Assembly (NCBI GenBank): GCA_016186365.1
Contig: JACPLT010000001.1
Span: forward strand, 13,231-77,230
From: Candidatus Pacearchaeota archaeon
GTDB taxonomy: Archaea > Nanobdellota > Nanobdellia > Pacearchaeales > GW2011-AR1
DNA length: 64,000 nucleotides
Reading direction: 5' to 3'
Shown here: piece after piece, positions 1-64,000 of the stretch
Numbering within the stretch: position 1 is the first letter of the stretch
How the letters are laid out: the number at the start of each line of letters is the position of its first letter
Notes under the pieces: model-generated
Told to the model about the DNA's origin: nothing
The model's database searches: none
The model's input: only the letters and a program-made list of their open reading frames with translations
Position numbers and translations under genes: made by a program

Positions 1-292
1 TTAGTTTTTCCATTTCGTTTATATCTAAAGCTAAAATCTCTTCAGGAGTAGAAGCAATCTGAAACAAATTATTAGATGCTTTTTCAGTATTTTTATCTTG
101 AGTTCTAAGAGAAAGAAGGCAGGAAATTAGTATTTTGAAAGCTTCAGAGTTGCTTACTCTTTGGTTCTGCTTCATCCTGTTTAAGGTAGTTCTCTCTGAA
201 AAAGCGAAATGCTTTTTCAGTATTTGCATTATTGATTCTATTTTTTCCATAATCAGTTGTAAATAAAGAATTATCAAGATATATAAAAATTT

Positions 293-766
293 CTAAATCC
301 CTGAAAATTGATCTTTCCAGTGTTCTAATTCTTCTGAAGATATCTCTCTGTCTTCTTTTGAGATTTCTCCTGCAGCAGGAATTGATTCTTCTAAAGCTTT
401 TAGCTGCGCTTCCCATCCTCCAGGGCGATATGCCATAATTCTAAAATTCCCATATTTTTCATCTCTAATCCCGCATGAAATTTCCTCAGTATTTCCAAAG
501 TCGCTTTCTGCAAGAAACACTTTTTCAGGAGAGCCATCTACTTCATAAAGAACATGGATGTTCAATCCATCTCCCAAAAGATATGATAAAACACAACCTA
601 CATGCAATTTTTCAGAATGATAAGTAAATTCCTTAAAGTCAGAAGTATTAACTTTTTTTCCTAATTTTTGCGCCACGTTAATGCATCTTGCTATAAGCCC
701 AGATGCTGAAATTTGATTTCTAATCATTTCCACTTTTCTGATTAATTCTGATTGTTTCATATTCAA
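293..766 (-). CDS. hypothetical protein (157 aa)
   Basis: Intact ORF with ordinary amino-acid composition; no motif I recognise. The overlapping 144..416 ORF is low-complexity and Arg/Lys-rich, so it was not called. Confidence 0.35.
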   Translation of the reverse strand: MNMKQSELIRKVEMIRNQISASGLIARCINVAQKLGKKVNTSDFKEFTYHSEKLHVGCVLSYLLGDGLNIHVLYEVDGSPEKVFLAESDFGNTEEISCGIRDEKYGNFRIMAYRPGGWEAQLKALEESIPAAGEISKEDREISSEELEHWKDQFSGI

Positions 767-884
767 TAGAACTTAAAATTGTTTATATACATTATTATAT
801 TACAGAATATATTTTAAATGACCCCGAGGTTCAGAAAATTCTTAATTTTCTGACTGCTCAAAAATCTTTGATTTTTGACAGATA

Positions 885-959
885 TGACCCCGAAGGGATT
901 TGAACCCTCGACAACCGGATTAAGAGTCCGGTGCTCTAACCAGGCTGAGCTACGGAGCC
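885..959 (-). tRNA. tRNA-Lys (anticodon CTT)
   Basis: Minus-strand read GGCTCCG-TA-GCTC-AGCCTGGTTA-GAGC-A-CCGGA-CTCTTAA-TCCGG-TTGTC-GAGGG-TTCAAAT-CCCTT-CGGGGTC-A. 7-bp acceptor stem with two G-U pairs, D arm, 5-bp anticodon stem, 7-nt loop with CTT at 34-36, T-loop TTCAAAT. No encoded CCA. Confidence 0.8.
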
Positions 960-1057
960 GTAGCTCAGGAAATAATCATATATTTAAAAAGATGATGGAA
1001 CACTCTCTAAGGCTTCTTTCCAAGAATAAACTCTAGTTATATTAAGCGGGAAAGAAG

Positions 1058-1546
1058 TTGCTAGAAACTCCTAATAACATTTATAAATTGACTAAGACTT
1101 TAATATTTATGAATATCTTTATTAGTATCTATGAAATTATTCTCCCTAATATTTGGATTTCTTATTTGTGTATTTTTGGATGGTTTATTTTGTTAATATA
1201 CTCTTTTTTGTTAGACATTAAAATATTAAGAGGCAGAGGTTTTATTAAAAAGAAGAATGGAAAATTTGAATCGCCTTTTCTTATGATTCCTAGATTTATT
1301 CTAATTGTTATACTCCATATTTTTTTATCAGTATTTTCTCTTCCAGCACTTGTAAAAATATTTGACTATAATTATTTTTGGATTCCTTGGGTGTTCATGC
1401 TCTTTTCTCAAATCTTATTGCACACTATTTTATTAGGCACTCCAAATCGGTCAATTTTAATGGGAGTTCATACGAGCAGGTTTTATATTCAAATTGAATT
1501 TGCAGATAAAATTGGAAGGAGATTAGATAGAATTTTTGGAAAATAA
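1058..1546 (+). CDS. hypothetical multi-pass membrane protein (162 aa)
   Basis: Several hydrophobic helices. AT-rich ORF, no motif. Confidence 0.3.
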   Translation: MLETPNNIYKLTKTLIFMNIFISIYEIILPNIWISYLCIFGWFILLIYSFLLDIKILRGRGFIKKKNGKFESPFLMIPRFILIVILHIFLSVFSLPALVKIFDYNYFWIPWVFMLFSQILLHTILLGTPNRSILMGVHTSRFYIQIEFADKIGRRLDRIFGK

Positions 1547-1604
1547 CTTGTGGAGTGTTTTATAGTTTAAAAAGATTTATTAATTCCAAATATCTATAAA
1601 TATT

Positions 1605-1778
1605 ATGGCAATTCCTGCAAGAGAATTTTCTGAATATTGTGAAAGAGATAAACAAGACACGCAAAGAGAGTTACATAAACAAGCAGACAGAGAAGTAAAT
1701 GGCGACCCCGACTATTGGGCAGCATTCAGCGAAGAAATTGATGAACATCCTATTGGTGTTCCTAGAACAATGAGATAA
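1605..1778 (+). CDS. small ORF (57 aa), hypothetical
   Basis: ATG..TAA ORF in a locally GC-richer stretch (MAIPAREFSEYCERDKQDTQRELHKQADREVNGDPDYWAAFSEEIDEHPIGVPRTMR). Not in the supplied track because it is under 60 aa. Confidence 0.25.
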   Translation: MAIPAREFSEYCERDKQDTQRELHKQADREVNGDPDYWAAFSEEIDEHPIGVPRTMR

Positions 1779-1820
1779 AATGGAAGATAAATTGCTTTTT
1801 TATTTGTATTCTCGTTAGAT

Positions 1821-2570
1821 TTAAATTTTGACTATTTTTTTCTGTATATCAGTTGTGATAATTAGCTTGTTTTCTCTTGAAATGTAAAAATTAATTTCAC
1901 TTCTCACTCCAAAATTGCCTTTTAAATAAATGCCTGGTTCAATAGTATACCCTAGATTTTTTATTAAAACCCCTAAATTTTTATGATGTAGGGATTTATA
2001 TCTTCCATGACAGGAAATCGTGCCTATTGCATGACCTGTTTTATGACAGATATTTTTCTCATAACCTTCAGAAATAATTATTGTTCTTGTTGACAAGTCT
2101 GCATTTTTAAGAGAAACAAGCTTTTTTCTCTTTAGGTTTGATTTAATTAAGTTTATGCAAGAATTTCTTGCCTTGATTATTGTATTAAATGCTTTGGACA
2201 TTTTTTCAGGTATTTTATCTCCATAATAAGCCATCCAAGTTATATCTGAAAATGGCGCATCTTTCTGTTTTAACTTACTCCAAATATCTATTAGAACTAA
2301 AGAATTAGGAGTTAGGAGCTTTGATTTCTTCTTTGGAAAGTAATGGGGAATTGCAGAATGTTCATTAAATGCGACAATTGGAGGATTTTTGTCAGGTTTT
2401 AAGTTTAATATATCAAATCTTTTTAAAATAAATTGCTGAACTTCAAATTCTGAAACATGGTTTTTATTTTTTCTTATAAAATTAAAAGTTTCTTCTTTAA
2501 TTTGATTTAGTTTCTTAGAGGCATTAACATGAAGATTGATTTGTTTCTTTTTTCTCAGAACTATAAACTT
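1821..2570 (-). CDS. M24-family metallopeptidase (Xaa-Pro/Met aminopeptidase-like catalytic domain); no canonical start codon in the upstream open frame
   Basis: Track ORF 1821..2234 carries GHAIG, TIEPGIY and GVRSE (pita-bread His/Glu/Glu ligands). The same frame stays open upstream to 2570 and encodes IPHY, LVLIDIW and FSDITW (His and both Asp ligands). No ATG/GTG/TTG lies between the stop at 2571-2573 and the Met at 2234. Confidence 0.5.
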   Translation of the reverse strand, partial: KFIVLRKKKQINLHVNASKKLNQIKEETFNFIRKNKNHVSEFEVQQFILKRFDILNLKPDKNPPIVAFNEHSAIPHYFPKKKSKLLTPNSLVLIDIWSKLKQKDAPFSDITWMAYYGDKIPEKMSKAFNTIIKARNSCINLIKSNLKRKKLVSLKNADLSTRTIIISEGYEKNICHKTGHAIGTISCHGRYKSLHHKNLGVLIKNLGYTIEPGIYLKGNFGVRSEINFYISRENKLIITTDIQKKIVKI

Positions 2571-2590
2571 CTAAGACTAATGATATGGTT

Positions 2591-2644
2591 ATTTTAAACA
2601 AGAGAGATAGATATATAATTTATTATCTATCTCTTTGTTTTAAA
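2591..2644 (-). terminator. long hairpin (about 20-bp arms) downstream of the hemerythrin-KaiC gene; second 11-bp-stem hairpin at 2655..2700
   Basis: attttaaacaagagagatagata / tatctatctctttgttttaaa inverted repeat with a 10-nt loop, then atttgtctcaa...ttgagacaaat. Placed between two minus-strand genes. Confidence 0.4.
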
Positions 2645-2800
2645 CCTACTTTATTTGTCTCAATTCTATAATTACTAGGGTATTAAGTTTTTGAGACAAA
2701 TAAAAATATAATTAATTAGATTAAGAATATAAGTAATTTTATTAATTATTTTAGGGCTGTTAGTAAATTTATCGTCTAATAATAACCACTAACTCAATGC

Positions 2801-4261
2801 TTATATTTCACTAAAAACTTCCTGTTCAGGATAGACAGTTATCCCATTATCAGAAATAGTAACAGCCACAATTTTCTTTTGATGATTCTCTCCCCTCATT
2901 TTCAAAACTTCTATTCCTTTTTCTCTTACATCTCCTCTCTTGAAATTATAAAATACAATTACTCCATCTGCCAAGAATTCTTCAACTCCTGTCTGTGAGA
3001 ATATTTTAGGAATTTGTTCAGTCTCTGTAATAAGTAAATTAGTTGAGCCAAGCTTTTCAAAAAATCTAAACAACTGCTCAATATAAATTCTATAGCTATC
3101 TTCTTTTCCAGTAAAAGCCGATGCAATAGCAGTAAGTGAATCAATAGCAACAAAATCAGGTTTAAAATCAGTAGGCATTATTACAGGATCAATATCAATT
3201 AATAGTTCCCCTTTTTGCTTAGCAAGAAGAGCATCAACATTTCTTGTAATATCAAAGGGATTCATTCTCTGAAGTTTTAACTTTCCTTTTTTTATTAATT
3301 CTTTTGGATTCCAACCAAATTCTTCCATATGCTCAATTAATCTGTCCTCACTTTCCTCAAAGCTCATATAATAGCATTTCTTGCCTTCATTTGCCTTATT
3401 AATAAGTGTTTGAAGGCAAAATATTGTTTTTCCACTTCCAGCACCACCTGCAACAAGCACACTACATCCCTTAGGAATTCCAAGACTAAATAAATCATCA
3501 AATCCAGGAACACCTGTTTTTACTCTTTCCTTTACAAACCTTGTATCTTTTTCATTCATATTCTGAATAACATGTAAAGCAGGAGCTCTTTGCTCTTTTA
3601 TCTCAGCTTCGTGAGGTTCAATCTTCCCACCCTTTAATTCAGCCTCAATTTCAGATTTTATAGAAGCCATGTCGAATTTAGTATTTTTTGCTTTACCTTT
3701 ATTTTCTTTTTTTTGCTTAGAAGCAGCAAACTCTGCGTACCTATGGTCCTCGATTCCAATATGATTTACAAGCCACTCTCCAAGAAATTTTCTTGCCTTA
3801 TCAACTAATTCTTTTATTTTTCCAGAAACAGGAGCTTTAGAAGAAAAAGCTAATTTTAATTCTTTTTCATAATTAATATAAAATTTAACAAAACTTCTAT
3901 GCATTTCCTTGTGCTCTTCAAGTCCAGGAAAATTAATTTTCTTCATATAGTTTTCTTCATAAGAAAAATTTTCTTTGACATAACTCTCAAAAAAACCCAT
4001 TATCTCTCTAACCAAAGCCAAACTAGCAAAAGATTCCTCTGCTTTAATTAATTTATTAATATATTCAAAAAGTCTTTTATGTTGATTATCAATTTTTTCC
4101 TCATGAACCGAAAGTTTAGAAGTCCAAACAAATTCTTTCCCGGGATTAATACTTATGTTTTTTTTAATATCTTGCTTTTTTAATTTAATAGAAATCTTAT
4201 CCTTTTCTTCCTTTTTTTTAGATTTCACCTCTGTCTTTTTCTTCACCATCTTTTTTACCAT
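2801..4261 (-). CDS. hemerythrin-domain / KaiC(RecA)-like ATPase fusion protein
   Basis: N-terminal Lys-rich tail, then a bacteriohemerythrin-like signature (WTSKLSVHEEKIDNQHKRLFEYIN; ENFSYEENYM...HKEMHRSF; EWLVNHIGIEDHRY). C-terminal RecA/KaiC core with Walker A VAGGAGSGKT and Walker B FVAIDSLT. Confidence 0.65.
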   Translation of the reverse strand: MVKKMVKKKTEVKSKKKEEKDKISIKLKKQDIKKNISINPGKEFVWTSKLSVHEEKIDNQHKRLFEYINKLIKAEESFASLALVREIMGFFESYVKENFSYEENYMKKINFPGLEEHKEMHRSFVKFYINYEKELKLAFSSKAPVSGKIKELVDKARKFLGEWLVNHIGIEDHRYAEFAASKQKKENKGKAKNTKFDMASIKSEIEAELKGGKIEPHEAEIKEQRAPALHVIQNMNEKDTRFVKERVKTGVPGFDDLFSLGIPKGCSVLVAGGAGSGKTIFCLQTLINKANEGKKCYYMSFEESEDRLIEHMEEFGWNPKELIKKGKLKLQRMNPFDITRNVDALLAKQKGELLIDIDPVIMPTDFKPDFVAIDSLTAIASAFTGKEDSYRIYIEQLFRFFEKLGSTNLLITETEQIPKIFSQTGVEEFLADGVIVFYNFKRGDVREKGIEVLKMRGENHQKKIVAVTISDNGITVYPEQEVFSEI

Positions 4262-4300
4262 CTTAATTAATCAAAGAAAACCTTATATTTAAACCTTATT

Positions 4301-4843
4301 TTACTTTTCTTCAATCACCCTATCACAAAACTGAGAAAGCCTGGAAATCATTTCATCATCAGTTTCTTTTTCTAAAGAAATTATTGTTCCCGAGCAATTC
4401 CATTCTTTCATCTTATTTATAAGAAAATGAGAAAACTTTGTTACACTTCCAGTATTATTATAAAAAATTAAAGTTGAGATAGAATCTAAGAATAATAGTC
4501 TATTGTCAGCAGGCAAGCTATTTACTGCACTTGTAGCTGCTATTGAAATATCTGTTAATCCTCGAGGACTTCCTATAAAAATCGCATTTTCCGCTTTTTG
4601 TGTTTTAAAAGACGCAGGGGTTATAGCGTCTATAAAAAAAACATTTTTTGTGTTTATCCTTTCTTGCTGTAAAAGTTTCATCAAAGCCGCATAAGGTTTA
4701 TTTACACTAATATAAACACAATTGTATTTTTTATTATTAATATAATATTTCAGAATTGCGAGATTTGTAATGACATACTTCTTAGCAGAAGTAATAACCA
4801 AAGAAATTTCCCCCTCTTTTAATTCAGAAAATTTTATTACCAT
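4301..4843 (-). CDS. KaiC-like (RecA-fold) protein with degenerate P-loop
   Basis: Paralogous to 12254..12781 and 13222..13749. Retains hhhhDS (LLFLDSIST) but has no GxxxxGK[ST]. Its start ATG overlaps the upstream stop (TAATG at 4841-4845). Confidence 0.55.
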   Translation of the reverse strand: MVIKFSELKEGEISLVITSAKKYVITNLAILKYYINNKKYNCVYISVNKPYAALMKLLQQERINTKNVFFIDAITPASFKTQKAENAIFIGSPRGLTDISIAATSAVNSLPADNRLLFLDSISTLIFYNNTGSVTKFSHFLINKMKEWNCSGTIISLEKETDDEMISRLSQFCDRVIEEK

Positions 4844-5664
4844 TAATACTTACCAACTTTTCTGTTATTTTTAAACTTTGATTCCACTAAAGAGCTTAAT
4901 GATGCATGCGAACTTTGAAGAAGAATATTAAATGCATTTGCCAACTCCCCGATCTCATCTTTTGATTTTTTTAATTTGGTAGGAATCTTTACATCAATAT
5001 TTCCAGAGCCGATATCTTCTGCTATTTCTGTAAGTTTATTGATTGGATTTATCACTCTTAAAAAGAGAATAGAAAGAGCGATTATAACAATCAATAGTTC
5101 CAGCCCAATCACCAAAAATGTAGTGTTTGAGACAGAGCTCAAAATCGCATTGTCCTCTTCTTTTAATATTTCCGAATGCTTGCTGTCAAGGTTCAAAGAA
5201 ATAGTTGAGCTTTCAAAAACATCATCAAAAAGACTATCTGTAGGTATACCTGATTTTCCAGAAAAGTAATCACCCAAAGCGACTGATAAACTTTGAGCAT
5301 CTGATAAAGTTTTCTTGTGTGCACTAAGTTCTTCTGAAATCTCAGTTTGTGTTCTTTTTGACTCTCCATTCTCTATCTCAGAAACAATTTCGCCAAACCT
5401 CAGCACATTATCATTATAGAAAGTATAAAGCTCTTGGTTATGAATAAGGGGGGTATTATTCTCATTTAAATCTGCCTGGAGATGCGCAGAAAGTCCTCTG
5501 ATATTTGCTTCTATCAACACGGCATCGATATTACTTCTTAGAGCAATGTTAATATTCTTCATTGAAGAATTATTCTTCAAAACAAACACAGTTTGAACTG
5601 AAAAAAACACAATAAAAACAATTGATATAACAATAAAGATATTTCTCAATTTCATCTCAAGCAA
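4843..5664 (-). CDS. membrane sensor: 2 TM + periplasmic domain + HAMP, no kinase domain
   Basis: N-terminal TM, about 170-aa extracytoplasmic segment, second TM followed by a HAMP-like amphipathic region (INPINKLTEIAEDIGSGNIDVKIP...DEIGELANAFN). Confidence 0.55.
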   Translation of the reverse strand: MLEMKLRNIFIVISIVFIVFFSVQTVFVLKNNSSMKNINIALRSNIDAVLIEANIRGLSAHLQADLNENNTPLIHNQELYTFYNDNVLRFGEIVSEIENGESKRTQTEISEELSAHKKTLSDAQSLSVALGDYFSGKSGIPTDSLFDDVFESSTISLNLDSKHSEILKEEDNAILSSVSNTTFLVIGLELLIVIIALSILFLRVINPINKLTEIAEDIGSGNIDVKIPTKLKKSKDEIGELANAFNILLQSSHASLSSLVESKFKNNRKVGKY

Positions 5665-5826
5665 TTCCCCCTATTTTTTTCACTTTCTTTTTCATGTTTA
5701 ATATAATAAATCTACTTATTTAAATGCATCTAATCTTTGAGCTGTAAAGTTAAAGGGAGCTAAAAGTCGGTTTGTAGGATTAAGCCATTTAGAAAAATTT
5801 ATAATTAAAGTTCGATTTACTTTAAT

Positions 5827-6195
5827 ATGAAAAAGGGAACATTTCACAATAAATGGTATTTTCGATTGCTTCAAGTAATATTTTTGGGATTTTTCATATT
5901 CTTTATAATTGTAGGTATTCGGGGTATTTTTTACAGAGAGGGTGAGCCATTTGTTGGATTCATCTTCGCAGGCATTTTAGCTATCGTGTACTGGCTAATC
6001 ATGAGAAATAAAGGCTCAATGGGTGGTTTTGTTTTTGGTGTGATGGTGGGTCTTCTTTTATTATTTATAATATCTAAACTTAATCCGGGGGACGAAATAG
6101 CTGGAATAGTGATATTTACCTTATTATTGAGTGGATTATTTTTTGCATTTATAGGTTACTTGATTCAAAATAATTCTTGGAAGAAAAACAAGTAG
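5827..6195 (+). CDS. small membrane protein (4 TM, 122 aa)
   Basis: Hydrophobic helices; no motif. Confidence 0.4.
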   Translation: MKKGTFHNKWYFRLLQVIFLGFFIFFIIVGIRGIFYREGEPFVGFIFAGILAIVYWLIMRNKGSMGGFVFGVMVGLLLLFIISKLNPGDEIAGIVIFTLLLSGLFFAFIGYLIQNNSWKKNK

Positions 6196-6292
6196 CTCGT
6201 TAGAAAAGGTTACCTTTTTGGCCTATTTATTTATACCAAACACCCGCTTACTTTACAGCTCACTAATCTTGATTCAAAACATCATCTCAATA

Positions 6293-7858
6293 TTATTTAT
6301 TTTTTTTCTTTGTTCCCTTAACAAGTTTATCAACAACATCTTTAGCTTCATAGTTCTTAGAAATTGAAGTTAGATTTTCCTTAGATATCTCTCGTATGAA
6401 AGCAAAACCCCCGATTATATTTCCTTTTATATCTTTAATAGGAGACGCTCTGATAACTACTTTTATTTCTTTTCCATTTTTTTTAATAATTGTTATTTCA
6501 AACTCTGATGCCTTACCAGATAGGGAAGTTCTAATACCTGTTTCTGCAAGTTTCAAATCTTTTTTAGCAGTAATATCTGCAGGACTTTTCTTCATTAATT
6601 CTTCTTTATTGCTATATCCAAGAATTTTTACCATAGCTTGATTCACATCTTTTGTATTTCCATTTAAGTCTATTACCCATAATCCCTCGCCCATAGAAGC
6701 AAGAATCTCTTTATTAAATTGTTCAGTTTCCTCTTTCGCTTTTATTATTTCTCCTAATCCAATATCCTCTTTAGAAATTCCTGTCCTTAAAATAGCAAGT
6801 TTCATTGAAGCTAGAATTCTATTAAATGAATCTATCAATAATTGAACTTCATCTATTGTGCTTTTTCCAAGCTGAACATCTAAATTTCCTTTTGTTATTG
6901 AAACAACGTCTGCTGATAGCTTTTCAATCGAATTTGTAATTCCTTTTGAGAAAACCAATATTAAACCAACCATAATTAAAATGCTTATTATTATAGAATA
7001 CACCATAACCATTAAAATATTACGCTGAATCTTAAACACTTTATTTGATGGTTCAAGATAAACAATCACACCATAATCCAACTTCTTAAAACTCACAACA
7101 TCACTTTCAAATATAAATGTTTCAGATAGTATATTATTTTTAATTTTATTATTTATTAACTCAATAAGTTTATCATGTTTTTCAGCAGGATTAGATTTGT
7201 CTAAATTATTTCTCGTATCTATAGTGAGATTTCCTTCTCTGTCTAGAAAGAGAGTATGACTTTCTTTATCTGAATCAATAAGTCCATTAAAGAGGGAATT
7301 GAGCGAGATAGAAGATAGAACAAACCCCTCCATTCTGTTTTGAGAGAAGATTGGCACATTAACTGTTATAGCAGGTTTATTATCCACTAAGCTTATGAAA
7401 GAAGCAGAGACATATGGCTTTTGAGTTTTTAAAATTCCCTTGCAATAATCCCTATAAGTAAAATTAAGGTTTTTTAAATTAGGTATTGAATTAGTAACTC
7501 TTTTGTCAGCAACAATTACCTTGCAATTCTCATCCATTATAGACATAGTTTGGAATAAATTACTTGATCCGACTATTACATCAAACTCCTGACTTATATC
7601 ATTCAAAGTTTCATTATCCGGATTAATCGTGACTTTGATGTATTTTTCATCGTTTGCAAGATTTTGAAGCCTGCCCATAACTGTATCAAGATACACTTCA
7701 ACTATTTTAGATTTAGTTTCTATAATCTTTTGAGCTACAACATTTTGACTTTCTACAACAATCTTCTTTGTTATAATCCCCACAGATATAACCAGAAACA
7801 GTGAAACTAAGAGGAGTGAAAGTATGATTATTATCATCAATTTTATCCTTAATTTCAT
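6293..7858 (-). CDS. membrane sensor protein: Cache-like extracellular domain + HAMP + C-terminal PAS, no kinase output
   Basis: N-terminal TM, about 250-aa extracellular region, second TM (MVMVYSIIISILIMVGLILVF), HAMP-like linker, PAS-like C-terminus (GEGLWVIDLNGNTKDVNQAMVKILGY...). No H-box or HATPase motifs. Confidence 0.55.
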   Translation of the reverse strand: MKLRIKLMIIIILSLLLVSLFLVISVGIITKKIVVESQNVVAQKIIETKSKIVEVYLDTVMGRLQNLANDEKYIKVTINPDNETLNDISQEFDVIVGSSNLFQTMSIMDENCKVIVADKRVTNSIPNLKNLNFTYRDYCKGILKTQKPYVSASFISLVDNKPAITVNVPIFSQNRMEGFVLSSISLNSLFNGLIDSDKESHTLFLDREGNLTIDTRNNLDKSNPAEKHDKLIELINNKIKNNILSETFIFESDVVSFKKLDYGVIVYLEPSNKVFKIQRNILMVMVYSIIISILIMVGLILVFSKGITNSIEKLSADVVSITKGNLDVQLGKSTIDEVQLLIDSFNRILASMKLAILRTGISKEDIGLGEIIKAKEETEQFNKEILASMGEGLWVIDLNGNTKDVNQAMVKILGYSNKEELMKKSPADITAKKDLKLAETGIRTSLSGKASEFEITIIKKNGKEIKVVIRASPIKDIKGNIIGGFAFIREISKENLTSISKNYEAKDVVDKLVKGTKKKNK

Positions 7859-8502
7859 ACTTCATCTCCTCCAATAATATAAAGGGCAATTCCTACTAAA
7901 ACAAAAAGAATAGAAGCATTTAATGCTAGAGCCTTACTAAAACCTTCAAAAGAATAATAAAGAAAGGGCTGACTGATAGCATATCCAATAAGAGCAATCG
8001 CGGAGATTACTACAACAATTACTCCCAACATTCTAATCGCTTTAGATTTTAAAGGGAAAAACCATAGAAAACCCGCAATTCCTATTAAAATAAAGTTAAT
8101 AATCGCTCCAATTGAAGGCATTCCTGGAGAGACAGTTTTTACCGCTCCAGATGCCTCATTTATAAAAGTATTTTCAATTCCAAGACTAATTCCTAAAAAA
8201 GAAGATATAAGCAAAAGCCCCATGATTAAAATTATCAACGTTAAACCAATCAGAACAATAACATTATTCAAATCCATATTCCCAGAAATCTTTAACATAA
8301 ACAAAAGCATTATCCCGGAAAATAAGAAAGAAACTGCTGCCAAAAACCTCATCTCAACCATTCCAGGAAAAAAGCTTTTTAAGATTGGAATGTTAAAAAT
8401 CCATCCAAAAATAACAACTACAGCACTTATTATAACAATTCCTGCAATTATTCTTACAGCAAGCTGTTTATTGTTTGATTGTTTATTTATTTTTTCACCC
8501 AT
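7855..8502 (-). CDS. multi-pass membrane protein (215 aa)
   Basis: 6-7 hydrophobic helices. 4-nt overlap with the downstream sensor gene. Confidence 0.5.
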   Translation of the reverse strand: MGEKINKQSNNKQLAVRIIAGIVIISAVVVIFGWIFNIPILKSFFPGMVEMRFLAAVSFLFSGIMLLFMLKISGNMDLNNVIVLIGLTLIILIMGLLLISSFLGISLGIENTFINEASGAVKTVSPGMPSIGAIINFILIGIAGFLWFFPLKSKAIRMLGVIVVVISAIALIGYAISQPFLYYSFEGFSKALALNASILFVLVGIALYIIGGDEV

Positions 8503-8517
8503 TTTTCACCTGTTTTA

Positions 8518-8937
8518 TCATTTTCTTTCTCCCAAAACTCTTTTTATTTCATCGGTAAATTTTTTGTAATCTAAGGGCTTCTGTATAAATCCATCCACTA
8601 AAAATAATTTTTCAATTTCATTTTTAGGAACAATTGTGCAAAAAAGCATTTTAGGGCTTCCCTTTGCATCTTTTTTCATTAATTCTGCAGTCTCTTCACC
8701 ATTTAAGCCAGGCATCATGATATCTAAAATAACCAAATCATAATTTATAGTCTTTGCAAGAATAACTGCCTTTCTTGAATCTTGTTCTGCTGTTGCTTCA
8801 TAACCCTCTCTCTCAACTATATTTTTCATTGTAGTTAAAACATCTGCTTCATCATCAACAATAAGAATCTTTATTTTTGACTTTCTTTCTCCCATTTTCA
8901 TTTCTTTTACTGATAAACCTCTTTTTTTCTTCATCAT
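8518..8937 (-). CDS. stand-alone CheY-like response-regulator receiver
   Basis: KILIVDDE...DLVILDIMMPGLNG...GFIQKPLD. True start probably an internal Met (MKMGERKSKIKILIV). Confidence 0.8.
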   Translation of the reverse strand: MMKKKRGLSVKEMKMGERKSKIKILIVDDEADVLTTMKNIVEREGYEATAEQDSRKAVILAKTINYDLVILDIMMPGLNGEETAELMKKDAKGSPKMLFCTIVPKNEIEKLFLVDGFIQKPLDYKKFTDEIKRVLGERK

Positions 8938-8967
8938 TTTATTTTATTAACCCTCTTTCTTTTAAAT

Positions 8968-11037
8968 CTACTTCACTAAGAGATAAGACCTTGTTTTTTT
9001 CCCTGCTTTTGCTTGCCTGCCCTCTTTTTTCTCTCCCTCAAATATAAGCTTAATTCTCTTTTTAAACTCTTCGAAGCGTTCAGTTACTATTCTATCTTTT
9101 TTCAATGATTCAAGGTATTTAATTACTCTCTCTTCGGTTATTCCTTGTTTCTGCAGATTATAAAACTCACTGATTCCAAGAGGCCCAAGAATATCAATTA
9201 AAAGTTCCTTAACTTCTTTTTCTATATCTGCTCTTCCTGAAAACAAGATTTTTATTGGTCTCATTTCTCTCACAGGCTCAAGAGGAACAGCAAAGTGGAA
9301 CACCGTGCCAACTCCTTTTTTGCTTTCAAACCATATTTTTCCATTCTGGCTTTCTACAATCCCCTTGCATATTGCTAATCCAAGTCCTGTTCCTCCAAAT
9401 TTTCTTGCATACATCCCTCCTGCTTGGAAAAATGGCTCAAAAATTCTTCCCTGCTCTTCATCAGCAATTCCATCTCCATAATCTTTGACAGTAAAATAAA
9501 TAAAATCTTTCTCTTTTTTAGCATAAACCTCAATTTTGCCATTATCTTTTGAAAATTTAATTGCATTGTTCAATAAATTTCTCAAAACCTGCATAACTCT
9601 GTCAGAATCAACTTCAATAACAGGCAAGCTATCAATATAAGGTTCTATTTTAATCTTCTTTTCAGGCATAAATCCCTTCATTTCCTCAATTGTTCTTTTT
9701 ATTGGTTCATTTAAGCTAGTTTTGACAAACTCAAACTTTAATCTTGCTGCTTCAATTCTTGAAATTTCTAAAAAGTCTTGAATAATCTTGTCTAATCTTT
9801 CTGTATTATTAAGGACAATTTGCAGTGATTCTCTTTGCTCCTTAGTTAGCTTACCAAAATAGTCTCCCAATACCATCTGCAATTGAGCTTTCATAGGAGT
9901 CATAGGACTTCTTAATTCATGTGAAGTTATAGAAAGGAACTCTGTTTTTGCCTTGTCCACCTGTTTTCTCTGCTCATCTGTTTTTTCCATTTGTTCAATT
10001 GTATTATTAAATACATTTCCCAATTCCTCAAACTCATCACCTGTTTTGATATTTGTCCTCGCCTTGAGATTTCCTCTCTCAATCTCTTTTGTTACAATAT
10101 AGAGCTGGTTCAAGGGTCTTAACATGCTCCTTGATAAATAAAAAATAGCAATAGAAAAAACAATAAATACAGATACTAAAACACTAATAAGGGCATATAA
10201 CAGTTTACTAGCAAGAGCAAAGGCTTCTTTTGTAGGAATAGCATATGTTACTATCCAATTATTTCCTTCAAAGTCAAGATATCCTGGCTCTTTTGCAAAA
10301 GCAACAATACTCTCTGTCCCTTCAATAAATTCAACATAGCTCCCAATTTCTTTGCCTTTAGATTTTTCATTTAATTGATTCCACATATGAGAAGTTTCCA
10401 TAAATAAGTCTCCGGAACCATGAGAAGAATATAAAGTGGCCCCTTCTTTATTGAGTAAATCTACATCATTATCTAATACCCCTTTAAGTAAAACATTATT
10501 TATTTTTGTAATAGGAACTCTTGCAACAATAACTCTGAATACATTTCCGTCTTTATCCTTAACAGGTGCTGCAAAATAAATTATAGGAGCTTTTAATTCC
10601 TCTGCGACCCTTATATCTGAGCCAGAGACTATTTTTCCATCTAAAACACCCCTCCAATAACCAATTAACTCATGCTGTTCTCCTATCATCAAGCCAGAAG
10701 TATCAGCTATTCTTGTTCTATTTATATCAAAAAGAGAGATAGAGGCATAACTTTTGTAAAAGTTCCTATATTCAATAAGCCTTTTTGTTATATCTTCAGG
10801 ATTAGAATCATGGTTGGTTATTAAGGAACCAGTAGCCATTACTTGGATATCAGAATACTTTTCATGCATTAATATATCAATTCTAAGCATGATCTCTTGC
10901 GTTTCCATTTCTAATCTATTGGTTATCTCTCTTTCAAGAGAAGCTTTGCTGACTGTATAAATATAAAAAGAAAGAATAACACCAATAAATAAGACGAATA
11001 TTCCAAATAACAGCAATAACTTATGTGAAAATTTCAT
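8968..11037 (-). CDS. sensor histidine kinase (2 TM, extracellular sensor domain, HAMP, HisKA, HATPase_c, C-terminal extension)
   Basis: H-box ITSHELRSPMTPM, N-box LRNLLNNAIKFS, G-boxes DYGDGI and GGTGLGLAICKGIV. Two TM segments flank a roughly 270-aa sensor domain. Confidence 0.85.
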   Translation of the reverse strand: MKFSHKLLLLFGIFVLFIGVILSFYIYTVSKASLEREITNRLEMETQEIMLRIDILMHEKYSDIQVMATGSLITNHDSNPEDITKRLIEYRNFYKSYASISLFDINRTRIADTSGLMIGEQHELIGYWRGVLDGKIVSGSDIRVAEELKAPIIYFAAPVKDKDGNVFRVIVARVPITKINNVLLKGVLDNDVDLLNKEGATLYSSHGSGDLFMETSHMWNQLNEKSKGKEIGSYVEFIEGTESIVAFAKEPGYLDFEGNNWIVTYAIPTKEAFALASKLLYALISVLVSVFIVFSIAIFYLSRSMLRPLNQLYIVTKEIERGNLKARTNIKTGDEFEELGNVFNNTIEQMEKTDEQRKQVDKAKTEFLSITSHELRSPMTPMKAQLQMVLGDYFGKLTKEQRESLQIVLNNTERLDKIIQDFLEISRIEAARLKFEFVKTSLNEPIKRTIEEMKGFMPEKKIKIEPYIDSLPVIEVDSDRVMQVLRNLLNNAIKFSKDNGKIEVYAKKEKDFIYFTVKDYGDGIADEEQGRIFEPFFQAGGMYARKFGGTGLGLAICKGIVESQNGKIWFESKKGVGTVFHFAVPLEPVREMRPIKILFSGRADIEKEVKELLIDILGPLGISEFYNLQKQGITEERVIKYLESLKKDRIVTERFEEFKKRIKLIFEGEKKEGRQAKAGKKTRSYLLVK

Positions 11038-11168
11038 CTATTCTTCCTCGGTTTATCTTTCATCTTCCCTCTTTTATATTTATAAACTAAATCCCTTTAA
11101 ATAGCTTCACTTTGAGTGATGGTCCATCAGCAATTTAAATGTAGCTTGCTTTTGCGGATATCTTCTTA

Positions 11169-12194
11169 TTACTTTGTAATAGAGGTTATAAATTGAGAAT
11201 CAATTATATCATCCAAATTTGTTAGTTTGTTTATCTGCCCCCTATTAAAATAAAATTCTGATATAAACTTTCCACTAGAATACAACTCTCCTTCTGGCGA
11301 TTTGGACATTGCCCTTATATTTTCTGCCAAACTGGGCTGATAAATTCCACTTAATCCTGAAGCTAATTCTTCATTTGTGAAGTTCTCAGCTTTTGCCATT
11401 ATATTTAGTGCCTCTTCCCTATTTGTTTTTTGGAATTCTTTTGCTTCAACCAGCGATTTTACAATTGCTTTTACTTTTTCAGGATTTTCTTCAACAAACA
11501 TAGAATTAAAGAAAAGCCCATCCACGATAATTCCTGGAATGTCTCCTGCTTTTCCTAATTGCTTATATCCCTTTGCCAAAGCAGCTGATTTAGTAGGCTC
11601 CCATGTGTGCCCTGCATCTATCTTCCCGTTTTCTAAAGCACTTAAAACATCATCTGCAGAAACATCTACAAATCGAACATCGGTTTCCTTTAACCCTACC
11701 TTTTCTAAAGAAGCAAGCACAAATATATTGGAAAAGCTATTTATTCCATCAATCCCAACTTTTTTCCCCTTCAAGTCAGAGAGAGAATTAAACTCCTTTC
11801 TTCCTATTATAATATCTCCAGATTCTGAATAATCCGTAATATATACAAATTTAGTCTTTATGCCTTCTGAATAATCTTTAATTGCATCAGAATAAACCTC
11901 AAAAATCCCATCTAACCTTTCATCTTTAAATCTTTCCCTAGACACAAAATAATCTTGATCATATATAAGCTCAACTTTAACTCCATTTTTCTCAAAAAAT
12001 CCTTTCTCCTGTGCAACAAATGCAAAAGCATAACCTGGCCATTGACCAATTGATATTTTTACAGGAGTTTCATCAAGATTTATCTTTGTGCTAGAACTAT
12101 AGTAATAAATCCCCCCCGCTATTGCCAGAACTAAAATTACCCCAATAACTATCCAAATTGCTTTATTCATTTTTCCTCTTTTATAATTAAGCAT
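11169..12194 (-). CDS. periplasmic substrate-binding protein (NMT1/SsuA-like ABC-type SBP)
   Basis: N-terminal signal anchor, then ISIGQWPGYAFAFVAQEKGFFEKNGVKVELI, typical of NMT1/THI5/SsuA-type binding proteins. Heads the SBP-HK-RR operon. Confidence 0.6.
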   Translation of the reverse strand: MLNYKRGKMNKAIWIVIGVILVLAIAGGIYYYSSSTKINLDETPVKISIGQWPGYAFAFVAQEKGFFEKNGVKVELIYDQDYFVSRERFKDERLDGIFEVYSDAIKDYSEGIKTKFVYITDYSESGDIIIGRKEFNSLSDLKGKKVGIDGINSFSNIFVLASLEKVGLKETDVRFVDVSADDVLSALENGKIDAGHTWEPTKSAALAKGYKQLGKAGDIPGIIVDGLFFNSMFVEENPEKVKAIVKSLVEAKEFQKTNREEALNIMAKAENFTNEELASGLSGIYQPSLAENIRAMSKSPEGELYSSGKFISEFYFNRGQINKLTNLDDIIDSQFITSITK

Positions 12195-12253
12195 AGAAAA
12201 TAAACTTTATAAATCCTCTTGTGCAAAACGTGAACCAAACTAATTAAAAAAGA

Positions 12254-12781
12254 TTAATTATTAGATTTCTGCGCGGTATCAATAACTTTATCGGCATAAG
12301 TTTGCGCTTTCTTTATAATTTGCTGCTGGTCTTCAACATCCAAGACTAAGAAAATTGACCGAAGATTTTCTACAGATTTCATATCATTAATAAGACTTGA
12401 AAAAAACCTTTCAACGATAATATTAGAGTTATATGTTGAAAGATTAGTTATAGAATCAAAAACAATAAAATCAAACTCCTGATTTAATATCTTTTTTATT
12501 GCTAAACTCAGTTCAGTTAAAGAAGAAGGAGACGAAAGAAAATAACATCTATCAGAAGAATTAACTTTTTTCATAGAACCAGAAATAGCATCAAGATAAA
12601 AAAAGTTTTTTTCACTTATTTTTCTATTTTTAAAAAGCTCTTCTATTGCGGGCCAGGTTTTATTATAGCTTATATATAAAACTCTCTTTCCACTTAGGCT
12701 TTTTCCAATATCTGTAGTTACTTTTCCGTAATCTAATGAATGTATTAATACAAGATTTGTTTTGTCAAATTTAAATCCCAT
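12254..12781 (-). CDS. KaiC-like (RecA-fold) protein with degenerate P-loop
   Basis: Walker A position reads HSLDYGKVTT (no Ser/Thr after the Lys). Walker B-like FIVFDSITNL retained. Abuts the upstream receiver gene (stop/start adjacent at 12781/12782). Confidence 0.55.
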   Translation of the reverse strand: MGFKFDKTNLVLIHSLDYGKVTTDIGKSLSGKRVLYISYNKTWPAIEELFKNRKISEKNFFYLDAISGSMKKVNSSDRCYFLSSPSSLTELSLAIKKILNQEFDFIVFDSITNLSTYNSNIIVERFFSSLINDMKSVENLRSIFLVLDVEDQQQIIKKAQTYADKVIDTAQKSNN

Positions 12782-13150
12782 TTATTTTTTCTCCAAAATC
12801 TTATTAACTCTTTTTAATAAATCCGAATTATCAAAGGGCTTTTGAATATAATCAACTATATTTTTGCTAATTTTCAACCCTTCCTTCTCAGCATCACTCA
12901 TTCTCACAACACTTAAAAAAGAAATCTTGACATCTTTAGAAATTTTAGATATCATCTCCCTTACTGGAGTTCCAGGCATCATGATATCCAATAGAATCAA
13001 ATCCGGCTTTTCTTTCTTTAATTTCTTTAAAGCATCATCAGCATCAACACAAAGAATTACCTTATATTTATTTTTCTCAAGAAGAAGTTTCATAGTTCTC
13101 CTTATATCCTCTTCATCATCTACAACCATCACTATTTTTTGTTCCGACAT
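12782..13150 (-). CDS. stand-alone CheY-like receiver
   Basis: IVMVVDDEED...DLILLDIMMPGTP...DYIQKPFD. Confidence 0.85.
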   Translation of the reverse strand: MSEQKIVMVVDDEEDIRRTMKLLLEKNKYKVILCVDADDALKKLKKEKPDLILLDIMMPGTPVREMISKISKDVKISFLSVVRMSDAEKEGLKISKNIVDYIQKPFDNSDLLKRVNKILEKK

Positions 13151-13221
13151 ATTAACTTCCTTTTATTGTTTAACCAACTAATAATCGAGAGTTTATAACC
13201 TCTGAGTATTATCAGATTAGA

Positions 13222-13749
13222 TTATTCTCCCAAATCAATAACCTTATCCACAAACATTCCGCTTTCTTTTATCAAAGCTTCCTGTTCTTTTACTGAAAGA
13301 GCATAAAAAATTGCTTTGGTTTTGCTTTCTTTAATCTTATTAACAAGACTTGCCACAAATTTTGAAACAGGCGCCTTGCTCTGATAAACAAGCAAATTAG
13401 TCAAAGAATCAAATATAATATAATCAAAATTATGCCTGACAAACTTTGAAATAACCAAGGAAATTTCAGTTAATGCTCCGGGAGAAGAGCAATAATAAAC
13501 CCCTTCTGATTGGTCTGGAACATTCTTAATTGTCTTTGAAATAGCATCAACAAAAACAATGCTCTCTGTTTTAATCTTATTTTTCTTAAAAAGTTCAACT
13601 AAAGAATCCTTTGTTTTATTCAAAGTTACATAAGCTATATTACTTTTAGACAATTCTTTGACTATGTCTACTATTTCTTTATTATAGTCTGCACTAGACA
13701 TAATTAAAAGTATTGTCTGGTTATTAGAAAGCTCTTTTTTTATGTTCAT
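13222..13749 (-). CDS. KaiC-like (RecA-fold) protein with degenerate P-loop
   Basis: Paralog of 12254..12781. SSADYNKEIV replaces the P-loop; YIIFDSLTNL retained. Confidence 0.55.
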   Translation of the reverse strand: MNIKKELSNNQTILLIMSSADYNKEIVDIVKELSKSNIAYVTLNKTKDSLVELFKKNKIKTESIVFVDAISKTIKNVPDQSEGVYYCSSPGALTEISLVISKFVRHNFDYIIFDSLTNLLVYQSKAPVSKFVASLVNKIKESKTKAIFYALSVKEQEALIKESGMFVDKVIDLGE

Positions 13750-13751
13750 TT

Positions 13752-14105
13752 CTATGCTCCAACAAATTTTTTTACTTGTTTAACCAAATCATCTATATCA
13801 AATGGCTTTTGTATAAACCCGACAATATTCTTGCTCTTCATCAAGTCGCCTCTTTCAGCTTCCGAAGTTCTTACAACGGAAAGATAAGCTATCTTTGTTC
13901 CTATCATTTTTGGAATTATTTCTCTTACAGGAGTTCCAGGCATCATTATGTCCATTAAAACCAAATCAGGTTTTTGCTTTTGCCATTTTTTTAAAGCGTC
14001 ATCGGCGCTTACTGCTGTAATGACATTATACCCATTTCTTTCCAAAATTGCTTTAACAGTAGTTACATTGTCAGGCTCATCATCCACAATCATTATTGTT
14101 TTCAT
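13752..14105 (-). CDS. stand-alone CheY-like receiver
   Basis: IMIVDDEPD...DLVLMDIMMPGTP...GFIQKPFD. Confidence 0.85.
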   Translation of the reverse strand: MKTIMIVDDEPDNVTTVKAILERNGYNVITAVSADDALKKWQKQKPDLVLMDIMMPGTPVREIIPKMIGTKIAYLSVVRTSEAERGDLMKSKNIVGFIQKPFDIDDLVKQVKKFVGA

Positions 14106-14178
14106 TTTATTCTTCCTAAGCTTTTAAAATGAAAAGCCTGAAAATCTTCAATTTTCTTGATTTTTGCCATATTGATCT

Positions 14179-14526
14179 TTATTTTAAAACCTCCTTGATT
14201 TTTTTCACAAATTCTTTTGGTGAAAATGGCTTTTGTATAAATCCGTCTATATCAGCCATATCAACCTCCGATTTTGGAACAACAGTAACATAAACCATTT
14301 TAACTTTGTGATTCAATTTTTCTCTTAATAATCTCAATAAATCATATCCAGACAAAGTGGGCATCATAATATCAAGTAGAATTAAATCAGGTTTAACTGT
14401 TTTAAGCAAATCAATGGCATATGCCCCATTTTTTGCTGTTGTAACTCCATATTCCTCTTTTTCAAGAATCGTCCTCATAGTTTCCAAAACATCCGCTTCA
14501 TCATCCACAATTAGTATCTTTTTCAT
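14179..14526 (-). CDS. stand-alone CheY-like receiver
   Basis: ILIVDDEAD...DLILLDIMMPTLSG...GFIQKPFS. Confidence 0.85.
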   Translation of the reverse strand: MKKILIVDDEADVLETMRTILEKEEYGVTTAKNGAYAIDLLKTVKPDLILLDIMMPTLSGYDLLRLLREKLNHKVKMVYVTVVPKSEVDMADIDGFIQKPFSPKEFVKKIKEVLK

Positions 14527-14662
14527 TTTATCCTCTTTTTAACTAATTGGAGAGGCAGAATTGCTAGGGTCATTTCTTCATCCACAATAAATATCTTTTT
14601 TGCATTTTTATTTTTCTCTTTTTCCTTATCTAACCAGGTTTTGCTTACTTTTAAACCTTTTC

Positions 14663-15683
14663 AGCCTTTGATACTGTCAACTTAAAGGGATAAATATATA
14701 AATCCATGAAATTTTACCTTTGTGAAAGGAGGTAAAATATTATGAAATGTCCTTATTGTAAATCTGAAAATATTTCTAAAAGAGGTAAAAGATTTAATAA
14801 ATCGGAAACAAAACAACTTTATCTTTGTAATAAATGTAAAAGAAAATTTGTTGAACAAAATGGATTTGAAAGAATGAGGTATAATAAAAAACATATTGTT
14901 CGAGCAATTCATCTTCATAATGAAGGGCTTTCACTTTTTCAAGTGAAAGACCATTTATGGCAACATGATGGAATAAAAGTAAGTAGAGAAGCAGTAAGAG
15001 AATGGTGCAATAAGTATAGTATTTTTTTAAAATAGAATAAATGATAATGTTTCTCCAATAATTAAAGGAAATATTCATTATGATGAGAAATATGTTAAAG
15101 TTAATGGTGATGATGCATTTGATTTGAATGCAATAGATAGCAAATCTAAATTTATTCTTGCTCATTTGTTCGTCGAGAAACGAACAAAAAAGAAATGTAT
15201 AGAATTTTTGAAACAAATTAAAGATACATGCTATAATCAAATTCTGACAAAATATTATATTGCAAAATACAATGAGACAAAAAGTAAAAATAAAGTAAAA
15301 TTTGTCTGCGACAAATTTGCAAATTATAAATCCGCATTCAACAAATTGTTTTATAGAATTGCTGAATTGGAATTCGGAGTTCCAATTGCATGTAAAAAAT
15401 ATAATTTTGAGCATAACAATAATCCAATTGAAAGATATAATGGAAAAACAAAAGACAGGATAAAATCAATAAGAAGTGGATTCAAAAATTTTGAAGATGC
15501 AAAATGTTTTATAGATTTAAGAAGAATAATTTACAACTATGTAAATCCTCATCAAGAATTGAAGGGAAAAACTCCTGCTGAAAATGCAGGCATTAATTTG
15601 AAGTTAGAGAGAAATAAGTTGTTGAACCTGATTAAATATGTCAAAGATAACTATGCACCGTTATCTTGACAGTATCTCAGCCT
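14663..15683 (+). mobile_element. IS6-family-like insertion sequence (about 1.0 kb) with 18-bp imperfect terminal inverted repeats
   Basis: agcctttgatactgtcaa at 14663-14680 against the reverse complement of ttgacagtatctcagcct at 15666-15683 (15/18 match, with an 11-bp perfect core GATACTGTCAA). These flank a zinc-finger/HTH ORF plus a DDE ORF. Confidence 0.6.
14742..15669 (+). pseudogene. IS6-type DDE transposase split into two ORFs (14742..15035 and 15124..15669) by a +1 frame break at an A4 run
   Basis: N-terminal part has an MKCPYCKSE...CNKCKRKF zinc ribbon plus HTH. Second frame opens at 15031 with HYDEKYVKVNG...AIDSKSKFILAH...NNPIERYNGKTKDRIKSIRSGFKNFEDAKCFIDLRRIIYNYVNPH (IS6/IS26-like DDE core). 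Removing one A from AAAA at 15029-15032 would fuse the frames. Confidence 0.55.
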
Positions 15684-16661
15684 TTCTTCCAGCACAGGCA
15701 ATTCCTCCTTTATCTCCTGCAACCTTTCTTCATACTTCTTCATTCTTATGTTATAAACTAAACCTGAAATTTTATTTTCTTTAAATCTTTCTGTTTGTGT
15801 TTTCTTCATTAAATCATTCAAAACCCGCTCTTCTGTTTTCATTTTTCTTATCTTGTTTATTAATAATTTTTTCTCATATCTTTTATAGGTGAAATAACCC
15901 ACAATTCCCAAGATAATCAATAAGAGTATTATGTGAATCCAGTATCTTTGGAAAAAGTTCATTGCTCCTTTTTTAATTCCAGATAAAGTTGATAACTGTG
16001 CTTTTTCTTTTTCTAATGCAAGATTAAACTCAGTCAATAAATTTTCACTATCATTGTATCTTTCTTCTGAAAAAGCCAGTTTAGCTTGGATTAAGATATT
16101 GAGAGTTTCATTGGAGATACCTGCAGAGGAAGAGGAAAATAATCCAACACTTTTAAGTTCAGCATTATTATTAAGATTATTATCTTCAACACTTATTTTA
16201 TCTAAAAGCAGATATGCAATCTCTTTCCTGCTCTGAATATCATTAGTATATACTAAAACATCTGCATAATCTATATCTTGCCACTTAACTAATCTTAATG
16301 CGTTCCTTGCATCTGTCTTTTCTTTATCTGTTGAATTATTATCTCGCAATATTTCCGCATATCTTGCCTGTTCAAATACTAGTTTTGCTTCAATTAAACT
16401 ATCATTCATATAAACAACAGAAAAGTTTTTTTCTTGCATTTCTTTAATTATCTGCTCAGAGTCATTTATTGCTTGCAATGCATCTTGTTTTGTGATAATC
16501 TTCTCATTTACAATTTGATTGCTATTACTTTTGAGATCACTATTAGAATCATTATAAACAGCAAATCCAGTAAAATTTGAATTCTGAATATTAAAAATAA
16601 AGAAGGATATTCCTAAGACTAAGAAAATGCTTACAATCATAATAAATATTTGTTGTTTCAT
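15651..16661 (-). CDS. type-I membrane/surface protein (signal peptide, about 200-aa ectodomain, TM, coiled-coil tail); last 10 codons lie inside the IS inverted repeat
   Basis: Ectodomain resembles an internal segment of the adjacent giant protein. C-terminal RLRYCQDNGA* is encoded by the IS right inverted repeat (aggctgagatactgtcaa). Confidence 0.55.
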   Translation of the reverse strand: MKQQIFIMIVSIFLVLGISFFIFNIQNSNFTGFAVYNDSNSDLKSNSNQIVNEKIITKQDALQAINDSEQIIKEMQEKNFSVVYMNDSLIEAKLVFEQARYAEILRDNNSTDKEKTDARNALRLVKWQDIDYADVLVYTNDIQSRKEIAYLLLDKISVEDNNLNNNAELKSVGLFSSSSAGISNETLNILIQAKLAFSEERYNDSENLLTEFNLALEKEKAQLSTLSGIKKGAMNFFQRYWIHIILLLIILGIVGYFTYKRYEKKLLINKIRKMKTEERVLNDLMKKTQTERFKENKISGLVYNIRMKKYEERLQEIKEELPVLEERLRYCQDNGA

Positions 16662-16662
16662 G

Positions 16663-19600
16663 TTATAGTATGTTCATTCTTTTTATTTTTTCTCTTATTT
16701 TAGCTTCCTCTCTTGCTCTTTTATTCTCTCTCATTTTACTAAAATTGTAGAATGGGTATTTTATAAATCCTATAATTTTAAGGAAAAATATTCTAACTCT
16801 TCCTTGTTTTTTAAATTCTTTTTCGGATTTGATAACTGCTCTTTCCAATTCTTTGTTAGTATTTTCAAATTGAATTTTGCCTGATTCATTTTTCTTTAGC
16901 ATCTCAAAAGTTATTCTCTCCCCTTCTATCTCTGCTAATCTCTCGTTCAAAATTTTAAATTCTGTGTTATATTCACTTTCAGATATTTTTCTATCTCTAT
17001 AGAACTGCTCCTGCACCTTTTTAATTTCATTCTCAACCTGAATTCTTTCTATTACTAAATCCTGCAAAATTTGCTGAGGTTTAAGCATTTTTATTCTTTT
17101 ATTTCTTAAGTTTAATCTCTCTTGTTTTATTTTCGCTAATTTGTTTTGATGCTGGCTCATTACTCTATGATACTCTCCAACAGAAATCTTTCCAGAAAAA
17201 TAATTTCTTTGAGCAGACAAGATAAGCCCCCTTATGTTGTCCTCTTCTTTATCAATGTCTTGTATCTTTCCAGTTATTGCAGATTTTTGATAGGTTTTAT
17301 AAGAAAAAATTCCAAACATTGTTAAAAGTACAAATCCTATTAAAACAAAATGCCAGTATAAATACAAGAATAAACCAAAATTGCCTTTTCTTTCAAGCAG
17401 AAGCAAAACCTGTGATGATTTAGCTCTTTCTTCTGCAGTTGCATAATCTCCTCTTTTAAATGCAGCTATTGCCATGTTTAAAACACTTTCAGCAGAATCC
17501 CCACTAAAAATAACTTTTCCAGTTAACATTGAATTAATAGAAACATTATCCCCATTTTCATCAACAATATCCTTTGCTACATTTCCTGTTAATAAATTAG
17601 TTTTTCTTGGATCTTTTAATGCTTCTAAAATTTTATTTATTAACTTATCAACCCCAACCGCTTTGTCTTTTATACTAATAATCTTTTCAGATAAAACCTG
17701 TGCTTCTTTATTTCTGTTTTCAGAAAGTTTATTTTTAGCTTGTTCAAGTAATTTATTAACCTCGTCTGTATTAAATCCAGAATTCGTCATTTCTAAAATC
17801 GCTTTTTCAGCTTCTGCTAAACTTAAATTGCTTTTTTCTTTGCTAACCTCTTGAATAATCAGTTTTATATTCTGGGTTTCTGTATAACTTATTTTTCCAG
17901 TTCCATCTACTTTATACCCCGATATAACTGCTTTCAGTGTATGTTCTTCATAACCTTCTTTGTAAGAAGGAATTTTTAATTTTACTGTGAATTTTTTAGT
18001 TTCTTTTGAATTAATTCTGTCTATTTTACTTGGAGATATGTCAACATACTGTGATGGAAATCCATCTAAAGTCATTGTTAAATCTTCCAAACTTGAATTA
18101 AAATATTTGTTATTTATTTCTATTTCAAAACTGTCCTGCTCTCCTCTTACGATTTCAATTGTTTTTGAATAAACAATTGATTCTCCACCTGCACCTGCCG
18201 TTCCACCACCACCTCCGCCACCACCAGTTCCAGGAGTTGTAATTGTTACTATTAAAGGATCTAAAATATTAATTTGCTTTGTTGCATTGCTAGTTGAATT
18301 CTCATTTGAATTAGACATTGCAGTTATATTGACAGTATTTGACGAAACAGAGCTTAAAACACCAATAACCAAGCTATTTGTAGAAGAAACTCCAATAGGA
18401 AGATTGCCAATATTTCTTGTATAATTTCCATTACTTAGAGAAAATTCAGAAGGCAAACTCCAATTAAGAACAACACCTGTTGCATCACTTGTTCCAAGAT
18501 TCTTTACACTTGCAACTAATTCAACTCCAGATTGTCCTCTTGTTACAGAACTAGAATAAGTATCAATGCTTGCAACAAGATAAGGTCCTGCTGCTGTTTG
18601 AATATAGACTTGCTTTGAATAAGCTTGTGTACCTGCATTAGAATTTATTGTAATACTATAATCATACAAACCTGTAGGAAGACTAACAGAATTAACTTCA
18701 ACAGAAATATTAATTGCATTTCCACTTGAAACACTGTAATTCATAGAAGAATTGCCAGTATAATTAATACTTAATTTTCCATTCAAACTTGTTGATGATA
18801 AAACTATACTAAAATTCAAAGGAGTATCACCAGTATTATTCAAATACAGCAAGCCAAGAGGATTATTATTGGTTTCTTGAGCAAGAGTATATGACTTAAT
18901 ATCAGGAATTGTTGTTGAATTATAAAATCTTGTATCATTCTCAACAACTAAAGTGTAATTTGAAGAAATATTTGAATTTCCAGCAGAATCAGTTGCATTG
19001 ATCTTAAAGTACCATGTTTCATTTCCCAAAGTAATAGAAGCATTATAATTTGTTAATGTTGTATTTGACATTGACAAAGAAGTCCATGAAATTGCAGAAG
19101 AATTTTTATACATCAACTTAACATTTGATATCTGATAATCCTCAACAATATCTGCACTAATATTTACTGTTACTCCAGGATCAAGCTCTGCAGTTGTATT
19201 AGGAGTATAACTTATATTATAAATTTGAGGAAAACTATCATCTGTAATATTTATATTATAACTAGTTGTTAAATTTCCTCTTCCTGATGAATCATATAAA
19301 TAAATCTGGCTATTAAATCCCGGCATGGTTGTGTTTCCTGCTGCAATTATATAACTTAAACTAGAGGAAGTTCCTGATAAGGAAATTTGTGAGGAGTTCT
19401 GCCAAGTTCCTGTTGCATTATAACCAATTATTGCATAACTCAAGCCAACTGCATCAGAAACAGATGCTGAGCAGTTAACATCTTGCGAATTATTAACAGG
19501 ATTTGTGCATGTAAATGAATTCACAGAAGGATTATTCAAATCAACATAAATTATCGTTGATTTGTTTGCTTGATTTTTATTAGTTGAAGAATCATTTGCA

Positions 19601-22600
19601 AAAAAAGTTATATTATGCGCACCTTCTGCCAATGTCAAAGTTTTATTCCAATTTGTTGTTGAAATATTTCCAAGATTATAAATGGTATTTGAATTATTTG
19701 AATATCCTGCCCAACTTAATGCCTCACCTGTTGTTATATTTAATAAAACAGAAGCAGAAGTATAATAAGTGCTATTTATCGGGCTTCTTATTGTTATTGT
19801 TGGAGGAGTAATATCATTAACACTTGTGTCAACTACAAAATTAATAGTATTAGTTCCAAGGTTTCCAGAACTATCAACACCATAAAGGATTAAAGTTTTG
19901 CTTCCATCACTAAAACTAAGTGTTTTGCTCCAGCTTTTCTCGGTTCCTATCAAACTAACATTTGTAACTCCTCCATCGAGTGAATAATTAGCACTTGTTA
20001 AATTTTCATTTGTTGTAATACTTAATAAAATAGAATTTGTTGAATAACTCTGGTTTAATGGAGAATTTATGCTAATAACTGGAGGAGTAACATCATTTAC
20101 AGTAAATGTTGTAGATGTTGAATTTTCATTTAAAGCAGCATCTTTTGCATAAAAAATACAAGCATATCCTCCTTTTTGTACATTAGTCATTGTATAATTT
20201 GCATATCCAGCAGAGTATAAATCAATAGTATGATTAACAAAAGTTCCAGAAGAATTTTCAGCTATTTTTACAGAACCCAAAGCAAAAGTATCATTAACAT
20301 AAGCATTGCAAACAACACTTTGAGTTTCATTTGCAACAGAAGGGCTTGCACTTACATTCAAAAATCTTGGAGCAATTGTATCAACATAAAAAGTTATTGT
20401 AGTGTTCCCTTGATTATTACTAGTATCATTTGCATAAATAATCAAATTATTTGTTGACTCTGTTCCAAGTGAAGAAAGAGTAACATTCCAATTTCTAGTT
20501 GAAGAATTTGACATATTAGTTAAACTTCCAGAATTTAATTTATATCCTGCCCAGACTGTATTTTCATTTGTTGTTATATTTAATCCAACAGTTGTTGAAG
20601 TTTTATAAGATGCATTTGTAATTGTATCAATAGTTATTACAGGAGGAATTGTATCTCCTAATGCAGTATTTACTGAAAAATAAACTCTGGATGAATTTCC
20701 AATATTATTGCTAGAATCATTTGCATAAAAAATAATATTATGACTTCCTTCAGATAAACTTGTCAAGCTTGCATTCCAACTAGTTGAACTAGTATTTCCC
20801 ATACTAACATTTACAGCACTGTCTAATGAATACCAAGTAGAACCTGCAGCTTCAGAGGTTAAAATTGAAATACTGATGTTATCTGTATTGTAAGTTGAAT
20901 TTAAAGGACTAATAATAGTCAAAGTAGGAGAAATTACATCATTTATATTAAATGAAACATTTGTTGAATTTAAATTTCCAACAATATCAGTTGCATAAAA
21001 AATACAATTATAAGTCCCTTTATTTGCAAGTTTTGTTCCTAAAATCAAATAACTTGCAGTTCCAGATGTTCCTGAAAAACTAATTGTATGATTTTCATAG
21101 CTTCCTAAAGAATTTTCTCCAATAATAACACTTGTAATATTAAATCCATCTGTCCAATTAATAGAACATGTTACACTTTGAGATTGATTTGCAGAACTTG
21201 GGCTTGCCCCCGCATTTGAATATCTTGGAGCAAGAGTATCAGCATAAAAAATAATTGTTTTATTATTTTGATTGTTTGATGTGTCATTTACATAAATAGT
21301 TAAATTATTTGTAGATTCTTGAGATAGGCTTAAAGTTGCATACCAATTTGTTGTTGAAGAATTAGTTAAATTTGTTAATGCTCCTGAATTTAATTTATAT
21401 CCTGCCCAACTCAGTGCTTCATCAGTTGTTATATTAAGAAGGGGAGATAATGAATTATAACTTGCATTTGCAGGAGTTAATATTGTAATTGCAGGAGGTG
21501 TTGTATCTGCAGGGGATACAATTGTAAAATATCTAATAGAAGAACTTCCTAAATTATCAAAACTATCATTTGCATAAAAAGTTATATTATGATTTCCAAT
21601 TAATAATCCTGAAATAACTGCTGTCCATTGTTTAGAAGATACATTTGAGAGTGTTACATTTGTAGTAGAATTGCTATCAAGATTATACCATGCACTTGAT
21701 GCAGCTTCAGAAGTTACAATCTCAGTTGTTACAGATGTTTGAGTATAATTTGTGTTTTCTGGGCTAATTATTGTTATACTTGGAGCAGTTGAATCTGTTA
21801 TATAACTTCCTGTTAACGGATTTGCAGATGCAGCCTCTCCAAGAGAATCAAATAAATAAGCATACCAGGTATGTGTTGCAGAATCTATTTCAGAGGCAAA
21901 TCCGCATGATAGATTAACAGTTGCAGTTGCAGAACAATATTGAGTTCCAGTACATCCAGAAGAATTTGCTCCAGAACTGCTGCAAACATATAATTTTAAT
22001 GTCTGAGAATCTGCATCAGAAGAAACACTATTTATTGTTACGGTTGTTCCTCCAAGAATAGTTACAGCATTATCACTTGCTGAAGTTAAAACAGGAAGTT
22101 GATTTAGGTTTATGGTTTTATTTACAATAGTCTGACTATTTCCAACAAAGTCCTGAGAATAATATCTCAGATAATTAACTCCTCTGGTTGTTAAAACTAT
22201 TTGTCCCCCATTATCAATTGAAGTTGTTGGATTGCAGCCCTGACTTGTTGAACTGCAATAATAAGATTTAGGATCAGAATCTACACTATCAGCTTCCGAA
22301 ATAGTAACAGCATAATTTGGTAATTGAATACTTGAAACAGAATTATCACTAGTTGTAGGAGCAGTATAATCTAAATAAAATGAAACATCTAAATTATTAG
22401 AAGCTGTTTGTCCAACTCCCAATGCATTCTGACAAGAAACATATCTTGTTGCAAATCCTTGCGAAGCAACATTATTTACAGAACAATTTGCCTGAGTGTT
22501 AACAACAGGACAAGTATTAGACATAGAAGAATAAGCTAAATCAGAAGAACTCCACCTACAACTCATTCCAGATTCTCCAGAAACAATTATTTCAGTTAAA

Positions 22601-23883
22601 GCATCATTTACAGTATCATAATAACTTGGAGTTGTGTCTCCTGCTACACTTACAATAGAAGTAGTTAAAGTATCTGCGTTTACAGTATAATTAACCTGAA
22701 CAGTAGAAGAATAAGAATTTCCATCATAAACTCGGCAATATTTTGTATAGTTCCCATTTCCACTTTGAGAAGTAAACCCACAAGTTAGAGTATAAGGGGC
22801 TGCTGAAGAAGTTGTCCCTCCAGTACATTTTGTATTTACTGAATCAGGTAATGAAGAATCATCACAATAAAAATAAAGAGTTGCTTGCTCAGTATCACTA
22901 ACGTTATTAGAAGAATTAGCATAAATTGTTATTGCTGTTGAGCCTGCAACAGGATTTGGAAGAATAGTTGCATTAGATATTGCTGGAGGAAAATTAACAT
23001 TAAATGTAACAGAAGAAGAATTTAAATTTCCATAACTATCATTTGCCCAAACTTTAAGAGTATTGCTACCCGAACTAATATTATTTCCAAGAGAAACATT
23101 TGTATTGCAAGTAAAAGTTCTATTAGTTGTCCCAGAATTATTTGACCACCAACAAGCTTGTAAGTTTGTATCAGATATACTGGTGTTTAATGTAAGGGGA
23201 AGACTTGTATAAGTTATATTAGCAGGATAAACTATACTAATTACAGGAGCAACATTATCTACCGTATAGGTAACATTAAAATACAAGTCATCTGCAGTCA
23301 AAGTCTTAGCACCGCCAGTAGTAGAAATGACTTGCAGATAAGCTAGAGCTTTAGTGCCTGAAGAACCAAAAAAGCTATTACAAGTCCAGGATTCTAAAGC
23401 AGTTACATCTGTACAAATTTCTCCAGGATTAGCGCCTGTTCCAGGACAAGTTGCAGAAGCAGTAGTATATGAGGTTCCACCATCAGCATCAACTTTTACA
23501 GTGCAAGTCCCAATCGAAGCAGAAGAAGACCACCATTCATAACATAATTTTACATTTGTAATTCCACCGCAACTTGTTGTACTACTATTATAATTTTGAG
23601 TCCTTATTCCCATATACTGATTATTTCCTGAAACAGTTGCTGTCTGCGTAACTGCATTGTTAGTATCTATACTAGTAGTCGTACATGCACTAGTAAATGT
23701 TTCAGAAGTTGTCTGAGCAACTTCAGTATTACATGCCTGAGAAACTAGAACCGTATTGGGTGAATTTGCACCCGGAAAGGCATAAGTAGCCAAAACAATT
23801 CCAATCATTAATAAAATAATTAATATACTAAGAAAGAATTTTAATCTTACATCAGCTTTTTTATTCTTTAAAAGATTCATCAT
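16663..23883 (-). CDS. giant surface protein (2406 aa): signal anchor, Ser/Thr/Asn-rich ectodomain with tandem repeats, poly-Gly hinge, TM, roughly 290-aa cytoplasmic coiled-coil tail
   Basis: Dozens of N-x-S/T sequons and tandem repeat units of about 130 aa (for example TPPAITILTPANASYNSLSPLLNITTDEALSWAGYKLNSG... and IPPVITIDTITNASYKTSTTVGLNITTNENTVWAGYKLNSG...). Also TGGGGGGGGTAGAGG (about 18185-18240), a TM (GLFLYLYWHFVLIGFVLLTMFGIF) and a charged heptad-like tail. Confidence 0.8.
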   Translation of the reverse strand: MMNLLKNKKADVRLKFFLSILIILLMIGIVLATYAFPGANSPNTVLVSQACNTEVAQTTSETFTSACTTTSIDTNNAVTQTATVSGNNQYMGIRTQNYNSSTTSCGGITNVKLCYEWWSSSASIGTCTVKVDADGGTSYTTASATCPGTGANPGEICTDVTALESWTCNSFFGSSGTKALAYLQVISTTGGAKTLTADDLYFNVTYTVDNVAPVISIVYPANITYTSLPLTLNTSISDTNLQACWWSNNSGTTNRTFTCNTNVSLGNNISSGSNTLKVWANDSYGNLNSSSVTFNVNFPPAISNATILPNPVAGSTAITIYANSSNNVSDTEQATLYFYCDDSSLPDSVNTKCTGGTTSSAAPYTLTCGFTSQSGNGNYTKYCRVYDGNSYSSTVQVNYTVNADTLTTSIVSVAGDTTPSYYDTVNDALTEIIVSGESGMSCRWSSSDLAYSSMSNTCPVVNTQANCSVNNVASQGFATRYVSCQNALGVGQTASNNLDVSFYLDYTAPTTSDNSVSSIQLPNYAVTISEADSVDSDPKSYYCSSTSQGCNPTTSIDNGGQIVLTTRGVNYLRYYSQDFVGNSQTIVNKTINLNQLPVLTSASDNAVTILGGTTVTINSVSSDADSQTLKLYVCSSSGANSSGCTGTQYCSATATVNLSCGFASEIDSATHTWYAYLFDSLGEAASANPLTGSYITDSTAPSITIISPENTNYTQTSVTTEIVTSEAASSAWYNLDSNSTTNVTLSNVSSKQWTAVISGLLIGNHNITFYANDSFDNLGSSSIRYFTIVSPADTTPPAITILTPANASYNSLSPLLNITTDEALSWAGYKLNSGALTNLTNSSTTNWYATLSLSQESTNNLTIYVNDTSNNQNNKTIIFYADTLAPRYSNAGASPSSANQSQSVTCSINWTDGFNITSVIIGENSLGSYENHTISFSGTSGTASYLILGTKLANKGTYNCIFYATDIVGNLNSTNVSFNINDVISPTLTIISPLNSTYNTDNISISILTSEAAGSTWYSLDSAVNVSMGNTSSTSWNASLTSLSEGSHNIIFYANDSSNNIGNSSRVYFSVNTALGDTIPPVITIDTITNASYKTSTTVGLNITTNENTVWAGYKLNSGSLTNMSNSSTRNWNVTLSSLGTESTNNLIIYANDTSNNQGNTTITFYVDTIAPRFLNVSASPSVANETQSVVCNAYVNDTFALGSVKIAENSSGTFVNHTIDLYSAGYANYTMTNVQKGGYACIFYAKDAALNENSTSTTFTVNDVTPPVISINSPLNQSYSTNSILLSITTNENLTSANYSLDGGVTNVSLIGTEKSWSKTLSFSDGSKTLILYGVDSSGNLGTNTINFVVDTSVNDITPPTITIRSPINSTYYTSASVLLNITTGEALSWAGYSNNSNTIYNLGNISTTNWNKTLTLAEGAHNITFFANDSSTNKNQANKSTIIYVDLNNPSVNSFTCTNPVNNSQDVNCSASVSDAVGLSYAIIGYNATGTWQNSSQISLSGTSSSLSYIIAAGNTTMPGFNSQIYLYDSSGRGNLTTSYNINITDDSFPQIYNISYTPNTTAELDPGVTVNISADIVEDYQISNVKLMYKNSSAISWTSLSMSNTTLTNYNASITLGNETWYFKINATDSAGNSNISSNYTLVVENDTRFYNSTTIPDIKSYTLAQETNNNPLGLLYLNNTGDTPLNFSIVLSSTSLNGKLSINYTGNSSMNYSVSSGNAINISVEVNSVSLPTGLYDYSITINSNAGTQAYSKQVYIQTAAGPYLVASIDTYSSSVTRGQSGVELVASVKNLGTSDATGVVLNWSLPSEFSLSNGNYTRNIGNLPIGVSSTNSLVIGVLSSVSSNTVNITAMSNSNENSTSNATKQINILDPLIVTITTPGTGGGGGGGGTAGAGGESIVYSKTIEIVRGEQDSFEIEINNKYFNSSLEDLTMTLDGFPSQYVDISPSKIDRINSKETKKFTVKLKIPSYKEGYEEHTLKAVISGYKVDGTGKISYTETQNIKLIIQEVSKEKSNLSLAEAEKAILEMTNSGFNTDEVNKLLEQAKNKLSENRNKEAQVLSEKIISIKDKAVGVDKLINKILEALKDPRKTNLLTGNVAKDIVDENGDNVSINSMLTGKVIFSGDSAESVLNMAIAAFKRGDYATAEERAKSSQVLLLLERKGNFGLFLYLYWHFVLIGFVLLTMFGIFSYKTYQKSAITGKIQDIDKEEDNIRGLILSAQRNYFSGKISVGEYHRVMSQHQNKLAKIKQERLNLRNKRIKMLKPQQILQDLVIERIQVENEIKKVQEQFYRDRKISESEYNTEFKILNERLAEIEGERITFEMLKKNESGKIQFENTNKELERAVIKSEKEFKKQGRVRIFFLKIIGFIKYPFYNFSKMRENKRAREEAKIREKIKRMNIL

Positions 23884-24281
23884 TTTCTCCCCCCTTTCTT
23901 TAAATCTGATTTCAAAAGTTCTTCTAAATATTCAGAAATATCTTTTCCTATTTGAATAGAATGTATCTTAACTTCTTTCCACAACTCTTCATCTATCTTT
24001 AAACTAGTTGTTTTTCTAACCATGAATTCCTCTTTTTTAATATTATAATATAAAAAGTAGTATTTAAATCTTTATTTATAGTATTTTATAATTATATAAT
24101 ACTATAATACCAATAAACAATATAAAGATTATTCCCTTTCTTTTTTTGTTAATTTTCAAAACCATTTCTAACAGCAAAAAGAATTCCTTAAAATATTGTT
24201 GATACAATTTAAGTGACAGTTGTTTTTCCAATAATAGACTCGCTAATTAATCTTCTTTGGAAAGCATGTTGCAAAAAAATT

Positions 24282-24485
24282 TTATTTTTGAGCAACTATT
24301 TGAACTACTGGATTTTCAAATCTTTTCTTATCTTCACCAATAAATAAAGTCATAGCACGTTGTTTTCTATATAAATCTCTTTTTAAGTTGTGAAGTTCTG
24401 CTTTTTTCTTTTCAAACTGATTCTTCAACGCCTTGATTTCAGCTTTCATAGCATTTACTATTTCGTTTTCCATTTTGAACAACAC
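24282..24485 (-). CDS. small coiled-coil protein (67 aa)
   Basis: Heptad-like charged sequence. Overlaps the upstream gene. Confidence 0.35.
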   Translation of the reverse strand: MLFKMENEIVNAMKAEIKALKNQFEKKKAELHNLKRDLYRKQRAMTLFIGEDKKRFENPVVQIVAQK

Positions 24486-24897
24486 CTCCTTTCATTAATT
24501 TTGAACATTCTAATTTCTTTTCAATAATTATTTTGTTTAATCCATATGTAACAACCACTTTTTCACCAATATCAAAATTGAATTTTTGAAGAATAAGGTT
24601 ATTTAATCTTATCATGGGTTTTCCATATAATTCATAAATTTTATATGTTTTTTTAAGTTCATTTATAGGTTCTCTTATATTCTTATATTTATTTTCATAG
24701 TTATTACCAAAAATCCTCAATTTTTTCTTAATAGTCAAAACCTCTTTTTCTAAGAAATCAGACCAACATTTTCTAGAACAAAAACACCTTTCCTCTGGAT
24801 AAATTAAATCATTTGAATGAATTGTATAACAACAGAATGACTTAAACACATTTTCTATCCGCTTTTTGCAGGTAAAGCAAAAAACAGGTTCAGCCAT
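24439..24897 (-). CDS. Cys-rich (zinc-ribbon-like) protein with C-terminal AbrB/SpoVT-like swapped-hairpin domain
   Basis: CFTCKK...CCYTIH...CFCSRKC, then GKPMIRLNNLILQKFNFDIGEKVVVTYGLNKIIIEK. Confidence 0.4.
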   Translation of the reverse strand: MAEPVFCFTCKKRIENVFKSFCCYTIHSNDLIYPEERCFCSRKCWSDFLEKEVLTIKKKLRIFGNNYENKYKNIREPINELKKTYKIYELYGKPMIRLNNLILQKFNFDIGEKVVVTYGLNKIIIEKKLECSKLMKGGVVQNGKRNSKCYES

Positions 24898-25333
24898 CTA
24901 AGATACCTCCTTTAGAAACTGATAGAAATGGGTGTTTTTCCTTATATCTAATAGAATCATCAATAATCATATGTTTCTTGAAATAATTTAAATCTAGACG
25001 TATTTCTCCAGGTTCTAGCCCATTAGGATAACCCACAGTCAAAGGTGGATCTGACAATAATCGGATTGTGTAAGTTATTTTATAGAAGTCGTTGTTAATT
25101 CTGAAGTTTCCAGTTGCTTTATAAAATTCATATTTTAAATTAATGATTTTTAATAGTTCTTTCAAATCATTTTCTATTTTAGAAATAACCTTATTATAAT
25201 CTTGTTTTTTATCCCCTTTTATTGCCATTAAAAATAAGATTACCGACGATATATAAACATTGTCATACTCTAGTAAATATAATAAATTATATTTTCCTTC
25301 GATAAAAGTAATATAATTAATTATATTTTGCAA
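24890..25333 (-). CDS. hypothetical protein (147 aa)
   Basis: ORF overlapping the downstream gene by 8 nt. No motif. Confidence 0.35.
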   Translation of the reverse strand: MQNIINYITFIEGKYNLLYLLEYDNVYISSVILFLMAIKGDKKQDYNKVISKIENDLKELLKIINLKYEFYKATGNFRINNDFYKITYTIRLLSDPPLTVGYPNGLEPGEIRLDLNYFKKHMIIDDSIRYKEKHPFLSVSKGGILDG

Positions 25334-25403
25334 TAAAAAATGTAAGAAAAATATAATTTGTTAGATTTTATCGTAGATAAGGGTTAGCTATATTCCACAT
25401 TTC

Positions 25404-25715
25404 CTAGCGGTATTCTCGCCATGTATGCTTGCACTTTGTGCATTTGAAGAAGCGAGTTTCTGCCTCGTCGGCAGCTCTTGTTTGAGAGCTCCAGAAATAA
25501 GCTTCGCCATTCTTGCATTTTGGGCAGGTCGCGGTTATTTTTGGCATGACATCTGTCTCTTTTTCTTTTAGAATATTAATTTCTTCTTTTTTTGATTTAA
25601 CCTGCTCGTTTGATTCAATCTTTACTTTTCCTTTGGCAGAATAACTGCATCTTGGACAGCCATAATTTTTACTCTTTTCAACTAAAACAGCTCCACACTT
25701 TGGGCAAAATTCCAT
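25404..25715 (-). CDS. tfs: transcription factor S / RNA polymerase subunit M (TFIIS-type zinc ribbon)
   Basis: N-terminal CPKCGA...CPRC zinc ribbon. C-terminal TFIIS-type ribbon CPKC...SQTRAADEAETRFFKCTKCKHTWRE carrying the acidic hairpin. Confidence 0.85.
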   Translation of the reverse strand: MEFCPKCGAVLVEKSKNYGCPRCSYSAKGKVKIESNEQVKSKKEEINILKEKETDVMPKITATCPKCKNGEAYFWSSQTRAADEAETRFFKCTKCKHTWREYR

Positions 25716-25752
25716 TTTATCTCTTGTTAATATATACTTTTAAATGTTCCTA

Positions 25753-26367
25753 TCAACTAAAATATTGTATAATCTTCACAAATACTAATTTTATCCAGCC
25801 AAGTTTTGGAAGCCGCAGATAGGCTTTTCCTATTATAGCAGACTCTTGAATTTCTTTTTCAATTTGAAGCTGGCCTGAATTATTGTCTCCTTTTGTGGAG
25901 TATACTTTTTTGCCATCCTGTTCTTTTATTTCTATAATTCTATGTATTATTGGGTGGGACTGGCCCGCATTAAATATTATTATATCTCCTACTTTTAAGT
26001 TGGAAGCTCTTACCACTAAAATGATGTCCCCAATTTCTATTCCTGTCTTTAGGGGCCAATTGATTGCTTGCTCTTTAGTTATTCCTATGTTTGTATACCA
26101 AATTTCGGATTGAACCCACCATTTGTCAAAGTTTGATTCTAAAACCAGCAGGTTCCCTAAAAAACTTCCGGGGTGATGCATGCTTCCGGATTCTACTACA
26201 ACTAAAGGCATTGCCGAGCCAAATATTAATGATAATAGGGGGAAGAAAATAAATTTGACTATAATAAATGCGAGGATAATGCTGACTATCCAGGAGAGAA
26301 GAGAGTCATCTTTCCATAAGAAGTTCCAGGTTTTTTTTGCTGCCTCTTTTATTTCTTTCCAGTTCAT
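25753..26367 (-). CDS. signal peptidase I, archaeal/Sec11 type
   Basis: N-terminal TM anchor, catalytic Ser box VVVESGSMHHPG, and a later His-containing region (SHPIIHRIIE). Confidence 0.75.
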   Translation of the reverse strand: MNWKEIKEAAKKTWNFLWKDDSLLSWIVSIILAFIIVKFIFFPLLSLIFGSAMPLVVVESGSMHHPGSFLGNLLVLESNFDKWWVQSEIWYTNIGITKEQAINWPLKTGIEIGDIILVVRASNLKVGDIIIFNAGQSHPIIHRIIEIKEQDGKKVYSTKGDNNSGQLQIEKEIQESAIIGKAYLRLPKLGWIKLVFVKIIQYFS

Positions 26368-26478
26368 ATTTATTAAAGAGAATTTTGGTTTATAAATTTA
26401 GGGGGTATAGAAAAAAATTGTTTAGTAGAAAGAGAGGGGATTAATAAAGTTTATAAGCTGCATAATCTAGACTGAAAA

Positions 26479-27000
26479 ATGATTCAGCTGCCGTTAGCTT
26501 TGCTTGTTCAGTCAGATATAAAAGTAAGAAATATTGAAAATACGGATTGGGCAAGAGTTACAGGCTTTCATTACCATCTTTATTCTGATATATATACTGA
26601 ATTAGACCTGGAAGGCAAGGATAGACATATTGTTTCTCATAATCAAATGCTGATGAAAGCAGTAAATAAAAAATGGGGGTTTGTTGCAGATGTTTCTGGA
26701 ATTTCTCAGGGATATGCTCTTTTTGAGTTAACTGAAAGAAGAGTTCATGTTCGCGAAGTTTATGTTTCTCCAGAATTTAGAAGAATAGGGATTGGGAAAA
26801 GATTAATGAAATCAATAGGATTAAATGCAAATTATTATCCCTGCGATATTCTTCTTGAGCTGCCTGGAAGAGATATTCCTGAATTTGAGAAAGCCAGGAA
26901 ATTTTATGAAAGTTTAGGAATGACATTTATAAGCGGCAATAAAGAAAGATGCGATAGAATGATTTTAAAAGCAGAAAATTTGCATAAGCTGATTCATTAA
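26479..27000 (+). CDS. GNAT-family N-acetyltransferase
   Basis: Motif A VHVREVYVSPEFRRIGIGKRLM. Confidence 0.55.
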   Translation: MIQLPLALLVQSDIKVRNIENTDWARVTGFHYHLYSDIYTELDLEGKDRHIVSHNQMLMKAVNKKWGFVADVSGISQGYALFELTERRVHVREVYVSPEFRRIGIGKRLMKSIGLNANYYPCDILLELPGRDIPEFEKARKFYESLGMTFISGNKERCDRMILKAENLHKLIH

Positions 27001-27065
27001 ATATATTCTAAAATATCGAAAGATTTATAAATATACATATCTTGTATACACCTAGATGTATACAC

Positions 27066-27089
27066 ATCTCCTTTCCTGTCTCGTCGTGA
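27066..27089 (+). terminator. 10-bp-stem hairpin (ctgtctcgtc gtga gacgagacag) downstream of the GNAT gene
   Basis: Perfect inverted repeat seen in the sequence. GC-richer than its surroundings. Confidence 0.35.
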
Positions 27090-27252
27090 GACGAGACAGT
27101 TTATGCTAAATGAAACTTAAAAATTCAAAAACAAATAAAATTTTTAAGATCTTGGAGATCTCAGAATCTTTGGATTCTGACGACTATCAAAGTTCCGAGA
27201 ACTTTGAAGTTTTTGAATCCCCAAGCTTTTAAATTCCTGATGGAGATTTAAA

Positions 27253-27600
27253 ATGGAAGACTTATTTGAAAATACTGTATTATGCAAGAATTGCCAGACT
27301 AAGATGAAACAGGCAAAGATAATCAGAAGTGGATTTGAGTTAAGAGCATTAGTCTGTGATAAATGCGAGAATAAAATTGTTCATCCTCAAGATGAAGCGG
27401 AATATAACCAATTTTTGAACTTGAGAAATAAAGAGTTCAGAGTTAAATTAAGACTTGTTGGAAACAGCTATGCTGTTTCTATTCCTAAAGAGGTGGTGGA
27501 TTTTATGAAAGAACAGGAAAAGATGTTTGATGATATGGTAAGATTATGTTTTCATGACGCTAAAAGAATAAATTTAATGTTTGGAGAGGAACATGAGTAA
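27253..27600 (+). CDS. zinc-ribbon + AbrB/SpoVT-like domain protein
   Basis: CKNCQ...CDKCEN, then RVKLRLVGNSYAVSIPKEVVDFM. Confidence 0.45.
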   Translation: MEDLFENTVLCKNCQTKMKQAKIIRSGFELRALVCDKCENKIVHPQDEAEYNQFLNLRNKEFRVKLRLVGNSYAVSIPKEVVDFMKEQEKMFDDMVRLCFHDAKRINLMFGEEHE

Positions 27601-28180
27601 AGAATTACCCATAACAAGAGAAGAATCTATAATATTGTTAAAAAGTATGCCTCAAGAGCAGTCTGATTGGAATCATTATTTAGAAACAGAAGCTATAATG
27701 AGAAAATTAGCTGAAAAATTAGGGGAAGATATTGAATATTGGGGAATGATAGGGTTATTGCATGATATTGATTGGGCATTAACTAAAAGTAATTGGCAAG
27801 AGCATTGTATTAAGGCTGTAGAGATATTAAAAGAAAAAGGGTTTGATGAAAAGTTTATAAAAATAATACAAAGCCATGGGTATGGATATAAAGAAATTCC
27901 GGCTTTGATGGATAAGAAAAGAACTGAAAAAATTGAGTATGCTTTAATTTCTGCAGAGACTTTGACAGGAATAATTTATGCTTATGCTTTGATGAGGGGA
28001 AAAATCAGCGATATGGATGTTTCGGGGCTTAGAAAGAAATTTAAAGACAAAAGATTTGCTGAAAATTGCAATAGAGAACTAGTAAAAGAAATAGAGAAAG
28101 CAGGAATAACTTTAGATGAATTATTTGAATTATCGATTAATGCTATGAATGAAATTAAACAGAAGATTGGGTTGAGTTAA
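27581..28180 (+). CDS. HD-domain phosphohydrolase (HDIG-like)
   Basis: H...GLLHDIDW motif with downstream His/Asp. Size typical of stand-alone HD hydrolases. Confidence 0.6.
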   Translation: MERNMSKELPITREESIILLKSMPQEQSDWNHYLETEAIMRKLAEKLGEDIEYWGMIGLLHDIDWALTKSNWQEHCIKAVEILKEKGFDEKFIKIIQSHGYGYKEIPALMDKKRTEKIEYALISAETLTGIIYAYALMRGKISDMDVSGLRKKFKDKRFAENCNRELVKEIEKAGITLDELFELSINAMNEIKQKIGLS

Positions 28181-28327
28181 AGATGTTATTTAAATTTTCA
28201 AACAGGTTTGAGAGAGAAAATTTAATACTAAGAAGTTTTTATAACTTCGAGGTGTTCGAAAATCAGAGATTTTCGACATCCAGAAAATTAAAATTTTCTG
28301 GCTCTCAAAAACCGGGGGTTTATTGAG

Positions 28328-31300
28328 ATGGCAACAGCAAAAGAAGAGATAAAACTTAAAGTAGTAGAAGCACTGCAAGATGATGCGTATAAGGGGATTG
28401 CAAGAGTTGACCCCGAAATAATGAGAAAGTTAGGGCTGAAAAGAGGAGACATTGTTTCTATTAAAGGGAGCAGGGAGAGTGTTGCGATTGTTGATAGAGC
28501 GTATCCTGCGGATATAGGCGAGAATATAATAAGAGTTGACGGAATTATAAGAAAAAATGCTAAAACTGGAATTGGAGAGGTGGTGGTTGTAGGACGGGCA
28601 GATATTAAAGAAGCTAAAAAAATTACAATTGCACCTGCACAAAAAGGAATCATGGTTCAGGGAGACCCAGAAGCACTAAAGCCAGGATTATTGGGGAGAG
28701 CAGTTGTCAAGGGAGATATAGTTGTTTTGGGCGGGACAGCAAGAAGAAGAGATATAATGTCTGATATGGATTTATTTAATGATATTTTTGCAGAAGCTTT
28801 TTCTGGAATGGGTGGAATGGGAGGATTTGGAGGATTTTCAGCTTCAGGAACTAAATTTATGATTGTTTCATGCAATCCCACCCAGCCTTGTATCATAACT
28901 GAAAATACTGAGATTACGCTTAATCCTAAGGCCATGGATATTTCAGAAGATAAGGTTTTTGAAGTTACATATGAAGATATAGGGGGATTGGATGAAGAGC
29001 TTAAAAAAATAAGAGAGATGGTAGAACTGCCATTAAAACATCCAGAGATATTTGAAAAGCTGGGAATAGAGCCGCCAAAAGGAGTGTTGTTGCACGGTCC
29101 GCCAGGAACAGGAAAAACTTTACTTGCTAAAGCAGTTGCAAATGAAGCAGAAGCGAATTTTATCTTATTGAATGGGCCTGAAATAATGAGCAAGTTTTAT
29201 GGGGAGAGTGAAAAAAATTTAAGAGATAAATTTGACGAAGCTGAAAAAACTGCGCCTTCAATTATTTTTATTGATGAAATTGATGCTATCGCTCCAAAAA
29301 GAGAGGAAAGTTATGGGGAAGTTGAGAGAAGGGTTGTTTCTCAGTTATTGACTATGATGGATGGGCTAAAATCAAGAGGGAAAGTTGTGGTAATTGGAGC
29401 AACTAACAGACCGAATTCAATTGATCCTGCTTTAAGAAGGCCCGGAAGATTTGACAGAGAGATAAGCATTAATGTTCCGGATAAAAGAGGAAGGCTGTCT
29501 ATACTTAAAATTCATACGAGAAATATGCCTATTGAGCCTCCAATTAAAAAGGATTATCTTGAAAATCAGATACAAACACTATCGCAGAAAAATAAAGAGC
29601 TTGAACTAGTTATTAAATTAGAAAATGATAGCGAGCTAAAAAAACAAAAAATGCAGGAATTTTTTAACAATAAAGAAGAGATAAATTATCTTCAAAAAAT
29701 CAGTGATAAGTTTAGCGGGGAAGAGAAGAAAGATGAGAAAACATCCAAAGATTTAACACATAAAGAACAAGAAACTGCAATTAATATTTTTAGAAATGGA
29801 GTGTTAGATGAACTCGCAGCAATAACTCACGGATTTGTCGGGGCAGATTTGTCTTCTTTGGCTAAGGAGGCTGCGATGAATGTTTTAAGAAAAATACTTC
29901 CTAAGATTAAGATGCAGGACGGAGAAGAAATTCCTAAGGAGATTCTTGAAAGTTTGAGAGTGACTAAGAAAGATTTTATGGAAGCTTTGAGAACAGTTCG
30001 GCCTTCTGCTATGAGAGAGGTTTTGGTTGAAACTCCCAATATTAAATGGGATGATGTTGGAGGGCTGGGTGATATTAAGCAGGAATTAATAGAAGCTGTT
30101 GAATGGCCGATGAAATTCCCAGGAAGTTTTACAAGAATGGGGATAAGGCCCCCAAGAGGGATATTATTATATGGGCCACCAGGAACAGGAAAAACTTTAT
30201 TAGCTAAAGCAGTTGCAAAGGAGAGTGAAGCTAATTTTATTCAGGTTAAGGGGCCTTCTTTGCTGTCAATGTGGGTTGGCAAAAGCCTTCCCTATAATGA
30301 AGAGTTGATTGTTAAAGAAAATGGGGCGGTAAAAAAGATGAAAATAGGGGAGATAGTTGAGAAAAGAGCAGACGTGGAAATTCTTGCTTTTGACAAGGAT
30401 AAAAAGATAGCATTTTCCAGAATAGACGATTATATCAAACATAAATTAGATACTAATTTACTTGAAATAACCACAAGAACAGGGAGAAAAATAAAAGTAA
30501 CAGATTATCACTCTTTATTTTCATTTATCAACGGCAAATTTACAGATATCCCTGCAAGCCATTTAATAGCTGGAGAAAGTTATATTGCAATCCCTAAAAA
30601 TTTGAATCTTCCTAAGGATAGGATAAAAAATGTTAATTTATATAACTATTTTAAAAATGATGAAACTATATTTTTAGCCAATATTAAAGATTATCTTATA
30701 AGAGCAAAAAAAATATTGGGATTGGGAAGAACTGCAGAATTAATGGAAGTTTCTAAAAAGTATTTGGCAGATATAATCCTGAAAAATCTTCCTGTAAAAA
30801 TAACTAATTTTGAAAATTTGATAAACGAGGCAAAATTAGCTCTTGATTTTAATGATATAAAAATTAAATTGAAGGGAAGCATAAACGAATATCCTGCAAT
30901 ATTAAATATAGATAATGATTTTTGGAGATTAATCGGGTTATGGGTTGCAGAAGGGGATTTTAACAGTTCTACAGTTAGAATTCACAATACAAACAATGAG
31001 ATTAGGGAGGATATAATCAGAATTTGCACAAAATATAAGTTTAGTATATCTGAAATGCCTACTTGCATCACTATAAATTCGTTATTTTTACAAAAAATAT
31101 TGGAAAGGGTGTTTGAATTATTCTCTGGCTCGGATGCTAAAAGAGTTCCTGCTTTATTATTTACTTTAGACAAGGGAAGCAAGGCTAATTTTTTGAAAGG
31201 ATATTTCAGCGGTGATGGCTCAATTTATCCTGCTGAAAATGGAAAATTTAAAATAGAAGCAAGCACCATAAGCAAAGAACTCGCTAACGATTTGATGTAT

Positions 31301-32374
31301 TTATTTTTAGATTTTGGGATTGTTGCCACTTGCTATGAAAAAGAGCTAAAAACCGGAAGCACTTGTTATAGAATCAGCATTTTAGGAGTAAGAAATTTTG
31401 AGAGATTTAGCGAGATAGGTTTTATAGAAAATCAGAAAAATAAAAGAATTATGGATTATGTTAATTCTAGAAAGTGGAATAGGTCTGACGTTATTCCTTT
31501 GTCTGGCGAGCTTTATGAGCTAGCTTCTCAAAGTCAAAGTGTTTATTCAACTAATAAGTCTATAGGAAAAGAGGCGCTAAAGAACATGCTGATTTTGATA
31601 GACAAAGATAAAAGTAGATATAAAGAATATTGGGAATTAGTTGAAGGAGATTTATTTTTTGATTTAGTTAAAGAAGTAAAAATAATTAATGCTGAAAATT
31701 ATGTTTATGATATATCTGTTCCGGCAGGGCAGAATTTTATTGCTGGTTTTGGAGGAGTAATTGCCCATAATAGTGAAGAAGGTGTCAGAAAAATATTTGA
31801 GAGAGCAAGACAGGTAAGTCCATGCATCATATTTTTTGATGAAATTGATTCTCTTGCTTCTAGGAGAGGCGCGGATGCTGGGGGAGGAAGAGTTACTGAG
31901 CAGGTGTTAAATCAGTTGTTAGCTGAAATGGATGGATTGGAAGAGCTGAATAATGTTATTGTAATTGGGGCGACTAATAGGCCGGATATGCTTGACCCCG
32001 CTATATTAAGGCCTGGAAGATTTGACAGAATTTTATTGGTTTCAACTCCTAACAAAGAAGGAAGATTGTCTATACTTAAAATTCACACAAAAAATATGCC
32101 TCTTGCAAAAGATGTAGATTTAGATAAGATATCTGAACTGACTGAAGGTTATGTTGGTGCGGATTTGGAGAGCTTGGCTAGAGAGGCGGCTATGCTTGCT
32201 TTAAGAGAGAATAAAGATGCAAAAGAGGTTACAAAGAAAAATTTTGAGGATGCCATGAAAAAAGTTAGACCTTCTGTAAGCAAGCAGCTGATTGATAAAT
32301 ATAAAAAGATAGAGGAAGATTATCTTAAGAATGCCAAGGCGGCGATTGAGAAAGAGGCGCAGTATTTAGGATAA
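28328..32374 (+). CDS. cdc48: CDC48/VCP-like AAA+ ATPase (N domain + D1 + D2) carrying a 496-aa intein in D2 and a roughly 90-aa insertion in D1
   Basis: Two [15 protein letters not shown] Walker A motifs and DEID Walker B motifs. N-domain RGDIVSIKG. Second-region-of-homology motifs [16 protein letters not shown] present twice. Confidence 0.9.
30284..31771 (+). mobile_element. intein (496 aa) with LAGLIDADG homing-endonuclease domain inside cdc48 D2
   Basis: Host sequence WVGK|SLPYNEEL...GGVIAHN|SEEGVRKIF. Removal restores the conserved WVGxSE..REIF. Block B TDYHSL, LAGLIDADG blocks [11 protein letters not shown] and [12 protein letters not shown], and terminal HN followed by Ser(+1). Confidence 0.8.
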
Positions 32375-32770
32375 CTTTTTTTGATTAAAAATTTGTTCTG
32401 AATGAGTTTCTATCAACTCTCTTAATTCTTTAACTACATTTTTTTTATTTTTTATATCTTCACAGGAAAAGAATTTCATGCTTTTGCCCTCGTTTAAGAT
32501 AACTTTTTTGCCATCCCAGACAAAATCTGCAATAAAAATATAATATCTTTTATTTTTAATATCTTTTTCTATCAACAATTTGAAATGATTCATGTCTAGA
32601 TGAATGCTTAACTCTTCGTTTATCTCTCTTATAATTGCTTCTTCGGGAGTTTCGCCTTTTTCTATCCCTCCTCCAAAAATCCCCCACATATTTGGATTTT
32701 TGCAATGTTCATCTCTTAGCTGAAGAAGAATTTTATTCTCTTTCTTTAATATTATTCCAGCGTAATCCAT
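32366..32770 (-). CDS. NUDIX hydrolase
   Basis: Nudix box [24 protein letters not shown]. Confidence 0.8.
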
Positions 32771-32844
32771 AAAAATAATTATGTTTTTTTGATATTTAAA
32801 TATTCCTTAAGAAAATTGTCCACGCCATAATTTAGGATAGTTTT

Positions 32845-33039
32845 TTATTCAGATAATATTTCTTTTATCTGCTGTTCATTCAAATATTTCAAGAAATCTT
32901 CTAACTCTCCCTCTTTGAGTGTTCCTGCAATTCCAGTTATTCCATAGGCAATTACTCTTAAATCTTGCTTTTGGCATGTTTTTCCGAATATGCCTTCTAC
33001 TCTTTTGTATATTCTTGCGTATAAGCTGGTATCACTCAT
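32845..33039 (-). CDS. hypothetical small protein (64 aa)
   Basis: ORF only. Confidence 0.3.
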   Translation of the reverse strand: MSDTSLYARIYKRVEGIFGKTCQKQDLRVIAYGITGIAGTLKEGELEDFLKYLNEQQIKEILSE

Positions 33040-33049
33040 TTTTATTTTT

Positions 33050-33472
33050 TTAACTACTAAGCATAATTTCTTGCAATGTAGGCAGGTCTGTCATTCCCAT
33101 TAATCTTTTTGCTGATTCAAAAATGTAATTATCCGACCCATCACTGCCAGTATCCCTGATATCTTGAAAAAATCCGTCACCTTGTACAAATGGCGTGAAT
33201 TCCCCATTTCTAAATTCAGGAAAATTTTCTAATAAGTCAAAGTAAATAGCTAAAAGAAAATCTTCCATTAGTGCTTTGTTTCTTATTTTTTCTTTACTGC
33301 TTTCTTTTACTATACTAATACAAGCTTTAGTATTCCCTACTATATGATTAAAGTGGTATCCCCCGCGTGTAAGCCCATTAGGAAAACCATATTTACTTGG
33401 AAATTGTTTTTTTCTATTGTCCCAATATTTATTTCTTTCTTGAAGTAATTGAATCAATCTATCTTTTGTCAT
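33050..33472 (-). CDS. hypothetical protein (140 aa)
   Basis: ORF only. Start abuts the upstream map gene. Confidence 0.4.
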   Translation of the reverse strand: MTKDRLIQLLQERNKYWDNRKKQFPSKYGFPNGLTRGGYHFNHIVGNTKACISIVKESSKEKIRNKALMEDFLLAIYFDLLENFPEFRNGEFTPFVQGDGFFQDIRDTGSDGSDNYIFESAKRLMGMTDLPTLQEIMLSS

Positions 33473-33475
33473 TTT

Positions 33476-34366
33476 TTATCTTGTAGTAACTTCTATCTGA
33501 TTATCGTATATTATTATAGTGTGCTCGGATTGAGCCACATTTTTTCTTGAGGTTTCTATTAACTGGGGAAACTGGTGAATTACTCCTGATTTTTCCAACA
33601 ATGATAGAGATATGACTGCACGAGTTCCGAATTTTTTAATTATCCAGCGGGAAGCGAAAGGAAGAGTTTTATAATTTTCTTCAATATATTTTAGAATTTC
33701 TCTGGCTAGGGCGTCTCTTATTGCTTTTCTTTCTTTAAACATATAAATTCCAGAAGGTTTTCCGTCATGAACTTTGCCCTCTCCTTTTGTTGAAAATGGC
33801 TCAATAGCATAAGCCCCATCTCTTAGCTTTGTCTTGCTGTTGTTGTCGCAATTCGGAATTGTCAGCCCTGCATGAACTTTATAACTATCAAGCTCGTGTC
33901 CGCAGAGATTTATTATTGGAGTGAAATTATAAGAGGCGATTGTTTTTTGGATTGTTTCTCCTATTTTGCATAACTCTGCATCTTTTTTTGCTATTTTTAA
34001 TGCTGATTCAACAGCTTTATCTGCAGCTTCAATCAGTTTTTTATTTTCTTCGTTATTTTCTAAATCTAACGAAAAAGCAGTATCTGCAATTTTTCCATTA
34101 ACATGAACCCCTATGTCTATTTTTAGCAATCCTCTTGCTGTTTCATTGTCATTATAATTGGGGGTGTAATGAGCTGCGATTTCGTTTATCGATAAGTTTA
34201 CAGGGAAAGCGGGCTTTCCTCCTAACTCTAGAATTTTATTTTCTATTTTTTCTGTTATTTCTAATAATAGAACTCCTGGTTTGATAATTGATTTTGCGAA
34301 ACTTCTGGCTTGAGAGGCGATTTTCCCGGCTTTTTTATATTGTTCTATTTCTTCTTGTTTCATCAA
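33476..34366 (-). CDS. map: methionine aminopeptidase, type 2 (archaeal)
   Basis: MetAP2-like length (296 aa). Metal ligands in DIGVHVNG, DTAFS, CGHELD, AIEPF and TIIIYD contexts. Confidence 0.8.
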   Translation of the reverse strand: MMKQEEIEQYKKAGKIASQARSFAKSIIKPGVLLLEITEKIENKILELGGKPAFPVNLSINEIAAHYTPNYNDNETARGLLKIDIGVHVNGKIADTAFSLDLENNEENKKLIEAADKAVESALKIAKKDAELCKIGETIQKTIASYNFTPIINLCGHELDSYKVHAGLTIPNCDNNSKTKLRDGAYAIEPFSTKGEGKVHDGKPSGIYMFKERKAIRDALAREILKYIEENYKTLPFASRWIIKKFGTRAVISLSLLEKSGVIHQFPQLIETSRKNVAQSEHTIIIYDNQIEVTTR

Positions 34367-34394
34367 TTTTTAAAGATGCTCTATTTTATATATA

Positions 34395-34847
34395 TTATGG
34401 TTTTATTCTTCTTTCTCTCGGCATAAGATTAGATATTCTATTATTTGAGTATTTTCCGCAGCCAATTAGATTATTTTTGTTTTTTAGTATTATAAATCTT
34501 GAAGCGGTTTCTGAACTCGTATATTCAATATCTTTTCCTGTGAGCCAGTCTTCTGCCTGCTTGTCTGAAAGGTCAATTATATTTTTTGTGGGATTAAGAA
34601 GGTTTATTGCGTCAAAAGAAAGAAGAATTCCGTCCTTTTCCTCTCTTAGCAAATGCAGTCCTATGGATTCTATTCTTATCTCATTGTTCATTTTTGAAAG
34701 CTCTTCTTTGCTGAATATCCCGGAATAAGCATAGATATCGCTGCCAAATCTTATCAATAAGTATGGAAGATGGCTGATGCCAAAATTCTCTTCAATTTTC
34801 TCTATTATTTTTTTCTTTTCTGTGTTTTTTATCAGTTCTATTCTCAT
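34395..34847 (-). CDS. hypothetical protein, possibly Nip7/PUA-like RNA-binding protein
   Basis: Size and position next to the NOL1/NOP2/Sun methylase are the only support; weak resemblance. Not verified. Confidence 0.3.
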   Translation of the reverse strand: MRIELIKNTEKKKIIEKIEENFGISHLPYLLIRFGSDIYAYSGIFSKEELSKMNNEIRIESIGLHLLREEKDGILLSFDAINLLNPTKNIIDLSDKQAEDWLTGKDIEYTSSETASRFIILKNKNNLIGCGKYSNNRISNLMPRERRIKP

Positions 34848-35284
34848 TTTAATATTTTCTCCATAACTAATTTATCATCTCCATTTTTGTAATGTCTCTT
34901 TTTTATTTTTGATATTTGAAAACCCTGTTTTTTATATACATGAATAGCAGGATAATTTTTAGACCATACTTGCACTTGAATGACTTTTGCATTTTTCTTT
35001 GCAAGATTTACAGCAAATTTTAAAAGTTTTGTTCCGATTCCTTTATTATGATATTTCTTTCTTATGGATAGAAAATCTAAATGTGCTTTTTTATTTCTAA
35101 ATGCTAATACAAAATAACCACTTATTTCTTTGCTTGAAATTATGTAGACTAGGTTTTTTGATTTGAAAAATTTATTTACAATTTTTAATTCTTCTTTTTT
35201 ACTCTCTCTCCATTTATAACCACTATTACATTCTATATCTGCAATTTGTTCCGCGTCTTTTATTGTTGCTTTTCTTATTTTCAT
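34844..35284 (-). CDS. GNAT-family N-acetyltransferase (RimI-like)
   Basis: Motif A LSIRKKYHNKGIGTKLLKFAV. Confidence 0.75.
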   Translation of the reverse strand: MKIRKATIKDAEQIADIECNSGYKWRESKKEELKIVNKFFKSKNLVYIISSKEISGYFVLAFRNKKAHLDFLSIRKKYHNKGIGTKLLKFAVNLAKKNAKVIQVQVWSKNYPAIHVYKKQGFQISKIKKRHYKNGDDKLVMEKILK

Positions 35285-36237
35285 TTTTCACCCCGGAATT
35301 TTAGTTTAGCAAGGAAAAATCCTTCTGTATTGTTATCCTGGGGATAAATCCTGTGGCAATTTTCCATTCCTTTCTTAAATATTTCTCCCTGCCATTCTGC
35401 AATTCCCTGCCTGCATTTTATCGGGAGAGAAATTTTTTCTGTTTCCATATTAAATCTTTCTATTAGAAATGAGATATTTTTTTCGTTTTCTTCTGGAGAG
35501 TGAGTGCAGGTGGAATAAACTAAACTGCCATTCTCTTTTAGCAATGGAACTGCTGATGAGATAATCTTTTTTTGAATTCTGCTTAGCTTTTTTATCATGT
35601 TAAGGTTCCACATTTCCAGTGTTTTTGGTGAGCTTCTAAGTGTTCCCTCTCCTGAACAGGGGACATCAAGCAATATTTTATCAAATTTTATCCCTAATTT
35701 TTCAAGTTTTTTGCATAGAATTACTGCGTCGTGCCTTGTTATTATGCTGTTAGTTGAGCCGCATCTCTGAAGATTAGCTGAAAGAATAGCTGTCCTTACA
35801 TTATCTTTGTCATTTGCCAGAATTATTCCTGTATTTTTCATCAGCGATACTGCATAAGTTGTTTTGCTTCCTGGTGAGGCGCATAAATCCAGGACTAACT
35901 CTCCTGGACTGGGGTTGAGGGCAATAATAGACATCATGCTTGAAATTTCCTGAACATAATATTCTCCAAGAATGTGCTCTATGCTTTTTCCTAATTCTCC
36001 TGGAGATAGTTCTGATTCTACAAGTAGAATCTCTTTATACTGCGGATATGGCTGGGAAATCTTCCAGCCCTTGCTTTCCAGTTTGTTTTTTAAAATTTCA
36101 GGAGAAATTTTTATTGTGTTGCATCTTATTGAATTTTGAGGGGGAATATGGATAATCTGCCAGAAAGCTTTCTTGTCTTCTTCATCTTTCAGCAAAGAGT
36201 TCATTCTTTGTTCAAATAGGGGTTTTGGGGTATACAT
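35281..36237 (-). CDS. NOL1/NOP2/Sun-family RNA cytosine-C5 methyltransferase
   Basis: SAM motif VLDLCASPGSKTT, and DVPCSGEG and TCT Cys motifs typical of m5C RNA methyltransferases. Confidence 0.8.
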   Translation of the reverse strand: MYTPKPLFEQRMNSLLKDEEDKKAFWQIIHIPPQNSIRCNTIKISPEILKNKLESKGWKISQPYPQYKEILLVESELSPGELGKSIEHILGEYYVQEISSMMSIIALNPSPGELVLDLCASPGSKTTYAVSLMKNTGIILANDKDNVRTAILSANLQRCGSTNSIITRHDAVILCKKLEKLGIKFDKILLDVPCSGEGTLRSSPKTLEMWNLNMIKKLSRIQKKIISSAVPLLKENGSLVYSTCTHSPEENEKNISFLIERFNMETEKISLPIKCRQGIAEWQGEIFKKGMENCHRIYPQDNNTEGFFLAKLKFRGEK

Positions 36238-36267
36238 AAATTTAGAAGAAAACTTGAGTTTTTATAT

Positions 36268-36741
36268 CTATTTTTTTCTTCTGTATGTTCCTGCTCTTAT
36301 ATGTCTTAATATTTTATATCCTGAAACCTCTTTTGCAGGGAGATATTTTGCAGGATGTTTTTCAAAATCGGGATTTAATAATCTGTTTAATCTTCCTGTT
36401 AATCCTTTTTTTCTTTCTAATACCCATAAATCAAAATTTCTTGAATCCTCTGCCTTGCATACTAATCTGCTTCCTGATTTTATTAAATTATACCATTCTT
36501 GAGATTCTCCTTCATAAGAAGAATCTTCTTGATTTTCCTGGTCCATAGAGAGAATTAGAGGCTCTGAAAAAGAGCTTTCATCAACTTTGACTGATAAAAG
36601 CTTCTCATTTCTTTTTCCTTCGGATAATACCTGATTTGCACTACTAACTTTATAATACACATAACTGGCAAGAGTTTGTTTTGCCATTGTTTTTATAAGT
36701 ATCTTTGGCTTATAAGGATTGCTGTGATTAAAAACAATCAA
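36268..36741 (-). CDS. hypothetical protein (157 aa)
   Basis: ORF overlapping the polB stop. No motif. Confidence 0.4.
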   Translation of the reverse strand: MIVFNHSNPYKPKILIKTMAKQTLASYVYYKVSSANQVLSEGKRNEKLLSVKVDESSFSEPLILSMDQENQEDSSYEGESQEWYNLIKSGSRLVCKAEDSRNFDLWVLERKKGLTGRLNRLLNPDFEKHPAKYLPAKEVSGYKILRHIRAGTYRRKK

Positions 36742-39284
36742 AATCCAGAAAGCTTTGTCTGCTTTCTGCCTTCTGCGAGCTCTTTGATATTTATGCTGAA
36801 AACATCGAAGATGTTTTCTACTGCCGGAATAATCTGATGATTAAGATAATAATCCAGATTATATTCCCCTTTTTCATCTGGAAGCTTGACTTTTTCTCTG
36901 ACAAGGGATTTTTTCTCGCGGGTTTCTGCAATAAAATAATGAATTAACATTCCGATATCTACGGGCATTCCTACCTGCTTCATTTTTTCTGCTGCTATTA
37001 CATGAGGAGTTATTGATTTATATTCTGAAAGAGGTTTTTTTAGCTGGGTTCTAATCATTATTTCTTCTCTCTGCACTTTTCTTTCTTTTAAATTTTTGAT
37101 TGTTTTCTTGACTAGTTCCAGAGCTTCTTTTTCATTACCTTGCTTTAATATTAATTCTAAAACTTTGCTCTGAAGCGCTCTTGCAAGAGGACACCAATCT
37201 CTTCTTACGGTTTCAAATCCGCGGATTTTCATCTTATTATTTTCGGTAATTAAAGCATATTTTTTTTTCGCGCCAGTGTCTGTTGTTTTTTTGGCAACCC
37301 AGATTCCTCTTTTATAAAAATCTTCTAATTCGAGAGCCATAATTCCAGGAAGATTTTTGTTTATTTTTTCTAGAAGTTCCAGGGCGCGTTCTTTTGTTTT
37401 ATTTTCTAGGATAAATGCAATTGAATCTGTATCTGAATAAACAACCTTGTATTCTGCTTTCTGTATTTTTTCTATAACCTCAAGAATATTTTTTCTTGAT
37501 AGTGCGGCTGTGGAAGCTGCAGCTTCTCTGCAATAATATCTGGCTCCAAAAAATCCCTGATAGCCATAGGCTGCATTTGCAATCAGTTTATAAGCATTGC
37601 TTCTAGCTTTTGTTATGGGGGAGGGATTTTTCTTGTATTCGGATTTATATTTTTTTCTTTTTTCTATTATTTTTTCTAATAAGTCTGGAAAAAATCCTTT
37701 TAATTTTGAGAAATATACAAGCCCTTCTTCTCCTAAATTCACTTCTAATGCATTTTTTTCTTTTTTCTTTAAAAATGTTGAAAGCGATAGATTATAACTT
37801 ACTATCACAGAAGAATACATACTGGTAAAATCAAAAAATGCGAGGTTTTCATATAATCCTGGAGTTGGCTGGAAAACAAAAGCTCCTTCATATTTTCCGA
37901 GATTTCTTCTTTTTCCTATTTCTTCATGAATTGGGCGTTTTTCTGCAATTTCATTATATTCATCAAGATTATGGAGAATATAACTTTCTACCAGCTGGGA
38001 CATGCCATTTCTTGTTATGTCAAAAATAGGCTCTTGAATAATCTTGCTTATCTCCAGGACATCGGGCCAGAGTTTTTCTGCAAGAAGAAAAGTTATCTTT
38101 GAGTCATGAAGATTATAATCAAAGAAATCTTTCCAATCTTCCTGACTTAGCTTATTCTGGGGTTTGAATTCAAACTCTTTTTTTCCCAATCCCAATAATT
38201 CTGAAGCAACTTCATCTAAGCCGAGTGTTTCTGACTGAAGATATTGTGAGAAGATGGTTTCTATAAATCTGAATAAGTCAATATGAACAATGCCAAAGAT
38301 ATTACCTGAGGATATCCTGCCTCTTGCAAATGAGGGCTGGGAGTTGTCTAATCCTAGGGAGAGTTTTATTCTATTGTATTCTGCTCTTGCTCTTAAATAA
38401 GGCAGGTCAAATCCGTCTGAAAAATATCCTACTAGGAAGTCAGGAGAGAGCTTTTTTACGTATTCTACAAATTTTTCAAGCATTTCTGCCTCGCTTGAGA
38501 AGCATTCTACGAAATCCTGCTTTTTTGTGCATTTTTTCCAGGTAAGAACTTTTTTATAGAAAATTCTGTTGGCGGTATCCCTCTTTTCGCAGAATTTTCT
38601 ATCTGGATAATTCTGGAACAACGTGCTAGGATTAACAGAATTATCCATAAAAGATTCAGAATAAAGAGAAATCATCAGTATTTCACCCTTTCCTATTTCA
38701 AATTCCTCTGCTTCTATATCAAATGCTAATATTTTTGGATTGAATTCTTTATCTGGGATTTTTTCTATTTTTTCTGCCATAATGCAGAAATCCGCATCAA
38801 TTGAAGTTATTCCTGAGAAATCCGAACTTCCTGTGAGAATTTCTCCTTCTGCAGAATACCATTCCATTGGATTAATCTCTTTTTCTTTTATGTATTTTGT
38901 AATTAGGGGAATATCATACTCTCTTCTGGCAATAATTTCTTTGTAATCTAACAGCTCTGCAATTTTATGGGAATCTTTATGATTTGTTATAAAAATTTTG
39001 AATGCTTTTACTTGTTTGCCTAGGAAATTTTTTTCTTCTAAAGAGATTTTTTCTACTTTTGTTGTTCTTGATGGCAGTTCTATCCTCTTTTTTTCTATCT
39101 CTTTTTTTAGCTCCTCAATCTTTTTATCGCCTGTTTTTTCATCTAAAATCGCATAGAATGAGGCAGGGAAATAATCAATTATACACACTCTTTTATTCTC
39201 TTTAGTCCTGCCTATCATTATTACATAATTTTTTCCATGATAATCAATATAGTCATAATATATGGGGGTGAATTCTAGTTTCAT
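36738..39284 (-). CDS. polB: DNA polymerase, family B
   Basis: Exo I ILAFDIEAE. Pol motif A FFDFTSMYSSVI, motif B KLIANAAYGY, motif C VVYSDTDSIAF. Confidence 0.9.
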   Translation of the reverse strand: MKLEFTPIYYDYIDYHGKNYVIMIGRTKENKRVCIIDYFPASFYAILDEKTGDKKIEELKKEIEKKRIELPSRTTKVEKISLEEKNFLGKQVKAFKIFITNHKDSHKIAELLDYKEIIARREYDIPLITKYIKEKEINPMEWYSAEGEILTGSSDFSGITSIDADFCIMAEKIEKIPDKEFNPKILAFDIEAEEFEIGKGEILMISLYSESFMDNSVNPSTLFQNYPDRKFCEKRDTANRIFYKKVLTWKKCTKKQDFVECFSSEAEMLEKFVEYVKKLSPDFLVGYFSDGFDLPYLRARAEYNRIKLSLGLDNSQPSFARGRISSGNIFGIVHIDLFRFIETIFSQYLQSETLGLDEVASELLGLGKKEFEFKPQNKLSQEDWKDFFDYNLHDSKITFLLAEKLWPDVLEISKIIQEPIFDITRNGMSQLVESYILHNLDEYNEIAEKRPIHEEIGKRRNLGKYEGAFVFQPTPGLYENLAFFDFTSMYSSVIVSYNLSLSTFLKKKEKNALEVNLGEEGLVYFSKLKGFFPDLLEKIIEKRKKYKSEYKKNPSPITKARSNAYKLIANAAYGYQGFFGARYYCREAAASTAALSRKNILEVIEKIQKAEYKVVYSDTDSIAFILENKTKERALELLEKINKNLPGIMALELEDFYKRGIWVAKKTTDTGAKKKYALITENNKMKIRGFETVRRDWCPLARALQSKVLELILKQGNEKEALELVKKTIKNLKERKVQREEIMIRTQLKKPLSEYKSITPHVIAAEKMKQVGMPVDIGMLIHYFIAETREKKSLVREKVKLPDEKGEYNLDYYLNHQIIPAVENIFDVFSINIKELAEGRKQTKLSGF

Positions 39285-39388
39285 TAACTTTTAAAATAAA
39301 ATAAATATTTAAGCTTACTTAAAACTAAATGTTACTAATAAGGAGTAACAATAGTAAGATTTATAAATAGGGATTTTGTTTATGGGAT

Positions 39389-39802
39389 ATGACAAGAAGA
39401 ATGACTGCAGGAGTGGCTTCAAATAAAGCTCATAAAAGTTATCATCCTTTTATGGTGAGGGGTGCGTTGACTTTAGAAGAAATGGATGAAAAATTTGGAC
39501 CTGTGGAAGTTCCAAAACCTATTCAATTAAGAATGTTTGATGAAAGTCAAGAGATTCTTGATGAAGTAGCAAAAAGAGTTCATTTTACTGGTGGAAAGTA
39601 TAATCCTTCTAAGGTTTATTCAGCATTAAGATATATTAAAGGTATGGACGAATTAAGAATAAAGTTAATTGGGCTTGGTGTAAGAGTAAGTGGCGAAGAG
39701 AAAACTTGGAAAATCAAAGAAAGATTAATAGAATATTTTGAAAGATATCACCCTGAATTATACTGTAAGGAATATTTTTCTGAAGGCAAACAAGGAAAAT
39801 GA
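39389..39802 (+). CDS. hypothetical protein (137 aa)
   Basis: ORF transcribed divergently from polB. No motif. Confidence 0.4.
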   Translation: MTRRMTAGVASNKAHKSYHPFMVRGALTLEEMDEKFGPVEVPKPIQLRMFDESQEILDEVAKRVHFTGGKYNPSKVYSALRYIKGMDELRIKLIGLGVRVSGEEKTWKIKERLIEYFERYHPELYCKEYFSEGKQGK

Positions 39803-40701
39803 GAATTGAAGAAGTATTGGCCTTGCCAGGAACCAAAATTTTGGATAACACTATCTTTTTTGGAGAGGAGTCTTTTCTTTATAAGATTTATGATATTTCA
39901 TCCGTCAGAGATCTCCCACTTGAGATTTTATTAGCTGAAAAGGAATTGATTGAGCGTAATTCTGGGTTATTAAGATTAGAGGGGGTTTTTTCTTTGGCAG
40001 AAGTTGGCAAGGAGATGCAAAAATATCTTGATAAAATAAACCAAATATTAGGTTATTATCGCGAAGAGCCACATCTTAGATTTAGAAAAGACAGAAATAG
40101 AGCGTATAATAAATCTAAGGAAAAAAGAATATCCGAGATAGAAGAGAGAGGAAAACCTGGAAGGGAATATCATGAAAGATTAGCTCATCTAAACTCCTTG
40201 GCTAAAAGTGTTAAACAAGCGATTGGAACAATTAGCCAGAGAGATGTTTCTGCAGAATTTACAGAAGAAGACAAACAAACTTTCCAGAGATTTCTTTGTT
40301 ATTTTCATACTATTCATATACTTGGAATTCGCAAGTTAAAAAGAGATTTTCATGTGAATTATGATTTGTGGTATGTGCCTAATGGGGATAAAGATATAAT
40401 ATTAACTGATGAGAGTGTTATGGCTGCTGCACTTACCCTTGCTTCAAGAAAGGATTATGATGACAAAAAAGATGGGAATGTAACTGTTGTTTCCAGGGAT
40501 AGCGATATTATAAGAATGCGGGGTTTTTTTGAAAGGGATAGGGTATATAGAAAAAGATTTGATTTGCCTGATACTAGAAGCAGGGTTTTGATTTATTCTA
40601 ATTTTGAGGATTATGGGGAGTATACCTTCCAGGAAAACTATGGGGAAATTCTTTCTCCTGAAGAAGCAATCCCTCAGCAAGAGCAGCTACAGAAAACTTA
40701 A
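39799..40701 (+). CDS. hypothetical protein (300 aa)
   Basis: 4-nt overlap with the preceding ORF. No motif recognised. Confidence 0.45.
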   Translation: MRIEEVLALPGTKILDNTIFFGEESFLYKIYDISSVRDLPLEILLAEKELIERNSGLLRLEGVFSLAEVGKEMQKYLDKINQILGYYREEPHLRFRKDRNRAYNKSKEKRISEIEERGKPGREYHERLAHLNSLAKSVKQAIGTISQRDVSAEFTEEDKQTFQRFLCYFHTIHILGIRKLKRDFHVNYDLWYVPNGDKDIILTDESVMAAALTLASRKDYDDKKDGNVTVVSRDSDIIRMRGFFERDRVYRKRFDLPDTRSRVLIYSNFEDYGEYTFQENYGEILSPEEAIPQQEQLQKT

Positions 40702-40834
40702 ATAATACCCTTCTCTTATGTCCAGAATGCTTTAAGCATTCTTGAGCACTATCAGGAATAGGATGTATTCCTGAAGGAAAGAGAAGCAGAACATCTTGTA
40801 TTAATACAAGAAAGAAGCATAATAGGTGTAAAAA

Positions 40835-41851
40835 ATGGGATTGCAGATAGGTGAAATTGTTGTAAGAAAGCCGATAACTTTTAAGGAGCTGGCTGGAAAG
40901 ATAGTTGCAATTGATGCTTTTAATGCGATTTATCAGTTTTTAACTAGTATAAGACAGCCGGATGGAACTCCTTTGATGGATAAGAATAAAGAAATTACCT
41001 CTCATTTATCTGGATTATTCTATAGAAATGTTAATCTGCTGGCTGATGGAATTCTTCCTGTTTATGTTTTTGACGGCAAACCTCCTGAATTGAAGAGAGA
41101 GGAGATTGAAAAGAGGCAGGAAGCAAAAGAAGAAGCAAGAGAAAGATATGAAGAGGCGAAAGAGAAAGAAGATGTTGAGGGAATGAAGAAGTATTCTTCT
41201 CAATTTGTAAAAATTAATGATAAAATTATTAGTGAGAGCAAGGAATTGCTTCTGGCTATGGGGATTCCTGTGGTTCAGGCGAGCGGAGAGGGGGAGGCAG
41301 AGGCAGCTTATCTTGCCCGAATAGGGAAGGCGTATGCTTCTGCATCACAAGATTATGATTCTCTTCTTTATGGAGTTCCTAAACTTATTAGAAATTTGAC
41401 TTTGGCAAGAAAAAGGAAAACTATTTCTGGATATGTTGAAGTTGCTCCAGAAATAATTGATATTGAATATTTATTGAACCAGCTGCAGATTAATAGGGAT
41501 CAGCTGATTTGTTTGGGAATATTGGTTGGAACAGATTATAATCCTGGTGGAGTTAGAGGTATAGGGCAGAAAAGAGCGTTGGATATAGTAAGGAAATATG
41601 TTTATCCTGTCAAGATATTTGATTTTGTTAAAGATAATCCTAAATATTCCATTAACTTTGATTGGCAGGAAATTTATAAAGTGTTTCATGAGTATAAATC
41701 TGAGGATATTGAGCTGAAGTTTGGGAGAGTTGATGAGAATAAGGTTAGAGAGATATTGTTGAAACATGATTTTTCAGCTGATAGAATTGATAATCAGCTG
41801 GAAAAGTTGAGAGAGATTAGGGAGAGAAAGAAACAGAGGACGTTGTTTTAA
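40835..41851 (+). CDS. fen: flap endonuclease 1
   Basis: MGLQIGEIV...GKIVAIDAFNAIYQFL...LPVYVFDGKPPELK and a C-terminal H3TH region. Confidence 0.9.
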   Translation: MGLQIGEIVVRKPITFKELAGKIVAIDAFNAIYQFLTSIRQPDGTPLMDKNKEITSHLSGLFYRNVNLLADGILPVYVFDGKPPELKREEIEKRQEAKEEARERYEEAKEKEDVEGMKKYSSQFVKINDKIISESKELLLAMGIPVVQASGEGEAEAAYLARIGKAYASASQDYDSLLYGVPKLIRNLTLARKRKTISGYVEVAPEIIDIEYLLNQLQINRDQLICLGILVGTDYNPGGVRGIGQKRALDIVRKYVYPVKIFDFVKDNPKYSINFDWQEIYKVFHEYKSEDIELKFGRVDENKVREILLKHDFSADRIDNQLEKLREIRERKKQRTLF

Positions 41852-41852
41852 A

Positions 41853-43034
41853 ATGAGTATAGAAGCTGTTCCAAAAAAAAGAGTTGAAAAAGATGTTATA
41901 GAAGCGTTTAAATTACTTGCGGAAAGTGAAGGAATAAAAATAAATAATTCTGATTTTCCTGTTGTGGAAGTTAGAGAAGGAAAATACTCTTATTATGATC
42001 TTACGAAACGTTCTATTTTTATCCGCCCTCTTGACATAGGCAGTGGGACAACTTATTTTGAGGAGGCAGGGCATGCTTTAAGAGATGTTGTGCAGAGGAG
42101 AAAGGGAGTAGATTATTTAAAGCAAGATCGGAAAGTTCATGAATTTTTAGGGAGAGCAGCAGAGAGTATTGGAAGGGATTTATCTTCTGGAACAGAAATG
42201 ATGGGATTATTTTCTGAAAAACCTCGAGATATGGATGATCCTAGAATTAAGAAAAAACTTTTGAATAGATTGCGAGGGATTAGAGATGTTAAAGATCTTT
42301 TAAGAGAAAGACGAGATAGACTTGCTAAGGGAAGAAGTTATGCGCTTAATCTGTTAAAAGAAAATTATCTTAATTTGCAAGACGCTTATAAAAGTTTTAG
42401 AAGTGGAAAAATAAATGAGCAAGAGTTCATAAGCGAAATGCATAGATTAGAACAAGAGAGTAGGAAAGGAGCCAGAAAATTGAGCGGTAATGAGGAGATG
42501 AGTGTTTCTCCATTTGATGAGAATGAAATAAAAGGGTATCTCTCTTTATATGAATATTTGGGAGAAGTTTTAGGTATAACTAGAAACGCTAAAGATGAAG
42601 AAAAGAGAAAAATTATTGATGGGGCAATGAAATTTGTAGACGAATTGTATAACCCTAAAAAAATAAAATTTGATTTGGATGATCCTCGAGTTTTGGATGT
42701 AGAGTTTCAAATTGGGGAAATTCATGATAGCCATGAGGTTCATAGAAAACCTTATCTTTATGCTCAACAATATGCTCCTTCTGAATTAAAAGGAGCTTAT
42801 TCGCTTTCTGATTCAGAGATAAGAGACAGATTTTTTCATAAAAGAAAGTCAGGATTAGAAAAAGCAGTAGAAACCTTATTTTTCGTTCTTTTTCCTCTTG
42901 TTTTTGTCTATCTTTTAAAATTGAGATTAACGGGGTTTGTTTCTGGAGTTAAACTGGTTAAACTTGATTTATTTCTATTAATTTTTCTTATAATAATCAG
43001 TATTTTATACCTGAAATTTAGAACAAGAAAATAA
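41853..43034 (+). CDS. hypothetical protein with C-terminal double TM anchor (393 aa)
   Basis: Start 2 nt after the fen stop, so probably co-transcribed. Charged coiled-coil middle; two C-terminal hydrophobic helices. Confidence 0.45.
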   Translation: MSIEAVPKKRVEKDVIEAFKLLAESEGIKINNSDFPVVEVREGKYSYYDLTKRSIFIRPLDIGSGTTYFEEAGHALRDVVQRRKGVDYLKQDRKVHEFLGRAAESIGRDLSSGTEMMGLFSEKPRDMDDPRIKKKLLNRLRGIRDVKDLLRERRDRLAKGRSYALNLLKENYLNLQDAYKSFRSGKINEQEFISEMHRLEQESRKGARKLSGNEEMSVSPFDENEIKGYLSLYEYLGEVLGITRNAKDEEKRKIIDGAMKFVDELYNPKKIKFDLDDPRVLDVEFQIGEIHDSHEVHRKPYLYAQQYAPSELKGAYSLSDSEIRDRFFHKRKSGLEKAVETLFFVLFPLVFVYLLKLRLTGFVSGVKLVKLDLFLLIFLIIISILYLKFRTRK

Positions 43035-43165
43035 ACTATAGTCTAAATGTTTATTTTGCAGGCATTAAAATATCTACACTTGCTAAAAACTTGTCTTTTA
43101 GTTCACTTATTTTTATTGGGACGAACCAGCAAAAGGGTTTTAAATATAGAATTATTGGATAGATT

Positions 43166-43777
43166 ATGAAAAAGAGCATAATATTGTTTATCTTGATAAT
43201 ATTTTTATCGGCGTTTGTATATGCTGAAGAACAACCAGGAGATGCAGGAAAGATTGCAGGAAAAACTGCGGTATCCGCAGTTTTAGGAACGAATGCTTTT
43301 CTTGAGAGAGATATCGTTGTTCCTGAAAATTTGCAGTTGGTTGCTAGGGTTTTATTTGGGTTGAAGGAAAATACGGATATCGCTTTTTCTGAATTTGTTG
43401 TTCTTTGTGCTGTTTGGATAATGCTTTTTATTATAATAATTAAGATTATGGTTTTTATGCCATTTTTGAACAAAGGAATACAAAAATTTGCAGGAGCATT
43501 AATTATAACTTGTTTAGCTTCTATTGCTGGAGGATTGCTTGCTTTAGTTGCTTTATTATTAGATTTGTCAAGTTTATTTGGGATATTTAATAAATATTCT
43601 GTTGTAACCTTGGTAATTGGAATAATTCTATCAATTGTTATTGTCCTTTTTGCGAGTCTTGCTACAAACAAAATTATAACTTCTTCTGATCGTGCACGAG
43701 CAGCTACATCGGGTTTACAAGCAGGGGCTACAGCAGGAATGCTTCAGCAACAGGGAAAAACAATGACTGGAAGATGA
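43166..43777 (+). CDS. secreted 4-TM membrane protein, paralog family member P1
   Basis: Signal peptide MKKSIILFILIIFLSAFVYA, then 4 TM. Distant member of the P3/P4/P5 family. Confidence 0.45.
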   Translation: MKKSIILFILIIFLSAFVYAEEQPGDAGKIAGKTAVSAVLGTNAFLERDIVVPENLQLVARVLFGLKENTDIAFSEFVVLCAVWIMLFIIIIKIMVFMPFLNKGIQKFAGALIITCLASIAGGLLALVALLLDLSSLFGIFNKYSVVTLVIGIILSIVIVLFASLATNKIITSSDRARAATSGLQAGATAGMLQQQGKTMTGR

Positions 43778-44482
43778 TTATTCAGCTATCTCTTGCCCTT
43801 CTTTGAATTTATCTGAAAATTCGATTATATTTCCCTCTTCTTGTTCTGCTTTTCTTTTCTTTTTTTCTTCATTTTTTTTATTTATATATGTTGAAAGAAT
43901 ATCTAAGAAATAATAAAATGCTAAGATGATTAATACAGAAGCGATTATTAACAAAGTTCTTGCCCAGGCCGCTTCTTTGCTAAAGATGAATACTCCTACT
44001 GCGTTTATTATTATTTTAAAAACTTTTAGATGAGCTAGGGTGAGTGCAAATAGCAATCCGATAATATAAGCTGCCCAGCCTTTTAGAAAGTCAAGAGCTG
44101 CGATCATTTTAGAAGATTTTAGGAAAACTATCAGCCAGAGAATAATAACAAATAGTAGTGTCATAGATAAAGCGTAATCCATGCCGAACAAAATCCTGAA
44201 AACAATGCTTATTCTTGATAAGAAAGAATCAATCTTGGAAATAATGCTGTTTTCCAGCAGGATTTTTCTCCATTCTTTTCCTAAGTAGTCCCATTTTGTT
44301 TGTGTTATATTTTTTAGCTCTTCTGTTGACGAGGGGACTCCTTCTGGGAATCCTCTTTCGTTTAATTCGCCATAAGCTGATGTTGGATTAGGGTTAGCTC
44401 CGTCTTGTGCTAGGGTTAGGGTTGAAACTAGGAAACTTGCTATTAATATACTCAAGATAAATATTAATTTATATTTTAACAT
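43778..44482 (-). CDS. secreted 4-TM membrane protein, family member P2
   Basis: Signal peptide, 4 TM, charged C-tail. Stop codon abuts the P1 stop. Confidence 0.45.
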   Translation of the reverse strand: MLKYKLIFILSILIASFLVSTLTLAQDGANPNPTSAYGELNERGFPEGVPSSTEELKNITQTKWDYLGKEWRKILLENSIISKIDSFLSRISIVFRILFGMDYALSMTLLFVIILWLIVFLKSSKMIAALDFLKGWAAYIIGLLFALTLAHLKVFKIIINAVGVFIFSKEAAWARTLLIIASVLIILAFYYFLDILSTYINKKNEEKKKRKAEQEEGNIIEFSDKFKEGQEIAE

Positions 44483-44921
44483 TTTCTATTAGTTTTTTAA
44501 GTTTAGGAAAAAATGAACTAAGAAACATTATAAATTTTTCAGCTTCTTCTTTTATATAACTTTTTCCATAATATTTTACTCCATTTCTGAATTGCCTTAG
44601 CTCATTCATCATGTTTATTTCATAATCTGGAAATTTAAGCTCATTTAAGTATGAAACTTCTGCTTCGTGAGCATAATTCCCAGAGGCAGAATATCCATCT
44701 AATAACATTTTTGCCCTTATTAATTCAATTAAAATATCATAAATTGATTCTATAATAAAATTGGCATTGTTATCTGTTATTTCTATAGTATTAACAATTT
44801 GTTTTAGAAAAATATCTCTTTTTTCAGAGTTTTCTGCTAATGAATTTGCCTTGTTCTTATCAGGATACATCTGTCTTACAATGCCCTCTTTTATGTATTC
44901 TTTAAATTCTCTTAAGCTCAT
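44469..44921 (-). CDS. HEPN-like protein (partner of nucleotidyltransferase)
   Basis: Alpha-helical, 150 aa. Shares ELRQFRNGVKYYGKSY with KRNMLCYGK of 50457..50855. 4-nt overlap with the upstream NT gene. Confidence 0.4.
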   Translation of the reverse strand: MSLREFKEYIKEGIVRQMYPDKNKANSLAENSEKRDIFLKQIVNTIEITDNNANFIIESIYDILIELIRAKMLLDGYSASGNYAHEAEVSYLNELKFPDYEINMMNELRQFRNGVKYYGKSYIKEEAEKFIMFLSSFFPKLKKLIENVKI

Positions 44922-45439
44922 AATTGAACTACTCCCTTTAATGTTATTCCATTTAAAATACTGCTCTTTAAATTTGTTTCTATACTTTTCAAATCTGGAT
45001 AAAAATTAATATTAATTTTTCTTTCGAGCAGTTTTTCAAAACTTTCTAGTTCCAAATTTTTTTCTTTATACCCTATTATGGCTATATCTATATCTGACCT
45101 TTCTATGTCCTCTCCTCTAGAATAGCTTCCGAATAAAATTATTGTTGATAAGGGAAATTTATCATATAAGTATTCAATTAGTCCTGATAGATACATTCTC
45201 TTTAAATTACTTACTCTTTTAAAATTTTTAAAATTTGAGTTATCTAAATTTGCTTTTACCTCGTATAGAAACTTTTTATCTATAGTTATCATATTTTCCT
45301 TTTCTAGCTGTTTTAACGAGCCAGATATAGATGGGGGGGAGATTTTCAATATCCTTGAAATTTCTCTTACATGGAATCTTCTTGTTGGAAAATCAAATAA
45401 TAACTCCTGGATTTTTTCTTTCGTGTCTGTGTTCTTCAT
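44918..45439 (-). CDS. minimal nucleotidyltransferase (MNT) with N-terminal wHTH
   Basis: IILFGSYSRGEDIERSDIDIAIIG (GS...D.D NTase signature). N-terminal HTH RFHVREISRILKISPPSISGSLKQLEKENMI. Confidence 0.7.
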   Translation of the reverse strand: MKNTDTKEKIQELLFDFPTRRFHVREISRILKISPPSISGSLKQLEKENMITIDKKFLYEVKANLDNSNFKNFKRVSNLKRMYLSGLIEYLYDKFPLSTIILFGSYSRGEDIERSDIDIAIIGYKEKNLELESFEKLLERKININFYPDLKSIETNLKSSILNGITLKGVVQL

Positions 45440-45584
45440 TTTATATTTGTTTATTTAAAATAACAATTGTTAATTTAATATTTTATATGTTAATTTAAGA
45501 TAACAATAGTTTATAAAGATTTCTGTTTGAAGAAAGTTGCCGATTAGCGGGAGTTGAAAGGGTAAGAGAAGGGTTGATATCTTA

Positions 45585-46445
45585 TTATTCCATTTTTCCA
45601 CTGGCTATTTTTTCTAACCTTTTTGCGGTTTCAATCAATTTTTTCGTTTCTTCAGTTTCGCCTGTTACTTCTGCTAGCACATTCGCTCTTTTTCTTAGCA
45701 TTGCAGCGTCTGCTAAAGCTTCTTCTTTTGACATAACTTTTGAACTTTCTACATATCCTGCTATCCTTGTGTTGAAAAGGTATTGTCTAATTGTAGCATT
45801 AAAAGAAGCATAAATAATCAAGACTCCAAATATTGGGATATAAATTGGAAGAGCAAATTTCCAAACATTATCTAACTTTCCTGGAAACCACATTAATACA
45901 CTTATCCTATACCCTAGATATAACACAAATGCCCAAATTATTATTTTTTGTAATAATATTTTTGCAGGATTGGGGTTTTTGGTTAATTCCCAAGTTATCC
46001 CAAATATGATTATAAATGGTATAATTGATGTTAAAGTTATTCCCATTGCCCCATAGCTGACTAATGCCGCATATAATTCTTCTGGAGCAATATAAATAAT
46101 TGATAAGTAGGATATTATTATTGCTAATAGCCACCTAATCGCAGTTTTTCCTTTTCCTGTGCCTTGTCCTACTATCGGCACATATTCAAGGACACTCACT
46201 ATAATTAATAAAAGCATACCAAAAACAAGGAATTTAGTTAAAGCCAAATTCCAAATTGATTCCCCTGTAATTGTTTTTCCAAAAACTTTTTCAAATAGAG
46301 TGGGTCCCGATATTTTGGTAAATGCGTTATTTATCGCATCTGCTATGCTAGATGCAGGTATTGCAGCAACAAAATTAGCAACGAACGAAATCATAATTAA
46401 ACCTAGAAACATTAATGCAAATATTCTCACACTTTCTTTTTTCAT
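45585..46445 (-). CDS. secreted 4-TM membrane protein, family member P3
   Basis: Signal peptide. Conserved SIIPFIIIFGI and IIIWAFVLYLGY segments shared with P4/P5. Coiled C-tail. Confidence 0.5.
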   Translation of the reverse strand: MKKESVRIFALMFLGLIMISFVANFVAAIPASSIADAINNAFTKISGPTLFEKVFGKTITGESIWNLALTKFLVFGMLLLIIVSVLEYVPIVGQGTGKGKTAIRWLLAIIISYLSIIYIAPEELYAALVSYGAMGITLTSIIPFIIIFGITWELTKNPNPAKILLQKIIIWAFVLYLGYRISVLMWFPGKLDNVWKFALPIYIPIFGVLIIYASFNATIRQYLFNTRIAGYVESSKVMSKEEALADAAMLRKRANVLAEVTGETEETKKLIETAKRLEKIASGKME

Positions 46446-46547
46446 TTTGTAATGAAAATAATTCTCTATTTAAATCTTTCTCCCTAATTTAGTGTTACTA
46501 AAAAATTATAACAGAGAAGAAAAAACTAATTTTTCTTTTGTGTTATG

Positions 46548-46715
46548 TCAAGAACCCTACACTAAAAGTGTAGGGCGTTTCGGGTTCTTGAGCATGTCAG
46601 AAACTTATGTTTCTGATCACTCTCAGAAATTAAAAATTTCTGAAGTGCTCAAAAATTGCGTTTATTTACTCACGAACTAAAGTAAGGAGGTTGTATAAAC
46701 CAATTTTTGACATGT
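46548..46715. repeat. hairpin-rich interspersed repeat copy (family with 52540..52700 and 60975..61030)
   Basis: Nested hairpin caagaaccc-tacac-taaaa-gtgta-ggg...gggttcttg, then tcagaaac-ttat-gtttctga. Shares GTGCTCA(A/G)AAA and TTTTTGACATG with the other copies. Confidence 0.45.
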
Positions 46716-46954
46716 TAAGGTTACCCATATTATATTTTGTGTAACTTTGAGATTACCTATATTTGTGAGTCTTTTGGCAGTTATGACTTTGAAACGCTAA
46801 ACTAGCAATTAAAACATTAAGAAAAGAACTTGAGAATTAATTATTTAACATCAATAATAGTGGGCTTTTATTGAGTTACAAATAGATTTATTTTTAATTC
46901 AGAAAAATAATTGCCTTTAGCAATAATTACTTTTTTATTTTTTATCTGTAGAAT

Positions 46955-47110
46955 GTTACATTCATGTCATATTTGTTACATTCATGTCATATTTGTTACA
47001 TTCATGTCATATTTGTTACATTCATGTCATATTTGTTACATTCATGTCATATTTGTTACATTCATGTCATATTTGTTTTTGTTACATTCATGTCATATTT
47101 GTTACATTCA
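46955..47110 (+). repeat. 20-bp tandem direct repeat gttacattcatgtcatattt x about 7.5 (six perfect copies, a 6-bp gttttt insertion, 1.5 more)
   Basis: Read directly. No spacers between copies. Confidence 0.9.
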
Positions 47111-47169
47111 AACTCCTAAAAGTTTTCCTTAAATTAAGGAAAATAGTATATAAAAATTTCCTATTTTAA

Positions 47170-47451
47170 AGGAAAACTTTATTTTATTGGAAGAATGTTC
47201 AGCAGGAAGAAGTAGATTTTGTTGTTAAAGAAAATGGCAAAATAAAAGAATTAATTCAAGTGTGCAAAGATATAAGCGATATTAATACTAAGCAAAGAGA
47301 AATTCGTGCATTGTTAAAAGCGAGCAAGGATTTGGAATGCAAGAATCTTTCTATAATAACTGAAAATTATGAATCTGAAGAAGAAGCTGAATGGTTTGAT
47401 TTAAAAGGAAAAATTAAGTTTGTTCCCTTGTGGAAATGGCTCTTGACATGA
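47170..47451 (+). pseudogene. 3' fragment of an AAA-type ATPase gene (DUF4143-like C-terminus), truncated at its 5' side
   Basis: Open frame from 47170 with no start until 47260. Encodes LFYWKNVQQEEVDFVVKENGKIKELIQVCKDISDINTKQREIRALLKA..., which resembles the ...YWR..EVDF.....IEVK C-terminal segment of archaeal DUF4143 ATPases. The remainder of the gene is absent. Confidence 0.45.
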
Positions 47452-47649
47452 TTTTCTATGTATATAGTAAAAGACAAAAAATTTTTAACCAACTTTTTTC
47501 TTTTCTTATCTATTAAAGGACAGAAAATGGTTAATTATTAATATCCTTTAATATAATATAGCGGTAACAAAATATCCCCGTTTTATTAACTTTTAAGTAA
47601 TTACTATATTTTCCGAAATATTTATAAAGACGGGGAAAATTAATTATTT

Positions 47650-48516
47650 ATGAAAAATAAAAAGCTGGTGATTTTGCCGATATTATTTATCGCGATTTTA
47701 GCTTTGTCTTTTGTTGTTAGTGCTGCTGAAAATGCAATTGTAAAAATGGGGGCTGATTTTGTTGAGAGTGTTTATAGTACATTGGAACCTTATCTTAAAG
47801 TTTTAGTTGGATCTACCGCTTCAGATCTTGTTCCTGGTTTTAGTGTGTTTGTAGCCAAAATCTTATTATTAATTATTTTGATAGCTATTATTTATATTAC
47901 ATTATCTAAATCTATGGCTGGATTTTTTGCTGATAAAATGTGGGTATTATGGATTATTTCGATTATCTTATCTGTGATTGGAGTAAGATTTTTAACTCCT
48001 GAATGGATTAATGCAATACTTTTGCCCACAAATACTTTTGCTATTGCAATAACTGCCGGTCTTCCTTTTATATTGTACTTTATGATTGTTAAAGGTTTTA
48101 ATGCGTCTGTTGCTAGAAGAACTGCTTGGATATTTTTTGCAGTAATATTTTTGATTTTATATGCTTCAAGAACAGGAGTTTCGGGAATTACAGCAGAAGC
48201 AAAAAAAGCATATGTTATCTATCCAATAACTGCGGGATTAGCATTACTTATGGTAGTATTAGACGGAACAATAAGAAGTTGGTGGTTTAAGGTTCAAAGA
48301 GAGAGTGCTTTAGCGGGAGGTAAATCCGCGACACTATTAAGTCTTGAAACTGCTCGTACAAATATAGGTACTAATTATTCCGGTAATCCTGCGGGATATT
48401 CTGGAATATACCCTGCTGCGCAAGGTGGAGGATTTGGTCAAATAGGTACTGATGCCTTTTTAGCAGATTCTGCGTATTTGGAAAAACAGATTAGAAAAGT
48501 TATAAAAGCAAAGTAA
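47650..48516 (+). CDS. secreted 4-TM membrane protein, family member P4
   Basis: Signal peptide. AGLPFILYFMIV and RRTAWIFFAVIF motifs. Gly/Tyr-rich C-tail. Confidence 0.55.
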   Translation: MKNKKLVILPILFIAILALSFVVSAAENAIVKMGADFVESVYSTLEPYLKVLVGSTASDLVPGFSVFVAKILLLIILIAIIYITLSKSMAGFFADKMWVLWIISIILSVIGVRFLTPEWINAILLPTNTFAIAITAGLPFILYFMIVKGFNASVARRTAWIFFAVIFLILYASRTGVSGITAEAKKAYVIYPITAGLALLMVVLDGTIRSWWFKVQRESALAGGKSATLLSLETARTNIGTNYSGNPAGYSGIYPAAQGGGFGQIGTDAFLADSAYLEKQIRKVIKAK

Positions 48517-48681
48517 GTCTTTTAGAGTCCTTTGCTTTATTTGGTTCTATCTTTTCTTAATTTTTAAATATATTAGCCCTTTTTTTAATTCTTACTCCTT
48601 TTTTGTATTTTTCATTCGGGAAATAAAAATTTCCCTCAAAATTTCCCAAATATTTATAAACCTAATATTTCTATTCTAATA

Positions 48682-49476
48682 ATGAAAAAGAGAAATAAAA
48701 ATCTGATGATTTTTTTTGGGATGTTTATTATTATGCTGTTTTTATTTATGAACTTTGCCTCTGCTCAAGTTTATGATGATTTGAGAGCGAGTTCAGAACA
48801 AATCATCCAGTGGATTAATGATATTTTTTCTCCGTTCTTTCATGCTCTTTTAGGTGCAGACTCTTTGGATAAATACTTCTTTGAAAGAATATTAATTCTT
48901 ATTCTGGTTTATGTTGTTGTTTGGAGTGTTCTTAAAAAAGTGGAAATTTTCAAGGATCATAAAGGAGTTGTTTTTGTTGTTTCTTTGATAGTTGCTCTTC
49001 TTGGAGCTAGGTATATGTCTGAAATCGATATACTTGAAGGGATACTACTACCTTACGGAACCTTGGCAATAGCTATTTCTGTCGCTCTGCCTTTTTTAAT
49101 ATATTTCTTTTTTGTTAATCTTTCTATTCCTAGTAAGGGGGGAAGAAGAATTGCCTGGATATTATTTGCAGCTGTTTTTTTTGGATTATGGATTTCTAGA
49201 GGCGTTGATTCAATTGGAAACATTGGAAATTGGATATATGGTATTGGGGTTGTAGCTGTTTTGTTGTGTCTTATTTTTGATGATAAGATACAAGAATATT
49301 TTGGCATGTTTGAGGCTACTAGGGCTAGAAGAATCAGATTTGACCAACAAATTGCAGATAGAGAGGCGCAGTTAGTTCATTATCGAGGAATTCAATCGCC
49401 TTCTCAGAGTGTAAAGGACACTATAAAGAGATATGAAGATGAGATTAAAGAATTATATAGGCAGAGAAGAAAATAA
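48682..49476 (+). CDS. secreted 4-TM membrane protein, family member P5
   Basis: Signal peptide. VALPFLIYFFFV and RRIAWILFAAVFF motifs. Arg-rich coiled C-tail. Confidence 0.55.
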   Translation: MKKRNKNLMIFFGMFIIMLFLFMNFASAQVYDDLRASSEQIIQWINDIFSPFFHALLGADSLDKYFFERILILILVYVVVWSVLKKVEIFKDHKGVVFVVSLIVALLGARYMSEIDILEGILLPYGTLAIAISVALPFLIYFFFVNLSIPSKGGRRIAWILFAAVFFGLWISRGVDSIGNIGNWIYGIGVVAVLLCLIFDDKIQEYFGMFEATRARRIRFDQQIADREAQLVHYRGIQSPSQSVKDTIKRYEDEIKELYRQRRK

Positions 49477-49528
49477 ATTATTCAAAACATAATTTATAAC
49501 CCTTATTTTTATCAAAATTAACTCATAT

Positions 49529-49795
49529 TTATCTACTTTTCTGATAACCCACTATTTTCCTGCTTTTACCTTCGCCCTGATAAATTGGAACTTCCTCAGA
49601 AGATTGGGAGATTTTTGAGCTGGACTTTGGCTTGTTCATGATAAAAACTATTCCCAATATGACGAGGCAGATGCCTGCAATCATCACGTAGGCAGGCGTA
49701 ATCGCTGCTGGAATAGGCAATCTGGAGGTGTTAAAGCTTAATACTATTATAATCAATCCTAATATTGATAAAATATATCCGAGTAATTTTGACAT
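49529..49795 (-). CDS. small 2-TM membrane protein (88 aa)
   Basis: Two hydrophobic helices plus a basic tail. Confidence 0.35.
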   Translation of the reverse strand: MSKLLGYILSILGLIIIVLSFNTSRLPIPAAITPAYVMIAGICLVILGIVFIMNKPKSSSKISQSSEEVPIYQGEGKSRKIVGYQKSR

Positions 49796-49854
49796 TTTTT
49801 TGTTCCTCTTTTGTTTATTTGTTGATTATATTAATAACCATGTGTTTTTAAACT

Positions 49855-50466
49855 TTATTCTTTGTATAGAAATACTCTGTTAATTTTAACTGATATTTTA
49901 AAATTATTAAATACTTTTAAGAATAAGCTAAGATTATCTATGTTGATTATTATGGCATTTTTGCCTATTCTTTTTCCCATATATTTTTCCACTAATCCAG
50001 AATAATGAGTTTTATGCTGGTTATATCCAAAAAGCTTTTTATTCAACATAACTCTTTTGGACTCTGGTTTTATGCTTCCCCATTCAAGTATCGCTTTATT
50101 TTCCCCGCTTTCAAGAACAGGAGAATAATGCTGGTAAAGAATAATTGAGCTTCCTAACATGCTGTCTTTTAATTTCCAATCTTTTAATTTCCCTGCAATA
50201 ATATTTATTTCATTTTTGACTCCCAGCGGCTTCCAATAATTTTTAAATTTTGTTGAATTATAAAATTTATCAAGAATTATATTCGTTTCTTTATCAATTG
50301 TTTTTTCTTCCTCAAAAACATCAATAAAAATATCAACATCGCTTTCTTTTCCCGCTTCTTCTCTTGCAGCGCTTCCAAATAATATTATCGACTTAATTTT
50401 ATCTTTATTGCTAAAATTTTGGATAAAAAAAGAAACAAAATCTATGGCATAACTTATTAATTCCAT
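49855..50466 (-). CDS. nucleotidyltransferase-domain protein (MNT-like)
   Basis: IILFGSAAREEAGKESDVDIFIDVF. Confidence 0.65.
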   Translation of the reverse strand: MELISYAIDFVSFFIQNFSNKDKIKSIILFGSAAREEAGKESDVDIFIDVFEEEKTIDKETNIILDKFYNSTKFKNYWKPLGVKNEINIIAGKLKDWKLKDSMLGSSIILYQHYSPVLESGENKAILEWGSIKPESKRVMLNKKLFGYNQHKTHYSGLVEKYMGKRIGKNAIIINIDNLSLFLKVFNNFKISVKINRVFLYKE

Positions 50467-50855
50467 TTTAACCCCTCTCTTTCGAATATTTCTTTTAGTT
50501 TATTAAAATCCTCTAGAACGGATAATATTATTTCAACTGGCTGTAATTTTCCATAGCACAGCATATTCCTTTTTGTCTCTATGTCTGCCAGTAATTTAAT
50601 TATCTCCAGTTTATTATTAAATTCAAATGGCAATCTCTCATTAGCTCTTCTTTCAGAGGAGAACCAATCATGCTTAATTGCTGTTCCTGGATTTATTAAA
50701 TTGTTTTTATGCAAAAAAACTTCTAGCATCTCTACAGAAGCTACTGAAATATTAAAACTTAAATTCCTTTGTCTATTTTGAATGCCTTTCTCTATACTTT
50801 CTTTTATTACTTCTAAGCTTTCATTTATATTCCTTAAGTGATCTTCTATTTTCAT
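50457..50855 (-). CDS. HEPN-like protein (paralog of 44469..44921)
   Basis: Alpha-helical with KRNMLCYGK motif. 10-nt overlap with the downstream NT gene. Confidence 0.4.
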   Translation of the reverse strand: MKIEDHLRNINESLEVIKESIEKGIQNRQRNLSFNISVASVEMLEVFLHKNNLINPGTAIKHDWFSSERRANERLPFEFNNKLEIIKLLADIETKRNMLCYGKLQPVEIILSVLEDFNKLKEIFEREGLKWN

Positions 50856-50889
50856 AAATATCTCAAGTTGCAGGCATATTTAAACTTTT

Positions 50890-50950
50890 GCTACAATCGT
50901 AACTATACTTTAGTTACAATCGTAAACATTAAATTGCTACAATCGTAACT
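50890..50950. promoter_or_regulatory. three direct repeats G(C/T)TACAATCGTAA(C/A) spaced 23-24 bp in a divergent promoter region
   Basis: gctacaatcgtaac (50890), gttacaatcgtaaa (50914), gctacaatcgtaac (50937). Lie between the divergently transcribed 50457..50855 and 51018..51308. Confidence 0.45.
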
Positions 50951-51017
50951 AGAGACTTTTTGTGCAATAATTTAAATAGTTTTTTATTTTATTAGTGCTA
51001 AGGGAAGGAGATTTGAA

Positions 51018-51308
51018 ATGAAAAAAGATAATACTCATCAAGAGCAAATAGAAAGATGGGCAGAATATGTAAAGAATAATGAAAATTGGAGGCAAATTCA
51101 TACTAAATTTATTGACATGTCAAAAATTGGTTTATGCAAGCTCCTTGTTTTAACTCGTGAGAAAATAAAATCAATTTTTGAGCATGCTCAAGAACCAGTA
51201 TGGCGTACACGCCATACACTTCAGTGTATGGTTCTTGACAGCCAATTTGAGATTGCAAGGAAATTTTATAAAGATCTTGAGAAAACAGCAAAAGGAAGGG
51301 AGATATAG
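51018..51308 (+). CDS. hypothetical protein (96 aa)
   Basis: ORF preceded by the aagggaaggag SD-like sequence. Contains a diverged copy of the interspersed hairpin element. Confidence 0.4.
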   Translation: MKKDNTHQEQIERWAEYVKNNENWRQIHTKFIDMSKIGLCKLLVLTREKIKSIFEHAQEPVWRTRHTLQCMVLDSQFEIARKFYKDLEKTAKGREI

Positions 51309-51511
51309 AGAACTGCGTAGCTTGTATGACATTTATCCAGCAGTTCTCTATCTGTTTAACTGCACTAAATTGTCATCTAACTAATGCAGTTATCCATATT
51401 AAAAAAATTGAGGGAGGAAAAATTAAAAAATGACAAGTTATGATGTTATTGAAGTGTCAGAGATTTTCGCTGAAGCTCTAATCCCTGAACACTTCCAAAA
51501 CAAGGAGCAAA

Positions 51512-52279
51512 ATGACAAGTTATGATGTTATTGGAAGTATAGCAATACTGAAGTTTCCGAGGGGAATGAAGAAAAGCGAGAAGAAGAAAACAGCTTTGGA
51601 ATTGCTGGAAAAGCACAAAAATCTAAAAACTGTTGTTGAAAAGTCAGAAAAGGTAAGGGGAAGATTGAGGACGATAAAAACATTATTTCTTGCAGGAGAG
51701 AAAACAAAAGAGAGTATTCATAATGAATCTGGATGCAGGTTTAAATTAAATATTGAAAAGTGCTATTTTTCTCCTAGATTGAGCAATGAAAGAATAGAAG
51801 TTGCAAAAAAAATAGCAGAAGGGAGCAAGGTTTTGGTTTTATTTGCAGGGGTTTCTCCGTTTTCTATTGTTATTGGAAAAATTGCCAAGCCAGAAAAAAT
51901 TGTTTCTGTTGAGCTTGGAAGAGAGTGCTGCAGATATGGCAAAGAAAATGCCAGACTGAATAAACTTGAGAGAGTGGTGGAGATTGTTCAGGGAGATGTC
52001 AAGAAATTAAAAAAATTAATTAAAAAAAGAAAGTTTGATGTGATAGTTATGCCTCGTCCGCAACTTAAGGAAACTTTTCTTGCTTATATCTGGGAATTCT
52101 GCAAGAAAGATACAGAAATATTTTATTACGGATTTGGGAAGGATATTGAGGAAATAGTTTCAGAAATAGAGAAAGAGGCAGGGAAAGCTAAAAAGAAAAT
52201 CAGGATTATTGAAAAAAGAAATGCAGGAGATATTGCTCCGTATAGATATAGGTTTTTAGTTAGGTTTAAGTTAGTTTAA
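51512..52279 (+). CDS. tRNA methyltransferase of the Trm5/Taw2 (Met-10+) family
   Basis: DVIGSIAIL...NLKTVV N-terminus. SAM-binding VLVLFAGVSPFSIV. ELGRECCRYGKENARLN and IVQGDVKK as in Trm5/TYW2. Confidence 0.65.
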   Translation: MTSYDVIGSIAILKFPRGMKKSEKKKTALELLEKHKNLKTVVEKSEKVRGRLRTIKTLFLAGEKTKESIHNESGCRFKLNIEKCYFSPRLSNERIEVAKKIAEGSKVLVLFAGVSPFSIVIGKIAKPEKIVSVELGRECCRYGKENARLNKLERVVEIVQGDVKKLKKLIKKRKFDVIVMPRPQLKETFLAYIWEFCKKDTEIFYYGFGKDIEEIVSEIEKEAGKAKKKIRIIEKRNAGDIAPYRYRFLVRFKLV

Positions 52280-52567
52280 GCCGTAATCTGCATATTGGCT
52301 TTCTACTTCGGAATCTAAATCTTCTTTGGAATCATGATATAACCTACTTCTTTCTGGTTCATATAAAGATATGGGAAGAGAATCTACATCTTCATATAAT
52401 CTGGAATCCTGATAATTCTGTGCTGGTTCTGCTGTCATATTTTTCTTATTTTTAGCGGGTTTTTAAATATTATTATTGAACCTTTAGGTGTGCGAGACCA
52501 GGACATATGTCCTGAACCTATACACTATTGAACCTTTAGAAGGCTTCAAGAACTTATGTTCTTGACA

Positions 52568-52645
52568 GTGCTCAGAAACTGAGAAAATTCCAGAAGAATT
52601 TTCGAGGTGCTCAGAAACTGAGAAAATTCCAGAAGAATTTTCGAG
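52568..52645 (+). repeat. 39-bp tandem duplication (gtgctcagaaactgagaaaattccagaagaattttcgag x2, third partial copy)
   Basis: Two identical adjacent copies, 52568-52606 and 52607-52645. Confidence 0.85.
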
Positions 52646-52793
52646 GTGCTCAAAAACCCAAACATATCTTACGCTTCAATGCAAGGTTTTTGACATGCAC
52701 GATATAAATAGCATTTCTGACATTCCCAACTCTCGTGCTTTCAGCACAAGTCAGCACTTTAAGTGCTGCTCGCCCCTAAGCTATATTCTCTTT

Positions 52794-53064
52794 TCAATCT
52801 TAATAGCAGTTAAACCTTTAGAAAAGGTTTCCAAACTATCAGTTAAAGTCGCTTTTCGACTTTAACTGCTGTTGGAGCCTCTCCGCAGGTACCCAACCGT
52901 CGTATTTCGCTATGCTCAATACAACTTGCAACCATAAAGGTTGCCTTTCTCCAACTGCTCAAATTCTTTTATCAATCTTAATCGCAGTTAAACCTTTAGA
53001 AAAGGTTTCCAAACTATCAGTTAAAGTCGCTTTTCGACTTTAACTGCTGTTGGAGCCTCTCCGC
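52794..53064. repeat. two copies of a roughly 93-bp direct repeat (52794..52886 and 52972..53064, 1 mismatch) each containing a 12-bp-stem hairpin
   Basis: tcaatcttaat(a/c)gcagttaaacctttagaaaaggtttccaaactatcagttaaagtcgcttttcgactttaactgctgttggagcctctccgc. Copy B overlaps the last 14 codons of the HerA-like gene. Confidence 0.85.
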
Positions 53065-54754
53065 CGTGCCAGGTGAACTTGGGGCGGACTCGCATGGGAT
53101 AAATTCTTTCTGAATTGTCGTCGAGAATAATTGCTGAGCCCTTTAAACTCGGAAGTTCATCCATATATTTGTTTATGCTTGAATAAACATAAGACTGCAT
53201 TATTTCATTTAGTGCCTGAATATCCGGAAGGGCAGTAACTCTATGAGACAAGATTATATCTGCTTGTGTTATTGCATCTTTTGCAAGAGAGCCGGGCTGT
53301 TGTGTGGCCATAACTAGGCTTATTCCTGGCTGCCTTCCCTCTCTTAATAACTGGATTAAAGCATCTGTTGCAGGAGTTTTTCCATCATTGGGCAGGAATT
53401 CGTGAACTTCATCAATAAAAATCCAGACAAGAGGCATCTCCCTCTTTTGCTTGAATGAAAGATAGTCAATCCCATGCTGAACTGCCTGAACTTCTTCTGT
53501 TTTTCTTGACAGCATTCTTTCCTTGAAAAGCTTTTTTGATATCAAACTTATAACTAGAGCGCGAACATTAAATGCCCCTGTCGAGGAATACATGCTCAAA
53601 TCAAGAACTGAAGTTTCTCCTGCTTTTATCAGTTTGGAAATTTCTGTTTCCTGCTCTGAAAACACTTTCCAGGAATCTGCTGCTTCAAATAAACTTGAAG
53701 CAGAGTTTCTTGCATCAATTGTTGAGCTGTGTTCAGAATCTATTTTTTTAATTATGTCTTTTATTGAAAAATTTAGATTTTCTTCTTTCAGCGTGTTTAT
53801 CACTTTTTCTATCAAAACAGCAACTGGCTCGGTTATAGAGAGATTAAAAGTTGTTATCCAGTCTTCTGATTCCAATTCTTTTGGAGAAATTGAAAACTTT
53901 TCATCAACAGGAATCCCTCTTTTTTCATAATCTTCAAAATATCCCAATGGAATAAAAATTTTTACAGGCGTCTTTTTAGGCTTAAGTTTCCATTCTTCCA
54001 GCAAATCTTTTTCTTTTTCATTTTCGAATTTCATTGTCCAGAATACTCCCATTGTATCCAGTATAAGCCCTGCAATGTTTTCTCTTTCCTCTTGAGGCAG
54101 AGTTGCGAGTTCTTCTGCTATTACTCCCAGAGAATAAGACTTTCCCGAATTATGTGAAATAATTCCATTAGCAATAAATGAATGATTTTTATCTACAGAT
54201 AAATCATAAACTTTTTTTATCCCCTCTATAATTTTTATATTTTTTATCCTAACAGGAAATAAATCTGTAAAATTATTATTAACTGATATTAATTTATCTC
54301 CTTTATTTAATTTTTCTGCTTCCATCCATAGAAGAGATAACAATTTTTCTCCAGAAGTTATCAGCAGGGGGTGCTCTTTTGTCAGCTGCAGTTTTCTGCC
54401 GTCTTCTAATTCTATTTCTATAAGATTTTCACTTATAGGGTATTCTAATAACTCTGCATTTTCCCATTCAAACTTTTTTTCATCTTTGTTGAAAGAGAGA
54501 ATTTTGTTTTCTTTGTTAAAATCTTTTATCGGTAAATATCCTTTATCGGTAAAGATAGATGTTCCTTCAGTCAGACATCCTCTTTTTCCTGAAACCAGGA
54601 CTACATGGCTTCTTGCGATGTCCATATAAATCGGATTTGACAGCGAAGTATACTGCCCCATTTTTACGAAACCTTTTCCTAGATAAATCAACCCTCTTTT
54701 TTCGAACCTCTTTTTGTCTGAAGAATCTCTTCCTATGATTATATCATATGGCAT
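53021..54754 (-). CDS. HerA/DUF87-family P-loop ATPase with a mini-intein inserted in the Walker A motif
   Basis: VLVSGKRG|C...HN|SGKSY; splicing gives GKRGSGKS. Downstream WIFIDEVHEF (Walker B) and QQPGSLAKDAITQADIILSHRV, typical of HerA/DUF87. Confidence 0.7.
   Translation of the reverse strand: MPYDIIIGRDSSDKKRFEKRGLIYLGKGFVKMGQYTSLSNPIYMDIARSHVVLVSGKRGCLTEGTSIFTDKGYLPIKDFNKENKILSFNKDEKKFEWENAELLEYPISENLIEIELEDGRKLQLTKEHPLLITSGEKLLSLLWMEAEKLNKGDKLISVNNNFTDLFPVRIKNIKIIEGIKKVYDLSVDKNHSFIANGIISHNSGKSYSLGVIAEELATLPQEERENIAGLILDTMGVFWTMKFENEKEKDLLEEWKLKPKKTPVKIFIPLGYFEDYEKRGIPVDEKFSISPKELESEDWITTFNLSITEPVAVLIEKVINTLKEENLNFSIKDIIKKIDSEHSSTIDARNSASSLFEAADSWKVFSEQETEISKLIKAGETSVLDLSMYSSTGAFNVRALVISLISKKLFKERMLSRKTEEVQAVQHGIDYLSFKQKREMPLVWIFIDEVHEFLPNDGKTPATDALIQLLREGRQPGISLVMATQQPGSLAKDAITQADIILSHRVTALPDIQALNEIMQSYVYSSINKYMDELPSLKGSAIILDDNSERIYPMRVRPKFTWHGGEAPTAVKVEKRL
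54149..54577 (-). other. mini-intein (143 aa, no endonuclease domain) in the P-loop of the HerA-like ATPase
   Basis: Begins CLTEGTSIF (block A), TKEHPLL (block B), ends NGIISHN followed by Ser(+1). Too short for a homing-endonuclease domain. Confidence 0.7.
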
Positions 54755-54803
54755 AGCTAAAATAAAACTAAAGAATATATAAATGTTACACTAAACTTTC
54801 TGT

Positions 54804-55910
54804 TTGTCTTCTATAGACTTTATTACCATAAAGTTTTTAAACTACCTCTTTTTATTTTATCTACAAAAAATGGCTGAAGAAAAAACAAAAGAGCATAAAT
54901 CTGGGAAAAAATCTGAGTCTGAAATAGAAAAAATTGAGAATGAAATTCAGCATGAAGTCAAGGAAGCGAGTTCTGAAGTGAGAAAAAATCCGTGGATGGT
55001 TGCAACTGTTTTGCTGGCGATTGTTTCATTGATATTACTTTATTTTGTATTCCAGTCTGGAGGATCTTTATCAGGACAGGAAGCAGGAACAAAATTAGTA
55101 GAATATCTTAATACAAAAACAGGGGGAGGAGTTGAATATAATTCAAGTGAAGAAGTTTCAGGGTTATACTTGGTAAATGTTATGTATAAGGAAGAAGAAA
55201 TACCTGTTTATACAACAAAAGATGGCAAATATTTTATTCAGTCATTAATTCCAATGGAAGAATCTGTTTCTGATACAACTGATAATACTCCTATAGAAGT
55301 TCCTAAATCTGACAAGCCAAAAGTTGAGGCATTTGTATTTTCATATTGTCCTTATGGGTTGCAATTTGAAAAAGCATTGCTGCCTGTTTATAAAATATTA
55401 AAAGATAAAGCAGATATTGACATTGTCTTTATCGGAGCGATGCATGGAGAATATGAAAAAGTTGAATCTTTAAGGCAGTTATGTGTTAAGAAGCTTTATG
55501 GAAATGACAAATTATGGAGTTATCTCGAGCAGTTTAATGCTGATACTAAAATTGGAGCTTGTGGAAGCGATGCAAATTGTTCTGTTCCTTTTATTGATGC
55601 TATATACACAAAAGCAGGAATTGACAAGACAAGAGTTAATACCTGCATGAAGAATGATGCTGAAGCATTATATCAAGCGGATGTTGATAAGGCTAATTCA
55701 CTAGGAATATCAGGAAGTCCTACATTTGTTATAAACGATGTTGAAACACAGTCAGGAAGAAGTCCAAGTGAAGTTCAGGCAGTAATATGCTCTGCATTTA
55801 ATAGTGCTCCAGAAGAATGCAATCAGACTTTATCTAACCAGCAGGCAACAGCAGGATTTGGAACAGGAACTTCTGCTTCAAGTTCATCTGCTGCTAATTG
55901 TGCAGTATAA
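54804..55910 (+). CDS. membrane-anchored DsbA-like thioredoxin-fold protein
   Basis: N-terminal TM. FVFSYCPYGLQFEKALLPV (CPYG in place of CxxC) and GSPTFVINDVE near the C-terminus. Confidence 0.45.
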   Translation: MSSIDFITIKFLNYLFLFYLQKMAEEKTKEHKSGKKSESEIEKIENEIQHEVKEASSEVRKNPWMVATVLLAIVSLILLYFVFQSGGSLSGQEAGTKLVEYLNTKTGGGVEYNSSEEVSGLYLVNVMYKEEEIPVYTTKDGKYFIQSLIPMEESVSDTTDNTPIEVPKSDKPKVEAFVFSYCPYGLQFEKALLPVYKILKDKADIDIVFIGAMHGEYEKVESLRQLCVKKLYGNDKLWSYLEQFNADTKIGACGSDANCSVPFIDAIYTKAGIDKTRVNTCMKNDAEALYQADVDKANSLGISGSPTFVINDVETQSGRSPSEVQAVICSAFNSAPEECNQTLSNQQATAGFGTGTSASSSSAANCAV

Positions 55911-55963
55911 TTTTATTTTTAATCTCTCATGATCCTATTAAATTAAAGGTGGAAGGGGGAAAG

Positions 55964-56287
55964 ATGAAATTTGGGATTATAATTAGCACAAACGAACCAG
56001 AAATGGTGTGGAATGCTTTTAGATTTGGAGTTACCGCCTTAAATTCAAACCACAATGTAAAAGTTTTTCTAATAAATAAAGGTGTTGAAGTTGAAGATAT
56101 CCCAAGCGAAAAATATAATATAAAAGAACAAATTGACATGTTCATTAAAAATAAGGGGCAAATACTGGCTTGCGGAACTTGCTTAAAGTTAAGGCAAAAA
56201 GAAGGAGCGAATATATGCCCTATTTCAACTATGAAAGATTTGTTAAAATTAGTTGAAGAATCTGATAAGATTATAACATTTGGCTAA
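55964..56287 (+). CDS. DsrE/DsrF-like (YchN-fold) protein
   Basis: MKFGIIISTNEPEMVWNAFRFGVTALNSNHNVKVFLINKGV. Start moved to the ATG at 55964 behind a GGTGGAAGGGGG SD (track ORF begins at 55898). Confidence 0.55.
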   Translation: MKFGIIISTNEPEMVWNAFRFGVTALNSNHNVKVFLINKGVEVEDIPSEKYNIKEQIDMFIKNKGQILACGTCLKLRQKEGANICPISTMKDLLKLVEESDKIITFG

Positions 56288-56301
56288 TCCTAAAATTATT
56301 T

Positions 56302-57462
56302 TCAGCCTTTTTTTAAGTAATCAATTTCTTCTGGCTCTAGCTTTAGCTCTTCTATTGCTTTTGTATTTTTAAGAAGAAGTTTTATCATGGGAAAGTCTTT
56401 CATTGCCCGTTTTATTGAGATATGACAGTATTCTGCATATTTTTCTGCAATTGTTTTTCTGTACTTTTGAGCTTGATTTTTCATCCATATTTTGAGAATT
56501 CTTGTCGGACGTTTATATGAAACAAAGCCAGTCTTAACACTTTTTTTAGATGCTGCAATGCCTGCGGATAAAAGCAGGTTTTGATATATAAGGAATCTCC
56601 AGTGCTGTTGCCTGTGAATTCTTCCCCTGAATACATCTGCCCGGCTTATCTTATCGAACGCATTATATATTTCTTCTCCTCTGTATTCTGCAGGGATATT
56701 TTCCTCAAGCCAGAGAAGAATTTCATCTAATGGCATGTCTACTTTATCATAAAGATTAATCGTCTCGCTGTTAGGCTTATTCTGGAGAATTATTTTTAGT
56801 ACATTGAATATTTTTTCTTCTTTGTCTCTTTCATGTATATCTTCATTCTTTGTCTCTAAACCAATTGTCTGCAAGTCATTTATAGCGGCTCTTACATCTC
56901 CCCTTGCTTTTATTGCTATGTTAAGAAGCAAATCCTCTTGTACAGACATACCCTCTTTTTTTGCTATATCTTTTATTATTTCAAATATTGTTCTGTAGCC
57001 TAATTCTTTCAGCTCGACTAACTCTGCTTTTTTTCTTAACTCGCTGAATTTTGAGTCCCAAATCTTGTTGGCAGTGATTATCATCGGAAAGTTTGTTATT
57101 TCTATCAGTCTTATCAGTTCTGTCAGCCCCCCCCTGTCGTCAGAATTTACTCCATCTACTTCATCTATAAGAAGAATTTTATTTTTTGCAAAAAGAGAAG
57201 ACTGCTGGCTGGCTTCTCCTATTATCTGGTTTATTTTTTCTTTATTTCTTAAATCCGAAGCATTCAGCTCGAGAATTTCTGATTTTAGCTCTAGGGCAAG
57301 AGCATAAGCCAGAGAGGTTTTTCCTGTTCCTGGGGGGCCGTGCAGTATTATTGCTTTTTTTTGAGGGAAATTTTTTATAAAATATTTTAATTTTTCTATG
57401 TTAAAATCCTGCCCTTTTATATCAATAAAACAACCTGCTTTGTATTTTTCGCATAATCCCAT
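56302..57462 (-). CDS. rfcL: replication factor C, large subunit
   Basis: [30 protein letters not shown], and an RFC-box arrangement that differs from the small subunit. 386 aa, which is short for RfcL. Confidence 0.7.
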   Translation of the reverse strand: MGLCEKYKAGCFIDIKGQDFNIEKLKYFIKNFPQKKAIILHGPPGTGKTSLAYALALELKSEILELNASDLRNKEKINQIIGEASQQSSLFAKNKILLIDEVDGVNSDDRGGLTELIRLIEITNFPMIITANKIWDSKFSELRKKAELVELKELGYRTIFEIIKDIAKKEGMSVQEDLLLNIAIKARGDVRAAINDLQTIGLETKNEDIHERDKEEKIFNVLKIILQNKPNSETINLYDKVDMPLDEILLWLEENIPAEYRGEEIYNAFDKISRADVFRGRIHRQQHWRFLIYQNLLLSAGIAASKKSVKTGFVSYKRPTRILKIWMKNQAQKYRKTIAEKYAEYCHISIKRAMKDFPMIKLLLKNTKAIEELKLEPEEIDYLKKG

Positions 57463-57723
57463 TATAAAACTAAAATAATTGTGTTTATAAATTTCGTTGT
57501 GCTGTTAAGTATGTAATCAAATTTAACATCTACCCCTTTGTCCCAAGATTAATTAATAGCAGGAATTTTATTATTCCTCCCTATTAATGAGGGGGAAAAA
57601 TCAAATTCTCTGGAAATAATAGTTTTATTGGGAGGGGGAAATGTTAAACTTTATAGTTTACTTAATATGTGCTATAAAATACAAAAATAACCCTTGGATA
57701 AATATTTATAAACTATATTTTCT

Positions 57724-59886
57724 ATGATAACAATCATGATATTGAGAAAAAAAAGAGGAATAAAAGGGAGTATCCCGTTATATTTGGTATTTATATTTGC
57801 TTCTTTATTTCTGCTGGTATTTTCTTTTATTATTTTGTCTGGAGTTAAAAGGGAGATTACTGGAAAAGCAATAGTATTCCCTAACTGTCCTGGAGTGGTT
57901 ATTCCGGATTGCGAGAGGGGAAAACTATTAAGCACTGGGACTAATTTTTCAAGCGGCTGTCCTTATTCTATTGTGTGCTGTGGGAATGGCCAGTGCGAAA
58001 CAGGAGAAACTTTGATTAATTGTGCTGCTGATTGTTCTGGAACAAATCCTCCCAGTTCGAATACGAATACTCTTTCAATTAGCTTAGTTTATCCGCCAAA
58101 TAATCAAAATTTTAGCTCTTTAACAAATTATAATTTTATGTTTCTTGCTTCTGATGGTTCTGGAATAAATAAGAATGTCAATTGCTCATTTTTTGTCAAG
58201 AGTATCTTTAACCAATCTGCTAGAATAAGCATTAATCCTGGAAGCAGGTTTAATGTTGGAACAGCCCTTGAGGGAAATGGGGTTTTTGGTTATGTTCTCC
58301 CCTCTTTTGGAAGTTATAACTGGCAGATTAAATGCAAAGATGATGCTGGAAATGAGGGAGTTTCTGAAACAAGAGCATTTTCGGTTGTTCAAGTATCAAA
58401 TGTAGATACAACTCCTCCCACAATTACATTAGTTTATCCTGCTGTAAATAACCAGACATTTTATTCAACAAGCAATAATTTTGCATTTAAGACAAGCGAT
58501 TTAATTTTTCCAACCGGTATTAGTTGTAATCTTTTTTTGGATAGCGGTCTTGTTAAATCTATGAATGTTAATAATTCGCAATTGGCTTATTCTCAGATTA
58601 ATACTTCTTTTGGGAGCCATAGCTGGCAGGTAAAATGCAGGAATAGTGCTAATAATGAGGGGGCTTCTCCTTTGATAAATTTTAATGTAGTTAATTATAG
58701 TCAGATATATAATCCAGGAGTTAATTGCCCCTCTGTAACTCCTCCCTCTTGTGTTAATGGAACTTTAATAAATATGACTGCTTCTTTTGGAGGATGCTTA
58801 TTAGGATATACTTGCTGTGGAAATGCTAATTGTGAATCTCCTTATGAAAGCCAAAGAAATTGTGCTGCTGATTGTTCTGGGCAGATAGCAACCCCTTCGG
58901 GTTATTTTGAGATTGTGTTGGGCGAGATTGAGGGAGAAAGTTTGAATTGGGCATTCAATCAACCCTTAAATTTTAGTGCTATGATTAACTCTACATTTCC
59001 TAGAAGTTCATTTTCCTGCGGTTTTTATGTGGATAATAATTTTTATAGAAATATAATCTTTCCTGATTCCGGGACTAAAGGAGGAATTATCAAAATACCT
59101 ATTGACAAATATGCCGGAACTCTTTCAGCAGGAATTCATACTGCTTATGCTAGATGCGGAATTCTTATTAGTGATTCCAGCGGACAGAGAATTGAAAAAA
59201 CCTCTCAAGTTTCTACATTTAGTGTAAATGGGGTGAGTGATACTCCTGGAGAAAGCAATAACAGCATTCCTCCTGCGGTTTTAATTGTCAGCCCTATAAA
59301 TGATACTTATCCCAGCTCTAGTGTGTTAGTGGATATCAGAGGGCAGAATTTAACTTCCCTTATTGTTTATGATGGTGCCAGCAATAATAGCTGTTCTAAT
59401 ATTTCTTCCTGCCAAATTAATGGGATATATCCTGAAGGAAGCTATCATATTATTTCTTATGGACAATCTCCAGTAGGAGTGATAGTTAAAGATTTATGGT
59501 TTAGTGTTAATTCTTCTTATGCCAACTCTTCTGTTTATTATGACCAAAATGAAACTTCCTTAATAAATAATGATACTATCGCTGGAAATCCTCAAACTAA
59601 TGAAAATACTGTCAACATTAATAGTGTTTCATCAAGCAATGTTACAACTAATATCACTGAAACTCTATCTGCAATATTGATTGGGGAAGATGGTGGAGGA
59701 TTATGGTGGGGAATTATTATATTTGTGATTTCATTAATAATTATTGTAGTAGGAACACTTATCACTTTATTATTGAACAAGCCAAAAGAAGAGAGTGAAA
59801 ACGAAGAGAATACAAGTTTAGTGAATGGAGAAATTGTTGAAACTAGCAATCCTGAAAATGGGACTCTATCTTCCTCTTCCGGCTAA
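57724..59886 (+). CDS. surface-anchored Cys-rich repeat protein (signal peptide, two C-rich modules each followed by beta-rich domains, C-terminal TM)
   Basis: Duplicated module CCGNGQCETGETLINCAADCSG / CCGNANCESPYESQRNCAADCSG. C-terminal TM GIIIFVISLIIIVVGTLITLL plus an acidic tail. Confidence 0.6.
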   Translation: MITIMILRKKRGIKGSIPLYLVFIFASLFLLVFSFIILSGVKREITGKAIVFPNCPGVVIPDCERGKLLSTGTNFSSGCPYSIVCCGNGQCETGETLINCAADCSGTNPPSSNTNTLSISLVYPPNNQNFSSLTNYNFMFLASDGSGINKNVNCSFFVKSIFNQSARISINPGSRFNVGTALEGNGVFGYVLPSFGSYNWQIKCKDDAGNEGVSETRAFSVVQVSNVDTTPPTITLVYPAVNNQTFYSTSNNFAFKTSDLIFPTGISCNLFLDSGLVKSMNVNNSQLAYSQINTSFGSHSWQVKCRNSANNEGASPLINFNVVNYSQIYNPGVNCPSVTPPSCVNGTLINMTASFGGCLLGYTCCGNANCESPYESQRNCAADCSGQIATPSGYFEIVLGEIEGESLNWAFNQPLNFSAMINSTFPRSSFSCGFYVDNNFYRNIIFPDSGTKGGIIKIPIDKYAGTLSAGIHTAYARCGILISDSSGQRIEKTSQVSTFSVNGVSDTPGESNNSIPPAVLIVSPINDTYPSSSVLVDIRGQNLTSLIVYDGASNNSCSNISSCQINGIYPEGSYHIISYGQSPVGVIVKDLWFSVNSSYANSSVYYDQNETSLINNDTIAGNPQTNENTVNINSVSSSNVTTNITETLSAILIGEDGGGLWWGIIIFVISLIIIVVGTLITLLLNKPKEESENEENTSLVNGEIVETSNPENGTLSSSSG

Positions 59887-60825
59887 TACAAAAGAAGCGA
59901 GAAGAGACTCGAGCTGAATAAATTCATCGCTTCCTTCAACAAGCCTGAATTCTATCTCGCCAGTTTTTTCTATTAGTTTTACTTTTAGTTCGGGTTCTAT
60001 ATTTAAGTTCCAGATTTCTTTTTGTATTGCCTTGATTATGTCCTGTCCAGAAATGCTCTCTTTTAACATTATATCCAGAAGCTTTTCTCTTGAATTGACA
60101 AAATCTCCGCTCAAGGCATATTCTAAAACTATCTTAATATCTGAAGGTTTTGCTGATGATACCACTGTAGTAATCAAGTCATAGGTTATTTTTGGGGATA
60201 TTGAAGAGGTAGCTTGCAAAAGGTTGATAACTCGTCTGCAGTCTCCTTCACTTGATTCATAAATTGCTTCTGCTGCTTTTTCTTCTATCTCGAGCTTTTC
60301 TGACTCTGCTATTCTTTTAATTATTTTTTCTATATCTTTTTTTTCTAATAACCTGAAGCGAAATATTGCGCATCTTGATTGAATGGGATCGATAATCTTG
60401 CTGGAATAGTTGCAGGAGAGAATAAATCTGCATGTTGAGGTGAAGTTTTCCATTGTTCTTCTTAATGCCTGCTGTGCCTCTCTTGTCAGGGCGTCAGCTT
60501 CGTCTAAAAATATTACTTTAAATGGAACTTTTCCAATAGCTTTGGTTCTTGCAAAATTCTTTACTTCCTGCCTGACTACATCTATTCCTCTTGCGTCTGA
60601 AGCGTTGAGTTCCAAATAATTTTCCTTCCAAGAGCTTCCAAATAATTCTTTTACTATAACGATAGCAAGGCTTGATTTTCCTGTTCCTGCAGGACCTGCA
60701 AATAATAAATGAGGGATGTTCATTGAATTAGTGAGCCCTTTCACTCTTTTTACAATGTCTTCCTGCCCAGTAATTTCATCGAAAGTATTTGGTCTGAATT
60801 TCTCAGTCCAGATTTCACTTGTCAT
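59866..60825 (-). CDS. rfcS: replication factor C, small subunit
   Basis: LLFAGPAGTGKSSLA, FLDEADALT, SCNYSSKIIDPIQSRC (SRC motif). Confidence 0.9.
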   Translation of the reverse strand: MTSEIWTEKFRPNTFDEITGQEDIVKRVKGLTNSMNIPHLLFAGPAGTGKSSLAIVIVKELFGSSWKENYLELNASDARGIDVVRQEVKNFARTKAIGKVPFKVIFLDEADALTREAQQALRRTMENFTSTCRFILSCNYSSKIIDPIQSRCAIFRFRLLEKKDIEKIIKRIAESEKLEIEEKAAEAIYESSEGDCRRVINLLQATSSISPKITYDLITTVVSSAKPSDIKIVLEYALSGDFVNSREKLLDIMLKESISGQDIIKAIQKEIWNLNIEPELKVKLIEKTGEIEFRLVEGSDEFIQLESLLASFVLAGRGR

Positions 60826-60988
60826 AATAATTGGGGTTAAATCTTTTTTATAAACATTTCTATAGTCTAAGCGCTAAATATTTAAATAGTTTTTAGTTCT
60901 TATCTTATTGTTAAGTAAACCTTGTAAATTAACATCCCGGGGATTGAATATTATTCACAGAGAATTTGATTTTTCTCCCTCATTATGT

Positions 60989-61025
60989 CAGAAATGCTAT
61001 TTGCCTCGTGCATTTCTGAGCACCC
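60989..61025. repeat. inverted-orientation member of the GTGCTCAGAAA hairpin repeat family
   Basis: cagaaatgc...gcatttctg inverted repeat followed by ctgagcaccc (reverse complement gggtgctcag). Confidence 0.35.
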
Positions 61026-61331
61026 TAAAAACTCACAATTCAATAGAGTTTTTTTGGTAGGGGAGAACAAATAAAATTTCTGCTATACTATTAATTTAAC
61101 GCTAGGCGGAGGATGTTAAGTTAGATTATAGACTTAACACTTATCTGTCAGAAAACATAGTTTTTGAATAATATACCTGTTTTTACTTCATTCGGCTTCT
61201 TTGCATTTTTCTTCTTCTTTTCTCTTCTTTAAGGCGTTTTCTCTGCCATTTCCATCTCATCTGCCTTTTCTTTTTCCATCGTCTGCTTGAGCGTTTCATG
61301 AATATTTGAGAAAAAAAGGATTTTTAAATTT

Positions 61332-62195
61332 ATGCTACCTGCATATTTCATGGAAAAACAGGCAAAAATAGGCAATTTGAAGCTAAAGAATCGGTATTTC
61401 TTAGCGCCGATGGCAGGAGTGAATGATATTGCATTTAGAGAGCTGTGCAGAAAATCAGGAGCAGGGTTAGTATATACTGGAATGATTAATCCTCTTTCTA
61501 AGGAAGAGATTCATTTAGAAGATAGACCTGTACTTCAAATTTTTTGCTCTAGTGAAAAAGGGCTGAAGGAGTTTGTGGAAAAATATAATGATAGGGTAAG
61601 CTTGTTTGACTTTAATCTAGGATGCCCTGCTAAAGTTGCAAGAGAGTGCGGGTTTGGAGTTTTTATGCATAATAAAATTGAAGCTGTTGAAAAAATATTA
61701 AAAATAATCAGGGAGAACAGCAAGGTTCCTTTTAGTATAAAAATTAGAAAGTCGAGAAATGCCATGAAGCTTGCAAAGCTTGCTGAAAAATATTGTGATG
61801 CTATTGCGATTCACCCCAGGACAGGAGAACAGGGATATTCTGGAGAGGCAGATATTAAATTTGCAGAAAAAATAAAGAGAAATATAAAAATTCCTGTTAT
61901 TTATTCAGGAGATGTTGATGAGCGCAATGCTGATGAACTGCTGAAAAAATTTGATTTTGTCATGATTGGAAGGAAAGCTTTAGGGAACCCCAACATATTT
62001 GCAAATTTGACTGGGAATAAAACAAATTTTACTTTTAGGGATTATATCGAAACAGCAAAAAAATATAAACTTAAATTTTCCCAGATAAAAATGCAGGCAA
62101 TGTATTTCACTAAGAATGTTTATGGAGCTGGAGAGATGAGAGAAAAGTTGATGAGGGCGAAGACGATTGAAGAAATTGGAAAAATTATGAGTTAG
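61332..62195 (+). CDS. dus: tRNA-dihydrouridine synthase
   Basis: FLAPMAGVNDIAFREL, LGCPAKV, and FMN-binding TIM-barrel motifs. Confidence 0.8.
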   Translation: MLPAYFMEKQAKIGNLKLKNRYFLAPMAGVNDIAFRELCRKSGAGLVYTGMINPLSKEEIHLEDRPVLQIFCSSEKGLKEFVEKYNDRVSLFDFNLGCPAKVARECGFGVFMHNKIEAVEKILKIIRENSKVPFSIKIRKSRNAMKLAKLAEKYCDAIAIHPRTGEQGYSGEADIKFAEKIKRNIKIPVIYSGDVDERNADELLKKFDFVMIGRKALGNPNIFANLTGNKTNFTFRDYIETAKKYKLKFSQIKMQAMYFTKNVYGAGEMREKLMRAKTIEEIGKIMS

Positions 62196-64000
62196 ATGAT
62201 CTGGATAGAGATTTTAACTGCAGCTCCCTTACTGTTTCTAATACTCGTGAATCTGGAGAGAGAATATAAACATGGTCATCTTTTGATCTTACTGCTCTGT
62301 AAATTCTCTGCAGGAATTCTCTGCTTGCTTTGTCTTTATAGAATTCCCAGAAATATTCAGGATGAGTTTTCTGCAGTATTTTCCAAAATGTTTCTGAAAT
62401 ATTAGGGTTGGGATATTTTGTGAAGATTATCGCCCTACAAATATCTCCAGGAAAATCCACTCCTCTTGAACATTTTGTTGTGAAAAGAGAGCTAGCAAGC
62501 TTTTTTTTGAATTTAGAGATGTTCTCTCCCACTTTATCCTGCTTTTGCATTTCTCTCAGCTTTTCTGACGAAAGAATATTTGTTATGCTAAATCTTTCTT
62601 TTTCTATTTCTGAAGGCAAGTCCTGAAAAGCGTTTACATGGACTAAAAATGGAGTTGGAGCTTTTTGAATCGCCAGAGAGAGGGAGTTAAGATAGTCTTC
62701 TCTTGAATGCTTGTTGGATGAAAAATTGGAATATTTGCAGTCAAATTCTTTTCCTGTTTTTATTATTTCTATATTTCCCTGATTTAATGCTTCTGCCTCT
62801 ACAATTTTATAATCTTTTATTCCAAAAATATTTCTTATCACATTTTCAGAATGCAGGGTTCCTGACATGAATACCAGCGCTTTATTTGAATCTATTAACT
62901 CTTTAACTTTTCCTGAAAGGTTAGTGCTTACAAGTTTTACTAAAAGATTTCCTTCGAATATTCTGTATGTCAGGTAAACATCGTCTAAGCTGGGAAAAGT
63001 TCTTGAGGCTTCTAAAGCTCTGTTTGAATAATTCAACTCGTCAATTGAAATTGCGGCTTCCAGTTCTTCATCTTTTCTCAATAACTCTAAAATGTCTTTT
63101 ATTTTCGTCTCTTTAATATGAAAGACTTTATTTTCATCTATGCCTGAAAACTTTTTATTTTTTTCTTCTGTGCTTATTATATCTGTTATCTGGAATATCG
63201 TTTCTTTTGATTCAATATTATCCACTGAAATAGCCCTTATTGATGATGCCAGCTTTGTTAAATTGATTTCATCCTGTTCAAATAAGCTGTCAAGAAAGTT
63301 GTCGGCTTCATCTATTATTTCTACATCTGTTTGAGGTTTTCTTCCGATTGCAAGCTCTGCCCTGTATTTTGCAGAGTTGAATATTATCACATCTGCATCC
63401 ATATATGCCAAATACTGATCATAATAAGAACATCCCGGCTTTCTGTGATAGAAAATATATTCTCTTCCCCCCACCCCTTTATATTTTATTTTTCTTGCAT
63501 CTTTTAAATTTGTTCTCTCGAAATCTGCAGGGAGTATGGGGCTCCAGTAAGGATTTGTCGGGGCGATTGATAATCTTCGGATATCTTTTAGTTCTGGCTC
63601 GCTTTTTGAATTTATTAATGGATTTTCTCTATAATAAGAAAGAAGCTTTGGATAATTTTTTTCTGCTATTTTTATATTTTCCGGAAGAAAGGGGTCTGAA
63701 CAGGGGACAGAGGGCCAGATAATTGAGTCGTGATTATCCCTTCCTGTTATCATCGCTATTTTCATTCTTTTTCCATCTGATTTTATTAAATATTTCTTTT
63801 GAGTATAGTCATCTTCATACTGCTTCTGGAGAGTTTTTACAGGAACTATGATTGAAGCTCTTCCTAATATTCTTGCAATGTTAAGGGCGACTGCAGATTT
63901 TCCTGTTCCGCATGCTCCGTGAAGAAAGATTATTTTATTCCCGGCTTTTATCAAATCTACTATTTCCTTTATTATATCTTCTTGAGTCTTTCCATTTGAA
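62185..64000 (-). CDS. SF2 helicase of the Rad3/XPD/DinG-like type, 5'-partial (frame open to the window edge)
   Basis: Walker A FLHGACGTGKS, DEAD-like IIDEADNF, C-terminal TTKCSRGVDFPGDICRAIIF. The upstream frame is open to position 64000, with TTG/Ile at 63954. Confidence 0.6.
   Translation of the reverse strand, partial: SNGKTQEDIIKEIVDLIKAGNKIIFLHGACGTGKSAVALNIARILGRASIIVPVKTLQKQYEDDYTQKKYLIKSDGKRMKIAMITGRDNHDSIIWPSVPCSDPFLPENIKIAEKNYPKLLSYYRENPLINSKSEPELKDIRRLSIAPTNPYWSPILPADFERTNLKDARKIKYKGVGGREYIFYHRKPGCSYYDQYLAYMDADVIIFNSAKYRAELAIGRKPQTDVEIIDEADNFLDSLFEQDEINLTKLASSIRAISVDNIESKETIFQITDIISTEEKNKKFSGIDENKVFHIKETKIKDILELLRKDEELEAAISIDELNYSNRALEASRTFPSLDDVYLTYRIFEGNLLVKLVSTNLSGKVKELIDSNKALVFMSGTLHSENVIRNIFGIKDYKIVEAEALNQGNIEIIKTGKEFDCKYSNFSSNKHSREDYLNSLSLAIQKAPTPFLVHVNAFQDLPSEIEKERFSITNILSSEKLREMQKQDKVGENISKFKKKLASSLFTTKCSRGVDFPGDICRAIIFTKYPNPNISETFWKILQKTHPEYFWEFYKDKASREFLQRIYRAVRSKDDHVYILSPDSRVLETVRELQLKSLSRSSNS

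Follow-up and report, generated by a model that had tools for sequence, protein, structure and literature searches.

The window (the whole 64,000-nucleotide stretch of a Candidatus Pacearchaeota archaeon contig that was analysed) carries a CDC48 gene whose D2 ATPase domain is interrupted in frame by an intein (Table 1). A family-model search assigned the precursor to CDC48 (TIGR01243, 1037.5 bits against a cut-off of 802.65), the host already proposed in an earlier, sequence-only reading of this DNA. Pfam recognised a CDC48_N domain, AAA in three stretches and two copies of AAA_lid_3; this arrangement, with the CDC48 N domain ahead of a pair of classic-clade AAA domains, places the protein in the CDC48/VAT/p97 family, as does the score over the family cut-off. 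The spliced form of D2 matches VAT with an E-value of 3.5e-168. The precursor is 100% identical over 1348 aa to GenBank MBI2629514.1, whose public label is "AAA family ATPase" alone.

Table 1. The CDC48 gene, its exteins and the motifs of its intein, as positions in the window; a slash marks an insertion point.
Feature	Coordinates	Strand	Details
CDC48 precursor gene	28328..32374	+	Single ORF, 1348 aa plus TAA stop; N domain, D1, intein-interrupted D2
N-extein, 652 aa	28328..30283	+	CDC48 N domain, D1, D2 through the end of pore loop 1
D1 paralogous site SKFYGE/SE, empty	29189..29212	+	Position held by related inteins in other archaea
D2 Walker A (GPPGTGKT)	30173..30196	+	29 residues ahead of the intein; no gaps against VAT D2
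D2 pore loop 1 (SMWVGK)	30266..30283	+	Extein residues -6 to -1; Trp alignment to VAT, p97
Intein, 496 aa	30284..31771	+	HINT splicing domain split by LAGLIDADG endonuclease with accessory helical regions
Block A with Ser1 nucleophile	30284..30325	+	Ser1 codon 30284..30286; TIGR01445 44.2 bits vs cut-off 24.5
Block B (TDYHSL, T73-D-Y-H76)	30482..30520	+	T73 and H76 invariant in 78/78 relatives
LAGLIDADG motif 1 (block C), LIGLWVAE223GD	30920..30961	+	Intein aa 216-226; catalytic Glu223
Block D region with conserved Lys286	31133..31162	+	Aligns with ENKRIPEFVF of PI-PkoII
LAGLIDADG motif 2 (block E), LKGYFSGD311GS	31190..31225	+	Intein aa 304-313; catalytic Asp311; Pfam LAGLIDADG_3
Blocks F and G	31697..31771	+	Asp476 (VYD476IS), penultimate His495, terminal Asn496; TIGR01443 28.4 bits vs cut-off 15.6
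C-extein, 200 aa	31772..32371	+	Begins with Ser+1 nucleophile; contains D2 Walker B, lid
D2 Walker B	31826..31849	+	Within the C-extein

The intein runs free of stops through its 496 codons (SLPYNEEL...GGVIAHN), with ...SMWVGK before it and SEEGVRKIF after it, and a single ORF crosses both junctions (WVGK/SLPY...AHN/SEEG). Both the end points and the length given in the sequence-only reading proved exact, and the junction translations agree with its placement of the insert, which separates Lys from Ser within the WVGKSE of D2. That reading had set the site after the P-loop-proximal helix; the location in D2 stands, and the position can be refined to D2 pore loop 1. With the intein removed, D2 shows no gaps against the D2 of VAT and p97, the pore-loop Trp falls on VAT W541 and p97 W551, and the intein follows directly after the loop, between the p97 equivalents E554 and S555.

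Removal of the insert restores the uninterrupted sequence of intein-free homologues, as had been claimed for its excision. Across the site, the predicted spliced product is identical at 20 of 20 residues to the intein-free orthologue L083, and L084 differs from the same 20-mer at two residues. The D2 site reads WVGKSE without interruption in all six intein-free orthologues examined, the DNA sequence across the empty site comes from L083, L084 and L165-L168, and intein-free orthologues are shorter by exactly the insert rather than equally long. We also considered whether Lys(-1) is a substitution linked to the intein, and rejected this: MWVGKS also occurs in 97 of 118 close orthologues, and almost none of these carries the intein, so this lysine is a trait of the host lineage and not of the intein.

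Motifs and predicted fold of the intein

The sequence has the block A, B, F and G residues of a class 1 intein together with Ser+1 (codon 31772..31774), and two LAGLIDADG helices, each ending in an acidic residue; all the splicing blocks and both endonuclease blocks listed in the earlier reading are therefore present, blocks F and G included. The matches to Pfam Intein_splicing (E 4e-23) and LAGLIDADG_3 (E 1e-21) are far beyond chance, and TIGR01445 and TIGR01443 both score over their cut-offs.

Relatives were collected by scanning one genome per species with the patterns L[KG]GYFSGDG and GFGG[VI][FIL]AHN, which gives a sample biased toward endonuclease-containing inteins. Ser1 is invariant in 78 of 78 relatives; position 223 is acidic in 75 (Glu in 74, Asp in one), and Lys286 is kept in 77. 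Position 311 is acidic in all 78 (Asp in 77, Glu in one) and Asp476, His495 and Asn496 are likewise invariant, the conservation of Asp311 and of His495/Asn496 being partly built in, because the scan patterns cover motif 2 and block G. Across 80 loci, the +1 residue is Ser in 79 and Thr in one.

An AF2 model of the intein (pLDDT 91.6, pTM 0.90) returned only homing-endonuclease inteins as top Foldseek matches: 2cw7 (E 9e-33, TM 0.75), 7qss, 1dq3 and PI-SceI. In the predicted structure, the HINT fold is covered by the mini-inteins 5o9i, 6rpq and 7oec (rmsd 2.0-2.4 Å), and the pseudo-dimeric alpha-beta-beta-alpha-beta-beta-alpha core by I-DmoI, I-Tsp061I and the endonuclease domains of PI-PkoII and PI-PfuI. 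By sequence as by structure (2cw7), the best match is PI-PkoII, intein 2 of the Thermococcus kodakarensis DNA polymerase, with an E-value of 8.7e-31 over both HINT halves plus the endonuclease. Both are archaeal inteins of about 500 aa with a two-motif LAGLIDADG core and accessory helical regions, and they share the block D motif ...KR.P... and the C-terminal ...GFG..AHN. However, they are only 22% identical, the host of PI-PkoII is a family B DNA polymerase and not an AAA+ unfoldase, and the insertion sites and presumed DNA targets are unrelated.

The combination of HINT, LAGLIDADG and accessory domains is also seen in TliVMA (7qss, Foldseek E 2e-22), PhoVMA (7qst, 6e-16) and PI-PfuI (1dq3, 4e-19). 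The VMA-b site inteins TliVMA and PhoVMA differ from the CDC48 intein in host, the V-type ATPase A subunit, and in having Cys1 where the CDC48 intein has Ser1. Among VMA inteins, the endonuclease is active where the acidic residues of blocks C and E are present and inactive where they are absent (PMC8966425); the CDC48 intein retains them, like the active TliVMA and unlike PhoVMA, which has lost its catalytic aspartates (PMC8966425). Inteins of MCM/CDC21 and the RFC small subunit (6rpq, 6rpp) similarly interrupt an AAA+ ATPase core at highly conserved motifs (PMC4760082), and CDC21-1 inteins show a weak similarity to the CDC48 intein at the level of HINT. Unlike the latter, RFC-S inteins interrupt a replication protein at its P-loop and at further ATPase motifs (PMC4760082); MCM is a replication protein too, whereas the host here is a classic-clade AAA protein-unfolding ATPase, interrupted after pore loop 1. 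A CDC48 ATPase intein of the same host family is listed for Anaeramoeba ignava BMAN, with inteins at the orthologous site in prokaryotes (PMC10710043). It is eukaryotic, its insertion site does not appear in the main text of that paper, and most such singleton inteins are described there as lacking an obvious endonuclease (PMC10710043).

From these motifs and the modelled fold, the locus is very probably a canonical class-1 intein with a nested two-motif LAGLIDADG homing endonuclease; its host, the CDC48/VAT unfoldase from a Pacearchaeota (DPANN) archaeon, is interrupted in frame immediately behind pore loop 1 of D2. The intein itself is real; on its sequence and model it is probably competent to splice, and it is possibly mobile. 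In the expected course of splicing, the 1348-aa precursor would be translated whole, with a D2 Walker A / pore loop / Walker B core that could not form beforehand. Ser1 would carry out an N-O acyl shift at the Lys(-1)-Ser1 bond, helped by Thr73 and His76 of block B, and Ser+1 would then attack by transesterification. Cyclisation of Asn496, with help from His495 and block F Asp476, would release the intein, and the exteins would be joined by an O-N shift, giving a CDC48 of 852 aa. Cleavage of intein-less alleles, by the free intein or by the precursor, is predicted around the junction of ATGTGGGTTGGAAAA and AGTGAAGAAGG, the intein-less D2 site that would serve as substrate being CCTTCTTTGCTGTCAATGTGGGTTGGCAAAAGTGAAGAAGGTGTCAGAAAAATATTTGAG; double-strand-break repair would copy the intein into the cut allele (homing). 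The anatomy and boundaries, the conservation, the predicted fold, the empty alleles and the patchy distribution are direct results, and we infer both activities from sequence and model; the finding entails no change to what is known of how inteins or CDC48 work. As tools, the intein offers cysteine-independent Ser1/Ser+1 chemistry from source organisms that are probably mesophilic, and possibly a new LAGLIDADG specificity.

Distribution and annotation of the family

Relatives of the intein were found in 174 species-representative genomes, mostly of DPANN archaea, and are 33-72% identical to the window intein (n=78). All 80 loci that were kept are free of stops, and the insertion always lies at this motif, whether in D2, in D1 or in a different tandem-AAA protein; the loci hold full-size inteins of 480-538 aa, except two cut by a contig end, and D1 alleles are occupied in 22 of 78 classified loci. 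The allelic pore-loop-1 inteins (L003-L082 and P0001-P0026), hosted by CDC48-type ATPases of DPANN plus some other archaea, share the site …[WFY]xG[EKQD]/S…HN/SE…, the length and the invariant residues of the window copy, with no difference in kind. The intein is thus a typical one, and its family, though common among DPANN archaea, goes unannotated. Its distribution is sporadic: among the 120 closest CDC48 orthologues, the site is occupied in four and empty in 116.

In public records these relatives go under the name "AAA family ATPase" or "LAGLIDADG family homing endonuclease"; many of the gene models are truncated, and none of the records examined flags an intein. Many homologous gene calls begin 3-29 residues ahead of the intein. 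At first these look like broken genes, and the window itself comes from a metagenome-assembled genome, which might suggest an assembly chimera, or a pseudogenised CDC48 with a non-splicing HINT-like insertion. We consider this extremely improbable: the ORF in the window is continuous for 1348 aa with all catalytic residues intact, and the same architecture recurs, stop-free, in 80 independently assembled loci. Furthermore, the ORFs of L001 (1256 aa) and L002 (1218 aa) are continuous despite their short NCBI models, which are therefore annotation errors. Some genes are split in Nanoarchaeum, and a CDC48 split at the intein in the same manner was considered for these records and rejected, since both ORFs are uninterrupted. 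CDC48 gene models are hence mislabelled in public records in the two cases checked, several others look alike, and a profile of the pore-loop-1 allele would correct such DPANN records.

The earlier reading suggested that the insertion site might be undescribed. Indeed, our literature searches found no paper describing this CDC48 site, and the family-model search no NCBIfam model of an intein-containing CDC48. The allele is nevertheless present in 174 genomes, the protein was already deposited as MBI2629514.1, and a CDC48 intein already appears in PMC10710043, so the suggestion holds only in part.

Intein hosts are dominated by proteins of the replication and repair network, to which CDC48 does not belong. 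The family is accordingly a well-populated example outside that network.

Mobility, inheritance and possible regulation

In the intein tree, sequences cluster first by insertion site, D2 against D1/other, and the window intein falls together with Pacearchaeota and Woesearchaeota sequences. The clustering by site and the occupancy of only four in 120 close orthologues are signals of mobility. Among inteins of one site, however, branching mostly agrees with host taxonomy, and the nearest relatives are only 72% identical; neither relative identity nor the comparison of tree with host taxonomy gave a sign of recent transfer. Long vertical inheritance with occasional loss would thus give a very similar picture. 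In the Woese/Pace/Nanoarchaeota group the intein is conserved about as much as the flanking CDC48 (58-72% against 55-80% identity).

These observations bear on a somewhat unlikely alternative, in which the intein still splices but homing by its endonuclease has ceased. It would be an ancient passenger, passed on vertically, whose patchiness stems from rare precise deletions, and which would be kept since imprecise loss would destroy an essential pore loop. Such a passenger would fit the closest relatives diverging about as the exteins do and a within-site tree that mostly tracks host taxa. It would also fit a composition equal to the genome background, and IMG/VR viral contigs among which no close relative was found as vector. 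Its difficulty is that an idle endonuclease normally decays, as in PhoVMA, where the acidic residues are lost (PMC8966425). Here, nearly all of the 78 relatives, which span several phyla, retain the acidic residues, Lys286 and the full LAGLIDADG core of about 180 aa, and every kept locus not cut by a contig end is full-size, although in an endonuclease-biased sample. Two further observations point to transfer. Methanosarcinales D1 inteins nest among Woesearchaeota inteins, and the +1 Ser codon is AGY at 44 of 48 occupied D2 sites against nine of 25 empty ones (Fisher p 1e-6, uncorrected for phylogeny); this codon bias suggests transfer with co-conversion, and it could also reflect shared descent. 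The empty alleles of L083 and L084 have TCA or TCT at +1. We favour an intein that retains a homing endonuclease.

The GC content of the intein is 0.300, that of the exteins 0.376-0.387, and the window average 0.318. A recent foreign origin was considered on these grounds and rejected: the exteins are GC-rich relative to the window and the intein is near its average, so composition is no evidence of a recent arrival. Our scan of IMG/VR for a viral vector returned no allelic relative, the best matches being 20-29% identical. Many of the intein matches in IMG/VR lie on giant-virus contigs.

The intein borders pore loop 1 and separates Walker A from Walker B, a functionally critical position, and purifying selection on the intein is strong. 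Other inteins, such as those of RadA and DnaB, have been documented to splice conditionally. The intein might then have been co-opted as a post-translational switch, with splicing conditional on redox state, temperature or substrate gating the D2 pore and regulating the CDC48 unfoldase. This is quite improbable: insertion at the most conserved motif is a general rule for selfish inteins, Ser1 and Ser+1 offer no redox handle, 116 of the 120 close orthologues do without the intein, and none of the evidence is specific to regulation.

Pore-loop-1 inteins may nevertheless exceed selfish passengers, given three features that would fit this: a motif shared by D1, D2 and the paralogue, a second site six residues upstream, and conservation at the level of the host. 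We could imagine, as an improbable scenario, that in DPANN archaea conditional splicing at the translocation pore switches the main unfoldase, or that the endonuclease jumps between the D1 and D2 sites within one gene. Family members occupy the motif not only in D1 and D2 but also in a tandem-AAA paralogue anchored in the membrane. At the second site, there are cases with two inteins six residues apart, as in the D2 region of L026; together with the paralogous D1 and D2 alleles, these are useful for the study of site specificity and of interference between neighbouring inteins. In the window, the DNA of the D1 site is identical to that of the D2 site at 34 of 60 positions.

The insert in the second AAA domain of CDC48

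Translation of the ORF and of the flanks of the insert (12 residues upstream, 14 downstream) bore out the coordinates, length, junction residues and motifs of the sequence-only reading, which had described a full-length LAGLIDADG intein in the D2 domain of CDC48. The Pfam Intein_splicing profile covers the insert end to end (E 4e-23), LAGLIDADG_3 matches its middle (E 1e-21), and both the N-terminal and the C-terminal TIGRFAM intein splicing models scored above cut-off. The host matches the CDC48 family model TIGR01243 (1037.5 bits for the whole protein; cut-off 802.65), with the Pfam domains CDC48_N, AAA and two copies of AAA_lid_3. The closest solved structure by sequence was PI-PkoII, an intein of a DNA polymerase (2cw7, E 8.7e-31), aligned from the N-terminal HINT half through the endonuclease to the C-terminal ...NF.AGFG..AHN; inteins of TFIIB, VMA, RadA and CDC21 came next. 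All these agree with that identification. An AlphaFold2 model of the intein, with ten allelic relatives as input, was confident (pLDDT 91.6, pTM 0.90), and its top Foldseek matches in PDB were homing-endonuclease inteins: 2cw7 (E 9e-33, TM 0.75), TliVMA (7qss), PI-PfuI (1dq3) and PI-SceI. Lower matches were free-standing LAGLIDADG enzymes and mini-inteins, each on its sub-domain. The interpretation of the insert as an intein is thus supported.

Features in the window (slashes in motifs, here and in the text, mark insertion points)
Feature	Coordinates	Strand	Remarks
CDC48 precursor ORF	28328..32374	+	1348 aa, single long ORF
D1 site, SKFYGE/SE	29189..29212	+	empty
Lys/Glu-rich segment, D1 lid	29531..29821	+	CDC48 aa 402-498 (~97 aa), GC 0.278
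D2 Walker A	30173..30196	+	ends 29 residues upstream of intein
CDC48 intein, SLPYNEEL...GFGGVIAHN	30284..31771	+	496 residues, stop-free translation
D2 Walker B	31826..31849	+	18 residues downstream of insertion
Mini-intein	54149..54577	-	143 aa, no endonuclease
ORF containing the mini-intein	53021..54754	-	

Excision had been expected to restore the canonical D2 segment, and it does. We read the DNA of six orthologues without the intein, from genomes of Pacearchaeota and Nanoarchaeota; in all six, WVGKSE is uninterrupted at the D2 site, and no stretch as long as the insert is present there. One of these loci (L083) is identical at 20/20 residues to the predicted product of excising the intein, and another (L084) differs at two. 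Without the 496 residues, D2 aligns end to end and gapless with the D2 of Thermoplasma VAT (E 3.5e-168), and likewise with that of human p97. MWVGKS was found in 97 of 118 close orthologues; Lys at -1 is usual in the clade, which makes it a trait of the host, and WVGKSE, as in the relatives, is the expected sequence of the mature protein. The Trp of SMWVGK aligned to VAT W541 and p97 W551. We take it to be the pore-loop-1 aromatic of D2, which places the insertion between the residues corresponding to p97 E554 and S555. Neither the D2 ATPase core nor the translocation pore can form until the intein is removed.

The top match of the spliced-extein search of the protein collection was the window protein itself (P0039, GenBank MBI2629514.1; 100% identical, 1348 aa), labelled "AAA family ATPase [Candidatus Pacearchaeota archaeon]". 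Its Lys/Glu-rich D1-lid segment, flanked by HTRNMP and a ten-residue stretch, corresponds to ~12 residues in most relatives; among close orthologues this loop measures 11-13 aa in 65, 82-103 aa in 34 and ~160 aa in two.

Catalytic residues and mobility

The splicing blocks and both LAGLIDADG blocks, noted from the sequence, are present. In an alignment with 77 full-length relatives (33-72% identical), Ser1 (block A), Thr73 and His76 (block B), Asp476 (block F) and His495 and Asn496 (block G) are invariant (78/78), so that the block F and G residues are not lacking. Endonuclease motif 1 has Glu223 (E in 74 and D in one of 78), block D has Lys286 (77/78), and motif 2 has Asp311 (D in 77, E in one). 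Since the scan patterns for collecting loci, L[KG]GYFSGDG and GFGG[VI][FIL]AHN, contain motif 2 and block G, their conservation is partly by construction; that of the remaining catalytic positions is independent of the patterns. Among VMA inteins, the acidic residues of blocks C and E are lost in the experimentally inactive PhoVMA and kept in the active TliVMA (PMC8966425). By this criterion the endonuclease of the window intein looks active, and we consider the chance that it is active at present slightly better than even.

Only four of the 120 best orthologues (~64-85% identical; spliced-extein search) have the intein; in the other 116, of 756-910 aa, the site is empty. The +1 Ser codon is AGY in 44 of 48 occupied D2 sites versus 9 of 25 empty ones (Fisher p ~1e-6), a bias only suggestive of mobility because the test ignores phylogenetic relatedness; with all sites pooled the counts are 72/80 and 24/54. 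No single synonymous substitution turns an AGY serine codon into a TCN one or back, so the bias fits either flank co-conversion during homing or a target preference sparing TCN alleles. Together, the patchy distribution, clustering by insertion site, intact endonuclease and codon pattern are evidence for mobility, in keeping with the earlier description of the element as potentially mobile. Signs of recent transfer, however, did not appear: the closest relatives are just 72% identical, intein identity (58-72%) is similar to that of the exteins (55-80%), intein GC (0.300) is near the window background (0.318) with the exteins GC-richer (0.376-0.387), and viral contigs carry only distant inteins (20-29% identical).

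Related inteins at D2 and D1 sites

A search with the intein alone matched 38 proteins, the better half being AAA ATPases from Woesearchaeota, Nanoarchaeota, Diapherotrites and Methanosarcinales, in which the intein occupies the site WVG[EKD]/S...HN/SE. Scanning one genome per GTDB species, we found a relative in 174 genomes. None of the 80 kept loci has a stop codon; HN is followed by Ser, in one case by Thr, and Ser1 is present in all 78 loci readable from residue 1. The D2 site accounts for 45 loci, mainly from Woese-, Pace- and Nanoarchaeota, Iainarchaeia, one Bathyarchaeota MAG and Methanosarcinales/Methanoxibalbensis. Another 22 are at the homologous D1 site ([FWY]YG[QE]/S...HN/SE..L[RK]..F..AEK) in Aenigmatarchaeota, Woesearchaeota and Methanosarcinales, and 11 are in a Micrarchaeota protein with the same motif. 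The latter (L075, JAHJCT010000027.1, and ten similar loci) have the intein at the pore-loop motif SQWYGE/S...HN/SEKNV of the first AAA domain; the L075 host, a 1396-aa stop-to-stop ORF, combines two AAA domains with a multi-pass membrane region at its N terminus, an architecture unlike CDC48.

In a neighbour-joining tree the inteins split first by site (D2 vs D1/other), then largely by host taxon. The D1-site and D2-site DNA of the window is identical at only 34 of 60 positions. Two Methanosarcinales D1-site inteins (L077, L082) are nested among those of Woesearchaeota (L074, L080), which could reflect transfer between DPANN and a possible host lineage, or mis-binning. Three contigs in bacteria-labelled MAGs also have a similar intein-bearing AAA ATPase (L045, Chloroflexi; L059, Bacteriovoracaceae; L078, Falkowbacteria); the L045 intein groups with those of Iainarchaeia, and all three are probably mis-binned archaeal DNA.

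Annotation, known inteins and neighbouring sites

The CDC48 intein is of the same kind as PI-PkoII, PI-PfuI and TliVMA and, among archaeal inteins, ordinary in mechanism and architecture; it stands apart in its host, a protein unfoldase and not a replication or repair enzyme, in its site, pore loop 1, and in that the allele is widespread yet unannotated. It does not challenge current understanding, and its importance is modest: it bears on annotation, offers naturally occurring paralogous and tandem sites for study, and may provide a cysteine-free splicing tool. None of the papers searched describes a CDC48 pore-loop-1 insertion site, and no NCBIfam model for intein-containing CDC48 was among the profile matches (NCBIfam has such "exception" models for Tes, GyrA and RtcB). 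The suggestion of an undescribed insertion site may hold for the site but does not hold for the host: PMC10710043 already names a CDC48 ATPase intein, that of Anaeramoeba ignava BMAN, with inteins at orthologous sites in prokaryotes.

Several public gene models start just upstream of the intein, as if the gene were split there; we rejected this, as the frame is continuous in two such loci, L001 (1256 aa) and L002 (1218 aa), so the models of these two are simply truncated. The NCBI models (L001 6001..8178, P0001; L002 5981..8056, P0012) start 5-29 residues before the intein, in ORFs spanning L001 4408..8178 and L002 4400..8056, leaving ~1.6 kb of coding sequence unannotated. Gene calls of five further homologues look similar: P0002, P0004, P0009 and P0019 likewise start shortly before the intein, and P0014 begins inside it. 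The product label of these models is only "AAA family ATPase". The Woesearchaeota contig L001 (JACQMS010000037.1) also has a GyrA gene interrupted by a LAGLIDADG intein (12572..14178), 4.4 kb from the intein-bearing CDC48, which suggests that small genomes of this kind carry several inteins.

A second CDC48 site lies six residues upstream, and two inteins flank the pore-loop hexapeptide in L026, L059, L060 and P0016 (compare PMC10643990, on neighbouring inteins). In L026 (Pacearchaeota, JACRHU010000080.1, upstream of 3001) the upstream D2 intein is a 465-aa LAGLIDADG intein (GPSLL/C...LLHN/SMWVGK/SLPY...); in the other three it is a shorter D1 intein without a LAGLIDADG motif (GPEVM/CVDG...LHN/SKFYGE/SLTPDE...).

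The second intein of the window has Cys1 and ...ISHN/S, and splits the Walker A of a HerA/DUF87-type ATPase as GKRG/C...HN/SGKS (Pfam Intein_splicing E 8e-13, DUF87 E 9e-8). In the homologues P0027, P0028 and P0033, from the intein-alone search, the intein is three residues further on (GKRG[ES]GK/C...HN/SYT); this P-loop therefore accommodates inteins at two different positions.

Follow-up and report, generated by a model that had tools for sequence, protein, structure and literature searches.

The membrane-protein genes of this Candidatus Pacearchaeota (DPANN) contig form, by their order in relatives, a vertically inherited, syntenic core cluster that about 20 deeply diverged relatives share, and not an accessory island. 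On balance we infer that this ancient, lineage-specific backbone encodes a multi-subunit, hetero-oligomeric complex whose subunits co-assemble in the cell envelope. The window, by which we mean the whole 64,000-nt stretch analysed, contains all nine ORFs that a first-pass annotation had named in this region (Table 1). For comparison, 24 related loci were fetched via a single conserved peptide pattern; 23 of them are distinct (L004 duplicates L003).

Table 1. Features of the cluster and its surroundings (positions are those of the window).
Feature	Position	Strand	Remark
FEN1 flap endonuclease	40835..41851	+	Conserved left anchor; XPG_N/XPG_I in orthologues
393-aa ORF	41853..43034	+	Window-specific insertion between FEN1 and cluster; two C-terminal TM segments
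P1, extra short A-type paralogue	43166..43777	+	Signal peptide, about 3 TM
P2 = subunit A	43778..44482	-	About 3 TM after a signal peptide and an external helix with YLKQEW; tail rich in K/E
NT1 partner, 150 aa	44469..44921	-	Putative "HEPN-like"
NT1	44918..45439	-	Winged helix + minimal nucleotidyltransferase, MntA-like
20-nt repeat, 3.2 copies (TTGTTA..TAACAA)	45447..45511	.	Just upstream of NT1; Tandem Repeats Finder
P3 = subunit B	45585..46445	-	Signal peptide, 5 TM, helical tail
Hairpin-rich repeat, copy 1	46546..46718	+	
20-nt tandem repeat, 7.6 copies	46954..47110	.	
AAA_14/DUF4143 ATPase gene, 3' remnant	47122..47451	+	Pseudogene fragment
P4 = subunit C	47650..48516	+	C clade in NJ tree
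P5 = subunit D	48682..49476	+	D clade in NJ tree
Subunit E, 88-aa 2-TM protein	49529..49795	-	C-terminal EVPIYxG..(I/V)VGYR motif conserved
NT2	49855..50466	-	Minimal nucleotidyltransferase + ~90-aa C-terminal extension
NT2 partner, 132 aa	50457..50855	-	Putative "HEPN-like"; upstream of NT2
23-nt repeat, 3 copies (GCTACAATCGTAAC)	50884..50951	.	Upstream of partner-2/NT2 operon
Hairpin-rich repeat, copy 2	51112..51240	-	Inside 96-aa ORF 51018-51308
Trm5/TYW2 tRNA methyltransferase	51512..52279	+	Conserved right anchor; PF02475 at 7.8e-38
HerA/FtsK-type (DUF87) ATPase	53021-54754		Intein-containing; beyond Trm5

The gene order FEN1-A(P2)-B(P3)-C(P4)-D(P5)-(E)-Trm5 was seen on independent contigs and across the distinct related loci, in about 20 loci of Pacearchaeota, Woesearchaeota and Nanoarchaeota, with A and B transcribed away from C and D and the small gene E following D on the opposite strand. 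FEN1 orthologues adjoin the cluster in 12 loci and are 53-62% identical to that of the window; Trm5 orthologues, found in 16, are about 50% identical, and the membrane proteins 27-37%. Because the same order recurs in ~20 loci in which FEN1 is only about 55% identical, we judge the membrane backbone to be core rather than accessory. As evidence of functional linkage, a conserved order is weak by itself where genomes are small and seldom rearranged. The cluster is specific to tiny, symbiotic DPANN archaea of the Pacearchaeota/Woesearchaeota type. In some Woesearchaeota it has been relocated as a unit: C, D, E, B, a P1-like gene and A lie together in another neighbourhood (L005, L010 and L015), between SRP54, FtsY and GINS at one end and NDK and ribosomal protein S3Ae at the opposite end. 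One (L023) or two (L024) C-type genes alone lie between FEN1 and Trm5, the two being recent duplicates; the C type may act alone in these genomes, or its partners may be encoded elsewhere. The region had been described as a variable island. Its inserted material does vary, the FEN1-Trm5 interval ranging from 1.0 to 9.7 kb among the loci, whereas the membrane-protein backbone is conserved and syntenic.

P3, P4 and P5 belong to one unnamed membrane-protein family (B/C/D), which we defined by two alignments (A1 and A2) and which comprises 1,843 representatives at 50% identity. By their sequences P4 and P5 are clear paralogues (BLASTP E-value 2.5e-22, 29% identity over 218 aa). P3 matches either of them at about 1e-4, and P3-type orthologues from other loci match P4/P5 at 1e-20 to 1e-25, which places P3 in the same family. 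The similarity extends over the full length of the proteins, with LLG, GLPF, RRxAWIFF and DGT as conserved blocks. P139, F140 and W160 vary little or not at all; the two motifs already picked out from the window, (S/A)(I/L)(I/L)PF and R(R)xAWI(F/L)FA, are the most conserved blocks of the family. In a neighbour-joining tree B, C and D formed separate clades that matched gene position, and they are ancient lineages, each bound to its own place in the cluster.

P1 and P2 had been called more distant. Their relation to P3-P5 was not significant by BLASTP and emerged from profile-profile comparison: hhalign gave 92.4% (E-value 5e-7) for the P2 family against the P3-P5 family, 95.8% (8e-9) for P1-like proteins against the P3-P5 family and 97.5% (6e-12) for the P2 family against P1-like proteins, with reversed alignments below 1% and the unrelated 2-TM family of subunit E at 5% or less. 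An iterated P2 HMM also retrieved P1 at 1.2e-6. The similarity to B/C/D is limited to the external helix and TM1-TM2 (up to TM4 for P2), and P1 and P2 constitute a shorter sister family that has this N-terminal module in common with it. P2 has positional orthologues in 16 loci; the additional A-like copy, P1, is present in some genomes, the window included, and its homologue in L018 lies in the same convergent position. The first-pass annotation overlooked a sixth conserved member, subunit E, whose orthologues almost always lie directly after D.

After the signal peptide, P3-P5 have five TM helices by hydropathy, by an AF2 model and by the distribution of K+R, compared with about three in P1 and P2. 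The AF2 model of P4 (pLDDT 88.5) contains the five helices and long C-terminal helices. Ala is near-invariant where the N-terminal hydrophobic segment ends. Loops predicted to lie outside contain few K+R (0.2-0.3 per sequence), loop 3 and the tail many. The predicted topology of B/C/D is therefore a signal peptide, an acidic external helix, five TM helices and a basic cytoplasmic helical tail. The proteins are, as had been proposed, secreted or polytopic paralogues, but not with four TM helices each, and the external segment of P3-P5 is about 35-40 aa long instead of the suggested 60-100 aa. Few conserved polar residues lie inside the membrane, so the B/C/D alignment gives no pointer to a specific substrate or pore.

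Searches of Pfam, NCBIfam, PADLOC, PHROGs and PDB sequences gave no match to the family, and Foldseek of a B/C/D model against PDB and BFVD gave best E-values of 0.5-0.8 with TM-scores below 0.25, so that the view that it can be placed nowhere stands. Among 147 members compared with Pfam-A there was no consistent match to a transporter or permease class; the commonest matches, GvpG and DUF2070 (11 members each), were all below threshold. SHOCT (PF09851) was matched by two of the 147 (best E-value 5.8e-4), and a C-terminal G(L/I)(I/T)xxE(Y/H)...K motif is visible in the alignment. None of 25 database homologues of P2 carries a Pfam domain. In the defence models of PADLOC-DB 2.0, P1, P4 and P5 had no match, P3 scored 0.032 over 20 residues, and P2, with its TM and tail region only, weakly matched a "CARF, 2 TMs" model in the 2-TM part of the latter (5.8e-5).

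Both nucleotidyltransferases of the window score above the Pfam gathering thresholds: NT1 with NTP_transf_2 (PF01909; 41.0 bits, cut-off 21) and Polbeta (PF18765; 39.8), NT2 with Polbeta (41.3, cut-off 26.9) and NTP_transf_2 (37.7, cut-off 21). NT1 also matches HTH_5 (25.3 bits). The active-site motif hG[GS]x9-13Dh[DE] is present in both translations (LFGSYSRGEDIERSDIDIA in NT1, LFGSAAREEAGKESDVDIF in NT2). Against the MntA antitoxin model (NF047752) they reached 35.8 and 29.9 bits, under the curated cut-off of 60. The nucleotidyltransferase half of the "NT+HEPN-like pairs" is thus borne out and the HEPN half is not: neither partner matched a HEPN family in Pfam at E-values up to 1, and neither could be assigned to any family in Pfam, NCBIfam or PADLOC. 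Partner 1 had no PDB sequence match, and its homologues, in the 120 listed of 323, lack Pfam domains. H85, R109, R112-N113 and Y117-Y118-G119 are invariant in the partner-1 family, and partner 2 has the motif KRN(M/L)LCYGK; hhalign of partner 2 against the partner-1 family was not significant. As a candidate for the HEPN catalytic motif Rx4-6H we rejected the Rx4Y of the partners, in which tyrosine takes the place of histidine. The modules resemble the MntA-HepT (MNT-HEPN) type VII toxin-antitoxin in their minimal nucleotidyltransferase with GSx10DxD, the small overlapping partner gene and the operator-like repeats upstream. They differ from it in the N-terminal winged helix of NT1, in the reverse gene order of pair 2, in the extra ~90-aa C-terminal region of NT2, and in partners that fail HEPN models.

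We propose that A-D are made with a Sec-type signal peptide and would thereby place a short acidic N-terminal helix outside the cell; A and P1 would then span the membrane three times, and B, C and D five times, with a basic helical tail left in the cytoplasm. Since each paralogue keeps its own lineage and position over deep divergence, the A-D and E products would be non-interchangeable subunits, and since the set stays together on relocation, they would belong to one complex. The cytoplasmic helical tails probably hold it together. It might be a scaffold or channel between cytoplasm and cell surface, and would be a housekeeping rather than an accessory trait of the lineage. The proteins may act at the cell surface, for instance in cell-cell interaction. 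The paralogues could instead work independently and in parallel, for example as homo-oligomeric channels or carriers of differing specificity, adjacent only through tandem duplication. One architecture common to all members, a copy number of 1 to 6 per locus and the loci with C-type copies only would suit that explanation, which we nevertheless regard as unlikely: B, C and D are old lineages, each of which keeps its position, gene E, unrelated to A-D, travels along in 17 loci, and relocation leaves the set together. The first-pass annotation had regarded the family as a candidate for a membrane-associated accessory system (defence, exclusion or cell-cell interaction). A second alternative, in line with it, is a defence, exclusion or abortive-infection system that acts with the NT pairs. 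NT1, partner 1 and P2 do form a tight same-strand string, with overlaps of 4 nt (NT1) and 14 nt (P2), the latter kept in the same string of L007; partner 2 overlaps NT2 by 10 nt, and orthologues of both lie at the same position in L017 (66% identical for NT2, 67% for the partner). In PADLOC, NT1 hits PDC-M05A, a candidate family, with an E-value of 1.3e-15. However, of about 20 loci just 2 have an NT pair within the membrane cluster. Where homologues of the partner-1/NT pair were sampled, in three loci (L025-L027), the adjoining gene is one for a tRNA synthetase, DHODH or a radical-SAM protein, and the vicinity lacks membrane paralogues. P1 and P3-P5 match no defence or phage family model, the P2 match is weak, no relative was found in viral contigs, and the distribution of the cluster is not patchy but that of a syntenic core. 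The link with the NT pairs is incidental, and synteny largely refutes the accessory-system reading, which we now hold to be highly improbable. Half of what the first-pass annotation had named as speaking against its own view, conservation and synteny in relatives, is borne out for the membrane-protein backbone.

A further alternative is that the cluster supplies the membrane part of a translocation machine, Ced-like or type-IV-secretion-like, that is driven by the DUF87 ATPase and might take up host DNA or nucleotides. The Ced DNA-import system of Crenarchaeota consists of CedA, CedA1 and CedA2 and the HerA/VirB4-like ATPase CedB. By description, the window is similar in having several small and polytopic membrane proteins and, farther out, an ATPase of the HerA/FtsK superfamily; it differs in that this ATPase is encoded outside the cluster and does not move with it on relocation. 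In 11 loci the distance from Trm5 to the ATPase gene beyond it is 0-3.4 kb, the gene product is weakly similar to EssC and TraD-type translocases, and nucleotide scavenging has been suggested for these archaea (PMC8204110). Yet Trm5 always lies between ATPase and cluster, and no DUF87 gene was found around the relocated clusters (L005, L010, L015) or in L008, in flanks of up to 7 kb, or less where the contig ends sooner (L005 begins at a contig end). In L023 the ATPase adjoins Trm5 though there is only one membrane paralogue, and among named families the ATPase scores best with HerA repair or anti-phage helicases. We hold this reading, too, to be highly improbable.

A hetero-oligomeric envelope complex remains our preferred interpretation. 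Its boldest form, in which A-E are a previously undescribed machine that serves as anchor or conduit for host contact or uptake and is a hallmark of Woesearchaeales/Pacearchaeales, is speculative and rather improbable; if true, these host-dependent cells would have a machine assembled from members of the unplaced 5-TM family, with their acidic helices at the surface and their helical tails in the cytoplasm. Castelle et al. (2021) described 51 families, most of them unannotated, as one module specific to Pacearchaeota and Woesearchaeota (PMC8204110). By description, the families of this "Module 98" (PMC8204110; Meheust et al., 2022, PMC9258230) are like ours in taxonomic range, absence of annotation and the many signal peptides and TM helices, and a role in cell-cell or cell-environment interaction was suggested (PMC8204110). 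In both papers the families are anonymous, and neither paper describes the B/C/D family, its paralogue structure or its gene cluster.

Insertions have stretched the cluster in the window from about 3.3 kb to 9.7 kb. They comprise the 393-aa ORF, two autonomous, type VII toxin-antitoxin-like NT+partner modules, a decayed ATPase gene and repeats. The 393-aa ORF (TM segments at 339-357 and 368-386) has no Pfam match and no homologue in the 24 related loci. The NT/partner modules, whose pairing recurs in L007, L017 and L025-L027, seem to be long-term residents and not fast-turnover toxin modules, as their orthologues are 61-67% identical and conserved like housekeeping genes. The repeats noted in the first pass are indeed present, both tandem and hairpin-rich, and those at 45447..45511 and 50884..50951 are presumably operator-like. 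Copy 1 of the hairpin-rich repeat is 86% identical over 73 nt to 51112-51184 on the opposite strand and has a fold z-score of -6.0; it had no Rfam match. The pseudogene that had been noted is real and preserves the 3' part of a gene for an AAA_14/DUF4143 ATPase: it corresponds to residues 310-402 of a 406-aa protein that carries both domains (L005:5146-6366; tblastn E-value 3.8e-10), and it has an in-frame stop upstream and lacks a start codon for the full-length gene.

The ORFs that the first-pass annotation had assigned to five paralogous membrane proteins (P1-P5) and two nucleotidyltransferase/HEPN-like gene pairs were all found where it had placed them in this low-GC (~30%) stretch of a Candidatus Pacearchaeota contig, and one 88-aa ORF that it had missed, E, belongs to the membrane-protein unit. 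The NCBI protein HYW76_00365 has the same sequence as P4. By BLASTP, P4 and P5 are clear paralogues (E 2.5e-22) and P3 is a distant relative of both (E about 1e-4), and P3-type proteins from other genomes match P4/P5 at 1e-20 to 1e-25. P1 and P2 had no significant BLASTP similarity to the other paralogues. An HMM iterated from P2 recovered P1 at E 1.2e-6, plus a P1-like set of 190-225 aa. Profile-profile comparison linked the P2 family to the P3-5 family (92.4%, E 5e-7), the P1-like set to the P3-5 family (95.8%, E 8e-9), and the P2 family to the P1-like set (97.5%, E 6e-12), with alignments in register over an external helix with a P...(L/F)G motif, TM1 and TM2. Because hydrophobicity can inflate such scores, we ran controls: reversed alignments scored <1% and the unrelated two-TM family E <=5%. 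These scores and controls therefore uphold the claim of five paralogues, as one superfamily with a long form (B, C and D, that is P3, P4 and P5) and a short form (A, that is P2, and P1).

Features of the membrane-protein interval and of other parts of the window
Feature	Position	Strand	Remark
P1	43166-43777	+	ORF confirmed
P2 (A)	43778-44482	-	ORF confirmed
P3 (B)	45585-46445	-	ORF confirmed
P4 (C)	47650-48516	+	ORF confirmed
P5 (D)	48682-49476	+	ORF confirmed
E	49529-49795	-	two TM segments; part of A-E cluster
Pair 1 (NT1, partner 1)	44469-45439		ORFs confirmed
Pair 2 (NT2, partner 2)	49855-50855		ORFs confirmed
Repeat 5' of pair 1	45447-45511		TTGTTA..TAACAA x3, short direct or palindromic
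Repeat 5' of pair 2	50884-50951		GCTACAATCGTAAC x3, short direct or palindromic
393-aa ORF	41853-43034	+	starts 2 nt past FEN1 stop; two C-terminal TM segments
Hairpins 1, 2 and 3	46549-46590, 51189-51237, 52547-52564		closing stem CAAGAAC...GTTCTTG
Inverted repeat, copies 1 and 2	46546-46718, 51112-51240		~175-nt repeat
96-aa ORF	51018-51308		weak DUF7476 match
25-nt exact duplication	51427-51451, 51509-51533		includes Trm5 start codon and first seven codons
39-nt perfect tandem duplication	52568-52645		directly downstream of Trm5
DUF87/HerA-type ATPase	53021-54754	-	with mini-intein
Cdc48 AAA ATPase	28328-32374	+	with LAGLIDADG intein
2,406-aa ORF	16663-23883	-	nothing in Pfam at E <=1e-4
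Sensor histidine kinase	8968-11037	-	Cache-HAMP-HisKA-HATPase

Four contigs with P4 homologues shared the order FEN1, a 220-257-aa gene (-), a 265-285-aa gene (-), the P4 homologue (+), a ~255-aa gene (+), often an 85-aa gene (-), and then Trm5. A scan of GTDB species genomes yielded 20 further loci, all from MAGs of Pacearchaeota, Woesearchaeota or 'Nanoarchaeota', and every ORF in all loci was searched with the window proteins. The common pattern was PolB, FEN1, A, B, C, D, E, Trm5 and a DUF87/HerA-type ATPase. Distances from the window are large, as seen from median protein identities of 56% for FEN1, 50% for Trm5, 28% for A, 27% for B, 36% for C, 32% for D and 38% for E. A neighbor-joining tree built from 64 B/C/D proteins resolved one clade for C, one for D and two for B, all tracking gene position; the duplications are therefore old and every copy has been retained. 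Copy number is variable: one locus (L023) has a single C-type gene and another (L024) two, and L017 has four long-form genes with A and a P1-like gene. In one relative, L008, a DDE transposase gene (9195-10085 of that locus) follows C-D-E at the position expected for A and B, so mobile elements can break the cluster.

In three loci (L005, L010 and L015), C, D, E, B, a P1-like gene and A lie together in a different neighborhood, bounded in L010 by SRP54, FtsY and GINS at one end and by NDK and ribosomal protein S3Ae at the other. These genes therefore travel as one block, unlinked from FEN1, Trm5 and the ATPase. Best supported is a reading in which A, B, C, D and E would be non-redundant subunits of one membrane complex, for which we infer co-assembly and a role in the envelope, because the ancient paralogues keep a fixed positional orthology, the unrelated small subunit E travels with them, and the cluster stays intact after relocation. 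Paralogues that are independent and parallel, a reading to be set beside the variable copy number as well as the fixed positions, seem unlikely. A Ced-like machine built with the DUF87 ATPase, which is part of the common gene order and is left behind when the set relocates, is the least probable of the alternatives that we considered.

The defence system suggested by the first-pass annotation, which had also named exclusion and cell-cell interaction, is hardly more probable than that machine. It had noted the neighboring gene pairs; searches for a defence, exclusion or viral origin of the membrane proteins came back empty in PADLOC, PHROGs, BFVD viral predicted folds and IMG/VR viral contigs. 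The annotation was largely right in what it observed and largely wrong in its reading of a variable accessory island, at least for the membrane proteins, whose order FEN1-A-B-C-D-E-Trm5 is conserved across relatives; synteny in related loci is one half of the outcome it had itself set against that reading. The other half, assignment to a common housekeeping transporter or permease class, did not emerge from Pfam, NCBIfam or PDB profile searches.

The family was rightly described as one that cannot be placed. Its profile drew 1,843 representatives (clustered at 50% identity); 745 scored below 1e-30, and among the best 150 of the 1,843 nearly all are 240-340 aa long. The A family has 25 database matches, likewise without annotation. 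We detected no match to a known family for the window's membrane proteins in Pfam, NCBIfam, PADLOC or PHROGs, nor for 147 family members scanned one by one, and no profile match to PDB chains with either the full-length or the TM-core alignment. Foldseek searches of PDB, with two AF2 models, and of BFVD gave at best E 0.5-0.8 with TM-scores <0.25. A known transporter or enzyme was thus rejected on empty results from Pfam (the five proteins and the 147 members), NCBIfam, PDB profiles and Foldseek. We also dropped a MotA/ExbB-like reading, since the best fold matches (GPCRs, DtpA and the MotA chain 6ysl_C at E 1.0, TM-score 0.15) do not rise above noise.

The ultra-small archaea of the Pacearchaeota and Woesearchaeota are abundant but uncultured, and to our knowledge there is no account of their envelope assembly or of their dependence on a host. 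DPANN genomes often contain orphan membrane families, and the newness here is only that no library searched holds a relative, not a new mechanism. As far as sequence comparison goes, the cluster is a set of unplaced, widespread, lineage-specific membrane proteins; with five to six genes, found group-wide in the core genome, it gives DPANN cell biology a concrete object of study. One family, with an assigned topology, can now be named for about 1,800 sequence clusters, and co-assembly of the paralogues is a testable prediction. Castelle et al (2021, PMC8204110) describe 51 families, mostly without annotation, that form a module restricted to the two groups, and Meheust et al (2022, PMC9258230) note that signal peptides and TM helices abound in such lineage-specific families; likened by description alone, our family fits these.

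In both the long and the short family, the N-terminus is basic, then hydrophobic, and ends at a near-invariant alanine, like Sec signal peptides and as first proposed. The AF2 model of P4 (147 input sequences, mean pLDDT 88.5) has a helix at 29-53 ahead of five membrane helices (63-88, 97-113, 130-148, 153-175 and 190-212), the last extending far onward, and an additional helix at 267-286. Acidic residues prevail in the external helix (4.0 D+E vs 1.6 K+R per sequence), and K+R is 0.2-0.3 in the predicted outside loops, 1.8 in loop 3 and 12.8 in the tail, a distribution that fits an N-terminus outside and a C-terminus inside. Model and charges thus give B, C and D five TM helices rather than the four first claimed. 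A and P1 have ~3 TM segments and a K/E-rich tail, and E has a conserved C-terminal EVPIYxG..(I/V)VGYR motif. Sequence and model together speak for three predictions: Sec-route export, an N-out/C-in orientation, and helical tails on the cytoplasmic side. The few conserved B/C/D residues (P47, G54, R113, P126, P139, F140, R156, W160, Y191, D205, G206) lie mainly at both membrane faces and so do not point to a substrate site.

For the two gene pairs, the nucleotidyltransferase assignment stood, and the HEPN assignment was not borne out by sequence or profile searches. NT1 (winged-helix plus minimal nucleotidyltransferase) and NT2 (minimal nucleotidyltransferase plus an extra C-terminal region) score above Pfam thresholds and carry the GSx10DxD motif; both fall under the NCBIfam MntA cut-off. 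Neither partner matched a HEPN model in Pfam, NCBIfam or PADLOC, and sequence and profile searches of PDB matched only designed helical proteins for partner 1 and nothing for partner 2. No Pfam domain occurs in the 120 listed of partner 1's 323 homologues; the invariant residues of partner 1 include H85 and R112-N-x3-Y117-Y-G, an Rx4Y motif, not Rx4-6H. Partner 2 carries a similar KRNxLCYGK, and its match to the partner-1 family is not significant (0.4%, hhalign). The repeats 5' of each pair may serve as autoregulatory operators. L007 has pair 1 in the corresponding position (61% and 41% identity), overlapping gene A by 14 nt as in the window, and L017 likewise has pair 2 (66% and 67%); the remaining ~18 of about 20 loci with the cluster lack both. 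Three sampled homologues of pair 1 adjoin a tRNA synthetase, DHODH or radical-SAM gene. From this rarity and these other neighborhoods, the pairs are autonomous two-gene modules resident by chance in the interval in some lineages. The supposed association with the membrane family falls away: the pairs are passengers, and the defence island was a false lead.

FEN1 and Trm5 are 9.7 kb apart in the window vs 1.0-7.8 kb in relatives, the extra material being the 393-aa ORF (without a Pfam match or a homologue in 24 related loci), P1 (common to L018 and the window), the two nucleotidyltransferase modules and a 1.2-kb B-C spacer (33-138 nt in L001-L003). Within the spacer lie a repeat rich in hairpins, an array of 20-nt tandem units and the 3' end (last 90-110 codons) of a gene for an AAA_14/DUF4143 ATPase, which bears out the pseudogene and repeats first noted. 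We rejected the gap as a relic of a lost paralogue, since tblastn turned up only the ATPase remnant. The interval is thus prone to insertion, yet its backbone is conserved. A structured RNA in the intergenic regions was likewise rejected: Rfam gave no match with E <=0.1, and a tRNA search of the region found none.

Three hairpins share a closing stem (0.02 expected by chance), the first two within inverted copies of a repeat that carries a compensatory change in its inner stem (CCCTACAC/GTGTAGGG vs CCATACAC/GTGTATGG); the repeat has a fold z-score of -6 and no Rfam match. Palindromic elements are known to insert into coding genes, and copy 2, in frame within the 96-aa ORF, recalls these by analogy. 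The 25-nt duplicate 82 nt upstream of the real Trm5 start may be an insertion or deletion footprint at the interval edge, and the 39-nt tandem duplication is related to part of the hairpin repeat.

Elsewhere in the window, the intein-bearing DUF87/HerA-type ATPase has orthologues of 437-875 aa with or without the intein, and a second intein lies in Cdc48. Giant surface proteins are reported for these archaea (PMC8204110), and the 2,406-aa ORF may be one of them. The sensor histidine kinase lies in a very small DPANN genome.
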